The notes below the pieces were generated by a model. The model was not told where the DNA came from and did not search any database. It was given only the letters and a program-made list of their open reading frames with translations. A stretch of DNA of 63,356 nucleotides, filler included, from Hausera hauseri (lineage: Eukaryota): NCBI GenBank assembly GCA_046269625.1. It is 13 parts of 13 records of this genome, joined end to end, with 100 filler letters (N's around TTAATTAATTAA, not from the genome) between each part and the next. Parts side by side here need not be neighbours in the genome. Positions count along the whole stretch, not along the records: positions 20,254 to 24,326 come from JBJURY010780425.1; 12 more parts are not named here. One strand, 5' to 3'. Of the stretch, positions 1-63,356 are shown piece by piece. The position numbers were made by a program, and so were the translations under genes. How positions within the stretch are numbered: the stretch's first letter is position 1; each line of letters opens with the position of its first letter.

Positions 1-149
1 AATTATGTTCAATGTATACAACAGAACCGCTATATATATGTTATATATTGGGGTGGCCCTTATTCAACTCCCACTATATAACAATAATTACACTTGAAGT
101 TTTTAGTACCTTGGTGCAGGTAAGGTCTACCGTTATCGAATAGGCAGAA

Positions 150-774
150 TGTACCTTATGATTATTAGTTTAATCAGTAATGCGTGTACTCGCTTGCGGT
201 CCTGTGCAAAGAACGTTTATCAAATTCTCCTCTTAACTATATGAAGTGTAAGTACAGATTTTAAGCTTAGGGTAGTCAAATCGCTTTTAAGAAGCGAAGC
301 AAAACTATGAATAAATTTACTCAATAAAATTTATTAAACAACAATTACCAATCTTTCCAAATAATCACGGAAGCACAGTATCGAATGACTCTTTAATGTT
401 TCTACAGATTAATCCTTCTGATTTTATCAGCAAAACGGTCTCCCCAATGATTCTGTCGTCTCAAAACTTCTGTTTTACTCAGCTGTTCTCATCCTTTTAT
501 AATCTCGTCTTCGATAATTAATTTGTTTTTTTATTCCATTCAATTTTGTTATTCATAATACGGTTTTGCTTTTTATACATTATTTTTAATTATTATAAGC
601 TACAACCTACGATCAATTCTATTAACTCAATACGTTCAAATTTTTATTCAATAAATACAATATTCTATTCTGTACATACAACTAATTATGTACACGAATT
701 CATAAATACATGATACCTTTTATATTTATTTATGAGCTACGATATCTATCAGCTGTACTCTTAGCCATACTACA
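150..774 (-). repeat. 3' LTR of complex Ty3/gypsy element, copy A (left boundary approximate)
   Basis: On the minus strand the PPT AGGGAGGAGAGATGA is directly followed by TGTAG at 774. TATAAAAGGA lies at about 492-501 and AATAAA at about 330-335. Blocks are homologous to 23590-23720 and 23900-23911. A candidate TACA end lies at about 150. Confidence 0.7.
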
Positions 775-1140
775 TCATCTCTCCTCCCTGAACGGCACAT
801 TCTGATGTGCCAATTGCGTCAGAAGAGGTGACGCCTGTGCGTGGCAATCGTAATAAGTCTATACGTTGCCTTAGACTGGGTTCGGAGCTTGTACTTGCCT
901 GATTTCCTCGAGTACTTGTTTCTAATTCATAGCTGTAATTGGGTTTTATTCTTACTACTCTAGTATAGGTTCCATTGGAAAAATACTTCAAGTCTGTAGC
1001 TTCTGCTCTACAGACTGGACATGTAGTTTTGCCCTTATCTAATGTCCATTTTTCCAAGCAATCTCGACAATATTTATGTTGACAATCCGAATTATCCAAA
1101 ATCACAGCCTTGTTTGAGATTATCTTCGCACACTGGGAAT
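770..1140 (-). pseudogene. RING-HC (C3HC4) finger, C-terminal domain of the retroelement accessory ORF (frameshifted near 1100)
   Basis: (F)PVCEDNLKQ / VILDNSDCQHKYCRDCLEKWTLDKGKTTCPVCR gives the C-x-H-x2-C-x2-C...C-x2-C pattern. The stop codon is the TAG of the LTR start TGTAG. Confidence 0.8.
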
Positions 1141-1790
1141 TCTTTTTCCTCTTTTTCCCAATTTTCGTCGTCCAAATTGACTCTTATCGTAATCTCAATA
1201 GATTCTACTACCAATCCTTCTTCATCTTGATATAGATAGGCATATATTCTTTTTTGTTTCGGATTTATTGAACTCTTCTTGGGATGGCATCTCACGGGCA
1301 ATAGGATCCAATTGCTGATATCATCTTGATCTAAGTCGGGAATTTCACCAGTCGATCGGTATTTCTGATGTAGCTTCTTAAGTAATATCTTTACGGACTT
1401 GTCTACGGGAACTATGAGTTTACCATTTCTTTTTGATTGAAATATTGGGACAACGTATTTTCCTATCTTGGGATTCTCTCAGACATAAGTATTCTCTTAT
1501 AATTCCCTTGCGGGTATCAATTTGACGAAGAACATTGCTTCCTTAATTCTTTGTTGACTATAATACTCTGCAGTTACCAATATTCTCGGGTAATCCTTGG
1601 TGGTGGCGAAATGTACATTATCTGAGGAACCTTTCTTTCGTAATATGTTCACTTTCGTTATCTGTTCCTTTTGTTTACTTGATGGTCTCGTAGATTTCTC
1701 GGTTTCAGACGGCACTTGTGTTTTTGATGGTTTTTCTGTTTGTATTCTTGGGTCTTCTGTCTTCTTTAGTTTCGGGTCTTTATTATCTAA
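1092..1790 (-). pseudogene. Middle part of the accessory ORF (Lys/Ser/Thr-rich linker plus unknown domain), disrupted
   Basis: ORFs 1497..1715 and 1092..1301 are in the same frame, separated by two in-frame stops, and read on toward the RING motif. Confidence 0.55.
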
Positions 1791-3258
1791 TTTGTATCCT
1801 TCTTTTGGTCCTTTTTCTCCTTCTTTACTTTTTTCTTAAATAAATAATCGAAGAAGGAGGTTTTTCTTTTAGTTGTCTTCCCGATTTCGGTTTCTGAAGT
1901 TCTATCTTTTTCTTCTAGGTATTTTTTGGGGACCTCGGGTATCTTGAATATGTCACTCTTTCCAGTGGTTTTCGTAACTGATTTAACGCTATAACTTGTA
2001 CTTGGTTTTTCCTCTATTTGCTTTTTGCTATTCGATCTTCCGGAATTAATTTCTTGAATAGTCACTTGATAATTCCATTTTTGTGTGTTTTTGACATTTC
2101 TTGGGGGAGAATAGGGACGGAAATGTTTTCTGTATCGGCTATTTGATCCTTCTATTTTAGGAAATTTGCGTAGATTCTGGCCGGGATTACTTGGGATCCA
2201 TTTATGTTCCCATATTAATCCAGTATTTATGTCCATCAAGTATTGGGAACGTTGACTAGCAGTTAGTAGTCGACTTATTTTAATATGTTCTGCACTCATT
2301 GCTTCGATCAACAGCTTAAATCGGCCTTCCACGGTCGGGGGTAGATATCCTTTCCTTTCTTTTACCTTTATCTCCATTTGTTCTATCACTGTCGGTTGGC
2401 TTTCCACTTCTCTTATCCCGGCTATGTATGTAATGGGTATTTCTAAATTTTCTATAATCATTTCTACTTGGTAATCCACCATGATACAACCATACAGGAA
2501 ATATGTCACATCTTCTTGTAATAGCTTATTATCCTTTCCTAATATCAATTGTTCCCTTTTTAGTCCGATTACTTCCGCGTAAGTTTCCTTTACTTTTTTT
2601 CCCGGATTAATTATTTTTGCGTAGATTTCCATTCCGTTCGTTTCTCGTATCGATATTTCGATCGGAATATAGTTTCTCAGGTCCTCTTCTCCGTAGTTCA
2701 CTGCGACGATCCGGATGTTCCTTGCATCTGCTACCAATCTAAATGAATATAAGTGTACATCTTGTTTCTCTTCGGTGGGCCTTTGTCTAAATTCTAATGG
2801 TGGCAATGGAATGGTTGTTGTTTCTTCCTCGGTTATTTCAACCATTAGCTTCGCGGGTAAAGCAGCTATGCGAAATTCCAGCTCATAGTCGTGGTCGAGA
2901 AAATCTCTACTATTAAATACAAATGTGCTATATCGACTTTGTTTTCCTTGGAATGAGTCCCATTTTTGGTCTTTTAACCTGTAATAAATTACTCCGTCAG
3001 CTAAGTGTATGAATAATTTCTGTTCTTTGTCCGCTCTGTGCTAGGTGATCTGCCGTAAGGAGTATGTCTTTGCATTCTTATTTTCTCTCCATGCATATAA
3101 GTAGACAGCTCTAGCTTACCCAGGTTTGTCCTTGTAGTTCTGTGTTGATTTTTCTGTAAATACTTTTGAAATTTAGGATCAGGACGGTTACGTATTGTTG
3201 CGAAAATCAGTCGATACTAAGTCGGCTCATTTTCGTGTCGATCCGATTACTTGCTAAT
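1787..3258 (-). pseudogene. Accessory ORF with DEDD 3'-5' exonuclease-like (REX4/ISG20/REXO1) fold, copy A; open frame 1787..2845
   Basis: IVAVNYGEE..PIEISIRETNGMEIYAKIINPGKKVKETYAEVIGLKREQLILGK..LLQEDVTYFLYGCIMVDY follows the Rex4-type pattern VALDCE..VSIV..G..YDKYVKP...VTDY.T.VSGI..EDL..G....VQ.EV..LL.G.ILVGH. It is homologous to 62268..63335. Confidence 0.65.
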
Positions 3259-3356
3259 CTGAAGAAGAAAACATAAAGGTTAATCTTAAAACAAAGTATG
3301 GTCTTAAACCAAAACCAATTCTTTGTTTGATGACAGAATAATCTGATCTGTAATTG

Positions 3357-4780
3357 TCAGGTTATTTTATCATAGGGGTCTATAGGGTTTTCCCTCTCCC
3401 TTAATTCCCATTCTGTATTTTTAGGGCGTATACAATAATAATTTTTGGCAACTAACCGAACAATCGCTGTTAATAAAATGAGAAAAAATGTTGACGATAC
3501 AATAATGAATAGGATCGGTAATGTGGTTAACCCTAGTGGTACTTGTGTGGTAGTAGGAGTTGTGCTTTCATCTTCGATATTTTCATATACTGGTGATCCT
3601 GTGCGGATTTCGCCCAGGGTACGTATTGTAATTGTTTGGTTTTGCTAATTCTTTGCATGGTGTTCGGACTGTGGTTTTAGCAAATTACATTCCGTCTGAT
3701 AAGTATTTTTAAACAATGTTGCAATCTGATCATTGTATGTTGTTCGACAATTTATGTGTATATCATAATTTTGTTTTTCCTCCAAAAAGAACACAATTTT
3801 AATTCGATATGCCGAATATTTAACATGTATGCTTCCTAATTCTTTTTGAGATATCTTGCTCGATGTAACAGTTCGGTAGTAGGACTAACCTTAGTGGTTG
3901 ACTATTTGGTTGTGGTTTTCACTGAGATTTTCCAACTATTTTCTGGATAGTAAGTTTGTAATTGTATACTTGGTTTATTAGGTCACACCTCGTATAAATC
4001 AAATTTTATTTTGAACTCCTGGTTCACGGGTATTTTACAACATGGATGTTGCACACCTGCGCGAATAAAACAATACCCTATTTTCTGAGTCGGTCCCTCT
4101 GTTGCTTCGAAAGTAATACTAATTTTGCGACTGACAGTTAGCTTTGTCCGGACATCTACTTGGATGCATTTTTTTGCCTTGTTTACATATATTCTCCGGA
4201 TATTTTCGTATAATAATTTTATATCGGGGTCAGTGGATCGCAGCATTTTGTTAGGTTTTATTCCATGATGTCTGTTCCAAGCAGGGATGACTAATTGGAA
4301 CTGTGGCTTCGTCTCGATGTAAACTTCGGATGAGTCCGGTAGGTATAGGCGATAAGTGAGATTATAAGTGCGTCCGAAATCTATGTCGCAACACGGCGTA
4401 TAGTCTATAGGTTCAAAATCACAATTTGTAGCTTTTTGTGTTGTTACATCGTGTAAGACGATTTGAAATCTTTCGAAATCGTGGTGGGACCTCCAAGCCT
4501 TAAATCCGACACACACGGTGTCCGCCGAAAAATAATTAATTATCATTGATTGCAATGATTTAGTATCTTCTTGTCTTTGAATTTCTCTGACTGTTGGTTT
4601 CTTTTCCGTTTTAATAGTTTCCGATCTTGATCCACTCTTCCGAATTCCGTATACATCTCCTAGCGTAGATTCGTCGTACCACCATTAAGTTTGTGTTCTC
4701 GGAATAAAAGAAGCAATTAATGATAGAGCTAAAACGATATGAATGTATGATATTGGTCTAACAATTATTGAGTAAGTTTT
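3357..4780 (-). pseudogene. Env-position type I membrane protein (signal peptide, 2 Cys-rich domains, S/T linker, FN3, TM, YDKI tail), copy A, disrupted
   Basis: Hydrophobic IHIVLALSLIASF follows the integrase tail. ORF 3983..4555 has two C..C..CC units. TECNLLKPQS, the TM segment and the C-terminal DPYDKIT* match 61228..62169. Confidence 0.7.
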
Positions 4781-4789
4781 TATCTCGTG

Positions 4790-5965
4790 TTGGCGTAGAT
4801 TATAACGTTTATTGGGCCTTATCTCTGTCTTAACAACTCTTTGTACTGATACGACTTTTTCCTTTCCATTTTTGTTGATATATACTGTGGTTGGCGTAAC
4901 TCTGGTAACACTCGTACGGTCCTCTGCCTGTTCGAGTTAATTTTAATGAGGTGCCTTTCCTGGCTAGTGGGTAATGTACATAAACCCAATTTCCTTGTTC
5001 TAAATCATGCGGTTTCGCTTTCTTGTCATATTGCTTTTTAAACTGTTCTTGATATTCTTGGGATAATTCTTTGGCGATTTCCCAACATTTTCGCAATCGA
5101 GTTTGTAGCACTTCTGCAAAATTCTTTTCTAAATCTTCGGGATTGACTGTGTATGGCGTCATTCCTAAGTCTGTGGGCGGCACAGCTTTACGTCCATACA
5201 TCATGAAGAATGTGGTAAATATTGTCGCTGGATGTGGTGTGGTATTAACTGCAAATTGAGTTCCTTCTAGAAATTCATCTCAATCCTTTTGGTCCTTGGC
5301 TACTACTGTGGATAATATACGTATGACGGTTGCGTTCATTCGTTCGACCATTCCGTTACACTGAGGGTGATACGCGGTAGTTGTTAATCGTTCGATTTCG
5401 AATATCTTGCTGATTTTTTCGAATAATGCACTTGTGAAATTTCTTCCTCGATCTGTGAGTATCTGGTCTGGGGGTCCGTATCGGCAAATAATTCTTTTTA
5501 CTACGGCTTTTGCTAAGGTTTCTGCCTTTTGATCAATTAGCGATATCAACTCGACAAAATGATTTAATCGGTCGACACAAGTCAAGATATACTTATTGTT
5601 CTTGTGAGTCGTAGGAAGAGGGCCTACGATATCCATAGACATGGCTTGCACAGGTCTATCGGCACATTAATTGGTTTTAATTCGGCCATGTAGTTTTTCG
5701 TTTTCTTTTGATTAGTTGCACATACTTCACAGGCATTTACCCAATTTTTTACATCAGTATAGATACTAGAACAAAAGTTATTCTTTCTAATTCGTTATTC
5801 TAATATTCGTTATTCTTTCTAATGTTTTTATCCAGGACATGTGTCCGGCTAAGTACGAATCATGTTCCGACGTTAGCACTTCGGTTCGTAACCCTTTTGG
5901 AACAACCATCAATTTCCTTCCTTTTCGTTTGTAATATAAAATATCGCCATTGCTTTTGTCATTTA
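4790..5965 (-). mobile_element. Ty3/gypsy integrase, copy A, disrupted
   Basis: SMDIVGPLP, ILTDRGRNF and TTAYHPQCNGMVERMN form the DDE core; a GPY motif follows (RGPYE). Near-identical to 59937..60850. Confidence 0.92.
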
Positions 5966-6065
5966 NNNNNNNNNNNNNNNNNNNNNNNNNNNNNNNNNNN
6001 NNNNNNNNNTTAATTAATTAANNNNNNNNNNNNNNNNNNNNNNNNNNNNNNNNNNNNNNNNNNNN
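5966..6065. other. Artificial 100-bp contig spacer (N..TTAATTAATTAA..N); also at 11619, 15742, 20154, 24327, 28535, 35775, 40533, 45193, 49873, 54456, 58947
   Basis: An identical 100-nt spacer with a six-frame stop linker is repeated 12 times. Confidence 0.98.
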
Positions 6066-9000
6066 GAAGGAGTGTTGCGCCAACCGAGTAGAACAAATGG
6101 CAGGATAGACGTCCAATTGCGATGATTGTCTGCTAGGATTTTGAAAGAAATTTTCATAGTTCAATGCGATCTTTCAAGGAGGCCATTTGCTTATGAGTGG
6201 TACGGTGTTGTATGGAAATGTGATATCCCCAAGCGTTTAACAAGCGATTTAAAAAGTTCCGATTCGAACTGCGAACTTTCGTCCGTTATAATGTGCCGTG
6301 GAGATCCAAAACGACTAATCCAGATTATAATGAAGGCATCTGCTACTGAATCAGTGTTTGTTGAACGGAGAGGAACGGCTTCAGGCCAGCGAAAAGCACG
6401 ATCCATAATAGTGAGAATATGTTGATACCCGTTATCGGAAGGTAGGGTCCAACGAGATCAAGATGGACGGTATAAAAACGTGATGTACATGGGAAATGGT
6501 AAAGCGGCAGTTTAAACTGTTTGTTGACTTTGTATTTTTGACAGGCGACGCATTCTTTAACCCAACCCTGTACATCTGTGCGCATTGATAGTCAAACTAC
6601 ATGATGTTGGAGCAAACGAAACGTGGCTTTCGAGCCTGGATGATGAAGTGAATGCGTGAGAAGAAAAGCTGGTTTCTGCAAAGGACCGAAAATGATTTTT
6701 TTGTTACCGGGGTTAGATGTGCCGTATGCAATGCCATCAATGATTTCGAAGGATTTGAAAGAGCTAAGAATATCGATAGCCGGTTGATTGAGCTTTAGAA
6801 TTTCGGTAGAAAATATTGCTTCGACAGTAATTGAGCCGATCGGCCGTGACAGGAAATCCGCGACCAAATTCTCCGTACATGAAATATACTTTATGACAAA
6901 ACTAAATGTAGATAGGTACGATATCTGTCGTTCCTGCCTCGGTGATGGCTGTTTTAGTGACATGATGTGCAGCAAAGGCTTGTGATCCGTTTGGATGATA
7001 AATGGGCGAGAGAGGAGGAGATACTTGAAATGTTTCACTGCCAGAACTATGGCTAGTAGCTCACGATCGAATGTAGAATATTGGCTTTTTTATTGTGTGA
7101 GTTTTCGAGAGTAAAATTCCAAAGGTTCGTCGACACCGTTGGAAATTTGGTGTAGTATTGCACCAGTAGCTGTGGAAAAAGCATCAGTGGTAAGTATTAG
7201 CTCCGCGTCGGGTTTTGGATAGGCCAGTATTTCGACGGTTTTTAAGACTTCACGTAAGTGATCGAATTTGGTAACTAAATCGGTTGTCCATTGGATTAGC
7301 TGTCTTTTCTTTCCAGATGAGAGGTGTGCGAAAGGTGCTGTAAGCTCAGAGCAATGCGGTATGTATTTATGGACAGAATTTAATGTGCCAAGAAAACTTC
7401 TCATATCTGTAGTGGTCGTTGGTAGTGTTACGTTTTCTAATTGCTGTAGTCGATCAGGTTGTGGAGAGTGGCCGTGAGGAGCGATAATGTGGCCTATGAA
7501 CTTGATACGTTTCTAAAAGAAGTTGCACTTGGAGAAATTAACTTGTAAGTTGCTATGATGTAGTCTGTGAAAAATAATTCAGATGTGTTCATGATGTTGT
7601 TTCACGGATTTGGAGGCAACTAATATGTCATCGACGTAGGGATGAGCAAAATCAAGGCCTGAGTGAACGGTGTCGATGTGGCGTTGAAAAGTTTGGGCTG
7701 CGTTACGTAAACCGAATGGCATAAACATGTATTCGTAGAGGCCAAATAGAGTGATGACAGCAGTCTTTGGAATGTCATCGGATGCAACGGGAATTTGATG
7801 GTAGGCTTTGTGCAGATATATTGTGGAATAGGTATTGGTGTTGTTAAGACTGTGCAGAATGTGTTTTATGAGCGGTAATGGGTAAGCATCCATAATGGTT
7901 AGATTGTTTGCTAGACGGTAATCGCCACATGGTCGAAAAGTACCGTCCTTTTTTGCTACTACATGTAATGGTGAAGCCCATAGTGCTTTGGACCTCCAAA
8001 TGATACCAGATTTTTCGAGTTCGTTAAACTCTAATTCCACGGCTTTTCATATACGAGGCAATAATGGTCTTACCTATTGTCTGATAGGTCTTTGGTGTTG
8101 GGTGACAATGTGGTGATAAGTTGTTGACAGGAGCTTAAAGTTAGAGTCCTTTTTGAGTATGCGAGAACAAGAAGAATTGATGTAGGATTTGAGATTGGAA
8201 TCTAGTGATAAAAATGATTGAGGCGTATTATTAGAGGAGGCGGTGACTGTGATTGGCAAAGAACGAACGACATTGCCGCCGTCAACATTCGGTTTAACCG
8301 ATTGTTTTAAAATCGACTTCGGTGTTTGAGGTGTAATTGAAAAAATAAATAAACTACTAGATGTATCGTTATCAACCAATAAGCAATTTGCCAAATTCAC
8401 GTGTGAGTTCGCAGACGATTGGCCTGTTGCGCTGTCTGTTAGACGGTTGCTAACGTTCACGACGGAGTCTCTACGTAGCAAACAACCATACATGCAGTCA
8501 ACTAGCAAGTCGTGTGCAGCCAAAAAATCTGAGCCGATTATTGGCGATTTAATATTGGCCACGTAGAATTTCCAGACAAACATGCCTGGTAAGTTCGAAA
8601 ATGTAAAAACCAGTTCCGTAATACCCGCGATTCGCAAAGGTTGACCACTGGCGGTGAAAAGCGGAGGGGAAGAAACTGTTGTTAATGTGGAGACGAAAGT
8701 CAAAGGGAGGAGTGAAAAGGTAGCTCCTGAGTCGATGAGAAAATCAATACGTGGAGCGTTGTTACAGAACAGTGCAGCTTTTAACAGAAAAACTGCGGAG
8801 GCGTTGTTAAGACGGCTAGAAGATTGAGCAGTATTGCCTATGCCAGAATGTGCCGTAACATCTGGCGGCATTTTTAGTTCTTTGAAGATTGTGGAGGGAA
8901 AGAAGATGACAGGTAGGCAGAAGGAGGAGGAAAAGAAAATGAAGGTAAACTGAAGTTCTTTTTGTAATGTTTACATCCCGGAACACACGATCTGGCTAGA

Positions 9001-10300
9001 GAGTGGAATTTTGTGTGGTAAATACAGATATGGCTGTCCACCGCAAAACGCTCGTCGTAATATATACAACCCAAAAGACATTTTTCTGCATTACTACGAA
9101 ATTTCTCGTGATAAAAACAAATCATTCGTCCGCCAGATTTGAAACGAAATAAGTGCCTGGAGAGGCTACGCTCGCGCGATGCACGAATCTCGCCTTGCCG
9201 ATACATAGACAGATTACTTAGTTGAGCCGTGATGGCGAAAATTGAATGCTGTAGAGTATCGTATTGTTTCTGCATTAATTGTAGTTGCTGTGCGAAAACA
9301 ATCGTGTCTGCGTGAAATGAGGTATGCGTGGTTGCTGTAGCTACGGGTTGTGAGTTGTTGGTCTGCAAGATTACGAAACTTTTATCAGCCAATAGGGAAA
9401 GTTTTTCGATCCCCGTTGAGTCGTCAACGACAGTAAGGATAGCTCTGATGGAAGTGGGTAAGGAGGACAGGAAATAACGACAAATTAAGTCCGCATTATT
9501 GGTGGGGGTAATGCCAAGAGCACTTAGGTGTGAAATAGAGGTCTGCAGAAAGTCAGAAGGTTTTTGATTGCTTATAGCATGTTCGTTAAAGTACTTCTGT
9601 ATTATATTATCAATCGATGGATCGGTAATATGAAGAACAGACTCATCAAGCATGTCATATGGTGTTGGCGAAGTAAGGATATCAGTAAGATTACTGATTT
9701 GATGTTTGATGTTAGCTGGGAGAAGAAGTAACAAGCTGTTGGCGCGCAAGAAAAAATCGGTAATATGATTGGCTTTTAGCCATTGTAAATGAAATTTTAT
9801 CCAAATGTGGCTTGAATTAGTTTTGTCAAGTAAGAAATCTGTGCAAGGAAGATTGAGAGAGGCAGATTGTGCAGAGTCAGCAGGACGACGACCGGATCTT
9901 GTTTTGGAGGAACTTTCAGTAGAAGAATCAGGATCCGAACCACCTCGGAGGTAAAAGTGAAGGGTGAGATGAATGATCAGAGAAACGAAGAAAGTCAGTT
10001 AGACGGATGTAGCACAGAACCATGATGCGACAAATAAAAATCGAAAGTGTGTAGGAAAGAGGATAGAGACATATAGAGGGTGTAAGCAATGTCCGTGTTA
10101 CTAGTGAGTATGGTAGAAGTATGTGTGTTATTTTTGAAAACAAAAAAGGAAAAGGGTTGAAAAGTAATGCCAGAGGCATGTTGTGGCGCACGAATTACAG
10201 ACGCGTCCAGGTTTCCGACCAGATGATGTTCGGGCTGCATAGCCGAAAGAGTAGTCGCCACAACCGATTTCTGATGGTCAGTGTTCATCGCAGACTGTTC
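6066..10300 (-). mobile_element. CsRn1/Kabuki-like Ty3/gypsy retrotransposon (LTR end, gag, PR, RT, RNase H, IN), decayed
   Basis: gag 8874..~9900 has CxxH..C..C knuckles. Motifs: PR FLIDSGATFS, RT MPFGLRNAAQTFQR and YVDDIL, RNase H TTDA and TDHKPL, IN VHLDLVGP. The LTR end ..GCGCCACA is at 10182. Confidence 0.9.
8874..9900 (-). CDS. Gag of CsRn1-like element with two CHCC knuckles
   Basis: CFYHEKFRSNAEKCLLGC and CIYHTKFHSLARSCVPGC; homologous to 58247..58804. Confidence 0.8.
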
Positions 10301-11718
10301 GGCTGCTCTGTATGTGTCAATAAATTTAGGGAGTTGTGGATGTTTAATTAACCACACCTTATATTTCGAATAACCGTTAAAAGAATCGGACGGTACGGTT
10401 ACAAATAAATAACAATTTGTGTCATTGCGTTTTCCAGTTTGGTGGTGATCGCATTCTATTGGAAAATTATTCTGTTTTGCCACCTTATCGAAGCGATCAA
10501 TAGAGATGGTATTTCTTGTTGCTGTATTGGGTGGTACTTCGTAATCGTTATCTACATCGTTCTGATTAACACACTCATGAAAAATATTATCCCTGTTTTT
10601 ATTAGATATTTGAAGCAGACTACTATAAGATTCATAAATATACATATTACGGAAGGAATTAATATTCATCGTTATTTTGTGATTACTATTATATTTCGGA
10701 TAGAGCTTCGGCACTTCTTCAGAATCTCATATAATGATTTTTTAATTGTTAGTCTTGCTAAAAATACAGTCAGCGGCTATTGTATGATCAAATTTAGTGA
10801 TGCATGTGCAACCGGTTTATCGGTTTTATTGTCTAGTGATGGCGGCTTGATATACACGGTTGTATTTGGTGTGGAGACCGGATTAAGATACACGATCCTA
10901 TCTAAAACGAGTGCGTTTGTGGTAGTCGTTACCACCATTATTGTTACCTTGGTTTTCATGACAATTTTGTGTGAAATGGGACATAAAAGCGATGAAACAG
11001 TTCAATAAAACGATAGGTATAAAATCATTATTTAAGTCATCAAAAAATCATTAATGTGAAAATTATCTTCATATTGCTTATGATAGATTTCCTGAAAAAA
11101 TTCACACTGGCTTCGCGACATATTTGAAGTGTCAAAAGTTCGGTAATTCGTCGAATAATTCAATGTCATGGGAGTATGCAATGATGGGTTGCTATAAGTA
11201 ATAGGTTAATTGATGTGTAACGATCGACTGATAGACTCCGAATGGTTTGGATATGGGAAATTTTGCTTTGTCTCAAATATGACACTGCACAGTTGAAAAG
11301 TTTCCATATTCTGAATGATTTTTACCAATATTCCGCAGAATTTTTGGAAGTTTTGGTTGGCGACTATATATTGAAAACTGGAGCCTTTCTCGCTGTATAT
11401 TCCATAAATATAAATTCAATGCCTCTGTTTTAGTAATATTTTAGATCAGAAATCAAAAATTTCAGAGCTTTCAAAAATCACTTATTTATAAAATTCACAA
11501 AGTTTAGTTTGAACGTAATTTCCAAACAAAGAATAAAGGCGATTTCTAAAAAATTATGTATATTTTTAAAATGTTATAAACACTGACAAAATAATTTTGC
11601 ATATTTAAACAACCAATANNNNNNNNNNNNNNNNNNNNNNNNNNNNNNNNNNNNNNNNNNNNTTAATTAATTAANNNNNNNNNNNNNNNNNNNNNNNNNN
11701 NNNNNNNNNNNNNNNNNN

Positions 11719-13352
11719 GTTTGGATTACCTCACCACATCATTTCAGACCAAGGCCCACAGTTCGAATTCAACCTGTTTAAAGCTCTTGTTAATCGATGG
11801 GAAATTAACCGCATTTACACGTCACCATATCATCCCCAATCGAATGGCCTTCTTGAACACTTTTACCGAACGATTAAAACGTCTCAAAATCCTTGCTGAG
11901 TCTAATTGCAGTTGGACTACATTCCATCCGTACGTTCTTCTTGGTTGGCGGAATACACCATCTAATTCTACAGGCTGTTCACCTGCAGAAGTATTGTTTG
12001 GGACTTCTATCAGATCATTATTCGAGCTGGCTGAGCTGGACAATATTCCTACAGACAAAACCATACGAGCGGCCCAGAGACACTTCATTGAGTTCAGCAA
12101 AGACTCATTTTGTAGATTATTACACGGAGATAAACCTTACATACCAGACGATTTATATACTGCCAAGTTCGTATGGCTAAAGAATCAGACGCCGTGTGGT
12201 TTTCAACCTCAGTATGCTAGCCATTATAAAGTAATTCGTTTACACTCTCACAACATCATTATTCTCAAGAACGACAAAGAAGTAACAGTCAACATCAATA
12301 ACGCTAAGCCGGCTTTCTTCATTGCCGATACATCTCCCATCGAAACCACTTCTCCGCCAACATCCTTACGCGACGCGCAGCAATCCAACAATTCACCTTC
12401 CATCTCTGCTCAATTTTTCAACCCACTTTCCCCTACGTTTTCTCCCAAGATTTCTACTTCAATTTTTTTCTGGCAGGTCATCTTCTTTTCCCCATCCGAT
12501 TTTGCACTTTCAAGCCTTTCCACACTTCTTTCATCCCCTGATAGCAACCTGTTTTCTCCTCTTACAATACTTCGTTCATCAAACACCACTTCGACTTCAC
12601 CAATCTCTCTATCTTTTTGCTCTCTTCCGTTTTGTCCCTCTTCGCCATCTTTTCTCTCTCTTTCTTTCTCGTTCCACACCTTCCTCATATTCGGCGCTCG
12701 CTTCCTCCCTCTCGCCTCACACAACGTTTTTTAGTCCTTTCATCTCCGCTTCGCAACTTCCTTCTCTTTCTACTCCTATCCCTATCTCTCTTCCTCTCTC
12801 TACTACTACCTTGGCTTCGTCCTCTACTTCTACCCTTTCACCTAAGACAATTTTAATTTCTACGCCAAATTTCGTCTCTCCTCTTTTATCCGGCACTACA
12901 CCTCTTTTAAGTCCTTTGTCTTCTAACACTCTCGAACGCCTTCAACCGTCCATCTTCAACAATCTCTCTTCCTCCTTCACCTTCTTCTCCTCATTCTAAC
13001 ACGTCTTCGCACGACACAGCACTCACAACAAAATCGGACAATTTTTTCCCAAACTTCAACCTCTGCATGCAAACACACAGCATAAAGACAAAACACGCAA
13101 AGTCACATTTAGCAAGTATAGCAGAGAAAAATCAGTAGAAGGCACCCAACGTCTTGTTCACAATAAGACCAGCTGACACAGACACTTTTTCGTCTGACAA
13201 CTTTTGTTTCTGTCTTTTACTCTATAGTTTTCGCTTTGCCACGGGAGGGGGTGATGTGGTGCCCACAAGGGCGGTGCTCTTTGTCCTATTTGGTCGGGCA
13301 CAGCCGGGCGTCCGTTGCCGCCGTGTTGGATCCATAGTTTGGTCCGATCTTC
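11719..13352 (+). mobile_element. CsRn1-like element 3' end: integrase C-half, pyrimidine-rich (Ser/Pro/Thr) tail, PPT and truncated LTR (LTR starts 13255)
   Basis: PYVLLGWRNTPSNSTGCSPAEVLFG; the PPT GGGAGGGGGTGA is followed by TGTGGTGCCCACA; homologous to 15842-17100. Confidence 0.85.
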
Positions 13353-13359
13353 CAACATT

Positions 13360-15000
13360 TTGCTCCAAAAATCAAAATCAAAAAGATGTTCCCGATTGCC
13401 ATCCATTATCGATTACGTCCACACGACGACCAGCAAGTCAAGAAATGATACTTCGCGCTCTCTCCCGTATTGCGGCACGATAAACGCTCATATTCACGAA
13501 CCAAACAAAATACCAATGTTAACAATTTTTCAGTTCTAAATACACCAAATGATGGATTTGTTGACCCTTATGTGTGCCATTTGTTGTGGCGTTTTTGTGT
13601 GTTTGGAGAAAATTGTTTTAATAATTACATACCGACAGATATTTCGATTTGACAGATATTTTTAAATATGGCGAAATTTATCAGAAATGATAATTATGAG
13701 CGCACTGAAATTTCCATTAGAAAAACAAATGTGGATCGAAATCAGGATTCTAGTGGAAATGTTAAATTTTGAAATTCAAAAAATTTTATTCAAGAAATCG
13801 GTTCAAATTTATGGGCCAACGTGTTGAATTCTATCCCGAGTGGATTAGACAGGAATTGCAGAAGTCAGTAACGCGACCCAATAATCATATGGAACTTTTG
13901 TTACAAACGTACAATTACCGATCAACATCGGAATCTGCAATTGTGTTTGTTAAATTGATGGCCATAAGTTTGGATATGTTTAAAACAAATTGTCGGAAAA
14001 TTCCTGATCAATTCAGCGGCCAGCCTTGTAACGTTGTCGTGAAGGCCATTACCAATTTGCTGCAGACAATTCCTAGATTCTCGTTAAATGAACTGGATCT
14101 CAGCAATAACCGACTGTTGCATGTTTTCCATCTGGAAGTCCTGTTCCATTCTATTCCTATTCGATCACTGATCATTTCTGGCAACAGTTTGATTTACAAG
14201 TCATTTTTACGGGTGCGCCAACAGGCTTCGTTTTTCGTTAATTTGACTGTTCGTACAGGCAGTGAACTCACTGGTCAGAAACTGAAATATTTCAAACAGT
14301 TCGACAACGATTTGCTAGAAGTCTGCCCTTCGTTACAGTCGGTTAATGAGCCGTTAGTCGTAGTTGACGGATTCGGTCGATCCAGTCAGCTGCCTGTGAC
14401 TATCCGTTCGGTCGGGGAAGTTGAAGAACTGGTAATGAATTTTTTAGAGAACGTGCGATGAAAATTGAAACTGATAACTATGGATTATTAAATTATTATT
14501 CGTCGGATAGTGTACTGACAAGCAGCGCATATTATCATGATATTGTTCAGAACCAACGACGACTCGGTGAAGAATATTAACGTAATTTCTGCAATTTGCC
14601 TCGACTAAAAGATGATCTGAGACGAGCACAACTTATTAAAAGGCGATCATCACAAATTCTTGGATTTTATTCGGAAATCCCTCGTTTGAAACATATCGGA
14701 AATTCTTTGGTTCTGGACATAATCGTCAATAATAATCAGAGTAAAATATTTTCCATTATCGGAGTATTCGTTGAGGCGGTGAAAATTATGAATAAAAATC
14801 GAGAGAGTGATAATGACTTTCATCACCTTTTCAATATGCGTTTGTTTTCGAGATCGTTTATCGTCGTTCCACCGGGGAAAATTCTTCAGGAAAATTGGAT
14901 GATAACAAATCCAACAGATGGTTTATTTCGGGTAAAATTATTTTCAATGTTTTGGTGAATGATGTGGTTTCTATGGCAATTTATTGCAGAATTATTTGTG
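13360..15000 (+). pseudogene. NXF1/TAP-family nuclear RNA export factor-like gene (LRR plus NTF2-like domains), intron-containing, probably degraded
   Basis: LRR LNELDLSNNRL. NTF2-like segments VEELVMNFLEN, RAQLIKR..ILGFYSEIPRLKHIGNSLVLDI..FSIIGVFVE and RLFSRSFIVVPP..WMITN..LFR. A short GT..AG intron follows 14930. Confidence 0.7.
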
Positions 15001-15589
15001 AACATTTGTAATTTCTTGTTTGCATGAAGTCGTTTTGCATTCGGAAAGTTTCAATAAGGATGTGTGTACACACAAAAAGGGTATGAACATTACGATATTA
15101 TGCATGCATTCTAGAATGGCAGGAAATAATATGTGGATTTTTGTAGTGCTTATACTAACTCCTCCTGGCACTTGATCACTTTCCTCCTCTACATTCGAAC
15201 GAGCCATTATGTTGTTTTCTGTTATATTTCTAATGTTAAATACTATTTCCAAGTTGTCATTGTGCCTTCATAGTTTACAAAAAGTCGGTTTTAGTTACTT
15301 TTCGCACGTTTATAAAAGGGAACTTTGTACGGGCGTATCTAACACTAAATACCAAATATGTTTTTGACATTTTAAAAATGGGTTAAAAATAAAGTAAAAG
15401 ACGAATTTAAAGAAAACTACATCACAAAAACTACATCAAAATTCAAAACCAAACAAAAGATTCTCAAATGTTGTCACTCGCATGATACACGAATGCCGCG
15501 TTATATATTAAATTGATTTTCATTTACAAAGTGTATTTATAGGGGTGCACATTATTTGAGAGCGCGTTATAAATGGGACTTTAGCGTAA

Positions 15590-15741
15590 AATACTAAAAG
15601 TAGTTTCAACGTCACACATAAACGTAAAGTCTGTGAAGCATTTTAAGTACTGCTCCTATTGCATCAAACGATGCATCTGTATCCAAAATAAAATCCTTCG
15701 TAGGATCCATGAAGGTTAATATTGGCGCCTCACATAGCTTC
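15590..15741 (-). mobile_element. Ty3/gypsy RT-RNase H fragment (third family)
   Basis: Minus strand reads APILTFMDPTKDFILDTDASFDAIGAVL; near-identical DNA at 37186-37240. Confidence 0.7.
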
Positions 15742-15841
15742 NNNNNNNNNNNNNNNNNNNNNNNNNNNNNNNNNNNNNNNNNNNNTTAATTAATTAANNN
15801 NNNNNNNNNNNNNNNNNNNNNNNNNNNNNNNNNNNNNNNNN

Positions 15842-18800
15842 ATCGAGCCCGACTATGAATCCGACAAGGCGGCAATGGACGTCCGGCCGCGTCCGACCAA
15901 ATAGGCCAAAGGGCACTGACCGCCGCGGGCACCACATCACCTCCCGTGGCAAAGTGAAATCTATAAAGAACAACACAGACGGAAAGAAAAAAATCGTTAA
16001 ACGAAAAGTGCCTGTGTCAATTGGTCTTAGTGTGAACAAGACGTTGGGTGCCTTCTACTGATTTTCCCTGCTATACTTGATAAATGTGACTCTGCGTGTT
16101 TTGTCTGGATGCGGTGTGTTTGCTTGCAGAGGTTGAAGTTGAGGAAAAAATTGTCAGATTTTGTTGTATGTGTTGTGTCGTGCAAAGCCAAGTCAGAAGG
16201 AATAGAAAAAGATTGTGAAGGACGAAGAGAGATTGTTGGAGACGGATGGCTAAAGGTATTTAAAAGAGTGTTAGAAGACGAAGGAGTGACAAAAGGTGAA
16301 GTGATGGATGAAGGAGGAGAGAGGAAAATTGAAGTAGAAGTTGGAATTGTATTAGGTGAAAGAGTAGAAGTAGAAAATTAGGCAGAGGGAGTGGTACAGA
16401 AAGTAAGAGAAATAGGAATAGAAGTAGAAGGTGTGGAAAATGATGAAGCAGAATTAGGAGCAAAAGGAGGAGGTGAAACTGGTGAAGCAACAGATAAAGG
16501 AACAGCAGGAAGTGTAGGAGTGAGAAAAGGGGTTGCCTTGTCGATTGGTAAAGTATCGTCGACAAAGAAAGCGGGTTTTAGGTTGGTAACATGTACCGTA
16601 AGTTCTTTGCCGTTTTTAGAGATAATAGCATTATGCAAATGCAACTGTATAAGTTTATAGGGCCCCAGATACCACGGCTGAAAACCGCACGGTGTTTGAT
16701 TTTTTAGCCATACGAATTTTGCTGAGTAAATGTGTTTTTTCTTTGTGAAGTAATATGCAGAACGAATCTTTGCTGACCGTAACGAAGTGATTTTGCGCCT
16801 CCCTTATCGTTTTATCTGTAGGAGTGTCGTCTAGGACATCTAGTTTGAACAATGATCGTACAAGAGCTCGGAATAAGGCTTCAGTAGGTGAGCATCCTGT
16901 AGAATTAGACGGCATGTTCCACCAGCCAAGCAGAACAAACGGAAGAAGATTCGTCCAACTAGTGTTGGACTCTGTAATGATTCTTATTGACGTTTTCAAT
17001 GTTTGGTGGAAGCGTTGTAGGATGCCATTCGATTGGAGATAGTAAGGTGTAGTATGTATGTGACGGATCCCCAATCGGTTAACAAGAGATTTGAACAGGT
17101 TAGATTCAAACTGTGGACCCTGGTCCGTGATGATGAAGCAAGGTGATTCAAACCTGCTAATCCATGTACGAATGAAAACGTCAGCTATGGTATCGGTTTT
17201 CGTGCTCCTCAGAGGGATAGCTTTTGGCCATCGCGAGGAACGCTCCATCATGGTGAGAATGAATTGATGACCGTTACCTAGAGGAAGAGGGCCAACGATG
17301 TCGATATGCACGGACTCGAAACGCGATGTGCAGGTAAAGTGGAACAGTGGTGGCTTTAAATGCTTCGTTGTTTTGTATTTTTGGCAAGCCACACATTTCT
17401 TAACCCATGCCTGCACATCAGAACGCATTGACGGCCAAATTACTTGTCAATGGAGTAAACGAAAAATGGCTTTAGCACTAGGGTGGTGTAACGAATGTAT
17501 GCTATTAAATGCTTGTTTTTGCAATGATGGTGCGAGAATTATTATGGAATAACCTGGTTTGAAGGTGTCTAAAGCCACGTTGTCAACGACTTTGCAATAG
17601 TTGAAAGAATTAAGCATGTCTTAAGGTGGCCAGTTCTGTTGAATTTGAGCTTGCGTAAAAATCGGTGAAAAATTAATCGAACTAACCGACCTAGATAAAA
17701 AATCGGCAATTAAATTATTAACCCCATTATTATGTTTTATTTCGAAGTTAAATGTCGACAAGTATGATATCTGTCGTTCTTGGCGTGTGGAAGGATGTTT
17801 TATAGCCATGATGTTAAGTAAGGTTTTGTGATCGGATTATATAGTAAAATGCCTAGCGACAAGTATGTGGGAGAAATGCTTTAAAGCAAGAACGATGGTC
17901 AATAACTCTCGATCGAACGTTGAATATCTGGTTTCAGGGGATGTTAGCTTGCGGGAGAAAAATCCTTGCGGTTTATTTTCTCCTTTGTAGATCTGGTGGA
18001 GTACAGCATTTACCGCAGTGGTTGAAGCGTCTGTAGTAAGGATGAGTTCTGCATCAGGTTTGGAGAAAGCGAGAATGTCGACGGTCTTAATTTCTTCGCG
18101 TAACTTATCAAATTTGTCTACCAACTCAGGTGTCCACTGGATTGGCTGATGTTTTTGCAACCGCTTAAGTGTGCAAATGGTGCTGTCAATTCGGAGGAAT
18201 ATGGTACATATTTAAGTACAAAGTGTAGTGTACCAAGGAAGCTGCGCATTTCGGTGGTCGTACGTAGTAACTGGATAGTTTTAAGGGGTTCAACTCGGTC
18301 TGGTTGAGGAGAGTGGTCGTCTGGTGAAATAATGTGGCCTAAAAAGTTTATGCATCTTTTGAAAAAATGGCATTTGTCGAAACTGACTTGGAAATTATGG
18401 TGGTGAATGCGTTAGAATATTGCGCGAAGATGTTCCTCGTGTTGTTTGACCAAAAATGAAATTATCAGAATACCATCAATGTAAGGGTGCGCAAACGGAA
18501 AATCTGAGAGAATTGAGTCAACATGTCACTGAAATGTCTGTGCGGCATTTCTCAAACCGAAAGGCATAAACATGGTACTCGTAGAGGCCAAAAGGAGTAG
18601 TGGCAGCAGTTTTTTCTGTCTTCGGGTGCCACAGGTATTTGGTGGTATGCTTTAGCCAAATCGATGGTCGAATAAATGTTAGTTGAATTAAGGAGATGCA
18701 GGATGTCCTTGATGAGTGGCAAGGGGTACGCATCCATGACTATCAAGTTGTTTAACTGGCGGTAGTCACCGCATGGTCTAAAAGTAGCGTCCTTTTTTGT

Positions 18801-20153
18801 ACGACGTGCAAAGATGACGACCAAGGAGATTTTGAACAGCGTACAATTCCGGAGCGTTCTAGTTCAAAAAATTCGGCTTCTACAGCCTGTCTACGATGAG
18901 GTGACAGTAGTCGTACCTTTTGGCGTATTGGTCGTTGATGCTGTGTAGTTATGTGATGCACAGTGCTGTTTGTAAGGGTAAACGAATGATCTTTTTTAAG
19001 TACGCGTGGACATGATGTAGTAACGAATTGCTCTAAAGTTATATGCAATTGTGATAGATTCGGTGGTTATGGTGAAGCAGGTTGAGAATTGGCGTGTGCG
19101 ATTTGTGAATTGTTTTGTGATGTGTAGTCAAGTGGTATTTGGAGTAAGATGGTCGGATGGCAGGACCGCAATTAATGACAATGATCCTCGATTGAATATC
19201 AATATAATTATTTAAAAATTTACGAATTGAATTATTGTTATGGAAATTCGAAGTATTTATTGATTTTCCCAAAATTCACCTCCATATCTCGATCGACTGC
19301 ACGGTAGTCGAAATGCTATTGTCATGCTCAGTAATGCTGCCAGTGATGCCGCTCCTCAGACATCGTTGACACAGTCAACCAATAAATTATAATGTGATAG
19401 AAAATCGAACCCTAGAATTGCCGTCTGGACGTTAGCAACTGTGAACGTCCAGTGAAAAGGTGAAGGAAATTTTGGTAAGATGAAAGATAATTTAGCCATG
19501 CCAGAAATGTGCAGCGGTTGACATGCAGCGGTGTATAAGGGCTTAATTCTGAATAGTGAATTTTGCACAGGAAAGGTTTGTGGTAATAGAGAAATTGCTG
19601 TACCTCTATCGATGAGGAAATCAACGGATTGCGTTGTAGGAACGTGATTGCAGCCTTTAGAGTAAAGACAGTAAAAGAAGCTTGTCGGTATTCAGAAAGT
19701 GAAGCAGTGCCTTTGCCAGAGTTTGGCGTGACTTCCGGCGGCAAACTTAGTTTTTTTGGAAAGGTGAACTAGGACGACTATTAGAAGAAAAGGAAGCACG
19801 TCTGTTGTTCGTATCTGGTTTCAAAGTTCAGCCTGGAATGCATTTACGAGCTTTGTATTTAAACTTTGCGTGGTAGATGCAAATAACGATGTCTGAAGAA
19901 AACTTTTATTATAAAATTTGCACCCTAGGCACCATTTCTTTGCACTTTTATTGAATCTGCTGTGATAGTAGCAGATAGACGACCGTGTAGGCGATGGTTA
20001 ACGGTTTCCCAACGCAGAATGGGTGCGGTCAGCAACAAAATCCCTTCGCCGGGACAGGGAAAGTTCGTTTAATCTGTTGTTTATATTGTTAATTGTTGCT
20101 TGTAGTGCTGTATTTTCGGCACGTAACTGATTTAGTTGTTGCTCTATTGATGT
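15842..20153 (-). mobile_element. CsRn1-like Ty3/gypsy element (gag C-end to 3' LTR start at 15936), decayed
   Basis: PR, RT (SKSPWSSSLHVV, FRPCGDYRQLN), RNase H (TTDASTT, YSTFDRELL), IN (VHIDIVGPLP, ITDQGPQFES), PPT then TGTGGTGCCC. AAAAAAACTAA at the gag end. Confidence 0.9.
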
Positions 20154-20253
20154 NNNNNNNNNNNNNNNNNNNNNNNNNNNNNNNNNNNNNNNNNNNNTTA
20201 ATTAATTAANNNNNNNNNNNNNNNNNNNNNNNNNNNNNNNNNNNNNNNNNNNN

Positions 20254-21220
20254 TGTACTGCTGGATCAAGTATTTTATAGGTATACTTTAATTCTTTTTT
20301 AGGCCTTTTCTCTGAAATGGCGGAATTTGTGACAGTACTCACTTGAGTAATTGGTTTTATTGTTGCTTCAAGTGAAAATTTCCATCTGATCTTCCGGACA
20401 GTATCTTCCAGAGAAAATATTCGATTCGTTAGGTCGGAGTTCATAAATGTCGAAATATATTTTGTACTTATAATCTACCAGTATTTTACAACATGGATTC
20501 GATATTGTGGACCCAATGCCACAATATTCTGGTAGGGGAGCTAATTCATATAATTTATTAAATCGAACGGAAGTTGCTTTGTCGTCCGTCAACAACCTTA
20601 TGGTTTTTATCTGGATACATTTCTTTTTCTTATTCTTAGAAATTCCGATTATGTTCTCGTCTAACATTCGTTTTTGTGGATTGGTTGATTGGATTATTTC
20701 ATCAAGTTTTACTTGGAAACGTCGATCCATCGAAAGTGTGATTAATTGAGATTGTGGATCCACTTCGGCGTAGACATCATTTAAATCTGGCAAATACAAA
20801 TGGTAAGTGCGAATATATGAATCTCCATAGTTTACGTCACAGCATTGTGTATAATCGCCCGGTTCGAAATTACAATTGATCTTTGCTTTCCTTGTTATAT
20901 CATGTAGTATAACCTGAAACTTCTGAAATCACGATTTGTTTTGTTTGTTCTAAATCCAACACATTTTCAGATGTAAAGTAATAGGCCTTCATCGTTTGTA
21001 ACAACTTGGTGTCCTCTTGTTTCATGATTTATTCGGCAGTTAATTTCTTTCCCTTTTCTACCGTTTTGTTTTAGTCCACTTATACGAATTCCATATACAT
21101 CTAGCATAGTTTTGTGACCCACCATAGGACCCTAATTTTTGCTAAATATGCAGCAATTAGTGATTGTACTAAAACTGTGTGTACGTAGGATGAGTCGAGC
21201 AATTATTGAAGGTTTTGTTT
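20254..21220 (-). pseudogene. Env-position Cys-rich/FN3 membrane protein, copy B (truncated by gap)
   Basis: NCNFEPGDYTQCCDVNYGDSY..YHLYLPD and KKCIQIKT..EYCGIG..NPCCKILVDYKYKIYFDIYE. Confidence 0.7.
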
Positions 21221-21359
21221 TTCTGCTATTTTGATTTTGACGCAGGTTGTAGCGTTTGTTTGGTCTTATTTGCGTCTTAACCACTCTTTTAACCTTCAGA
21301 ACTTTACCATTTTTGTTAATATAAGCTGTAATTGTTGTTGTTCTAGTGATCTCGATGAG

Positions 21360-22255
21360 GTATCCTGGAATTTATCATCCGTTATTCCTTTTACGAGATT
21401 GGTTCCTGTAAATTTGTTAGGGGCGGCAGTTATACCTCCATTCGATAGGCTTACCCAATTGGTTTCAATACATCTGAACGTAGATTATCCTAAGCTAGCT
21501 TTACATTCTTTTAAGATTGTTGGTTGAGTTGCCTTAACTAACAAGACTCTAATAAGTGGCATAGCTAGTAGAGGAGTATCCTGGTACAAAACCAGGAGTT
21601 CTTGTACACAACGTTTTTCCTCGACATTAATTGGTACATCTCGCCCCACATTCATAGGTTAACAAGACTTCGCCTGTGACTCAGCCGAAAATTTCTCTCA
21701 TTGGAATTATTGTCATGCTAATTCAGGGTTGGCGTAAATTAGAGCTAATTTTGTTCTCATAATTTCCATATTTAATTTGCAGTCGTTCGTTATCATGTGA
21801 TACAGTTCGGTTATTCCGTCTCGTTTTTTGTAGTAGAAATAATCGTCTCTATTTTTCAAGTAATCTTCGATTTGTATATCCTGCGTTTCCTATTTATATG
21901 TCTGTCCATTTATTTCGGTTTCCGCTACGAAAAATGCCTCGTAATTTGTGGCATACATTACTACTTCGCAACGCGAGAGCATTTCTTTATAAATTTTAAT
22001 TCAGGTCAGTGATTAGTACAGTTGGTGTAGAGTGCTCGGCAACGTCTTCTCGTGTCCTGGCGCTACTATCTACTTTATTCACATCATTTACCAGTAGTTT
22101 CATTGACCTTCAGCTCCTTAATTTTGATGAAATTACAATCATTTCCCGAGGGTGGTTCCCATATTATGATTGAACTTCTAAAAGCACAAGTTCCATCTTG
22201 TAAATGACATTTTTGGTTTTCAATATATAGTTTGGTGATGCCGTCTTCGTTTATA
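21360..22255 (-). pseudogene. Chuvirus-type (class III-like) viral glycoprotein remnant
   Basis: Manual minus-strand translation through stops and frameshifts: CHLQDGTCAFRSSIIIWEPPSGNDC; MYATNYEAFFV; YLKNRDDYFYY..ITELY..NDCKLN..LALIYANPELA; FG*VTGEVLLTYEC; RCVQELLVLYQD..MPLIRVL..EC..F..WV. Motif order matches Jingchuvirales-like G proteins. Confidence 0.65.
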
Positions 22256-22259
22256 GGTG

Positions 22260-23158
22260 ATTTGGACCTATCAATTTTCTATTATTACTCTGGTTCGTTG
22301 ATCCTTGTCTATTGTTCGCCTTATATCTATATTCATTGTTTTCGTTTTTGTCATCGATTTCCATAATCCGAACTTCTATAGCTGTTTTGGTTGGTATCTG
22401 AATTATAGTTTGGCTTATTACTTGAATTATTCATGTTCCGATTATTTCCAAATTTCGATTATCGTAATTTCTATTATTGTTATTGAACCTTCTAACATCT
22501 CAGCTACGGTTATCGTTTCGATCATTATTTCTAATTTCTGTCATTTTGTCTGGCATATCTATCTAATGCCATTTCTAAGTCTTGAGCTAACTACAAGGTA
22601 TTGTCAAAGTTTTCTGGTCGAGCTAAAATTAACTATTTCGCTAGGTCTCTAGACCGTATACAATTTATCGATTGTGTCGTCATCATAACGTCTATATCAG
22701 GAATTACTTTCTCTGCAGCTTCGCGTTCGGTTTCATTTTTAGCTTTAGTTACATTCGCTCTTCTTAACATACTTATATAACTATTTGTCAATTTCTTCAG
22801 TGCAAATGCAAACTGGGTGACTGATTTGCCCTTCTCTTGCATCCTGTTTTGAAAATCTATGAATTTCTGTTGAGTTACCGTGGGCAATAATTTACGGTTT
22901 AAGGCTCCTACTAGTGACGGCCAAGATTTTTTTCTCGTCGCTCGTAAGTTTTGTATAGGCATTAGCAGCCAAATTCTTTAAAAAAGGTGATAAATGTTTT
23001 ATCGTTTGTTCGGGTTCAGGTCCGGCACCTTCTGTATGCAGCTTATATGTTCTCAAAAATTCGTTTAATCCGTCCGGATACCCAATATATGCCGGCAGAT
23101 TCAAAGAATTGACTGTAAAAATGTCCAGTTTCGGCACTACTACGGGATTTTGTGCCAT
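22260..23158 (-). pseudogene. Gag (capsid-like plus Asn/Arg-rich linker) of complex gypsy element, frameshifted
   Basis: LPAYIG..LNEFLRTYKL..LSPFLKNLAANAY..W..L..ALN..F.NRMQEKGKSVTQFAFALKKL fits a retrotransposon gag pattern. Confidence 0.75.
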
Positions 23159-23514
23159 TGTATTAATTTCGTTACCTAAGTCTTTTATTATTTTTACGAA
23201 CTTTATTTTTCATATGAGTAATTTTAAATTTATTAGTTTGCTCGATAGCAGTTAAATTTAAGTTAGGTAAATTTACTCTAGTCTCAGAAAGTTAACGTTT
23301 ATCTGGAGTTTTATTACGTCTATAAATATTTCTGCGCTTTTGGCATACAAGTAAATTTCCTTAGCCATTTAGATTAAGGGTTTCGTTTGATTTAGACCTA
23401 TCAATATTCGTTCTTTGTTTTTAACCTTTAATTAATTCTTGTTCACTTATACCAAAGATTTTGTTAGCGAATCTTAATTAATTTAGTTAATGTAAGAGGC
23501 ACTGATCGCCGGTA

Positions 23515-24322
23515 TGTAAATAGTTAACTGTCGAAGTCAAGTTTAGCAAGGCACAAACTGTCCTTGGGCCCAAATCGTCTCTCAGCTATGACAAATGTTC
23601 TCGCCTTAACTATGAATTTTAAAATTGATTTTAAACTTAGGGTTGTCATATTACCTTTAAGAGGCAATGCAAAACTATAAGACAGTTTTAATAACGACAA
23701 AATATATTGAACGATAAATAAACAACCGCACAGCGTCGAATGATATCAACAACTTCGAATGAAGACGATTCTTTCAATAAGTTCGCAATTTGGTTCGTTT
23801 GGATTCTATCACGATTTTCCGGATCAGCTTTCTTTAAGAACTCAGTCGAATTTCACTAATCGGTTTAACCAGATTTTCTTCCTCTTTACTCTTTAGCTCG
23901 TTCCTTTTATACTGTCTTATTCTGTGAATCTTTCTTAGTATTTAATTGTGAGAAATTTATCAATGGGAATTAATTCATTATTCTAAAATTTTACTAATTT
24001 CTTGTGAAAGTTTTGCATTTAACTCGTTGAGAAAATTTGTTTTATTATTTAATCAAACACACTGCTATTCTTCTATGGTTAATTTTGTTGAGAATTCTTG
24101 TAATTTGACTTAAACACATTTTCCATTGTTCCATAAGAAATTCTACAGCTAGAGATTAGAGTTCACTATACAATTCTATATTTTAGAATTATGTACAATT
24201 AATTGACGACTTTTTGTACCAAATGTAAAATATCAATCCACATTACAGTATATTTGTCAATTTCATTTGTTCTCAAGTTTTATATTTTCTAATAGTAGAG
24301 GAAAAATGAGAATTCTAATACA
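23515..24322 (-). repeat. 5' LTR of complex gypsy copy B (upstream boundary approximate)
   Basis: Shares TATAAAAGGA (about 23902-23911), the hairpin block and the CTTAGGGT block with LTR A. Ends TTTACA at 23515, followed by a possible degenerate tRNA-Arg PBS (CGGCGATC). Confidence 0.6.
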
Positions 24323-25085
24323 GAAANNNNNNNNNNNNNNNNNNNNNNNNNNNNNNNNNNNNNNNNNNNNTTAATTAATTAANNNNNNNNNNNNNNNNNN
24401 NNNNNNNNNNNNNNNNNNNNNNNNNNAAAATTTTTTATGACGTAATTGGGCAAATCCGCCAAATAACGGTTCCGGCACTTTCTTGCTACAGGAGCAGATA
24501 TTTTGACCAAAAATAAAATTTTTTGTTAAAATGTTTAATACATCGCATTAAGCATATATAGAGCTAAAACGCGTTCATGATTAAAGACTGATAAAAGCTA
24601 ATTACTTTTCTTGAATGCTTACTTGTCTTAACCGCAATCTATTAAATTGTAATTTTTGTACAATGAAATTCCTTTACATCAATGGATAACAACAATTATT
24701 ACATATTTTTTTGATAAACAAGAAATTTTTTTTGTTCTCCTTCCTTTACTGAGTAGCGTTTTTAAGTAATTCCATTAAATATATTCCTCGCTTCTTTTTC
24801 GCCGATAATTGACTATCTGACGAATTACTTTTATCCGAGCTCATTAAATTTAAATAGCATCGTCTATTGTTTCAGTATAATCTAATTCGATTTCTTTACA
24901 TGCTACTTCAATTTCCGTTTTGTGCTTTTGTGATTTAAATTCGACAAAAAATATTTCGAACTAAAATGTTCTTCAAAATGTAACAATTATTTCGTTGGTA
25001 GATAGTATTTCCACGCATCCATACTTAAGGATTTTTACCGTGACAAATAGCTTTCCAACTAATATTCTCATCAATCATAATAAAA

Positions 25086-25600
25086 CTAATCAGATAATTT
25101 ATTTGAAAATCTACGAATAAATATATGTTCAGCGGCACCATGGCGTTCAGGTGTAATGTGCACAGGCCAACATAAGACCATTCTATTACACGTAAATATT
25201 CTACGCAAGTTGGCTGGAATCCACAGGTGACTGTACAAAACGCGTAAGTCCCCATCGTCCTCGGTCATTAGCAGATGTAGAAAAGTATTTGAATTTATGG
25301 ATGTCGTATCCACGTCATCAAATATGATTGCGTCATTGTTCGGACTCAGGGCATCTAGAGAGGTGTAATTGCGTACATCAGATGATTCATAAAATGTGAT
25401 TTGGCGTACGCAGTTTTTCCGATACCTATTAGTTCAACCATTGACCATTAAAATACGAAATCAGTAACGGAAAACTACCTGTTGGTCCAAATATAATGTA
25501 CCTTTTTACTTTCGAAAAATCAGTTAAAGAAACATTACATGTTCAGTGCGATTGATTAGCTATCGCAGATCCACCAATGGTGCGTTGTGGCGCACGACCG
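25086..25600 (-). pseudogene. CRESS-DNA-virus Rep-like SF3 helicase domain (endogenous viral element) with 53-bp intron 25426..25478
   Basis: Spliced Walker A YIIFGPT^GIGKTAYAKSHF, Walker B AIIFDDVD, FLHLL, LRVLY..IPA and motif C RIFTCN. One frameshift near 25375. Confidence 0.75.
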
Positions 25601-25949
25601 GCATGAAAAAATAACTGACAAAAATTTTATTACAGAATTAAGGAGTACTGGAATAGAATAAAGTTGTAATACTGCGTAATGCAAGTCAGTAGCGTACCCA
25701 AATACCCAACATACTGATGTATTTAACTTTCCACCGGCCTCCCATACTTTATGTGTCACGTGTTACGGTGCCCATGACATCACATATGTTAAGCCTAGTG
25801 TTCTTGTGACGTAGTCAGTTTCTAAGTTGCTAGCTTTGTCATAACGGAAAACACAGGCACATGTTGGATTCCTACATGTTTGAGTTCCTAAAGGCATCTT
25901 CTTTATATTTGTTCTTCAATATGGTATATTGTATACTCAATAAGTTATT

Positions 25950-26182
25950 TTATCGTGCAGCGGATGCGATCTGAGGGGCATAAAATGCGCGAAATCGTTC
26001 GGTCGCCGGGCCTTTGCCCGGGCCCCAATGGGGAACTTAAAACGCTCCCCCAGAGCCCTAGCTGGTGGGAGCGGATTACAACGTCCTCCCAAAGAACCCC
26101 TCCCTCGGCTCTTCGGGCCACGCTCTTATCGCCTCTGGCGATAACGCTCGGCATTTCAAAAACCCTTAATCCGCTCCTGTGA
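25950..26182. repeat. GC-rich dispersed repeat or DNA-transposon end fragment
   Basis: Abrupt GC-rich island (GCCCGGGCCCC..GGGGAACTT..CGCTCCCCCAGA.CCCTAGCTG) in AT-rich DNA; no credible ORF. Confidence 0.4.
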
Positions 26183-26629
26183 ATTAGGAATTGATTTTAT
26201 AAAATATTCATGAATATTTATTATTGTAAGATAAGGCGACGAACCAATAGGTCAAGAGAAATATTAAATCAGTTAAAGCTTTTAAGGGAAGATTCCCAAA
26301 ACGAATTCATAGAAGACATAAGCGTGCCTAATAATGAAATCCAACAAACATTCAAACGGCAAAATTGTCCGTTAATGAAGTAACCATCAGCTAAAAAGCT
26401 GACCAATCCTAAACGGCAAGATTGCCCGTTAACACTCTTTAACGATAAGAATCGATCAACCAAGCGACAAAAATGTCGAACAATAAATGCAGTCGTGAGT
26501 TATCGTATTAAAATACAAGATGAAGCCACTAAATTCTTCACCTCATCAAAACTACAAATGAAACAAAAATTCATCTATCCGCAAGCCTTTTTCTAAATCT
26601 TTTTGGTTGATATTTATTTACTTTTTTCG

Positions 26630-28030
26630 GTTCAAGAAGGATCGGAAACTGTAGAAAGAACCGAGTCTTTTGACTTCATGGTTATTGATAACCTCAACCA
26701 AACAGTTAACGAAGATTATGCCTACTATGAAATGGAATGCTTATCCATAACAATTTGAAAGGACATTATCAAAGATCTGGATTAATTATCAAATTATCCA
26801 ATACGGCAACAACATTGGCAGATTTAATCGACATCTCCAGTCGGACAACATCAGTATACATATCGGTAGCAAAAGGAGATCTTCAAATAAAAAGTAGAAC
26901 ACATTTAAACTAAATTACGGATACTCTTGACATTCCCGAATTAACTACTATTTGCTTGGACAAAAGGTTCCACAAGAATGCTACCATTATATTCCGATCA
27001 TATGGCGGCCCACCTCCGATAATCTACGTTGAGATTACCCGCAGAGAAACTTTCCCTCAAATTGAGCATGAAAAACCTACCTATCCTCCAAATCTACCCA
27101 GCCGAGACCAACTTATAAGTGGAATATCTTTCTCTCGACTACCACTCATACCAGAAACTAAGATAGCTATAACAACAAACTCTGCTTACTTGTTAACGCC
27201 ACTACGGAATAAAGAAATAACTCTTATAGAGTTGACTGTTACCGACCTAAAAAGAAATATTATCCTGGATAAAGTTGTTACTCCGCGTGATCGAGTCGAC
27301 AACTTCGATAGTCAAATTACCGGACTTAAAGAAATGGACTTAATAGGACGAACTGACCCATACCAGATTAGATCCCTCGTCAGGCAAAAGCTTAATGACA
27401 AACTAATTATTGGCATGGATATTTACAGTACAAATCTGCATCTTGATTTATTCGATATCAACTCAATATTTAGGATCATGGATTTATTCCACCATAATGA
27501 GATAAACCCAGAAAAGAAGTTGAGCCAAAGCAGATTCTGATGAAATTCAATATCGCGTATCCCCTTCGCACTAGACAGAAAGCTGCAACAATATTGAATA
27601 TTTACAAATCTATCAACGAATATAAAACCAAAAATCGTAATCCACAAGAATCGCCTATTCAATCACAATCGGATAGACAAAGATCAACCGCAAAGGAAAT
27701 GCTACAAACGGTCGAGCATATTCAAAGTCTTGCCTTATAGGAAAACCGCATAAAGTCAGTTCCTGAACCCATCGAAATTAGTCAAATGCCACAAACATCC
27801 ACACATATACAGTCAATCAACGATCGACCACTCTCCGCCGCCGGTTCCAGTGAATCTATTCTAATAGATTTGACGAAAACAATAAAAAAGGAAGACATCT
27901 CAAGAAATTGTAATTCTCGAAAAGAAAATCCAAAAGAAAGGACAATGGGGTCAATCAGAATCCGCAAACTATTGCTACAATAACGGAGTCCTCAAAACAT
28001 ACCCTCTGATACTGAGGACAATATCATCTA
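26630..28030 (+). pseudogene. Accessory ORF with REXO1/REX4-like DEDD exonuclease fold at the 3' end of an LTR element (copy C)
   Basis: IELTVTDLKRNIILDKVVTPRDRVDNFDSQITGLKEMDL..VRQKLNDKLIIG; the ExoIII-position helix reads RTRQKAATILNIYK. The ORF ends just before a PPT. Confidence 0.65.
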
Positions 28031-28040
28031 AGGAGAAAGA

Positions 28041-28534
28041 TGTTGAGAAGCCAAATGCCAGTGTAACACATAGAAGAGTAACATGCCAATAAAAATTGAC
28101 ATACGATAATATTTCCACAATTACTGTGACACACTATTCCATAACTGAAAAATTGATTACCTTTCACTTCATTTTCTGAAATATTTATTTTATTTATTCG
28201 GCGTAATATTTATTTCTTTTATCTCCTGTATTTTATTGCATACGTGGTGACAATTAATTGCGTTTTTTATGGATTATCCCTGAACCGCGTATGTCTAGAA
28301 ATACTATAAACACCTTTACTAATTGACAACAAATCATTATGGATGCCTATTCTTATAATGGTTGTAAGCATATTGCTTTTTATGACTATTGTACTTTTAA
28401 TGTTACATTATCACATTATTTTCAAATAATTTTCTTGTCATTATTGTAATTTGAAAATAATACCTTTTCTTAATAAGAGCTAAATAAAACAAAATAATTC
28501 CGGCTCCGTAATTCGCCGGTTGTTTAAAATCAAC
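28041..28534 (+). repeat. Putative 3' LTR of copy C (truncated by gap)
   Basis: The purine tract AAGGAGAAAGA (28030-28040) is immediately followed by TGTTGAG; TATAAA at about 28305 and AATAAA at about 28483. Confidence 0.55.
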
Positions 28535-30019
28535 NNNNNNNNNNNNNNNNNNNNNNNNNNNNNNNNNNNNNNNNNNNNTTAATTAATTAANNNNNNNNNN
28601 NNNNNNNNNNNNNNNNNNNNNNNNNNNNNNNNNNTTTATACTTATATTGTTTGACTTTCATTTGTTGCACCATTCAATGTATGTGCAGTGAGTTTCAATG
28701 GCCCAGAATATGTAATTGCTCTCTGGGAAAAATACTTAAAGCATTCAACCCTCAAATCTAATTTTATAAATAAAATGTGTACAGTTAAACTGTGGATAAT
28801 TTTCTTCACATTTCTTTGTTAATTTGATAAATTACCATAAGAAGTCGCATTGACTCAAGGCTTTTCATTTAAAAAAAATTCGGATACTTTGGCGGACTCG
28901 GACCAATGAATATTGACAGCCAAGACTTCAATGGAATTTGTTTTGAGAAAATTTTAGTCGATGTTACTAAGTGATCGCGTGTGTATGTTTGATTTGTTGT
29001 ATATTCATATTTTTAGAAAATTAAACTATATATGCAACAATATTTTAAGAATGTAACTTTATGTTACCAAGGTTACTACTATAAAAAGTATTAAAATTAA
29101 TCTGAGATACTTTAAGAAAAAAAATATTTTGATTATGAAATGGACTTAAAGGAACTAAGATTCAATTTGATTTAATTCTTTCATATAACGGAATAATTTG
29201 CTAACGAATTTCAGAAGCTTTATATGTTGAGAAATGCAGATTCTACAGTGTCTGTAAATTAATTTATGCGAAAATTAAGAGTTGTTTAAATTACTACAGC
29301 AGCATAATACAACTTTATTCTGACACCATATACAGTTGGTTTAACCCTGTGTTACATAGCAGTAACGTTTAGTACCAGCAACAAAAACGACTGTCATTTT
29401 ACAAATTCTTCGATGCTTTTAGTCAATATCAAATCGAATGTTTATAGATGAGCTTTTGTGGATAAAAAATTAGCTGAAATTAAAATTAGGTTTTTATCAT
29501 CAGTAATCCAGTAATCGGCAATTAAAATTCATGCAATAGACGATTATCAAATTTGACAATGTATATTTTTAATACGAAAATTAAATCAGCGTCGAACGTA
29601 AATTTACATATTTTATACACGATTGTGCCTAATTAATTAATATGATAAAGCTTATGAATGAAAATTAACAAAGTTTTGTTGAAAATTTTGGAAAATGCTA
29701 TAGTCAAATAAATTTCCAATTTGTTTCTTATATCAACATAGATTTTGTATTTCTGAACATACCTCATTTTTGTTTTGTAAAGGAATTTAAACATACATGT
29801 ATCATGTTGTCTTAGTTATTTTAAAACTCTTCAATTACTCACAGTATTATTAGTTTTTGGTATGCCTCGCCTGTAGATGTCGTTTAAAATTAAGAAATAA
29901 CTAAGATGATGTTTAAAATCTTTTAAAATTTCCTTGAAAACTGAAACTAGACTTGTTCAGAAATACAGAATCTATGTTGAATATAGAACTGTTCTATAAC
30001 AAATAGGCCTCGAAGAATC

Positions 30020-31110
30020 GGCCAAAGAAAAGCTCATCAGTCTGATAACTGATGGAGAGTCTGTCAACACTGGTAGAAAAAGTGGCTTGTGAGTTCTGTT
30101 GAATATGTTCCTTTCCAGCGATATTCATTGTCTTTGGTGTGTAGCGCACAGAACAGATCTCTCTTTTAGTGACACTGAGACGTTGGTTATGGAAGTAAGG
30201 CACTGGAGATCAAATGTCAAGTCATTCGAATGAGCGAATTGAAAGAAATAGCAAAAAGTTTGAATTCCAAATTCGTTCGTTTCACTGAGCATTTCGAAAT
30301 AAGATTCATTGATCATCTGATTAGCCTCTGCAATGCTGTTTGGAAAAACTTGCCGTTTCTTCGAATTCACTGACAGAGATTGTTACGGGGTCAAATCGTA
30401 ACAGCACGAGGATTTTTGAGACTTTGGAAGCCAAGTTGATCGCTAGATGATCTTCCAGAGATATATGATCACTATCTGTGACGTTATGGTTGCAAGACAA
30501 GTGATTGTCGATTCATCGGATCTCATTGAATTGGGTCCCTTTCCAGGAGTCGAAGATTGGAAAATTCTAAAGACTACAACAGGCACAGCTGCAGAATGTG
30601 CGGAGGCATATGCAGAGAACACCGAAAGGCGAAGACATAATCACAGTCTCGTATCTGTCAAACGTTACTCTGATAGTGTTAAGTTCGAGCCAAAGAATTT
30701 CTGTCGTACCGTCTTTGTGATGACCAAAATATAATTCTGAAAAATATGAAAAAATTTTTTGTGGCGACGATCATGTGCGAAGCTGTTTAATAGTTTGAAT
30801 ATTTCTGTTCAATGATCTACTTTCTCCAAGTTTGTTCAGTAATACCTTTCATGGACACCATACAGTATTGCGCCAGAGGGAGCAGTGTTTTGCCACGTTC
30901 TGTTAAAAAGTGCCAAACAATCAACAGCGAAACAAGAAATCATTTACAGTCGAATGCAAATTGCATTAAATGCAACAGGCGCAGCACACTTTGACATTCG
31001 ATCGACTGTCGCAAGATTTCTTATGAAGAAAGAGCGACGATATGCAATGCCAGAAAAAGAAATGTACGAAAACCACCACTTCACTACGAAATTATTTGAA
31101 AAAGATAATG
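30020..31110 (+). mobile_element. hAT-superfamily (ZNF862/KIAA1586-like) transposase remnant
   Basis: LISLITDGESVNTGRKSGL, WCVAHRTDL (CxxH), FEIRF..HL and RMQIALN; multiple stops and frameshifts. Confidence 0.7.
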
Positions 31111-32594
31111 AGTTGCTTGCTATTATACAGCCTTTGTCTTGTAATTTGTAGACTAAAATTCGGAGTAGCTACTTTTCTTTAATTTTGCCCTCGCGGCGTG
31201 CCGACGGGGAGCGGGGGGTAATAAACCTCTCCCCATGGAATTTGACTTTAAAATTTTCCCCATAGATTACGTCGCCAAAAAATAATTTTATTAGTAAGGA
31301 CATATAATTTTTTTAAAATTTCGTTAATAATTTTAAAAAATGGAGCTTTACTATATTAGGAATTCGCAAAAATTGAAAGTTTTTATATGGGCATGAAAGA
31401 AGTGCCGTGGAGAACCATGAATGCAAGAAGGTTGCATTGTTACATAACGTGTCGCCTAGTCAAAATTCCTTAAACTATGCTTTGGATACTGCAAAATATG
31501 TAGTTTTTGATCTACGTCTCAGTAGACCCTGCCCTCTGGAAAGTCGAAGTACTGATTCTTCTCATTCAGTAAATACAGTAGGCTCTCACACTTTGAAAAA
31601 CCAATTTTTTAATGATATTTCACAACGTCATTCCCTCGAGCTCCGTCATCCGTCACAAATTTTTAAAAATATATTGTTGATAATTCTTCTATATAACAGC
31701 AGTTGTCTGTAATCAGCCAATACTAAATTATTGACAGTTTTATTGCACATTGAAACGAGAGAAGAAAATCATTCGTTTGCTAATTAACGCTACTAGTCAC
31801 AAAGTTCCTACTATATTAAGTAGTATCCGTATTCATTACCGTCCTCCAAACATGATTTTGTGTAATCAACTTCTTGATCCTGAAAAAATAAACTTAAACT
31901 TAATTATTGGAAGTTATAACTGCAAAAGATGAATGATCTCACTGATGCTCAACTACCAGTTACATTGGTCATTTTTGATGCTATTCGATTCTGTCAGATG
32001 GTTTGCGATAATGTTTCTATAAGTTGTCAGTAGGGTTCTTTAGGAGCAACATATAAGGTTATAAGCTACACATACATGTCTTTTAGAGGACAATAATGTT
32101 GCACGATTTGAACGTTCTAATATTTCGATCTTACTAAGATCTTCATCTGATGAGTATTTGTCAAAAAACAGATATCAGAGACCACACACTCAATATTTAA
32201 ATAATTATCCCAACAGCATTTCCTGATTTTGTTGGATGTGGATAATATTCTTCTTGCTCAGGACTTTTAAAAATTTGTATATCGGCAAAAAGCTTTCTTG
32301 AAAAATTATAAAAATTGACATGAACTAAACAGACGAACATTAAATTACAAGCCGATACTGATAACTCTGCATTTTAATGAAGTATATTCGCCTGGAGATA
32401 TTTTAATATATGCTTCAAAAATGGGAACATAATTTGTAGACCTGTATGACATCAATTAGTACTAATACTGCAACCAAAAACAAACCATAGCAATAACAAT
32501 GCCTGGATGTAGGTAATCGTTCGAACATTATATAAATCAATGAAATGAGTCATTAGAACTTGGAATTTTGAGTTGTATTACATCAGTAGGGGGA

Positions 32595-33019
32595 AAATGT
32601 ATGTTCTGTCCCACCCGCCGGTGGTGTGCGAATCGATAAATCAATTTGCACATGTAGTGTGCACTATCTATCTGTAGTGTGCTACGCGACGGTGCCACTA
32701 GGCACCTTTACTATGCACATTTTGCACATTTCACAAATCGATCGCTGCGCAGTGCAGTATTGATCGAATCGATCGGGACAAAGTGCTAATAGATAGTGCG
32801 TGTCAGTGCACATAGATTAGTGCACAGTGCAGGTGTGCTGCACATGTGCAAGTGTGCAAAAATCTTATATTGGATTTCCGATAATCCAATATTGATGATT
32901 ATGGCACGGTACCGGGTGCAATCGAAAGCACACATGATGGACTGTATCAATGTGCATTTAGAATTTAAATATATTGATTGGTTTTCGAATAATTGCCAAC
33001 TGGGACAGAACATGCATAT
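32595..33019. mobile_element. MITE-like element with terminal inverted repeats; right part duplicated at about 33180-33450
   Basis: ATGTTCTGTCCCA (32601-32613) is the reverse complement of TGGGACAGAACAT (33001-33013). The internal block repeats downstream and ends CAACTGGGACAGA. Confidence 0.6.
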
Positions 33020-33459
33020 GCCTTTTCGCTATAAATTGAAAATCAATAATATCAATATGGCACATATACTGGCGGGTAGAGTACTTGATGTACTATCGTT
33101 CAGTGAAATACTCGAGTCAAGTGTACTCTTGGATACGGTTGCCAAGGCACTTTTTCACTTCACATATTGGTCACTGTACAGCGTAGGATTGATTGAATCG
33201 ATTGGGGTTAAGTGCAGGTAGATAGAGCACATCGAGATGCACCTTGATATATACTGTGCAGTGCAAAACCACGTGTGCAAGTGTTCAAAAATCAATATCG
33301 GTTTTCTGGTATTTCCAATATTGATGACTAGGACATGTGACCGGGTTCAATCGATTGGAAACACGATGCAATATATGAACGTGCAGTTAGAATTTAAATT
33401 TATTGAGCCGATTTCGAATAATATCGATCAAAAGTGCAACTGGGACAGACTTCCCATAG

Positions 33460-34260
33460 ATTTTTTAGGCCCTAAGGAGTCAAAATTCGATATTATAATT
33501 AGCGGGGACAGATAGGAAATCAACTATGGCGATCTCGAATATTCGATATTCGAAAAAACTTTGACCCGAATATCGAATATCGGACTATTCTAAAAATTTA
33601 ACAGCAGCAATCGATTCCTCGTATATGAAAACCCCCTTACACATAAAAATTATTCAATGAAAATGTACTATATAGATATAAAACCAATATTTCGAATTAC
33701 GCAAAATGTGCATTTGAAGCGCAGTGAAGCGGAAATCGATAAATCTAATAGCGGGATTGTACAGGAAAGCATATATGAAGAATCGGAATATGGAATCATT
33801 TATTCGAATTCGAGCTTACAAGTCGAATACTTGGCTATTTGAACTTGAAAACTCGGTCAAGCAAGCATTATTCGAAGAATCTAATGACGGTATTCGAATC
33901 CCCATGGTGGAAAACCCATATGGCAATCAAGATCAGTGTGGTTCAGTGCCGTTCAGTGTATAAAAACAAGGTTTGTCAAATATGCTAAAAGTTCTTATTA
34001 AATGCAAAGTCATTCTTATATTGATTAAGCAATTGAGTTGATTTTGAAGGTGAAGTACATTGAAATCGGTAAATCTTTAAGCGTACATGGATAGGAAAGC
34101 CTATATGTAGAATCCGAATATGATGTTAGATGTTCGAATATCATATTCGAACTCGAAGAAATATCGATTCGAACTCGAATATTTGATCAAGCAAGCATTA
34201 TTCGAAGAATGTGATGGCGCCAATCGATTCGGCATGTATGAAAACCTATTCAAATTTGGC
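33460..34260. repeat. TCGA/TTCGAA-rich non-autonomous repeat with an internal tandem duplication
   Basis: TCAAGCAAGCATTATTCGAAGAAT and AGGAAAGC.TATATG.AGAATC.GAATATG each occur twice, about 330 bp apart. Confidence 0.5.
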
Positions 34261-34541
34261 GCCGCTACATATTTAAATCATTTTATGCATTAAAACAAAC
34301 GCATGATGTTGATAATACAACATATTGGCAACATATTGGGCAACAATATGCGGTACCCAATTTACCCTACCATTAAAATTATTTTCTTACATGTGTTTTT
34401 GTTTTACTGCAACAATTATCAAAATTAGACAGTTTACGTTGACACATATATTTATTATTTCCAAATTCACTTCCAAAATCACTTCTGCCAATGGTAAGTT
34501 TTTTCTTATTTTGTCTACATCAAATAATTGTTTTGTTTTAG

Positions 34542-35774
34542 ATGTGCAAACTGTACAAAGATTGCCTAGCTCCAATCCATGAGTTAGAAACCTGCCATAG
34601 TACTATGATGAAATACTATGGCCACATGTTCAACAGAATCCAATACTATATATGCCCTACATGTGAGGTAGTGTGCAGGACAGTATACGAGGAATTCTAC
34701 AACGTACATAAACGACACTTGATATCCTTCGTCAAGTCAAAAAATTCTATAATAATATGCCCACAACATCTATTGTGTCAAAATAAAACAAGGTGCAGTT
34801 CATATATGCATTGCACATGTACAATACATAACCCCGAGAATTGTCACAATACCATGAGGATCTATTATGACCACAAATTCAATCGAATCCTTTATTATAT
34901 TTTCCCAGGATGTGAGACTGTATGTGATGGCGAATACATACAGTTCTATGAAGATCATAAGGATCATCTAACTGACTTTGCATCAAAGTCTAAGAAGATC
35001 ATATTTAATGAGCATAGGCCAGTTGCACAGTCCGCAGTGCAGTCCACAGTACAGTCCTCAGTACAGTCCACAGTACAGTCCGCAGTACAGTCCGCAAAAA
35101 TAAAACGCCCATCAGGTCCATCAGATGCCTCAGTCTCAACAGGCGTAGCAGCTCAGCCAAAAGCCCAAGACAGCGGCCAGTTGATGCTGCTGCACTAAAG
35201 AATAAAGTCCGCAAATATATCATTGATGCAGCTGGACAAACAACCATTAAGGAGTTCCTGGAATATGCAAAGGAAGAAATAGAGGGGATCCTCCAAGACA
35301 ATATGACTGAGCTCAATGCCCTTAAAGTTAACATGAAACTTGAGGCCACATACGTCAATGTCGATGCTAAAGAATCAAATACGGCCTTCAAGACAAAAAT
35401 AGGCCTATATTGGAAAACACAAATATAGCTGAATAGCTGCATAAAGAGCATACGAAGCTGATACTGTGAAGCCGATGAGAGCCAGGATAAGAAGAGTGGA
35501 TGGACTCTGGAAACCATCATTAGACTGTTCTATATGTACACAGATACTCCCTCATGCGAGGCAGTTCATATATATAGCTTTCGGACTGGATCGCTAATAA
35601 AAAAGCATGTGTCAGTGTTCAGAATAATGACAACATGTGCTTCATGTATGCCATTCTATCAAAACTCGTAACGGATCAAAGGCATGCAGCAGATCGGATT
35701 TGGCTATATAATGATCTCCAACACAACTACGACTTTCAGTGTATCACATTCCCTCCATCCATAGATGAAATCAA
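34542..35774 (+). mobile_element. 5' part of protein-primed PolB gene (Polinton/adintovirus-like) with N-terminal tandem Cys/His repeats
   Basis: LKVNMKLEATY, AFKTK, KSGWTLETI, RGSSYI.L..WIANKKACVSVQNNDNMCFMYAILS and DFQCITFPPSIDEI. Confidence 0.75.
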
Positions 35775-35988
35775 NNNNNNNNNNNNNNNNNNNNNNNNNN
35801 NNNNNNNNNNNNNNNNNNTTAATTAATTAANNNNNNNNNNNNNNNNNNNNNNNNNNNNNNNNNNNNNNNNNNNNAATAATTCAATATTTTATTGATATCT
35901 TGTTAATAATGACTTTCAGTTTTTCTATGTTAGAAATATTCCACAATTCTTCAATTACTTTTACAAATTATGTATATAAAATTTTATA

Positions 35989-37138
35989 CAGTCCGCGACA
36001 GCAAGTTGGAAACTAAGTGTTATTATAAAACAATTAGAGGGTAAAACTATTAACTTATTCCAGAAATAATTTATTATTCACAGATATCAACATGGAGTAA
36101 TTTATAAGTAATTTTCAGTAATTTGTATGTTTACCTTTACATTCAACCAGAGCTTTAACCTTTCTTGGCATTGAATTGATAAAAGACTTCATGATATCAA
36201 ACATGTGTTCACCCCGATTCCATACACTGAGGAAGGCGATAATAATATCATGTTTGTCCTTGGATTTTTCTTCATTATCTTCCTCTTTACTGCGGCCCAT
36301 AAGTTTTCGAGGAGACTAATGTCGGGTGATGGTGGGGGCCACTCAAGCAAATTGATATTCTTTACGCGAAAGTGACCTAAAGCTCTTTTGCTTACATGGC
36401 AGGGAGCATTATCCTGTTGGAATACTTCGCTGCCATCAGGAAACCATTCTGCAAGCTGATAAACAATTCGTCCATCTATTATTTTGGTAATGTACCACTC
36501 GGTATTTATAGTGGACTCTACAACGTAACGAACGAATTGAGGACAATTATCTCGTAGTTAAATACTTGTCGCATTGCTAAAAATAACTTTATTCCATTGA
36601 TCCATAGTCCATTGTTGGTTAACTAAGGCCCACTTATATCGTTTAGTAACTTGAGCATAGGTCAAAAACGATTTCTTCTTAGACTTTTTAACTTTACATC
36701 CAGCTTTCTTTAATCCTGTTTGTATTGTCCTTAAGCTAACATTATCCCCTCTGGATCCCATTTCGCACTGGGTCTCTCTAGCTGGAATTCTTGGATTGTT
36801 ACCACAAATCACACGAAGTGTCCTTATATCTCACGCAATAAGCTTCTTGTTTCTTCCCCCACAATATTTGTATGATAAATCACACTTTTCGGTTTCCTTA
36901 TGCTGCTTTAGGATCTGACAGACAAATGATTTACTAACACCAGCATATTCACTAATTTCTTTTTGAGACTTGCTTGTATTCTCAAACAATGTTATGACTT
37001 TTAATCTACTTTCATACCGCTCCTCTATTTCTAAAACGTAATAATGGATTAAAATATACTGATACTTATCCCAGGTTGATGAAATAATGCAAGTTTGAAT
37101 AAAATGTGTATCAGCTTCCAACTTGCTGTCGCGGACTA
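35989..37138 (-). mobile_element. Tc1/mariner (Tc1-like) transposon, defective
   Basis: TIRs CAGTCCGCGACAGCAAGTTGGAA flanked by TA. HTH SQKEISEYAGVSKS; WNKVIFSN; FQQDNAPCH; WPPPSPDISLLENLW. Confidence 0.92.
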
Positions 37139-37139
37139 T

Positions 37140-50673: not shown

Positions 50674-51691
50674 CTTCGTTTTTAATAAGTTGAATGGTTA
50701 AATATTCGAGTATTATCGTAAGATGTATTTATTGCAAAATTCAATTGATCCATTGAAATTCAGTTTAGTTTTAAATGGCAGTGATGCTTTTTCGAAATTG
50801 GAACATTTTATGTCGGTTTGCAGTGCATCATATGGGTTTTTGATTTTGAATATAATTTTGTTAGCCATTTTATTTTGTTTATTGCTATTATGTTATTACA
50901 TGCGATTAATTGCAAAATTGTTGAAAATAATTTGTGTGTTTGTCGACAAGTTACGAACTGAGTGGGTTGGTGAATGTTTTTTGAAATGTACATGCAATCA
51001 ATCCATTAATAAACTACAAGAGAACTGGAAATTATAATACATCAGCGGAGAACTGTTTGAATTTGATGGGATTGTATGTATTTTTTTAAAATGATACTAT
51101 ATAGATTATATACTGTATCACGTTTTATTTGAGGGATATGAGAGATCATATGAACGAGATTATTTTTTTTCACTTTGTCTCAAATTTAAATTTTTAGGTA
51201 ATATATGCATGAGGTAACAAAAGTATAAATGTATATTGGCTTTTGTTATTCCTGTCCTATTCACCCAATTTGGATTGAATATGCGATACATTGTACCTTT
51301 TGTATACTTTGATTTTATATTTTTTCTTCCATTTGAGAAATTAGAATAATGGGATATTTGTAACATCCATGAGCATAAGAACCATTTGGTTTGGCATAAG
51401 TATGTATATGGGATTCGTCAAAATGTCTATCTTACCATTCAACATTCTGGGTGAACCATATTTTGAGGAAATCAGTCAGATTTTGGGTAGAGAATTGAAC
51501 AAGTGCCGAAATGCACAAAATTTCGTTATTTTAGCTGCTTTGGCCAAATATTTTTTCATATTATTAATCAACATTATTTTTTTGCACGTTTCTCTGACTA
51601 TTTGTCATTCCAAACCCTGATTTACAGCAACTGGGTGTGCCCTGTGAGATAGAATTTAGTAAATTACTTTTTCTTTGTTGTTTTCCACAGA

Positions 51692-52125
51692 TTTTCAAAA
51701 GATCGCAACAACAATTCACCAATTCCTATTAAAACTAACCGACACCTACGAATGTGCAGAACTCCGAGATTCGCTCAATCTTTCTCTTGTCCAACTGCAA
51801 AAGTACTACAGGAAATGCCAACAGAGACTACAGCACACTGGACGACACAATATGGATATGAACGGATCGGGTTATGTCAGTCCACGTCAGTCATTACGAA
51901 TAACATTAACAAGGTCTACAGAACCGATGTCACCAATGACTCCTTACATCGAAGAACCGCAATATTTCCATGTGCAGTGGACAGTACTTGAAGAATCGGC
52001 CGATCGTCTTAGACGTTCTCTTTCTCAGGAAAATATAAATCCTCAAAGGTCGATTAATACACCTCCGATGCATTATGCAGCAATGAAATCGGATTTTGAA
52101 ATACTCACGGAATTGTATAAAGCAA
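51692..52125 (+). CDS. Probable internal exon of an unidentified host gene
   Basis: Open frame bounded by a TTTTCCACAG acceptor and a GTAAGC donor; no recognised domain. Confidence 0.4.
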
Positions 52126-52841
52126 GTAAGCTAGTTTGATTTACTGTCCAGCTAACTTGAATCGCAATCGCATTCTGATTTTCAAGTTGACTCATTTGAC
52201 TCCACTTTGTGTCATAATGTTTCAAATTCCTTACGGTTATTAGTCGTATGCTGATGAGTGTTAAAACTCTCCAATGGAATCCGATGTTTAAAATTTTTAA
52301 CGTTTTATACTTTTTGTAAACAATGAAACTTGAAGAAATTCGAAATTTGCACAAATTTCATAAAGTGAACGACGTATGCAATAAGTGCCGTATAACAATT
52401 TATGCAAGAACCTTTCAATATTACATAACAGCACTAGATAATTACCTATTACGTCAACCTGGACATGCCATTAATTTCTATCAAAAATTTTCAGACACGG
52501 AACAAACCGTGTACCATCTAATGGAAATAAACTGAATATTACAATCAAACACTCGGTTACTGGCATCAAAATTGCCGAATATTAAGCTATAAATGACATC
52601 GAAATTAACACATTGTCAATGTGAATATACAATTGGGATTTTTAATCTTTCTGTCCGACCTCTGTCAAATCTTAATACCGTAGAGAACGTTAAATGACAC
52701 TGTTGTTGCAAATGATTTCCTATCCCGATGCATTTCATTTGATTCATCGGAATTAGTTAAAAGACAATTGAAAATTGTTTCAGAAAAGGTGTATTATCAA
52801 AAATAAACAATGTCTCAAGTATAATTTACAATTAAACTCTA

Positions 52842-54257
52842 CAGTCATGGCCAAAAAATTAGCATAATTTCCACAAAAGCGTTTATTTGTAATTAACACA
52901 CAATGAAATACAGAAACGTGAATGAAATTGTTTCAATACTTGGTATTACCACCTTTGACATTAATAACTGACTTAATGTGCCTTGGTTATGAATAATAAG
53001 CTTTATACAATAGTCTGGAGTGATTTTTGTGTAACAGAACTCCACAGTAATTCCACGTAAATGTGTGACACTTTTGGGATTTTGAGCGGCTATAATTTTA
53101 TTTTGAATTGCATCCAAAAATTCTTCAGAGGATTTAAATCTGGACTGGAACCTTGCCAGTCCAGAAGACGAATGTTATTTGCTCGAAACAATGCTGTTTA
53201 CCATTTTGACACATGGCATGGTGCGGAATCTTGCTGAAAATCTTCATATTGTTTTTTTGCAAGGGACATGTGAAGCTTTTCTGTGAAACATTTAATGTAC
53301 TTCTCTGAGTTCATCTTGTCGTTTTTAGGAAGAAACCAGGTTGATCCTCTCCTTTTGGCTCCAAATCATGCTCAAACCATTTTTGAGTCAAGATGTTTAA
53401 CTGTTGGAACAGTAAATTGCGTTGAATAACGTTGACCTTTAGGTCGTTTGATAGATTTCTCGATGGACGTCATGGGTTGAAAGCAGGATTCATCACTGAA
53501 GCAGACTGTAGTTCACTGCTCGGACGACCAATCCTTGTATTTTCGACAGAAGATTAAACGTTTATGATTCTGCAATTTCTTAAGAATGGCCTTTTAGCCG
53601 GTTCCTTTGGATGTAATCCTGCATCAACAAGACGTCGGCGAATAGTCCGAGATAAAACATGACATTCTTCTGGTAACGTTGATTGAATTTCACGGGATGA
53701 TATAAATTGATTCTTATTGACAATTCTTATTATGGTTCAATTGTCCCTGGCAGATATGCATTTAACTCTTCTCGAGTTGAATTTTGATGAAAGTTTTCCA
53801 GACAATACCGTGAAACAACACTTTGTGAAATGTTCAGTCTTTGGACTATTTGACATTACGTATACCCTTTATCGTTCAAAATCCTGATGTTTGAGAGCAG
53901 AGAAGAAGTCATATCATAATGCTTACCTATCCTTGAAAAATGATTAAATTCGTACAATGTAATGAATGACAAAAACAGATGAAAGGTGATATTATTGCAA
54001 CCAAATAACAACAAAAATTATACCGCTATGTTTAAATACTGCTTTAATACACATTCAATCGAAGCATGGAAATATTAAATAAAACTGTGTGAACTAACAC
54101 TTAATTACTAAAATTATGAGAATTCTCTGTTAACAGATTCAAATTTCTTCACGCGTGGCAATTTGTTATCATGTGACAGAGATTTACAAGTATATCTAAA
54201 CATTCCCTCAAAAAATCATGTAATTGTGAAATTATGCTAATTTTTTGGTCACGACTG
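52842..54257 (-). mobile_element. Tc1-like transposon, defective
   Basis: TIRs CAGTCATGGCCAAAAAATTAGCATAATTTC / GAAATTATGCTAATTTTTTGGTCACGACTG with TA TSDs; VCFSDES, FQQDSAPCH and SPDLNPL.NFW. Confidence 0.92.
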
Positions 54258-56522
54258 TAGGTTACATGGCCAGTCGAAAGAGAAATGTGAGAAATGGTCG
54301 AATATTGATAGGGATGAAAAAGTATCGGTTACATTGACAAGGCGTACGAAATGGAGTAAAAAACCTCTGAATGAATTCTAAGTTAAAGTTCATATTGTCT
54401 GAATAAATGTTACCAGTCGGATATTTTCTTTAAAAAACGATAGTCCAAAGTTGGTNNNNNNNNNNNNNNNNNNNNNNNNNNNNNNNNNNNNNNNNNNNNT
54501 TAATTAATTAANNNNNNNNNNNNNNNNNNNNNNNNNNNNNNNNNNNNNNNNNNNNTTTTAAACTTAATTTTCTTTTGTAAAGTTGTTGAATAAATATTTT
54601 ACTTTTATTTTGAAATATTATAAACTTTAAATATTTTCGAGAATGTTTATTAGTTTGTATGCAGTTTTTTGTCACCATGCTTGCGATGGTTATTATATGT
54701 ATATTTTAATGCGACATAACTTTAGTGTCAAATGGAAAGCTGAATATTAATAGAACATTGAATGAATTAAAGATTATGAATTCTTTTGCATATTTTTGGG
54801 AAGTAGGAGTTCGATTTAACGTTGAATTTATCCTTTATAGAACTTTAACAGTTATTTCTACATATTTCAAATTATTAAATATAATAAGGTGTTTTTAAAT
54901 ATGGTTTAAAATACGTTTCTTCGTAAAGAAAATCGTCTTTCCTTAATGAGTACCTCCTACCCCATTTTTAACACTCTTTTGTCTGATTCTAACTATTCGA
55001 AAATGTCTACAACTTGATCGCTGCATTGCGTACAGCAGTCTCCATCGTTGAGAATCCAATTGACTTTTACATAGTACAATTATTTTAAAACTCCAGACGA
55101 GCTTCTTGAATAAGTGGTTGCCAACTTGATACTGTAAGTTTCAAATTTATTCAAGTTTTGTTTCTTAAGAAAAGTACCAAAATTTGGAAATTAGAAAATA
55201 AATTGGGTGATAGATCCTATGAAAAAATCCTGAAGTGAGGAGGTTACCTTCTAAACCCCCATCATCAACGGCACTGCTTGTCAGACCTACAATCTTATTG
55301 AGACGATCTACAATAACCAGTTATTATGTGATCCATAAAATCCACGGCTTTCACTGCATTTTAATATTTCCTTGGGATCATCACTTCTTTTGCCTTTTGT
55401 GTATAATAAATGACTGTTTATGTTGTGTATCATTTTCTTGTATTCAACATTATAAAACTCACGGTGTACGTGGGTAGTAAATTTGTCTGATATTTCTGTA
55501 AATGTGTCTGACATTAATCAAAAAGAAAATGTGCGTCTAACTTTTCTGCTGTTTACGATGCCGAACAACGATTTTTTGTGATTTTCTGGAAGTGTCGTTG
55601 ACATTTAATATGCTTTTCAAGTAGCGATTTTAGATTTTTAGAAATACCATTAACATTTTATGTGCTGTATTTGCTCTTTATATCAGTAGTTGTAAATGTT
55701 AATTATGTGATACCTTCTATTTCACACACACACACACAATCTGTATTATATAAAGTGAGATTTTGCATGAACAATAACAAAAACTTTTGACTTATCCTTT
55801 CATATTATTATTGGCATGACATCACGTGAGTGTTCATTTTTGTACATGATTAATTGTTGAGTTTTGTCATAAGATAAGGAATAATTTTTTTTGGTCAACA
55901 AACGGTTTTGTTTTTATATAACAAAAGTAAATACATTAATTAAATAAACGTACTACTAAATAGGATCATTGGTCGACCAGGACAAAACTACATGACGACC
56001 ACCCAAATAATAGTAAGTAACGATATAAGAAAATAAACCTTAGTGAATAATTGTTGATTAACGCTACAAGCCGTCACACATTACCTAGTAATAGTTAGGT
56101 AAGGCACCAGCATTATACCTCTGCAAAACCACTCATAGTGACTAATTAAAGAAAAAGTTATATATGTTCTCCCCATTAAATTAATCATTAATATACAAGT
56201 CTCTCCCAACGTAACTAGTGAGGATTGAACACAATTACAGTCACAAATTCTAACAATCTGCTAAGTCTATAAATGCTATTTGTCAGTAATTATGATCCTG
56301 CCTGTTAAGTGGAAACAATCCTATTCATGATTTAATTATTGAACACAATACGAAACACAACTTTGTTTTTCGTTGATGTTATAAGCTGGTCTTGTCAAAA
56401 ACTAATATTCGACGTGTAGAATTAACAGAATAGCACTATGTAGTGATGAAAATGTCCACAACATGATGAATCACAATGATGAATATTTAATTTTAATTCT
56501 ATTTTCGCACTCCTAGAGTCCT

Positions 56523-56680
56523 TGTGGTGCCCACCTTTTGCGCGCCCCGTGGCCGGATGGCCGGGCGACTTCGAGTGCCTGTCATCACTTTAATGGCGTC
56601 ACAGGCCTCAAACCGTACCGGTCTCTTACGCCGGGTCCTGTTGCCGCACGACGATGTTAACACTCGGCCCTCGACTGTTG
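56523..56680 (+). repeat. CsRn1-like LTR 5' fragment
   Basis: Starts TGTGGTGCCCAC; GC-rich island with TGTTGCCGC like the other LTR starts. Confidence 0.6.
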
Positions 56681-57121
56681 TTTCTTGGGTTTTGCTTCGA
56701 AAATACCGGATGCGAAAAAAATCTTACATTCGTTCAAACATCATTCTTAAATTTATAACGGAAGTCTCATTCATAACGATTCATCCAGTGAATATTCGGT
56801 ATCAGACCCTATTAGGTCGAAAGTGTTTATGGGGCAGAGATGGATGAAACAATCAGTCTCATTATGTTGCTGAAAATTTGGTGTCAGAGTTAGAATACAT
56901 CACCGCAGTACTACACCGGAGTGCACCAACTTTTCTTTGCAGTTACAGTCCATGGATTGTTCCCTCTCCGGCAGGAACCTTTTAATCTATTTTACTTTAT
57001 GGTATGAATATTTTAATTGTTGTTTTGCTGTTATATTTTTTAACAAACCGATTTATTACTATTCGAATATGCGCATTTTTAATCGTACCCTTATTCGCTT
57101 TTACATAGGGCTATTTTTCAG

Positions 57122-57850
57122 TCGACCTGTTGTTTACCCATTATTCAGTATCTTAAATACGGATATACCAATAACCTGGGTACGACACGTCATATGCGTT
57201 ATTGTCAATCTAAACCGTAACAAAGACCCACCTCCTAACCCGTCAACTGTCGGCGAATTGCTACCCGTCTTACGTTTCCTTATACTAAGCCCAGATATTA
57301 ACACCTTGTTGGATACTGTTTCAACATTGTTATATTTGAATGACGGACGAAATGCTAAAATACAAATTGTTATTGACGTTGATATCGTTCGGTTTTTGGT
57401 ACCACTTTTGTCACATAATGACGTAAAAGTGCAAACTGCTGCATTGCGGACAATCCGTAATATGGTAACGGAGACCACTGGACGGACGCAATACGTACTG
57501 AATTACAATGCATTACCTCACTTCTCACAACTGCTGCAACTTTCAGTAAGAAAAACCAACAAAGAGGCTCTTTGGTCTTCGTCAAACAACACTGCCGACA
57601 ATCAAGGACAAGTTCAAACTGTCATCGACAACCAACTCGTACCGCTCATAAATTACCATCTGCATAAAGAAGATTACCAAACCAAAAACGAAACTGCAGG
57701 GGCCATTACAACTTTTAACATTAGCGCAACATCCAATCAAGTCGCATATTTTGCGCAACAAGACGTCATTACGCTACAGTACAAAACCTTGTCTGTATTC
57801 GACATTCAAGTAGTTCAAGTTGTTCTTCATTACATTCTTAATACCCACAA
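57122..57850 (+). pseudogene. Importin-alpha (alpha-3/KPNA3-4 subfamily) ARM-repeat exon, degenerate
   Basis: IPITW.R.V..IVNL.RNKDPPP, LVPLLSH.DVKVQTAALR, NKEALW..SN.TA.NQ.QVQ and QVVQVVL. Preceded by TTTTTCAG; several conserved Trp/Gly residues are lost. Confidence 0.88.
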
Positions 57851-57869
57851 CATCTTCCATCACAAAGAC

Positions 57870-58946
57870 CGTCAAGCGGTTGCCGGACCTGGTTATGGAG
57901 ATTCGGCCGCCCAGAGGTTGCCACGCCGGCGCAGTGGTGCCACGCGTCGGGTTGTCGCGCCAACGCCGTCCGAGCGCCGGGCGTGCTTGCGTCACGCACC
58001 ACAGTGCTCACCCGTCGCTCATACCCCCTATATATCTCTTCATTTTTTAACCACCAACAAAAACATATAGACACATGGAAGGACACATTACACGCAACAC
58101 GCATCTAACACCACCTTTCTAACCTTCTAGGCACTTCTAGCTTTTTCTTATCCTACAACGGTCTCATAATCCACAACTTTTATGGTCTTCTCCTTTTCAG
58201 ACAGACTTCCTTTCTTATTCAAATCAATTTCAAAATCCTTGGCGGCATGAACTCTCCATCTTCGACTGACATCACGGAAAAGCCAAAATCTATTCCGATA
58301 TTACGCTGCGCCGGTACAGGCACACCTACCGGCCTCCCTTTCTGTCACCACTGTACCGAATTCTTCATCGACAGTCAGAACTCAAGCCAAACCTGGCTTC
58401 AATTCCATCAGCTCTGGCTGCAATCTGCAAACATCACTGAATCTCTTCCAAAGACCCATAGTCTCTTCTACTATCTACCAAATTCAATTAAAACTCGAAT
58501 ACCCAACCTTTTACAACTCTTCAGACATCCTGATCCTTACAAGGAGGTATATAACGCTGTTGTTAGGCTTACAGAGCCTTCTTTGGATTCTATTATTCAA
58601 CGCTACTTCAATGAGAACACCCTAGGCAATCAAAATCCCTCCGAATTCGTACAAGTAGCTCTAAATAACTTAAAAACACTCGGAGTAACACAGGAATACA
58701 ACGCAGAACTTTTAAGACGTTATTTTCTCCACGCTTTAACCTTACAAATTAGGGGTCCGTTAACCGTGGTTGAAGAATCATTAGATCTTAACAAACTGAG
58801 TTAGCTGACAAATCATGAATTATTGCAGATGCACACTCCCCCACTTATCTCTACTACCATCACACCATACGACACACAACAAAACACATTGCACAAACAA
58901 ATAACTCAATTAAAAGCCGACAATAAAGCGCTGCTAGAAGCCATCA
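57870..58946 (+). mobile_element. CsRn1-like element 5' end: LTR 3' part (ends GCACCACA at 58003), leader, gag (58247..)
   Basis: Gag EPSLDSIIQRYFNE..NQNPSEF..NAELLRRYFL is homologous to 8874..9749; the LTR end is the inverse of TGTGGTGC. Confidence 0.82.
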
Positions 58947-59046
58947 NNNNNNNNNNNNNNNNNNNNNNNNNNNNNNNNNNNNNNNNNNNNTTAATTAATT
59001 AANNNNNNNNNNNNNNNNNNNNNNNNNNNNNNNNNNNNNNNNNNNN

Positions 59047-60850
59047 TTAACAAGCGAACCTGTTTTGCGATATCCAGATTTTAACTTACCTTTCATAATT
59101 AAGACCGACGCCAGTAAGGAAGGTATTGGATACGAATTAGCGCAGAAAAGAGAAGATGAAGAATTAGAACATCCGATTGCTTATGGAGGACGTTCCTTAA
59201 AGAAGGCTGAGAAAAATTATTCTGTTACGGAATTAGAGACTCTAGCGGTAAAGGAATAACTTAGACATTTTAACGTTTATGTTTACGGGCAGAGGATCAT
59301 AATTGTAACTGACCATAAGGCCGTTACGACTTTAAAAGGTAGAGCCAATAATCCGACGTGCAGACTTAATAGATGGATCGAAGAAATTTCCAGATATAAT
59401 ATTGAATTTCAGTACAAGCTAGGAAATAAACATGTCGACGCTGACGCACTATCGAGATTAAAGGTTAAAACAAGCGCAATCACCGTAATAAAGAAAAGTC
59501 AACTTGAGGAAATAATAGATCGCCATCGCGCGTTAACGACCGATAGAGCAATCAAGATTTCAGTGGAACATAGAAATGATAAAGTTATCCAGCAGATTAT
59601 AGAATTTGCTACAAGGGATATCATACCAAAAGCGCGACAGTTGAAGAAACATCTGCATAGACATGGACATAAATACTGCGTCGTAAATGACGGAGACAGA
59701 AAAGCCATCTTATACTACGAACGAAAAGGAAAAAAATTATTAGTTATCCCAAGAAGTCTACGAACCGAAGTACTGATGTCAGAACATGATTCGTACTTAG
59801 CCGGACACATGTCTTGGAAGAAAACTTTAGAAAAAATAATGAACAAATATATTTGGCCTAGTATCTATATCGATGTAAGAAATTGGGTAAGCGCCTGTAA
59901 GTATGCGCGACTAAACAGAAGAAAACGAAAAACTATATGGCCGAATTAAAATCAATCAATGTACCACATAGACCCATGCAGGCCATGTCGATGGATATAG
60001 TAGGACCTCTTCCTATAACGTACAAGAACAATAGATATATTTTAACGTGCATCGATCGATTAACTCATTTTGTCGAGTTGATAGCATTAATCGATCAAAA
60101 GGCGGAATCCTTGGCAGAAGTTGTAGTAAGGAGAATTATTTGCCGTTACGGACCACCCGACCAAATATTAACGGATAGAGGAAGAAATTTTACCAGTGAA
60201 TTATTTGAGAAAATCACTAAGATATTTGAAATCGAACGATTAACGACTACTGCATATCATCCTCAATGCAATGGGATGGTCGAACGGATGAATGCTACAG
60301 TTATGCGTATACTGTCAACAGTAGTGGCTAAGGATCAAAAGGATTGGGACGAGTTTTTGGAAGGTACTCAATTTGCCATTAACACCACGCCACATCCAGC
60401 AACGGGATTTACACCATTCTTTATGATGTATGGACGTGAATCAGTGTTGCCTACAGACTTAGGAATGACGCCATACACAGTTGATCCGGAAGATTTAGAA
60501 CAGAATTTCGCAGAAGTGTTAAAAACGCGATTAAAAAGGTGTTGGGAAATCGCCAAGGAACTATCTCAAGAATACCCAGAGTAATTCAAGAAACAATATG
60601 ATAAGAAAGCGAAACCGCACAATATAGAGCAAGGGAATTGGGTTTATATACACTATCCAGTAGCCAAAAAAGGCACCTCATTGAAATTAACTCGTACGGG
60701 TAGAGGACCGTATGAGGTCATACGAGTGACGCCAACCACAGTATATATCAACAAGAATGGAAACGAAGAGGTTGTATCAGTACAGAGGGTCGTCAAGACG
60801 GAAATACGACCCAACAAACGTTACAATTTGCGCCAACGAAAAGTGAAAAC
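59047..60850 (+). mobile_element. Complex Ty3/gypsy element copy L: RNase H plus integrase
   Basis: IIKTDASKEGIG, EKNYSVTELE, TDHK, HDSYLAGH..C, SMDIVGPLP, LTDRGRNF, HPQCNGMVERMN and RGPYEV. Confidence 0.93.
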
Positions 60851-62169
60851 TTCGTCGATAGTCACTAGACCGATATCATATGTTCAGATAATCTTAGCCC
60901 TATCATTAATTGCCTCATATATACCTACGGTGAAATCAAGCGCTAAACAAAGGGATATCCGGAATTTACAGACACTCAGAGTACGCGATATAGATTGGAA
61001 AAAGCCATGTGCATGGTTCGAACTGGACAATCCTATTCAAAGACACATAGGGATTCAGATAACCCTTATAACTACTGGGAATGAAATGAGTATATGATTT
61101 TCCATACAGGCACCACAGGAGATGTTGCAATCTAGATTTCGGAAAAGTCTATAGATATAGCTTTCAACTACTTTATTCCTATAAGTTTGGCGTTCAAGCC
61201 GACATAGCCTCCGAGCTCATAATACAGATGCCACAACAAAAGGAGGCAAGTCAAGCAAAAACGGACGAAATAATTCGAAGCACTGATCCGATTAACAGAA
61301 TCTTAGATAACAACATTGTTAGAATTCACAAGGATTTGAAAAACCAATGCGTTTGGATCGAGACTAAATTTGCAGTACCAGAAAATAAGGAAATCTCAGT
61401 CCAGTTTATCCCATTGAACATCTCTATTCCTAGACCAGCGTACTGCTCATTGGCGAAGAAACGTCCTACCGTATGCTGCACAATACAATTAAGACAAAAG
61501 TACCAACTACGATTTGATTTGTACGATACCTATCCGGGTGAACGGAGTGTTTCCCTAAGAGGATATCGTCCAAAGGACAGAGTATGGGAGCTCTTACGTC
61601 CGCCCACGACAGAAAAACCATCCACGACGCCGAGTACTATCCGCAGTACTACGATTATTGCTACGAACGGGATACTAGGAGGCATTCCTATTAAATATTC
61701 AGTATATCGATCTAAGATTGTGTTCTTTGTAGAAGAGAAACAGAACTACGATATATACATAAGTTGCCGGACAAAGTATAATAATCAAGTGGTGACATTA
61801 TTTAAAAATACTTATCAAACAGAGTGTAATTTATTAAAACCACAAACCGAATATATAGTCCAAATATGCGCGGAGAATAAGCAAAATCAGACCATTACAC
61901 TGCGAACCTTAGAGGAGATTCGTGCAGAATCCCATGCATATGAGGATATAGATGAGCAGATTACAACTCAAGTCACCACACAGGCACCAATAGGAGTAAC
62001 TGTAATACCAATCGTATCTATCACGGTACTGTCAGCGATTGTTCTCATTATATTAATTGCGATTTTTCGATTAGTCACCAAAAACTGTTATTTTAAGCGA
62101 CACGAAAATTCGGAATGGGAACTAAGGGAGTTGGGAACCTATGTAGACCCATATGATAAAATAACCTGA
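60850..62169 (+). CDS. Env-position type I membrane protein (SP, 2 Cys-rich domains, S/T stalk, FN3, TM, YDKI), copy L; one lesion at about 61095
   Basis: SP VQIILALSLIASYIPTVKS is in frame with the integrase tail. RCCNLDFGKVY; CVW..YC..VCC..YQLRFDLY; FN3 signature LKPQTEYIVQICAEN; TM IPIVSITVLSAIVLIILIAIF. Confidence 0.78.
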
Positions 62170-62240
62170 TATTACAGAGCAGGTTATTCTGTCATCAAAC
62201 AAAAAATTGGTTTTGGTTCAAAACAATCCTTTGTTTTAGA

Positions 62241-62266
62241 ATTAAACTTTATTTCTTTTTCTTCAG
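62241..62266 (+). promoter_or_regulatory. Putative splice acceptor for the accessory ORF (counterpart at 3259-3285, minus strand)
   Basis: TTAAACTTTATTTCTTTTTCTTCAG here and TTAACCTTTATGTTTTCTTCTTCAG in copy A; the open frame begins right after the AG. Confidence 0.6.
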
Positions 62267-62267
62267 A

Positions 62268-63356
62268 TTGGTAAGTAACCAGACGCTAATGGATTCTAGC
62301 CGACATAGGATCGACGCAGGAGAAAAGACGAGCCGAATTAGAGTTGACACAGAAAATGATACCCAAAACGCTACGAGTCGACTTAGCATCGACGAATTCT
62401 TACAGAAAAACGTAACCATACGAATTCCCAATTCAAAGGCTATATACAGACAGATCAATAATGAATTACAGGGAAAAAATATTGTCCAATATGGCAGAGT
62501 CAGCGAAATCCCAAATGGTCTAAAGGGAATGACCGAGGAAAACCGGACAGTATATTTATACGCATGGAGAGAAAACAAAGACGCAAGAGTATATCCCTTT
62601 AAGCAAATCGCTCAATATCGAACAGTCGAGCAACAGAGAGTATACGTACATCTAGCCGACGGAGAAATATACTATCGGTTGAAAGAACAAAAATGGGATT
62701 CCTTCCAAGGAAGACAAAGTCGGTTCAGTACGTTCGTGTTCAATAGTAAGGACTTCAAGGATAATGAATTAGAGTTTCGCATAGTTGCCCTACCAGTCAA
62801 ATTGATGATCGAAACAACCGAAGAAGAACCAATACGTACAATACTACCCCCTATAAAATTTAGACAAAGGCCTACAGAACTAGAGCAAAAAAACCACCTA
62901 CATTCCTTTAGACTGGTGGCAGACGACCGAAATATCCGAGTTGTAGCAGTAAATTACTGGGAGGGAGAAGAAGATTATATTCCAATCGAAATATCCATCC
63001 GGGAAGAAAACGGAGTCGAAATTTATTTGAAAATTATTACTCCAAGGAAAAAGATACTGGAAACTCACGCAGAAGTCACTTGGATTAGAAGAGACCAATT
63101 GAGTCAAGGAAAGAACTTCAAATTAGTACAACAATAAGTGGCACAATGTCTCTACGGGTACGTCCTAGTGGGGTATCAAGTAGAGAGAATAATGAAAAAA
63201 TTAGATATACCGATAGAACATTTAGCTGGAATAAGAGAAATAGAATTCCACCCAACCGTTACGAAACAAATGCAGATCAAAGACAAAGAAAGAAGGGGCC
63301 ATATTCTATTAACCACAGAAGTCGGTTTAAGCTAATGATAGAAGCCATGACCGGGG
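62268..63356 (+). pseudogene. Accessory ORF with DEDD exonuclease-like fold, copy L (in-frame stops at 63135 and 63333; runs off window)
   Basis: VVAVNYWEG..PIEISIREENGVEIYLKIITP..ETHAEVTWIRRDQL.QG..LVQQ*VAQCLYGYVLVGY; homologous to 1787..2845. Confidence 0.7.

Follow-up and report, generated by a model that had tools for sequence, protein, structure and literature searches.

Three decayed copies of one Ty3/gypsy lineage

The window, a 63,356-nucleotide stretch of Hausera hauseri DNA (GCA_046269625.1), is a chain of short contigs, three of which carry the element described here: A (1-5965, minus strand), B (20254-24326, minus strand) and L (59047-63356, plus strand). Each is a decayed copy, and all belong to one Ty3/gypsy lineage. 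Three blastn blocks join A and L at 68-80% nucleotide identity, and tblastn links them across integrase, ORF3 and ORF4; A and B gave a weak blastn match (65% across 356 nt), and tblastn connected B to both A and L through the integrase tail, signal peptide and Cys domains. These searches bore out the homology among the contigs claimed in the original prediction. Its view of the copies as decayed and of the layout as a composite also stands, the whole layout lying on no single contig. In run X1, 10,367 contigs aligned to L and covered 30 of 30 bins; 8,766 of them were less than 95% alike.

Terminal direct repeats and a polypurine tract (PPT) are present, seen across copies A and B and not inside one copy. 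The 3' LTR of A (221-777, minus; a minimum extent that may reach ~39) and the 5' LTR of B (23592-24172, minus; 3' end approximate) were identified from each other. The A 3' end (754-221) aligned with the B 5' end (24150-23592) over 500 gappy columns at 72% identity, with a score of 125, whereas shuffled sequence reached at most 77 (100 base shuffles) and 66 (200 hexamer-block shuffles); other contigs of the window all scored at or below 56.5. The PPT of A (778-789, minus) was read directly, immediately 5' of the LTR-like stretch. Alignment of the distal LTR ends did not rise above shuffles (41/500), and no contig holds both ends.

Pfam matches in the copies comprised RT_RNaseH, Integrase_H2C2, rve and zf-C3HC4, while no protease or reverse transcriptase polymerase domain was found in contigs A, B and L. 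Copy L (59047-60850, plus, broken) has RT_RNaseH_2 (E 2.8e-23), Integrase_H2C2 (E 1.4e-15) and rve (E 1.4e-15) in this order, that is, RNase H followed by the zinc-binding region and the DDE core. The broken integrase of A (4790-5963, minus) retains the zinc-binding region, the core (rve E 1e-15; 89% amino acid identity to L) and the C-terminal tail, and B keeps the integrase tail with a signal-like segment (21130-21353, minus; 37/55 residues identical to A, and also linked by tblastn). Assignment to gypsy and not BEL is based on the Pfam set and an integrase motif.

Copy B had been read as LTR-gag-pol, which does not hold. Behind its LTR is a broken gag-like ORF (22400-23158, minus), called from this position and a weak Retrotrans_gag match (E 0.067). 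Directly 3' of gag lies the decayed remnant of a chuvirus/gB-type fusion glycoprotein (21389-22278, minus), recognized by PF24664 Monjiviricetes_fusion on 21389-22000 (E 3.2e-7; 29.1 bits against a cut-off of 27; profile positions 268-445 of 653), and the sequence then jumps to the integrase tail, with sequence deleted on either side of env. A five-residue motif of this env occurs twice in the ENV alignment of PMC13524379, both times in Schmidtea rows. Because the fusion-gene remnant sits right behind gag, the element backbone probably has the known GAG-ENV-POL errantivirus layout.

Among A, B and L the glycoprotein match is confined to B, where ORF4 was not seen, and a recombinant origin of B is possible. 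The A/L family could, as in the layout first proposed, be a gag-pol-cassette element devoid of a fusogen, with ORF3 as its sole surface protein and B as a chimera whose env was acquired from a different element. Of the copies, B has diverged furthest, its env piece is flanked by deletions and the gag call is weak; A and L start within pol and therefore cannot show upstream content. We nevertheless consider this reading improbable: B resembles A in its LTR, in the integrase tail with the signal segment and in the Cys repeats, and its gag-env-integrase tail order is the one expected of the known GAG-ENV-POL layout after two deletions (PMC13524379).

The membrane protein and the pseudo-nuclease/RING protein

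Behind integrase, ORF3 is fused in frame to pol and is not a separate gene. In L the integrase tail continues into the signal-like segment in a single frame with no Met between, and ORF3 then runs to a TGA stop (60858-62169, plus) with one frameshift, in the first Cys repeat. Translation of A likewise places an internal signal-peptide-like segment (4712-4768, minus; hydropathy 2.0) in frame with the integrase tail. Two hypervariable Cys-containing repeats, possibly Ig/FN3-like, follow (3986-4534, minus), then a membrane-proximal beta domain (3591-3842, minus; 73% to L), and a Thr-rich stalk, TM helix (~3459-3515) and cytoplasmic tail (3360-3644, minus). The Cys repeats of B (20371-20960, minus) are 43% identical to those of A in amino acids, and the contig stops before the FN3-like part and the TM helix. 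Hydropathy of 3.1 (L) and 2.8 (A) for the TM segment and 1.7-2.0 for the signal-like segment upheld ORF3 as a predicted type I membrane protein.

The domains predicted for its outer part fared less well. A duplicated Cys domain is supported as an internal repeat, modestly and depending on the pair: A1 versus A2 and A1 versus L2 were matched by 1 and 0 of 1000 shuffles, respectively, and the remaining four pairs by 25-368 of 1000. Atlas matches of these repeats to fn3/Ig domains (0.80-0.82) are a lead only. The claimed FN3 domain was not established, with Pfam fn3 at E 0.2 on L, no match in the PDB profile search and an unusable single-sequence model (pLDDT 40); the FN3-like label likewise remains a lead. 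The second Cys repeat is 24/87 (28%) identical between A and L against 89% for the integrase cores.

ORF4 was interpreted with the help of P0001, an intact natural relative of 870 aa (E 1.2e-91) that is colinear with every piece of A from the N domain through the RING. The N-terminal beta domain of A (2880-3215, minus, broken) corresponds to P0001 residues 56-202, which were modelled confidently. It is possibly cupin-like: the P0001 model gave cupin matches in Foldseek (E 8e-4 to 2e-3), and we infer that these, whose ranges were not displayed, belong to the N domain. Next comes an ISG20/REX4-like DEDDh fold (2190-2745, minus; Foldseek E 8.5e-8 with the P0001 model, built on an alignment that included active relatives). 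P0001 residues 243-417 superimpose on ISG20 with Z 18.6 and an rmsd of 2.5 over 158 aligned residues, and ISG20L2 was matched in the PDB profile search at E 7.9e-16 with a profile that includes A and L. The catalytic DEDDh set (D, E, D/E, H, D) is lost. The ExoI D/E pair is A/N in A, L, P0001 and P0002 and is retained in P0003, P0004, P0008 and P0009, which form one group (99/99); ExoII and ExoIII columns are non-acidic where covered, the ExoIII alignment being less certain. A DEDD fold with catalytic loss, as originally proposed, is thus confirmed by fold, profile and ExoI residues. Relatives of the N+DEDD gene also occur elsewhere, for example at 26914-27537 of the window.

Downstream of the fold is a Lys/Arg-rich linker (1650-2190, minus, from translation), predicted to be disordered; P0001 residues 416-743 have pLDDT <50, isolated residues excepted. 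Between linker and RING lies an extra domain of ~140 aa that the earlier layout lacked (1107-1650, minus, broken; 36% to P0001 514-757, pLDDT <50), for which Pfam gave no match of note. The frameshifted RING-HC finger and C-terminal tail of A (773-1140, minus; zf-C3HC4 E 6.9e-7; 46% to P0001 750-870) has a broken zinc-ligand pattern, the first ligand position not being Cys. P0001 shows the full C3HC4 pattern with eight ligands from residue 747 and scores above the zf-C3HC4 cut-off; the RING-HC call holds.

Between A and L, pN/pS was 0.09 for the integrase core (89% amino acid identity), 0.18 for the FN3-like region, 0.21 and 0.33 for ORF4 (DEDD fold), 0.46 for the ORF3 TM/tail and 0.77 for the Cys repeats, which gave 0.46 between B and A. 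Judged by these ratios, the accessory cassette between integrase and the PPT/LTR is maintained by purifying selection, and neutral evolution of the accessory ORFs is refuted by this dN/dS-type check between copies. The cassette might instead be host DNA picked up by the element, either as a passive passenger or retained because it benefits the host, and have no role for the element, as the cellular origin of the DEDD fold and RING and the N+DEDD relatives at other places, including 26914-27537, would allow. This is very improbable, given that two element copies with nearly saturated synonymous distance still show purifying selection, that the cassette has a fixed place between integrase and PPT and is fused to pol, and that X1 contains many divergent copies.

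The stop codon between ORF3 and ORF4

ORF3 of A ends at a TGA (3357-3359, minus) in the same place as that of L (62167-62169). No variant of the stop was listed among 247 contigs, most of which have C directly 3' as in A. The stop is followed in A by 36 codons in the ORF3 frame (3249-3356, minus) that start with CAA-TTA, giving a UGA-CAA-UUA context in frame with ORF4. The corresponding part of L (62172-63356, plus; 39% to P0001 5-354) holds the post-stop coding block, a variable linker, the ORF4 N domain and most of the DEDD fold up to the contig end. Thus, the conserved in-frame stop with CARYYA and a downstream coding frame is present in A, whereas L is out of frame with ORF3 at this point. 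CARYYA follows 15 of 6858 stop triplets within the window and is a known stand-alone readthrough signal (PMC2194720).

The post-stop block had a pN/pS of 0.09 [0.02-0.24] between A and L, and third codon positions accounted for 10 of the 13 differences (p 0.0016); on this pattern, the 32 codons 3' of the stop evolve as protein. Among X1 variants 6/19 were synonymous in the block and 4/5 in the central 18 codons. Linkers of four lengths (10, 34, 36 and 42 codons) all keep the frame, and at 4/5 listed joints, in two length classes, the length change is a multiple of three. A conserved hairpin spans the stop and could explain some of the conservation. The stretch had been predicted to be a splice acceptor; its coding behaviour speaks against that reading, and its Phe-rich end does also read as an acceptor.

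These patterns make stop-codon readthrough into ORF4 likely, and more so than splicing alone, which remains its rival. At the stop the sequence can also be taken for a branch point plus acceptor, the block closes with another strong acceptor and each of the four linkers has a Met, so that splicing accounts for part of the data. ORF4 could be made solely from a spliced message, as a soluble and likely nuclear protein unlinked to ORF3 that either regulates element RNA (export or protection of unspliced genomes, in the manner of CERV) or removes a nuclear silencing factor. A pyrimidine tract with CAG at the block end in A and L, the possible acceptor right 3' of the stop, in-frame Met codons in 4/4 linkers, the Lys/Arg-rich linker, the out-of-frame state of L and the CERV precedent (PMC10309623, in part) are consistent with this. 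However, an acceptor at the block end leaves the synonymous bias of the preceding codons unexplained; the upstream acceptor would explain the bias but lacks a pyrimidine tract and makes the frame shared with ORF3 a coincidence. We treat splicing alone as a real but minority possibility. The P0001 N-terminus matched the post-stop block of L (3/2000 shuffles) and not that of A (844/2000). It is a helix in the AlphaFold model, and if membrane-crossing, it would place readthrough-made ORF4 on the wrong side.

A proposed strategy and its known relatives

Of the composite layout first proposed, the LTR, RNase H-integrase, ORF3, ORF4 and PPT survived; the order in B did not, the splice-acceptor stretch evolves as protein, and the FN3 domain is a lead only. 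The explanation that we prefer, and to which we give an even chance, is that these are dead Ty3/gypsy copies of an LTR-gag-env-pol element with a selected cassette encoding a second surface protein and, via a leaky stop, a host-tampering ubiquitin ligase. ORF3 would be cut from the polyprotein at the internal signal segment and reside in the membrane in type I orientation, and its rapidly evolving outer repeats may serve in attachment or as a decoy beside the gB fusogen. A minority of ribosomes would read through UGA-CAA-UUA, adding ORF4 to the cytoplasmic end of ORF3; a soluble product of splicing may exist in addition. The dead ISG20-like domain would then bind RNA or an RNA-bound host protein, and the RING would ubiquitinate the bound target, removing a host restriction or RNA-surveillance factor. 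RNA binding, ligase activity and an anti-silencing or anti-immunity role of ORF4 are putative, and the ensemble suggests an infectious, host-tampering element. More doubtful is the wider proposition that two surface proteins (a gB fusogen 5' of pol and a fast-evolving Ig/FN3-like attachment or decoy protein behind integrase) and readthrough to a membrane-tethered pseudo-ISG20/RING ligase constitute a complex-retrovirus strategy that arose independently in Ty3/gypsy, with a disarmed homolog of an antiviral-type nuclease targeting the E3.

LTR elements of invertebrates are generally regarded as gag-pol units with one env at most, and surveys seek only those ORFs. If the preferred explanation is true, one lineage encodes both a second surface protein, under apparent diversifying pressure, and a RING ligase of its own that is targeted by a dead nuclease domain, and the target of the ligase would reveal a host restriction factor in a poorly studied group of animals, probably flatworms. 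The intact natural P0001 makes the ligase testable with no rebuilding of sequence, and the stop junction offers a ready readthrough test. No paper describing the integrase-3' ORF3/ORF4 cassette was found in the literature searched.

The closest systems are GAG-ENV-POL errantiviruses with HSV/gB-type ENV from Platyhelminthes, Nematoda and Bryozoa (Chary and Hayashi, PMC13524379), which resemble copy B in having Ty3/gypsy pol and a gB/chuvirus-type env between gag and pol. In contrast, no cassette behind integrase is described in the parts of that source covered, and the words exonuclease, ring, accessory and readthrough have 0 occurrences in its main text; cargo was not sought there, and these elements may carry some unnoticed. 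The planarian giant gypsy Burro/GYPSM1 has a ~4,900 aa polyprotein, an internal region of up to 25 kb and cargo (MATH, BIR, BCL2-like, ankyrin, SUMO-like and AIR1) in the polyprotein or an upstream ORF (PMC6431247). It shares the polyprotein design, env in frame between gag and pol, and ubiquitination/host-control cargo; unlike here, the sections of PMC6431247 covered mention neither a DEDD pseudo-nuclease-RING nor an Ig/FN3-like membrane protein behind integrase. Pfam scans of A, B, L and P0001 yielded no BIR, MATH, BCL2-like or ankyrin match, although copy B has lost the region between gag and env.

The bdelloid LTR elements Juno and Vesta and the Terminons carry a DEDDy ORF3, RNase D-like with intact catalytic residues (PMC5408684, in part), and likewise have an accessory gene with a DEDD fold 3' of pol, apparently from a gene pool common to mobile elements. 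ORF4 differs in being an ISG20/REX4-like DEDDh protein that is catalytically dead, is joined to an N domain and a RING, and lies behind a membrane protein; its best matches are DEDDh enzymes and its catalytic residues are lost, which sets it apart from DEDDy ORF3. DEDD and ubiquitin-related cargo have thus already been described from gypsy elements (PMC5408684, PMC6431247). Tobacco mosaic virus has the same sequence of an in-frame stop, CAA-UUA and a coding frame (PMC2194720, in part); here the stop is UGA and the putative readthrough leads from a membrane protein's cytoplasmic tail into a pseudo-nuclease-RING protein. The gypsy-type element Cer1 of C. elegans encodes a regulatory accessory protein, CERV, and is the model for the splicing alternative; CERV is likened by description, with no link to a DEDD fold or RING in the parts of PMC10309623 covered.

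Among cellular proteins, ISG20, ISG20L2 and REX4 (PDB 1wlj, 7yw5) are alike in fold (Z 18.6 and 17.9) and profile (E 7.9e-16), whereas the catalytic acidic residues and His are replaced in ORF4 and identity is 13-16%. In SIRE1, pol and env are separated by a stop and the CAR-YYA readthrough motif is used. Every ingredient of the cassette has precedent: rotifer DEDDy ORFs, planarian Burro, SIRE1 and CERV of Cer1.

Element copies and an envelope remnant

The window is made up of short, animal-like contigs, three of which carry decayed copies of one Ty3/gypsy lineage: A (1-5965, minus strand), B (20254-24326, minus strand), and L (59047-63356, plus strand). The three contigs had been noted to overlap in homology. 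A and L align in three blastn blocks of 68-80%, and B shares with both an integrase tail, a signal-like segment, and Cys domains. The 3′ end of A matches the 5′ end of B with an alignment score of 125 (shuffle maxima 77 and 66; other window contigs ≤56.5), which is what LTRs would give. The mutual homology of A, B, and L is borne out by the blastn blocks, the shared domains, and this LTR-like end match. A purine tract in A directly precedes the LTR-like stretch; the LTR is assigned from the A 3′ end/B 5′ end comparison, with approximate termini. In L, RNase H is followed by integrase, the gypsy order. Stops and frameshifts are present in all three copies, and the full element layout is a composite over them. 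From the public run X1, possibly related to the source sample, 10,367 contigs align to L, leaving none of the 30 bins empty, and most are <95% alike; this figure is not a copy number and shows many divergent copies of the element.

B does not have the gag-pol order. Its gag is weak (E 0.067), and what lies behind it is a decayed glycoprotein rather than pol, from which the contig skips to the integrase tail. When its stops were read as X, the glycoprotein matched Monjiviricetes_fusion (E 3.2e-7), above the cut-off set by Pfam. An env of the gB/chuvirus type is described in GAG-ENV-POL elements of flatworms, nematodes, and bryozoans (PMC13524379), and an env placed between gag and pol in the planarian element Burro (PMC6431247). 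A five-residue motif of the B env occurs twice in the ENV alignment file of PMC13524379, both times in Schmidtea rows, which points tentatively to a flatworm as host. The simplest reading of this sequence is a gag-env-pol copy with two deletions. A and L both begin within pol, and B could also be a chimera whose env piece came from elsewhere.

Fold, relatives, and catalytic residues of ORF4

Searched as a profile against 1.84 billion representatives, ORF4 gave seven proteins. One of them, P0001 (870 aa, E 1.2e-91, from a single ENA contig of 16,242 nt), has an uninterrupted frame between its N domain and its RING and aligns colinearly with all pieces of A, so the N domain-to-RING fusion predicted for ORF4 is natural. 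The modeled P0001 structure superimposes on human ISG20 over residues 243-417 (Z 18.6, rmsd 2.5), and the structure-comparison matches listed for this model are taken up by the DEDD domain. Searched against the PDB, a two-sequence ORF4 profile gave no match and a nine-sequence profile identified ISG20L2 (E 7.9e-16). In A, L, P0001, and P0002 (ENA contig of 12,445 nt), other residues stand in place of the catalytic ones. The pseudo-exonuclease of the original prediction is upheld by model, profile, and residue loss. The loss is common to a supported tree group and is therefore older than the decay of the window copies; no origin for the domain emerges from the DEDD tree, whose branches are long. 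A RING had likewise been proposed, and P0001 contains the complete C3HC4 pattern, preceded by an additional unnamed domain. The N domain, well modeled in P0001, may be cupin-like, the cupin matches being weak Foldseek hits without ranges. A dN/dS test between copies had been proposed; A compared with L gave pN/pS values of 0.21 and 0.33 for ORF4.

Four further relatives (P0003, P0004, P0008, and P0009) retain the catalytic residues, and P0003 and P0008 also have the N domain; any of these proteins could represent the active form from which the dead DEDDh domain arose. A derivation of the dead nuclease from Maelstrom found no support, the best matches being of ISG20 type. An arenavirus nucleoprotein match (Atlas 0.82) was taken to reflect the common DEDDh fold only. 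Scans for related loci found nothing with ORF4 in viral or metagenome contigs, with integrase in viral contigs, or with ORF3 in metagenome contigs.

ORF3 and its junction with ORF4

In L, the integrase tail, a hydrophobic segment, and ORF3 follow one another in a single frame without a Met, and in A the tail and signal segment likewise share one frame. ORF3 is therefore likely to be a portion of the pol polyprotein, freed at an internal signal. After two Cys repeats (an internal repeat with modest support) come a proximal beta domain, which is conserved, and a Thr-rich stalk; a strong TM segment then leads into a tail of ~35 residues. The Cys repeats and TM segment agree with the surface protein predicted, but its FN3 identity is only a lead: PDB sequence searches with ORF3 and with the FN3-like piece gave chance matches only, and the predicted structure of ORF3 was too poor for use. 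Divergence between A and L increases toward the outside, with pN/pS of 0.18 in the proximal domain, 0.46 in the stalk, TM segment, and tail, and 0.77 in the Cys repeats. In the second Cys repeat A and L agree at 24/87 positions, fewer than either shares with the more distant B (34/88 and 35/90); in the integrase tail the values are 57/74 for A-L and 37/55 and 32/55 against B. Over the three copies compared, this pattern fits swapping or fast change of an exposed domain. Summed X1 depth was lower over ORF4 than over ORF3; it cannot rank genes and was set aside.

A splice acceptor had been placed between ORF3 and ORF4. The letters permit one, but the codons past the ORF3 stop show protein-like constraint: over 32 codons aligned between A and L, pN/pS is 0.09, and 10 of the 13 differences fall at third positions (p 0.0016). 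This post-stop block is in frame with ORF4 in L and with ORF3 in A, where it follows UGA-CAA-UUA. CAR-YYA is sufficient alone for readthrough in tobacco mosaic virus (PMC2194720), and it follows 15 of the 6858 stop triplets in the window. The ORF3 stop has no variant among those listed from 247 aligned contigs, and the linker to the ORF4 N domain is in frame at four lengths. On these features we lean toward readthrough, alone or combined with splicing. Access to ORF4 by splicing only appears less probable; it would account for L being out of frame at the ORF3 stop and for the Met present in each linker. Also counting against readthrough, only 6/19 X1 variants in the post-stop block are synonymous, and the block has a hydrophobicity of 1.3, enough to raise a question of topology. 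In both A (3330-3373) and L (62153-62195), the ORF3 stop lies inside a predicted hairpin of 18 pairs, which lacks compensatory changes and likewise counts against readthrough.

Because the variable linker is in frame at four lengths, an intron spanning it is disfavored. A splice-donor-like hexamer lies at 62271-62276 in L, four bases past the acceptor-like site that ends the post-stop block, and is variant in A (3249-3254); P0001 and P0002 have matching residues at this position.

Other genes in the window, proposed function, and known systems

A second N+DEDD gene (26914-27537, plus strand; contig 24427-28534) matches P0007 (E 5.4e-17). Back to back with it, decayed minus-strand frames (region 24900-27540) contain superfamily-3-helicase-like motifs resembling those of a CRESS-virus Rep; Pfam, PDB, and viral-contig searches with these frames were all blank. 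A CRESS-Rep-like neighbor, if true, would suggest a DEDD gene pool common to unrelated mobile elements. A second, unrelated gypsy family occupies 6066-20153, 45293-47400, and 58109-58804, with nucleotide matches of 65-86% among contigs. Decayed frames at 42003-44899, blank in Pfam at E 0.01, are reminiscent of a Polinton-type family B DNA polymerase with protein priming. Host-like genes encode a NOT2/3/5 C-terminal domain (39174-39959, E 1.1e-25) and an ankyrin protein (48443-49916); an intron-free, decayed-looking, armadillo/importin-alpha-like frame (56874-58070) adjoins a gag-like ORF. All three may be retrocopies.

The element is most likely an enveloped gypsy with a gB fusogen. ORF3 would be its other surface protein, serving attachment or acting as a decoy. 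ORF4 would act as an effector whose dead ISG20-like domain binds RNA or an RNA-bound protein and whose RING ubiquitinates a host factor. This scheme builds on the anatomy, fold, residue loss, and selection observed, to which processing, readthrough, binding, ligase activity, and target are added by inference. Should the host be a parasitic flatworm, it may lack the piRNA pathway, and the target need not then be a Piwi factor.

The literature searched, in which subscription papers are few, gave no description of the cassette or layout; one could still sit in Repbase, Dfam, or GyDB, in most of the PMC13524379 supplements, or in Sacco et al. 2022. The element is real, and precedents exist for all of its ingredients, backbone and cargo alike; it is the combination in the cassette for which we found no published description. 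GAG-ENV-POL errantiviruses provide the precedent for a backbone with env, and in SIRE1 the ORFs are separated by a stop. Troyka has CG termini (PMC12440569) and was set aside as a counterpart. CERV is a precedent among accessory ingredients (PMC10309623), Burro one for ubiquitin-related cargo, and the DEDDy ORFs of rotifer elements, which are active (PMC5408684), one for the DEDD domain, dead in the element here.

Follow-up and report, generated by a model that had tools for sequence, protein, structure and literature searches.

A chuvirus/gB-type glycoprotein remnant in a decayed LTR-element copy of Hausera hauseri, probably the element's own env

Layout of the element copy

The window, a stretch of 63,356 nucleotides from the genome assembly of Hausera hauseri (GCA_046269625.1), consists of about 13 separate contigs joined by 12 linkers of the form N44-TTAATTAATTAA-N44 (a stop-codon spacer) and holds two additional N10 gaps; contigs lying across an N-linker are not genomic neighbours. 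One of them, at 20254-24326, carries on its minus strand a decayed copy of an LTR element. Along this one strand, an LTR-like end is followed by gag (23158-22255), a remnant of an envelope glycoprotein gene (env, 22248-21344), the tail of an integrase from 21353, a signal-like segment and the start of a membrane protein, termed the FN3 protein below; of pol, the integrase tail alone remains. Two other contigs of the window hold related elements that we call sisters (Table 1). About 300 degraded glycoprotein codons on the sense strand of the element, lying between a gag that ends in ..IDRSKSP and an integrase tail, had been described in the original prediction, and we found the motifs in their place, the gag end in frame with the first env piece and the integrase tail beginning at about 21353.

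Table 1. Features of the element copy and of its two sisters in the window.
Feature	Position	Strand	Characteristics
5' LTR-like region	23592..24097	-	aligns with the 3' LTR region of a sister (contig 1-5965, 701-221)
Decayed gag capsid region	22540..23158	-	spread over two frames, with an ATG at 23158; Retrotrans_gag misses its cut-off (E 0.067)
Asn/Arg-rich gag tail ending in RSKSP	22255..22539	-	from translation; first deletion junction near 22255-22240
Env remnant, piece A	22054..22248	-	profile positions 176-241; shares the frame of the gag tail; 4 stops close to its end
Env remnant, piece B	21716..21994	-	YATNY, KNRDDY, central helix with Cys; 1 stop; within the 112.6-bit match
Env remnant, piece C	21603..21758	-	GEV..Y.C, in a different frame; overlaps B and D; a frame change at either end
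Env remnant, piece D	21344..21655	-	CVQEL, P..RVL, C, W; reaches profile position 483; 1 stop
Last integrase codons (after the GPY motif) and hydrophobic signal-like segment	21140..21353	-	64% identical in nucleotides to each sister (E 2e-36 and 5e-17)
N-terminal part (beta-sandwich) of the membrane protein that follows the integrase	20368..20928	-	31% to 61090-62166, 43% to 3986-4684
Sister element, 3' half	1..5965	-	integrase (rve E 1e-15), FN3/TM protein, ORF of no Pfam family, RING ORF (E 3e-7), PPT, 3' LTR
Second sister	59047..63356	+	RNase H, integrase, signal-like segment, two beta-sandwich domains (FN3 fold), TM, ORF of no Pfam family

The LTR-like alignment reaches a local score of 106, compared with 58 for the best of 200 shuffles, and its core is 73% identical over 126 nt (E 5e-17). 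The ends given for this region are approximate, and the element's own 3' end lies off the contig. By eye, no tRNA primer site was recognised in this copy, and the window contains no tRNA genes. A profile made from four gag-env proteins finds the capsid region of Table 1 as the sole gag in the window under E 10 (iE 6e-4 and 0.011). Its first piece is 28% identical to the gag of the protein P0015 (pairwise E 3e-5), in which a similar Asn-rich tail with RS.SP motifs also lies ahead of env, and the gag tail continues in frame into env across the first junction (junction 1). The second junction (junction 2), near 21360-21353, leads into the integrase tail and the signal-like segment, which is hydrophobic in the matching stretch of the sister as well. 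The contig ends ahead of the FN3 motif and the transmembrane segment (TM).

The glycoprotein remnant and its relatives

The env remnant comprises about 300 minus-strand codons in three frames and represents the middle half of a glycoprotein of the chuvirus/gB type (PF24664). It carries CHLQDGTC..SSIIIW.....C, YATNY and YLKNRDDYFY, then NDCKLN within a long helix, CVQELLV, PLIRVL...C and W, with GEV...Y.C in another frame. With the main frame as query, X being written at stops, phmmer was run exhaustively against 1.84 billion proteins and returned 31 matches (best E 1.3e-16), all of which match PF24664, the Monjiviricetes fusion glycoprotein family, 28 of them above the Pfam cut-off. A profile of length 643 built from 18 relatives gave 112.6 bits on 21994-21344 against 5.5 bits for the best of 300 control shuffles, a score that is partly circular since the relatives were found with that same piece. 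Piece A was absent from the phmmer query, and its 15.9 bits (iE 1e-6) are thus independent support; piece C adds 5.7 bits (iE 0.001). The three matches are collinear over profile positions 176-483 of 643, and the motifs are far beyond chance. About 176 N-terminal and 154-168 C-terminal residues of env are missing and no TM is present, so that the remnant, without either anchor, is a defective derivative that makes no working fusogen.

Searched alone, the main frame of the remnant matched nothing in Pfam at E<=1, and the remnant had no phmmer match in the PDB. A word-indexed search for longer proteins produced 218 candidates with 0 at E<=0.01, a profile search for named viral G produced two matches, both to unnamed proteins, and an IMG/VR scan with the remnant produced six pattern matches with no relative among them. 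The predicted model of the main frame (mean pLDDT 71, pTM 0.35), which includes one wrong-frame stretch, has a central helix of 47 residues (55-101). Its best fold matches in BFVD are to chu-like and related glycoproteins (best E 7e-5), and the top 22 rows are glycoproteins of negative-strand RNA viruses or unnamed proteins, the identity to viral G being 10-21%. Foldseek against the PDB gave nothing at E<=0.001 for this model (CMV gB at E 7.8), and the VIA wide search matched a generic long helix alone (Z<=5.9). The profile of relatives, searched against the PDB, hit herpesvirus gB alone, in 26 of 26 rows and weakly (best E 0.012), and the profile stretch matching piece B aligns with herpes gB. 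The chuvirus-type G named by the original prediction is upheld by the 31 PF24664 matches, the collinear profile match and the chu-like folds; a match to chuviral G and class III fusogens is present through PF24664 and, weakly, through herpes gB.

Eleven of the 31 env matches carry a retroviral protease or more of pol, and env lies upstream of the protease in every one of the eleven; P0005, P0007, P0017 and P0020 join env, protease, reverse transcriptase (RT), RNase H and integrase in a single ORF. Over the remnant, identity to the 12 pol-fused rows is 0.31-0.23 (best 0.31, 0.30 and 0.29), and such rows occupy five of the top six places. It is 0.21 to the stand-alone P0028, which fits the viral profile best, and 21-23% to the stand-alone clade P0024/32/33/34; the KNRDD motif is common to the remnant and the stand-alone proteins P0024 and P0034. 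The env tree, from which 11 of 33 rows were excluded as short, does not place the remnant. P0005 (HBK71150.1), a gag-env-pol-FN3/TM polyprotein of 2627 aa, is filed at NCBI under 'Flavobacteriaceae bacterium' and is likely animal DNA binned into a bacterial genome. P0155 is an env-pol polyprotein of 4844 aa, a Burro-like size, with several protease-like repeats, ankyrin, C2H2 and a terminal FN3-motif/TM module, and P0022, with Bcl-2 ahead of env, also has a Burro-like look.

Two sources describe elements of comparable layout: PMC6431247, a review by Arkhipova and Yushenova, and PMC13524379, by Chary and Hayashi in eLife. Planarian Burro elements hold an in-frame env between gag and pol that matches mononegavirus fusion glycoproteins, within a single ORF of ~5,000 aa carrying Bcl-2, BIR and ankyrin cargo (PMC6431247). 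The present copy resembles these Burro/GYPSM1 giant gypsy elements in that its env stands between gag and what is left of pol and in the presence of accessory domains. It differs in that no Bcl-2, BIR, MATH or ankyrin cargo occurs in what remains of this contig, from which most of the coding region is deleted, and in that its extra ORFs sit after the integrase. A gag-env-pol layout with a gB-type env is described for errantiviruses of Platyhelminthes, Nematoda and Bryozoa, the GAG-ENV-POL elements being non-monophyletic (PMC13524379). The HSV/gB-type members of that group have, like this copy, a gB-type env following gag, and the Schmidtea env rows of the supplement resemble by eye our top matches P0004-P0007 and P0022. 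In contrast to them, the present copy is broken, without both env ends and nearly all of pol, and the remnant is about 30% identical to its nearest envs; the sisters moreover carry, past the integrase, an FN3/TM protein, an ORF without a Pfam family and a RING ORF, and the word 'fibronectin' occurs zero times in the main text of that paper.

Anakin, a BEL/Pao element of mosquitoes with which the locus had been compared, is likewise an LTR element carrying the same glycoprotein superfamily, and its defective copies are common (PMC7642597). This comparison fails at pol, where RT_RNaseH, Integrase_H2C2, rve and a GPY tail are found in the sisters and where their RNase H and integrase match gypsy-type polyproteins, not BEL/Pao; an Anakin-type element was rejected on that ground. 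Endogenized Jingchuvirales glycoproteins offer another parallel, a PF24664-type G fragment near gypsy fragments in an animal genome (PMC10084718), whereas here the remnant comes closest to retroelement polyproteins and is flanked by genes of the element in collinear order. A direct Jingchuvirales insertion was also rejected, as the remnant is closest to pol-fused envs and lies where the element would have its env; the env tree does not place it.

The sister elements and their second membrane protein

The two sisters are 80% alike in integrase, and their accessory regions share 25% protein identity. In the sister, the FN3 protein comprises a TM and a predicted pair of beta-sandwich domains; its low-confidence model (mean pLDDT 47) finds in VIA its best match in human fibronectin FN3 (Z 7.9, rmsd 2.5 over 82 residues). 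Three gag-env-pol relatives, P0005, P0007 and P0155, resemble the sister in that their integrase is followed by a hydrophobic segment, by the motif C..L.P.T.Y.I and by a TM. The motif is missing from the P0017 tail and from all 120 other integrase-bearing proteins, a count for which the motif was picked once the alignments were known and in which many of the 120 stop at the integrase. The FN3 tails have little sequence in common (blastp E 0.006 at best; none by phmmer). Among the proteins compared, the integrase tail of the sister scores highest on P0155 and P0007. A quick integrase tree, with 7 of 126 rows excluded as short, places the sisters on a long branch of their own, outside the starred (95) clade of five env-bearing rows. 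Env was found in 0/120 integrase homologues and in none of 22 distant loci (30-45%) from a metagenome scan with the sister's integrase. Both sister contigs start inside RNase H or integrase, and no contig of the window joins env to the protease or RT of the family.

Beyond the FN3/TM ORF, both sisters carry a conserved ORF of no Pfam family (770-3040, minus strand; 62160-63137, plus strand), 66% identical between them, and within 770-3040 (minus) the RING-finger ORF lies directly ahead of the PPT and the 3' LTR. Just past the FN3/TM ORF, a conserved pyrimidine tract ending in CAG is seen in both sisters (62246-62285, plus strand; about 3284-3240, minus strand), and 4 nt past the CAG stands a donor-like GTAAGT in one and GCAAGT in the other. 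Judged by these sequences, the acceptor-like and donor-like sites may serve spliced accessory ORFs.

Origin and meaning of the arrangement

The stretch is contained (0.66 of its words) in one public run, here called X1, which was the sole run found, with no RNA run listed; X1 may be the sample behind the window and is thus not independent evidence. Its contigs aligned to the stretch number 2571, of which 97 do so at >=99%. A 407-nt contig (record 3, 20994-21400) bridges junction 2 between env and integrase with 0 mismatches and more than 31 letters on each side, while junction 1 between gag and env is bridged by none of the 8 records listed, and record 5, a related X1 contig, leaves the alignment at 22238, near that junction. 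The contigs of this run bear out one of the two joins that the original prediction proposed to verify and, in the listed records, leave the gag/env one unbridged. Sites in env and in gag alike are covered by dozens of diverged X1 contigs, and an env-bearing family is thus very likely present in the organism. No intact env-bearing copy of the family was seen among the sequences examined. Contigs with 0 mismatches to this copy are at a low depth of 4-8; summed over contigs, depth reaches the thousands across most of gag and env and is 14-77 across the FN3 part, which is about a hundredfold lower. Among the best 40 of 711 sites, 34 were used and 2 of these dropped for an unsure frame, and 27 of the 32 sites differing between the relatives and this copy fall at first or second codon positions, a pattern as would be expected of a decaying copy among conserved relatives.

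We consider it probable that the segment is native to the element, an env standing where a Ty3/gypsy element of the gag-env-pol-(FN3) type has it, and that this copy arose by two internal deletions and then decayed. Every piece stands in gag-env-pol-FN3 order, and an internal double-deletion derivative is the best reading. Both halves are tied to one clade by the LTR-like end, which matches the 3' LTR of a sister that bears FN3. The resemblance of the gag to the gags of gag-env proteins also counts for a native env. On the opposite side stand the lack of a window contig joining env to the family's protease, the quick integrase tree, in which the sisters do not group with the env-bearing rows, the 0/120 and 0/22 counts for env, the barely alike FN3 tails and the depth contrast.

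The intact parent would have been a Ty3/gypsy element with gag, env, pol and the FN3 membrane protein in this order. Compared with complete relatives, ~370 codons are missing at junction 1, between gag and env, and about 3.8-7.7 kb at junction 2, from mid-env to the end of the integrase; they may have been lost through a jump of the reverse transcriptase, or through later illegitimate recombination after integration. In active relatives, by analogy with PMC13524379, the polyprotein would thread env through the membrane between gag and protease, and cutting by the protease would yield a trimeric class III fusogen, the second, FN3-bearing membrane protein following the integrase. The original prediction had G replacing pol through a template switch with a co-packaged RNA, from a sister element bearing G or from a virus. 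Replacement is not borne out, env lying natively between gag and protease in the 11 pol-bearing relatives, nor is the template switch supported, as the gene order corresponds to two internal deletions of a gag-env-pol element (PMC6431247, PMC13524379); the fold was correctly named and its origin wrongly explained.

An unlikely variant in which env would still be native is a recombinant of two related gag-env-pol subfamilies, with RT leaving one RNA in mid-env and resuming at the integrase tail of a co-packaged relative. The difference in depth between gag/env and the FN3 part is consistent with this, as are an integrase tail and an LTR that are 64% and 73% like sisters themselves 80% alike in integrase. 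However, divergence of the accessory regions is fast, with 25% protein identity left even between the sisters, and this would lower the depth at the 80% threshold, and the LTR-like end and the integrase tail both match the same sister.

That a gypsy-FN3 element without env received, in the place of pol, a copy of G from a chuvirus or from an unrelated element carrying it seems to us very improbable. The fold matches to chu-like and other negative-strand RNA virus glycoproteins, env trees that do not place the remnant, an integrase tree in which the sisters do not group with env-bearing elements, and the sharing of KNRDD with P0024 and P0034 could be read in this way; however, the nearest sequences are pol-fused envs, the gag is of the gag-env type, the stand-alone clade is more distant at 21-23%, and the insertion would have had to fall exactly at the native env slot of a known layout. 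We likewise give little credence to the reverse transcription of a subgenomic RNA from which a complex element had spliced out both gaps as introns. Junction 1 keeps the gag frame into env, for which the odds are one in three, and the acceptor-like site after the TM ORF is kept in both sisters, so that the family may indeed splice. The joins, however, cut env in mid-ectodomain and give no sensible product, junction 2 shifts the frame, and the low depth of the 0-mismatch contigs gives no sign of a recurrent spliced form. A chimera of the repeat-rich short-read assembly, to be kept in mind for a 4-kb contig of a high-copy family with junction 1 unbridged in the listed records and with X1 as its possible source, is highly unlikely given the 407-nt contig that crosses junction 2 without a difference and a gene order collinear with known elements.

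On the reading of a native env with two deletions, the locus itself is a dead, deleted copy of little weight; it is of use as a bridge that joins an LTR, a gag and a gB-type env to the sisters that bear FN3 and RING and whose contigs are without their 5' halves; through this link the sisters are probably enveloped. The FN3 protein had been expected to accompany or to have replaced a true fusogen, and accompaniment is likely; P0005, P0007 and P0155 carry both env and a post-integrase FN3-motif/TM module. It is possible, though we hold it only tentatively, that the parent family is a retrovirus-like element with a gB-type fusogen between gag and pol, a separate tandem-FN3 protein for attachment or receptor mimicry after the integrase, and spliced accessory ORFs, one of them RING. 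If true, this would parallel, in a Ty3/gypsy element, the pairs of fusogen and attachment protein of herpes- and paramyxoviruses. The gag-env-pol layout is already published, and the point of interest that remains is the pairing of fusogen and FN3, which was not found in the literature searched. How invertebrate env-bearing retrotransposons choose their cells is elusive outside Drosophila (PMC13524379), and an FN3 protein that works with the fusogen would offer a handle on this choice.

The rest of the window holds several other kinds of sequence. Decayed ORFs at 42003-44899 (minus strand) look by eye like an element bearing DNA polymerase B, with no Pfam match at E<=0.001. A second gypsy family, env-less, is found at 6066-10000, 15842-20153 and 45293-47340 (minus strand) and at 11719-13340 and 58109-58950 (plus strand); its gag has C-x2-H-x9-C-x3-C, presumably the gag motif of the CsRn1 clade. 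Long uninterrupted host-gene-like ORFs occur at 39174-39959 and 48443-49219 (minus strand) and at 56874-58070 (plus strand), two of them adjoining gypsy sequence, and resemble a NOT2/3/5 C-terminal domain, ankyrin and armadillo/importin-alpha-like proteins.

Follow-up and report, generated by a model that had tools for sequence, protein, structure and literature searches.

The locus and its repeat-rich setting

In this study, we examined a stretch of 63,356 nucleotides (filler included) from Hausera hauseri, here called the window, and describe a helicase remnant on its minus strand at 25536-25089, within an unbroken contig that spans 24427-28534. The window is eukaryotic, probably from an invertebrate animal, and repeat-rich (Pfam matches to NXF, NOT2/3/5, ankyrin, armadillo and DDE_3; retroelement remains). 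Its contigs are joined at 12 places by identical 100-base spacers (44 N, TTAATTAATTAA, 44 N; e.g. 24327-24426 and 28535-28634), across which adjacency is not assured. The features of the locus are listed below.

25560-26179, no strand assigned: repeat with dispersed copies, likely a DNA transposon of MITE type; inserted some 20 nt upstream of the helicase and enclosing a Cys-containing frame
25543-25545, minus: in-frame stop in the sequence, three codons ahead of the aligned part
25479-25538, minus: 60-nt coding segment (20 codons) that closes with the first half of Walker A; duplication template
25426-25478, minus: 53-nt GT..AG insert in the Walker A glycine codon, phase 1; decayed duplicate of 25538-25479 and likely former intron
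25379-25425, minus: second half of Walker A and the following helix, IGKTAYAKSHF (profile match, hmm positions 181-197)
25376-25385, minus: frameshift, placed approximately (near 25380), where the frame of matches to relatives switches
25086-25376, minus: remaining SF3 helicase and stop
25328-25314, minus: Walker B in AIIFDDVD (motif in sequence, aligned to relatives)
25199-25185, minus: motif C, in IPANLRRIFTCN (motif in sequence, aligned to relatives)
25115-25110, minus: RR, probable arginine finger (motif in sequence, aligned to relatives)
24430-25010, no strand assigned: another multi-copy repeat, on the downstream side of the helicase

Read on the minus strand, frame CNVSLTDFSKVKRYIIFGPT closes with YIIFGPT at 25480, before the 53-nt insert. 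After the insert comes IGKTAYAKSHF, then the frameshift, then the frame VRNYTSLDALSPNNDAIIFDDVD..IPANLRRIFTCN..RR up to the stop at 25088-25086, so that AYAKSHF and AIIFDDVD lie in different reading frames. An initial annotation had described GPT and GIGKT as split by a 53-nt GTAGTT..CTAATAG, with AYAKSHF, AIIFDDVD and IPANLRRIFTCN downstream, and had called the insert frame-breaking if retained. We find both to be correct on this strand, and the insert holds an in-frame stop as well. The motifs of that account stand; it overlooked the frameshift near 25385-25376, the stop at 25545-25543 and the likely origin of the insert as a decayed copy.

A single contig of run X1 covers 25242-25673 with 0 differences, so the insert, the frameshift and the upstream junction are present in the contigs of these reads too; X1 may be the assembly's own sample. 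The stretch 25044-25223 has no cover in X1 contigs, and at 80% likeness one contig is the sole one over the helicase. By comparison, 25548-25950 and 24430-25010 each draw many diverged X1 contigs, a depth that is no copy number.

The upstream repeat is matched by up to 36 diverged contigs per site, and 16 contigs exit the window at 25564-25568 with unlike flanks. Contigs with loose ends there number 10 and 6 (agreement 0.52 and 0.57; X1), and the far end of the repeat was placed, as a probable position, at 26179 by imperfect inverted-repeat likeness. The putative ends are short, imperfect inverted repeats with 8-nt flanks alike at 6 of 8 positions, and the element may be of hAT-like type. The Cys-containing frame (about 25897), which had been suggested as an earlier Rep exon, lies inside this repeat, which ends at about 25564, and is therefore unlikely to be one. 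A homologue search with it found none; Pfam gave zf-tcix only (E 0.023, 14 residues), and a longer read of the frame had no Pfam match. Across the repeat family its third positions account for 4 of the 10 minor variants and for 7 of the 12 majority differences, and four places in it show indels of 1-2 nt (hand counts), which leaves coding by this frame without support. Beyond the transposon, 26251-26180 has one stop-free frame, which is in phase with the helicase and resembles the Rep middle region no more than chance would allow (p 0.14-0.61).

Further multi-copy sequence lies just past the transposon at 26211-26480, with a 22-nt direct repeat 57 nt apart. The downstream repeat (24430-25010) is matched by many diverged contigs and has no Pfam match in two frames; within it, 24700-24960 (minus) carries protein-like broken frames, also with no Pfam match. 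Elsewhere in the window, 770-6000 and 59260-63350 are two related LTR-retroelement remains in opposite orientation (68-80% identical); among their contents are integrase-like frames and a RING finger (Pfam), along with long ORFs of unknown kind. A 208-aa frame at 26914-27540 (plus) has no Pfam match and presumably resembles a DEDDh/RNase T-type exonuclease. Broken frames with the family-B polymerase-like word NSLYGK occur at 42003-44900 (minus) and 34542-35428 (plus), with no Pfam match, and we take them to resemble Polinton/Maverick remains. Long, apparently intron-poor, broken copies of host-type genes lie at 13766-14958, 39174-39959, 48000-49900 and 56874-58070; their domains are NXF NTF2, NOT2/3/5, ankyrin and armadillo (Pfam), the ankyrin copy being presumably tonsoku-like and the armadillo copy importin-alpha-like. 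These copies are perhaps retrocopies.

The helicase as half of a CRESS-virus Rep

A protein search with the 96-aa frame of the helicase found 47 proteins at E<=1e-3 (best E 9.4e-08; none at 1e-10). Rep domains (Pfam) are present in 30 of these 47: Viral_Rep in 12, Gemini_AL1 in 15 and the Rep central domain alone in 3. The other 17 comprise 4 with generic P-loop families alone, 11 with no domain and 2 that are unrelated repeats. A named member, the Rep of Periparus ater CRESS-DNA-virus sp. (QTE03536.1), was present in one of 10 clusters looked up. In the Atlas, the first cluster (0.96) is 97% viral, mostly Cressdnaviricota. Read with X at both breaks, the remnant yields a 132-aa peptide, which we compared with 43 proteins (the 47 minus 2 unrelated and 2 shorter than 150 aa). 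It matches 43 of 43, the best being P0004 at 43% over 114 columns, while P0009 aligns gap-free at 39% over 117 columns; within the 60-nt coding segment, 11 of 20 residues are identical to P0004, again gap-free. In a tree of these proteins the fragment falls in no supported clade. Structures in the PDB that match the predicted model of P0004 (mean pLDDT 77) include AAV Rep68, Vientovirus Rep, SV40 large T and PCV2 Rep; among viral models, unclassified CRESS and crucivirus Reps come first and a Genomoviridae Rep stands at rank 13. Walker A, Walker B, motif C and a probable arginine finger, the motif set of an SF3 helicase (PMC5923481), are all present and aligned to relatives. No match was obtained with Pfam on the helicase frame, with a word-indexed search of longer proteins, with the PDB by sequence or with the single peptide against viral contigs, and a profile search returned 4 proteins only, with no host protein among them.

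From the domain tally, the Atlas cluster, the 43-protein alignment and the matches of the P0004 model, we conclude that the remnant represents the helicase half (SF3) of an unclassified CRESS Rep and not of the gemini/genomovirus type. The CRESS-virus Rep-like SF3 helicase proposed at the outset is supported, and its description as gemini/genomovirus-like is not: in the relatives, which are unclassified CRESS Reps, this helicase occurs together with either HUH type, Viral_Rep (12) or Gemini_AL1 (15). Such Reps (QTE03536.1; Logan proteins P0004, P0009 and P0034) share with the remnant the motifs GxxGxGKTx[FYW]AxxHF, DGIxxDD, IPAxxxRIFTxN and WP..PE...RR, and the remnant is 39-43% identical to them over 114-117 aa. 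They are uninterrupted and have a HUH domain, whereas the remnant is a helicase half only, split and broken. Rep chimerism between HUH and helicase types has been described before (PMC5923481).

That the frame instead stems from a non-viral P-loop NTPase, cellular or carried by a transposon, is in our judgement very improbable. The modest best single-sequence E-value and the 17 matches with generic P-loop families alone, no domain or unrelated repeats would allow it. Against it stand the 30 matches with Rep domains, the recurrence of the same helicase at 16 loci, some on contigs of about 2-3 kb with Arg-rich capsid-like ORFs, and the closest relative, P0004, which in its predicted model folds like HUH + SF3 Reps; these observations refute it in the main.

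Of the other parts of a virus, profiles gave no HUH or middle-domain signal above reversed controls, either in 20000-32000 or in the window, in agreement with the earlier remark that no HUH motifs are visible upstream. Among 27 ORFs of 10 viral loci there was no capsid match, only helicase matches, and the origin search found 8 nonanucleotide-like words with a stable hairpin in 0 of 8. To judge by its sequence, the remnant is a Rep-derived fragment and not a whole Rep, with its HUH half lost or unrecognisable. In this it resembles the endogenous CRESS Reps of animals, fungi and protists, which are common and consist of Rep fragments, often decayed (as described in PMC3198968 and PMC6186406). 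It differs from those of PMC3198968 in its insert, the main text of that report being without the word 'intron'.

The insert, its source and its decay

Aligned end-to-end with the preceding 60 nt, the insert (25478-25426) has 39 of 53 positions identical, with 14 mismatches and 7 gap bases, all in the insert copy (p about 0.001-0.008). Among 5000 dinucleotide shuffles 2 attain this score, or 3 of 5000 once the ends are left off; of 3000 adjacent pairs in the window 1 does so, and of 2974 window tiles 27 do when a local match at any place counts. With each of four scoring schemes a template of 60 nt came out best, and scores as high were reached by 0, 0, 0 and 1 of 333 other GT..AG 53-mers and by 2, 3, 3 and 20 of 2500 random 53-mers, respectively. 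MAFFT aligns the insert with the template too, at lower identity; Tandem Repeats Finder did not report the duplicate (74% identity with gaps). The ends of the template unit are marked by near-identical 8-nt words AACAnGTA, 60 nt apart, and the unit holds AGGT and can be written with AGGTA at its end. By this sequence comparison, the insert is a tandem copy, since decayed, of the 60 nt that precede it.

The arrangement, so read, fits the model of Rogers, in which tandem duplication of an exon segment holding AGGT yields an intron (PMC3443670; PMC4974935). Gains of this type (Rogers 1989; ATP2A1; fission yeast; potato RdRp) are described as having, like the present case, an adjacent coding duplicate with AGGT and an unchanged protein (PMC3443670; PMC4974935). 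Those are cellular genes with transcript support, whereas here we deal with a dead virus-derived gene known from DNA. As the duplicated unit holds AGGT, the GT..AG ends follow from the duplication and by themselves prove nothing.

That the insert is a true intron of other origin, such as an introner or a transposon that left a target duplication of 5 nt, and resembles the 60 nt upstream by chance, seems to us quite unlikely. A 5-nt direct repeat does lie on both sides of the insert, and the 27 window tiles and the 20 random 53-mers under one scheme show that comparable scores arise elsewhere. The match, however, is end-to-end, adjacent and best at exactly 60 nt in all four schemes, and its interior alone is equalled by 3 of 5000 shuffles. 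No second copy of the insert was found in the window or in X1, for which reason we place an introner with target-site duplication low.

The decay of the two copies bears on whether the insert was spliced. A gene dead at duplication predicts that both copies decay alike, an unspliced in-frame duplicate of 60 nt that the downstream copy, which adjoins IGKT, is kept, and a spliced one that the upstream copy is kept. We polarised the codons with 39-44 relatives per column (23 in one column). Of 19 codons compared, the copies share 3, a gap in the insert affects 6, and the other 10 differ; among the last, the upstream copy is closer to the relatives in 8, tied in 2 and worse in 0 (one-sided sign test on 8:0, 0.004, by hand), in columns that were built with the upstream copy and are therefore biased toward it. 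In the insert, none of the Walker A residues G, P and T is preserved, and a stop stands in place of a conserved K. There are 108 co-optimal alignments of the two copies; the gaps lie all in the insert under four of four gap settings, with 3-5 openings. The decay is one-sided, in the insert copy.

Under symmetric post-mortem decay, with each copy taking half of the divergence (0.16 per site), one would expect 130 codons to show about 1.6 stops and 6-16 indels. We observed 0 stops and 1 indel in the 130 coding codons (joint P<=0.0025; frameshifts alone, P 0.07, 0.011 and 0.0002 for 2, 3 and 5 gap events), in counts that include neither the 25545 stop nor what may be an in-frame insertion close to the C-terminus. 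Such decay fits the data poorly. An unspliced in-frame duplicate would favour the downstream copy and the opposite is observed, which argues against it as well. The coding sequence is colinear on either side of the insert, the X-read being gap-free against P0009 over 117 aa. GT..AG occurs in 0.28% of the 122,690 53-nt intervals of the window, or 1.7% when any of six registers is counted. At the acceptor, CTAAT abuts AG and there is no pyrimidine tract, unlike in putative host acceptors judged by eye.

We consider it probable that the insert was formerly spliced. The intron inside Walker A that had been read from the motifs receives indirect support from its GT..AG boundaries and from the one-sided decay. 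It is doubtful, yet deserves weight, that the duplication took place in an already dead viral fragment, or that the insert is error-prone repair filler, and that it was never spliced, its GT..AG ends being automatic from AGGT. Any duplicated unit holding AGGT mimics an intron, decayed elements abound in the region, the acceptor is weak, and the statistics come from one 53-nt segment with an ambiguous alignment. What speaks against this history is decay that runs 8:0 one way with every gap in one copy, and a coding part far less decayed than it predicts. Repair fillers, moreover, tend to be short patches copied exactly; a colinear copy diverged by 26%, such as the insert, is not of that kind.

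The stage of the gain and what it would mean

Whether the duplication happened in a virus or in the host can be approached through relatives and copy number. We fetched 21 loci, of which 16 are Rep-like (on 15 contigs); the remaining five (L006, L012, L014, L019 and L021) were chance pattern matches and were dropped, three of them having been looked at further. Walker A is uninterrupted in 16 of 16 Rep-like loci, all of them distant (30-42% identity), from which no more follows than an ancestral uninterrupted state. Viral contigs contained 0 occurrences of a pattern for a TAG acceptor at the Walker A site. As to copies, a paralogue check of X1 at 80% likeness found no second helicase. The domesticated gene family suggested in the initial annotation is not borne out in X1 at 80% likeness, and the same result leaves a transposon unsupported at that depth; of its other proposal, an unknown spliced ssDNA virus or transposon, we favour the spliced ssDNA virus.

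We lean towards a gain of the intron in the virus, with integration afterwards. This stage is favoured by the single copy between transposons, the light coding decay and the repeated rise of spliced CRESS Reps, which are reported to have arisen several times in these viruses (10.1101/687855; PMC5822885; PMC7468197) and in which splicing can yield specialised isoforms (10.64898/2026.02.19.706752). The converse, a Rep helicase kept as a host gene that gained its intron in the host by the same duplication and died recently, we regard as unlikely. One-sided decay needs just selection and splicing, wherever they act; the transposon copy at the locus departs from most members of its family at some 20 sites over 385 nt (hand count), as would suit a death not long ago; and conserved, expressed Rep insertions have been described (PMC3198968), as have viral inserts in exon-intron genes (PMC10636211). 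A host gene is nonetheless at odds with the lack of a second copy at 80% likeness in X1, with the failure to find an upstream exon and with the repeat-dense setting.

For a gain in the virus, the steps may have been as follows. Slippage between the AACAnGTA words 60 nt apart would have copied the AGGT-ended segment, creating an AG|GTA donor and retaining a CAG|GT acceptor. The spliceosome would then have taken out exactly one copy, leaving the protein unchanged. The removed copy would have been free to drift, reaching 26% mismatches, 7 lost nt and a stop, so that a message left unspliced would break off within Walker A and yield a product lacking the helicase. Mastrevirus RepA is such a helicase-less product, which the one proposed here would resemble. 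After integration, a transposon would have landed just upstream, the stop and frameshift arisen, and the HUH half been lost or become unrecognisable. Taken whole, this account of a dead, integrated CRESS Rep helicase fragment with a duplicate likely spliced as an intron in a working gene, and likely so before integration, is one to which we give a little less than an even chance.

Spliced Reps are known from mastre-, becurto-, capula-, grablo- and genomoviruses, porcine circovirus and some cruciviruses, where, as proposed here, a GT-AG intron lies in rep and the unspliced message is without the helicase. The gemini/genomovirus intron sits at one shared site (10.1101/687855). That site lies upstream of Walker A. 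The insert of the remnant is not at that site; it lies inside Walker A, the Rep lineage is an unrelated one, and the sequence it came from is visible. The circovirus intron is reported at another site (10.1101/687855), and two crucivirus Rep introns are placed between HUH motifs II and III (PMC5822885). In a literature scope outside most subscription papers and the intron-site supplements of 10.1101/687855 and PMC7468197, we found neither a Rep intron inside Walker A nor a tandem-duplication intron gain in a viral gene. It may well be, though we give it somewhat less than an even chance, that an unsampled CRESS lineage gained its own spliceosomal intron in the Rep Walker A through a 60-nt tandem duplication, and with it a full Rep and a helicase-less short form, as an independent origin of spliced Reps with the source sequence still visible.

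In conclusion, the remnant records a CRESS lineage in a eukaryotic host, and it is likely that the birth of an intron can be traced at this locus. For most new introns the source is not identifiable, and the tandem-duplication cases described are few and cellular (PMC4974935; PMC3443670). The case bears on how CRESS viruses repeatedly acquired rep introns: an intron visibly copied from the neighbouring exon, with one-sided decay, would offer a mechanism and suggests a simple screen, in which each predicted Rep intron is aligned to its flanking exons. If our reading is true, this would be a traceable intron birth in a viral gene and an independent origin of spliced Rep.

Follow-up and report, generated by a model that had tools for sequence, protein, structure and literature searches.

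A predicted FN3-like membrane protein behind the integrase of a probably gB-bearing Ty3/gypsy family: a candidate attachment partner with a probably exchangeable outer cassette

In an LTR element of Hausera hauseri, the frame of the integrase runs on into a signal-like segment and a putative membrane protein, which raises the question of what this protein is to the element, e.g., its envelope, a partner of another envelope, or a factor directed at the host cell. The window analysed here (the whole stretch of 63,356 nucleotides, in which 13 contigs are joined) contains three copies of one element family, designated L, A, and B (Table 1). Since they are located on different contigs separated by N spacers, these copies are not neighbours. 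All three are broken, and an intact element is found in none of them: the env region of copy A carries several stops and one frame break, and copy B is rearranged, having lost the bulk of pol and a portion of env. In copy L, a stop interrupts the integrase at 60582-60584, and the frame breaks near 61090-61097; hence, the stretch 60850-62169 is not a single ORF in L. These breaks go unmentioned in the first-pass annotation, an earlier reading made from the sequence alone.

Table 1. Positions of the element features along the window, by copy (D1, D2, distal domains; D3, proximal domain)
Copy	Feature	Position	Strand	Basis or remark
L	Whole copy	59047-63356	+	Contig begins inside pol
L	RNase H, bridge, integrase zinc-binding domain	59047..59949	+	Pfam RT_RNaseH E 6.8e-8, Integrase_H2C2 E 1.4e-15
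L	Integrase core and C-terminal tail to RYNLRQ (60819-60836)	59901..60848	+	rve E 1.4e-15; stop at 60582-60584
L	Signal-like segment, in frame with integrase tail, no ATG	60849..60938	+	Hydropathy peak 2.51
L	Distal domain D1, FN3-like (predicted)	60939..61233	+	Frame break near 61090-61097; P0001 D1 structure matches
L	Distal domain D2, duplicated in tandem with D1	61252..61578	+	Local scores; seven predicted strands
L	Ser/Thr/Pro-rich linker	61597..61674	+	Sequence; low pLDDT at P0001 266-319
L	Proximal domain D3, FN3-like (predicted), conserved L-A	61675..61920	+	Pfam fn3 E 0.018, 15.7 bits
L	Stalk, TM helix (~61996-62079), cytoplasmic tail to YDKIT	61921..62169	+	Hydropathy peak 3.14
L	Conserved non-coding block behind the stop codon, with pyrimidine tract and AG at its end	62170..62270	+	85% L-A
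L	Accessory ORF3	62160..63137	+	69% identity to A over 192 codons, pN 0.16, pS 0.84
A	Whole copy	1-5965	-	Contig begins inside pol
A	Integrase	4911..5965	-	83% identical to L in nucleotides
A	Integrase tail, signal, D1, D2, linker, D3, TM, tail	3360..4909	-	Broken
A	ORF3 open piece, 417 aa	1790..3040	-	Reading frame
A	RING finger accessory ORF piece	950..1162	-	zf-RING_2 E 7e-8, zf-C3HC4 E 2.4e-7, above cut-offs
A	Polypurine tract (AGGGAGGAGAGA followed by TG, near 789), LTR-like region at 3' end	221..789	-	Alignment to B
B	Whole copy	20254-24326	-	Contig ends at 20254
B	5' LTR-like region	23592..24097	-	Alignment to A
B	Gag-like pieces	22636..23209	-	Retrotrans_gag E 0.067, weak
B	Broken gB-type fusion glycoprotein remnant, between gag and integrase tail	21354..22278	-	PF24664
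B	Integrase tail, signal, D1, D2	20371..21353	-	Most of pol absent

The succession of RT_RNaseH, Integrase_H2C2, and rve matches (Pfam) in copy L follows the Ty3/gypsy pol pattern; the integrases closest to it are 39-48% identical, and the RT of the family lies outside the window. In the public run X1, a fraction of 0.37 of the words of copy L is present. As many as 10,367 of the 15,501,002 X1 contigs could be placed on L at 80% likeness (none of them spanning it) and 4,429 on A 2900-5300 at 85% likeness, contig depth being no equivalent of copy number and no means of ranking regions. Coverage extends to 30 of 30 bins both for L and for the env region of A. Thousands of contigs on both copies suggest that the family comprises many variants, although X1 may itself represent the source material. 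The window also harbors host genes, e.g., those encoding importin-alpha-like Arm repeats, NOT2/3/5, and ankyrin (Pfam), which together with the LTR elements point to a eukaryotic host, most likely an animal.

Relatives of the membrane protein were sought in larger collections. A word-based search returned a single match among 935 candidates, the intact protein P0001 (479 aa), and a full profile scan across 1.84 billion representatives yielded two matches, P0001 and a fragment, P0002. No related locus was confirmed in metagenome contigs or viral contigs, and a sequence relative in the PDB was found neither for P0001 nor for profile A3. Profile A4 matched bile salt hydrolases only, and at chance level (E around 1-2).

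At the junction, the frame of copy L from 60585 onward passes from RYNLRQRKVK to IILALSLIA stop-free and without a Met ahead of the hydrophobic stretch (Met is absent from 60585-60938 altogether). Likewise, the integrase tail of copy A continues into the signal-like segment with neither a stop nor a Met (4688-4909). In copy B, the signal-like segment and RYNLR lie in different frames; thus, the continuity of integrase and signal claimed earlier stands for two of the three copies, L and A being homologous and, therefore, not two independent trials. No indel was listed for the X1 contigs where the integrase tail passes into the signal (thresholds of 10% and 5%). In the relative P0001, Met residues are found immediately ahead of the signal, so a separate start of the membrane protein is possible there. 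A fused polyprotein of integrase and membrane protein was encountered in none of the 462 candidates among longer proteins, which constitutes weak evidence.

The hydropathy profile of P0001 displays two peaks only, corresponding to the signal and the TM segment; together with the predicted helices, it fits one signal (with a putative cleavage) and one TM helix. Between them, D1 and D2 are tandem duplicates: their local scores reach z 4.8-9.4 and beat 300 of 300 shuffles in all six D1-D2 pairs. By the same comparison of local scores with shuffles, homology of D3 to D1 or D2 is undetectable at the sequence level. According to the alignments, D1 of copy L is devoid of the N-terminal extension of ~35 residues found in A, B, and P0001. 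The C-terminal end Y-x-x-I-T is common to all four sequences in question (L, A, P0001, and P0002). Conservation of the distal domains, ascribed earlier mainly to a cysteine skeleton, turned out to be broader: 21 positions are invariant in four of four sequences, and the predicted strands are 44% identical vs. 25% for the loops, a pattern compatible with selection that preserves the fold.

This fold is predicted to be FN3-like in all three domains. The AlphaFold (AF2) model of P0001, obtained from 8 alignment rows with a mean pLDDT of 61.8 and a pTM of 0.35, comprises three sandwiches of seven strands each, along with a TM helix and a disordered Ser/Thr linker (pLDDT 63-84 in the D1-D2 block and 58-73 in D3); a single-sequence prediction for L attained pLDDT 40. 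In the Foldseek comparison of P0001 with the PDB, triple-FN3 fragments rank first (fibronectin 10-12, E 1.6e-7; Tie2; gp130). VIA-align superimposed D1 of P0001 on FN3 domains with Z 8.0-8.6 (rmsd 2.6-3.0, 84-93 residues), and the best match of a wide VIA search over 48,161 chains was again FN3 (Z 8.3), a Z near 8 being attainable by a common sandwich arrangement. Structural matches of D2 and D3 come through multi-domain alignments only, D2 being linked additionally through its homology to D1. The ESM Atlas offered FN3 clusters at 0.85-0.89 for both queries, to be regarded as leads only. At the level of Pfam fn3, the best score was 15.7 bits (D3), below the cut-off of 25, with no fn3 match for D1, D2, or P0001. 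Taken together, the D1-D2 scores and the Z values of D1 suggest that the distal domains, previously thought distinct from FN3, are FN3-like tandem duplicates themselves.

The anatomy of a fusogen was not encountered in this protein. The ectodomain of P0001 contains neither an R-x-x-R furin site nor an internal hydrophobic fusion peptide. Among the 50 BFVD matches listed and the PDB matches listed, there was no viral fusogen, all of them being FN3 or Ig-like sandwiches; this absence carries no weight against a family outside the matches listed. The lack of a furin site and of a fusion peptide, along with the FN3 modules predicted by AlphaFold, Foldseek, and VIA, agrees with the non-fusogen part of the first-pass annotation.

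Divergence between copies L and A is distributed very unevenly along the element. Amino-acid identity amounts to 88% (126 codons) and 86% (120 codons) in the integrase, 86% in the integrase tail, and 63% in the signal; it is 39/156 (25%) in the distal domains (20-21% in D1, 27% in D2) and 77-79% (55/70) in D3, the contrast between the distal domains and D3 being highly significant (Fisher p 3.5e-14). The far higher divergence reported earlier for the distal domains is, therefore, confirmed. Near identity does not extend to the stalk (50%), the TM region (53%), or the cytoplasmic tail (62%), although it had been reported for the latter two. The L-A alignment at the DNA level deteriorates sharply from ~60926, just past the signal, and recovers at ~61676. 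Closest to each other in D3, L and A are nevertheless the least alike of six pairs in D2 (25/91; 32-39/91 in the others). In D1, A pairs with B (34/67) and L with P0001 (23/65); over 50 columns of this domain, A equals B in 17, L equals A in 4, and L equals B in 1.

The maximum-likelihood branch lengths for P0001/L/A, estimated from one natural piece per copy, were 0.21/1.43/1.92 in D1b-D2 and 1.12/0.00/0.29 in D3. One tree with proportional rates was rejected for D1b-D2 vs. D3 (LRT 49.6, p 1.7e-11) and for D1b-D2 vs. TM (p 8e-10); it was kept in the control comparison of D3 vs. TM (p 0.71). Hence, a uniformly faster rate of D1-D2 is excluded. As the D1 quartet and the D3 quartet are both compatible with a single five-taxon topology, the argument for exchange consists in the reversed branch lengths and not in a topology conflict; for D2, the alternative topologies are not distinguished (AU p 0.25-0.74). 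These comparisons provide evidence for a history of D1-D2 that differs from that of the rest of the element. Exchange of D1-D2 as a cassette, which would agree with the domain swapping envisaged in the first-pass annotation, is favoured as a simpler reading than lineage-specific acceleration.

Such an acceleration, i.e., divergence of D1-D2 in place after the split of L and A due to positive selection or relaxed constraint on exposed domains, is rather unlikely. It is in line with the single topology shared by the quartets and the conservation of strands above loops, as well as with the synonymous change at conserved residues, which is alike along the element (0.39-0.53; synonymous differences at identical residues, 24/47 in D1-D2 vs. 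94/242 in the integrase, p 0.14). At the same time, it would take a fivefold shorter branch of P0001 and more than sixfold longer branches of L and A, and it has to account for the sharp fall in DNA identity right behind the signal. Pairwise dN/dS also speaks against it, being below 1 (dN 0.8-0.9). Since dS is near saturation, positive selection is not claimed, and the diversifying selection suggested earlier finds no backing in these values.

The question of the envelope is addressed by copy B, where an LTR-like region, gag-like pieces, a gB-like remnant, the integrase tail, and D1-D2 follow one another on one contig. The Cys-rich stretch at 21354-22278 includes a piece (21716-22000, with X at the stop) matching PF24664, Monjiviricetes_fusion, with E 6.9e-6 and 24.7 bits, below the cut-off of 27. 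An overlapping piece matched the same family with E 0.0014, and one of the eight single pieces did so with E 0.0077; the full-length read-through (P0011) yielded no Pfam or PDB match. The motifs TPTV and C...YATNY of the remnant recur, as judged by eye, in the gB-type env rows of Smed elements. Because the gB-type remnant lies between gag and pol in B, the FN3 protein is probably a second membrane protein. Judging by this gene order, it is probably not a replacement env, in contrast to the name it had been given.

Both LTRs on one copy were seen in none of L, A, and B. The LTR-like regions of two copies are related: A 701-221 aligns with B 24097-23592 in the same orientation with a score of 113 (none of 200 shuffles exceeded 57), tying the gag and env pieces of B to the L/A/B family. 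A gag-like ORF at 58109, considered as a part of copy L, was discarded because it is situated on another contig. Downstream of the FN3 stop, the pyrimidine tract followed by AG, resembling a splice acceptor, is present in both L and A; a hairpin in this place was not significant (folding z -0.84 and -1.46). The ORF3 further on belongs to no known family and has no Pfam or PDB match. Pieced together from three broken copies and complete in none, the likely order of the element is LTR-gag-gB env-pol-FN3 protein-ORF3-RING-LTR.

Overall, we lean, by a narrow preference, toward an attachment or adhesion partner of gB: a module encoding a predicted type I membrane protein with three FN3 domains would end the long frame of a Ty3/gypsy element (likely LTR-gag-gB env-pol-FN3-accessory ORFs-LTR), with its outer domains probably exchanged between subfamilies by recombination. 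A more specific version, offered tentatively and somewhat unlikely as it stands, is a two-protein entry, comparable to that of large enveloped viruses, in a lineage of endogenous, retrovirus-like gypsy elements, with the gB fusogen encoded before pol and a post-integrase FN3 attachment protein whose D1-D2 tropism cassette is swapped between subfamilies. The FN3 protein would be synthesised within the polyprotein as its last module after the integrase, the segment following the integrase would serve as an internal signal, and host signal peptidase would release the protein into the secretory path, where the TM helix would anchor it. YxxI motifs are established sorting signals, and the tail may direct the protein to the membrane of particle formation or to cell contacts. 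D3, the TM helix, and the tail would remain adapted to the proteins that the element itself encodes, D1-D2 would face a host ligand and vary, and the whole could act next to the gB fusogen in adhesion or attachment.

All these are predicted roles only, and the main functional rival to attachment is the role of a decoy or interference factor, which would bind, in the cell that produces it, either the receptor or a ligand of host defence or signalling and would take no part in entry. Superinfection exclusion or cytokine-receptor mimicry would be examples. This reading is unlikely in our estimation, although it draws on several observations: the FN3 matches include the cytokine-receptor domains of EpoR, TSLPR, and gp130, YxxI tails drive endocytosis, and the element carries further host-modulating cargo, e.g., the RING finger. 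Its weak point is that the cytokine-receptor matches are on a par with every other FN3 domain matched (5-16% identity) and indicate no receptor class; the observations agree with attachment equally well.

It is improbable that the FN3 protein is the sole gene in the env position, a non-fusogen env, and that copy B acquired its gag and gB from another element by nesting or misassembly: its 5' LTR-like region matches the 3' LTR-like region of A in the same orientation, and its order equals that of GAG-ENV-POL elements in the consulted parts of a published survey (PMC13524379). What can be said for it is that the gB remnant was seen in one of the three copies, that this copy is rearranged, and that the contigs of L and A start inside pol. 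That the module gave rise, or is related, to variable surface antigens of a host (the former a possibility raised in the first-pass annotation) is very improbable: the taeniid EG95/45W antigens possess the same signal-FN3-anchor layout, but this layout is frequent in many unrelated receptors, and all three window copies are situated directly behind the integrase tail. Neither these antigens nor a host homologue was among the sequence-search matches (in libraries weighted to prokaryotes and metagenomes).

To our knowledge, the receptors of invertebrate retroelement envelopes are largely unknown. If the preferred reading, i.e., attachment beside gB, is true, an additional surface protein, non-fusogenic and carrying an outer cassette open to exchange, would represent a separate targeting module for such elements, and D1-D2 would mark the part meeting the host. 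Cell targeting by endogenous elements would then become testable with a small soluble ectodomain.

Entry with two glycoproteins is exemplified by herpes gD, operating with gB, and by the paramyxovirus attachment protein, operating with F. The arrangement proposed here would resemble them in placing a variable receptor-binder beside a conserved fusogen, a likeness of analogy only and not of shown homology. The comparisons with retroelements below refer to the consulted parts of the cited papers. GAG-ENV-POL elements with gB are described in Platyhelminthes, Nematoda, and Bryozoa (Chary and Hayashi, PMC13524379), and the envelopes of invertebrate retroelements are presented there as lone F- or gB-type fusogens, rarely recombining. 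The window family is similar to Smed_errantivirus_1-6 of the same study (“ancient errantiviruses”) in its Ty3/gypsy pol and a probable gB-type env between gag and pol, and short motifs of the copy B remnant are common, by eye, to the Smed C1a env rows (PMC13524379). It differs from them in the addition of the in-frame post-integrase FN3 protein, ORF3, and RING ORF; “fibronectin” or “FN3” is mentioned nowhere in the main text of PMC13524379.

In the planarian Burro element, gag and pol flank an env that shares their frame (PMC6431247). The giant gypsy elements Burro/GYPSM1 share with the window family the in-frame gag-env-pol polyprotein and accessory domains linked to ubiquitination; unlike it, they come with no FN3 or post-integrase membrane protein listed, and no occurrence of “fibronectin”, in the consulted parts of PMC6431247. 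The BIR, MATH, BCL2, and ankyrin domains reported for them there were seen in none of L, A, and B. Atlas virus, encoding a single Gag-Pol-Env polyprotein (PMC9094657), and the nematode belpaoviruses provide another parallel, i.e., a glycoprotein in frame after the integrase. However, Atlas virus belongs to Belpaoviridae, and its C-terminal protein is a class II fusogen with FN3 topology in domain III alone (PMC9094657); the window protein would consist of three FN3-like domains and has no long domain II.

Extra genes of LTR elements are known in several forms: non-env ORF3 cargo in rotifer elements (PMC5408684), sORF2 of the 412/MDG1 group, mediating cell-to-cell transfer (PMC11952523), and another extra-ORF type (PMC4402516). 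The rotifer ORF3 and sORF2, some of them with TM segments, resemble the FN3 protein as extra LTR-element genes and are unlike it in being separate short ORFs or enzymes outside the pol frame, according to the consulted parts of PMC5408684 and PMC11952523. The corresponding parts of PMC3315495 and PMC8166898 held no pertinent content. No description of a post-integrase FN3 membrane protein was found in the literature searched, which consisted mostly of papers accessible without subscription and lay apart from Repbase entries. The FN3-bearing, probably gB-bearing gypsy element is apparently an undescribed form of a known type of element. To this type, the window would add three FN3-like domains, as predicted by modelling, and, as the sequence comparisons suggest, a separate history of the outer two.

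Past the stop codon of the FN3 membrane protein, a non-coding block is 85% identical between the Ty3/gypsy copies L and A, i.e., above the level found in the transmembrane region and the tail, and is closed by a splice-acceptor-like tract ahead of the accessory ORF3. In some short contigs from the public sequencing run X1, the last codons and this block are held in common, whereas the sequence upstream (near 3374) is unlike; this divergence hints at more membrane-protein types. At the opposite end of the protein, a segment of about 35 residues following the signal-like stretch is absent from L (60939–60990, +) and present in A, B, and the intact 479-aa relative P0001, being helical in the AlphaFold model of the latter.

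Features in the window, with their positions and strands
Feature	Position	Strand	Remarks
Further broken ORF and RING finger	950–1500	-	Copy A, between ORF3 and polypurine tract
Non-coding block, A	3255–3356	-	After stop
Non-coding block, L	62170–62270	+	After stop
Importin-alpha-like ORF	56874–58070	+	Pfam Arm, E 9e-18
PBS-like TGGTGTCAGAG	near 56880	+	One flank of importin-alpha-like ORF
Gag-like ORF	58109–58804	+	Other flank of importin-alpha-like ORF
Unexplained 243-aa ORF	9995–10726	-	Upstream of one gag-like ORF, second gypsy family region
Cys/His-rich ORF with internal repeat	34542–35198		Adjoins direct duplications
208-aa open piece	26914–27540	+	Weak match to exonuclease ISG20, E 0.014

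The importin-alpha-like ORF seems to be borne by an LTR-like element (56500–58946, +) distinct from the L/A/B family; its gag-like ORF is similar to that at 8874–9998. A second, simpler gypsy family is represented by several decayed copies (6060–9998, 11719–13340, 15842–18950, and 45293–47340), whose pol pieces are 65–86% alike.

Two local direct duplications (ca. 110–280 bases, 72–79% alike) lie within 32715–34249. The broken pieces at 42003–44899 (-), which are similar in a motif to Polinton-type DNA polymerase B, gave no match in a Pfam search. The ISG20-like piece, situated on an A-rich contig, may represent retroelement cargo comparable to the DEDD ORFs of rotifers.
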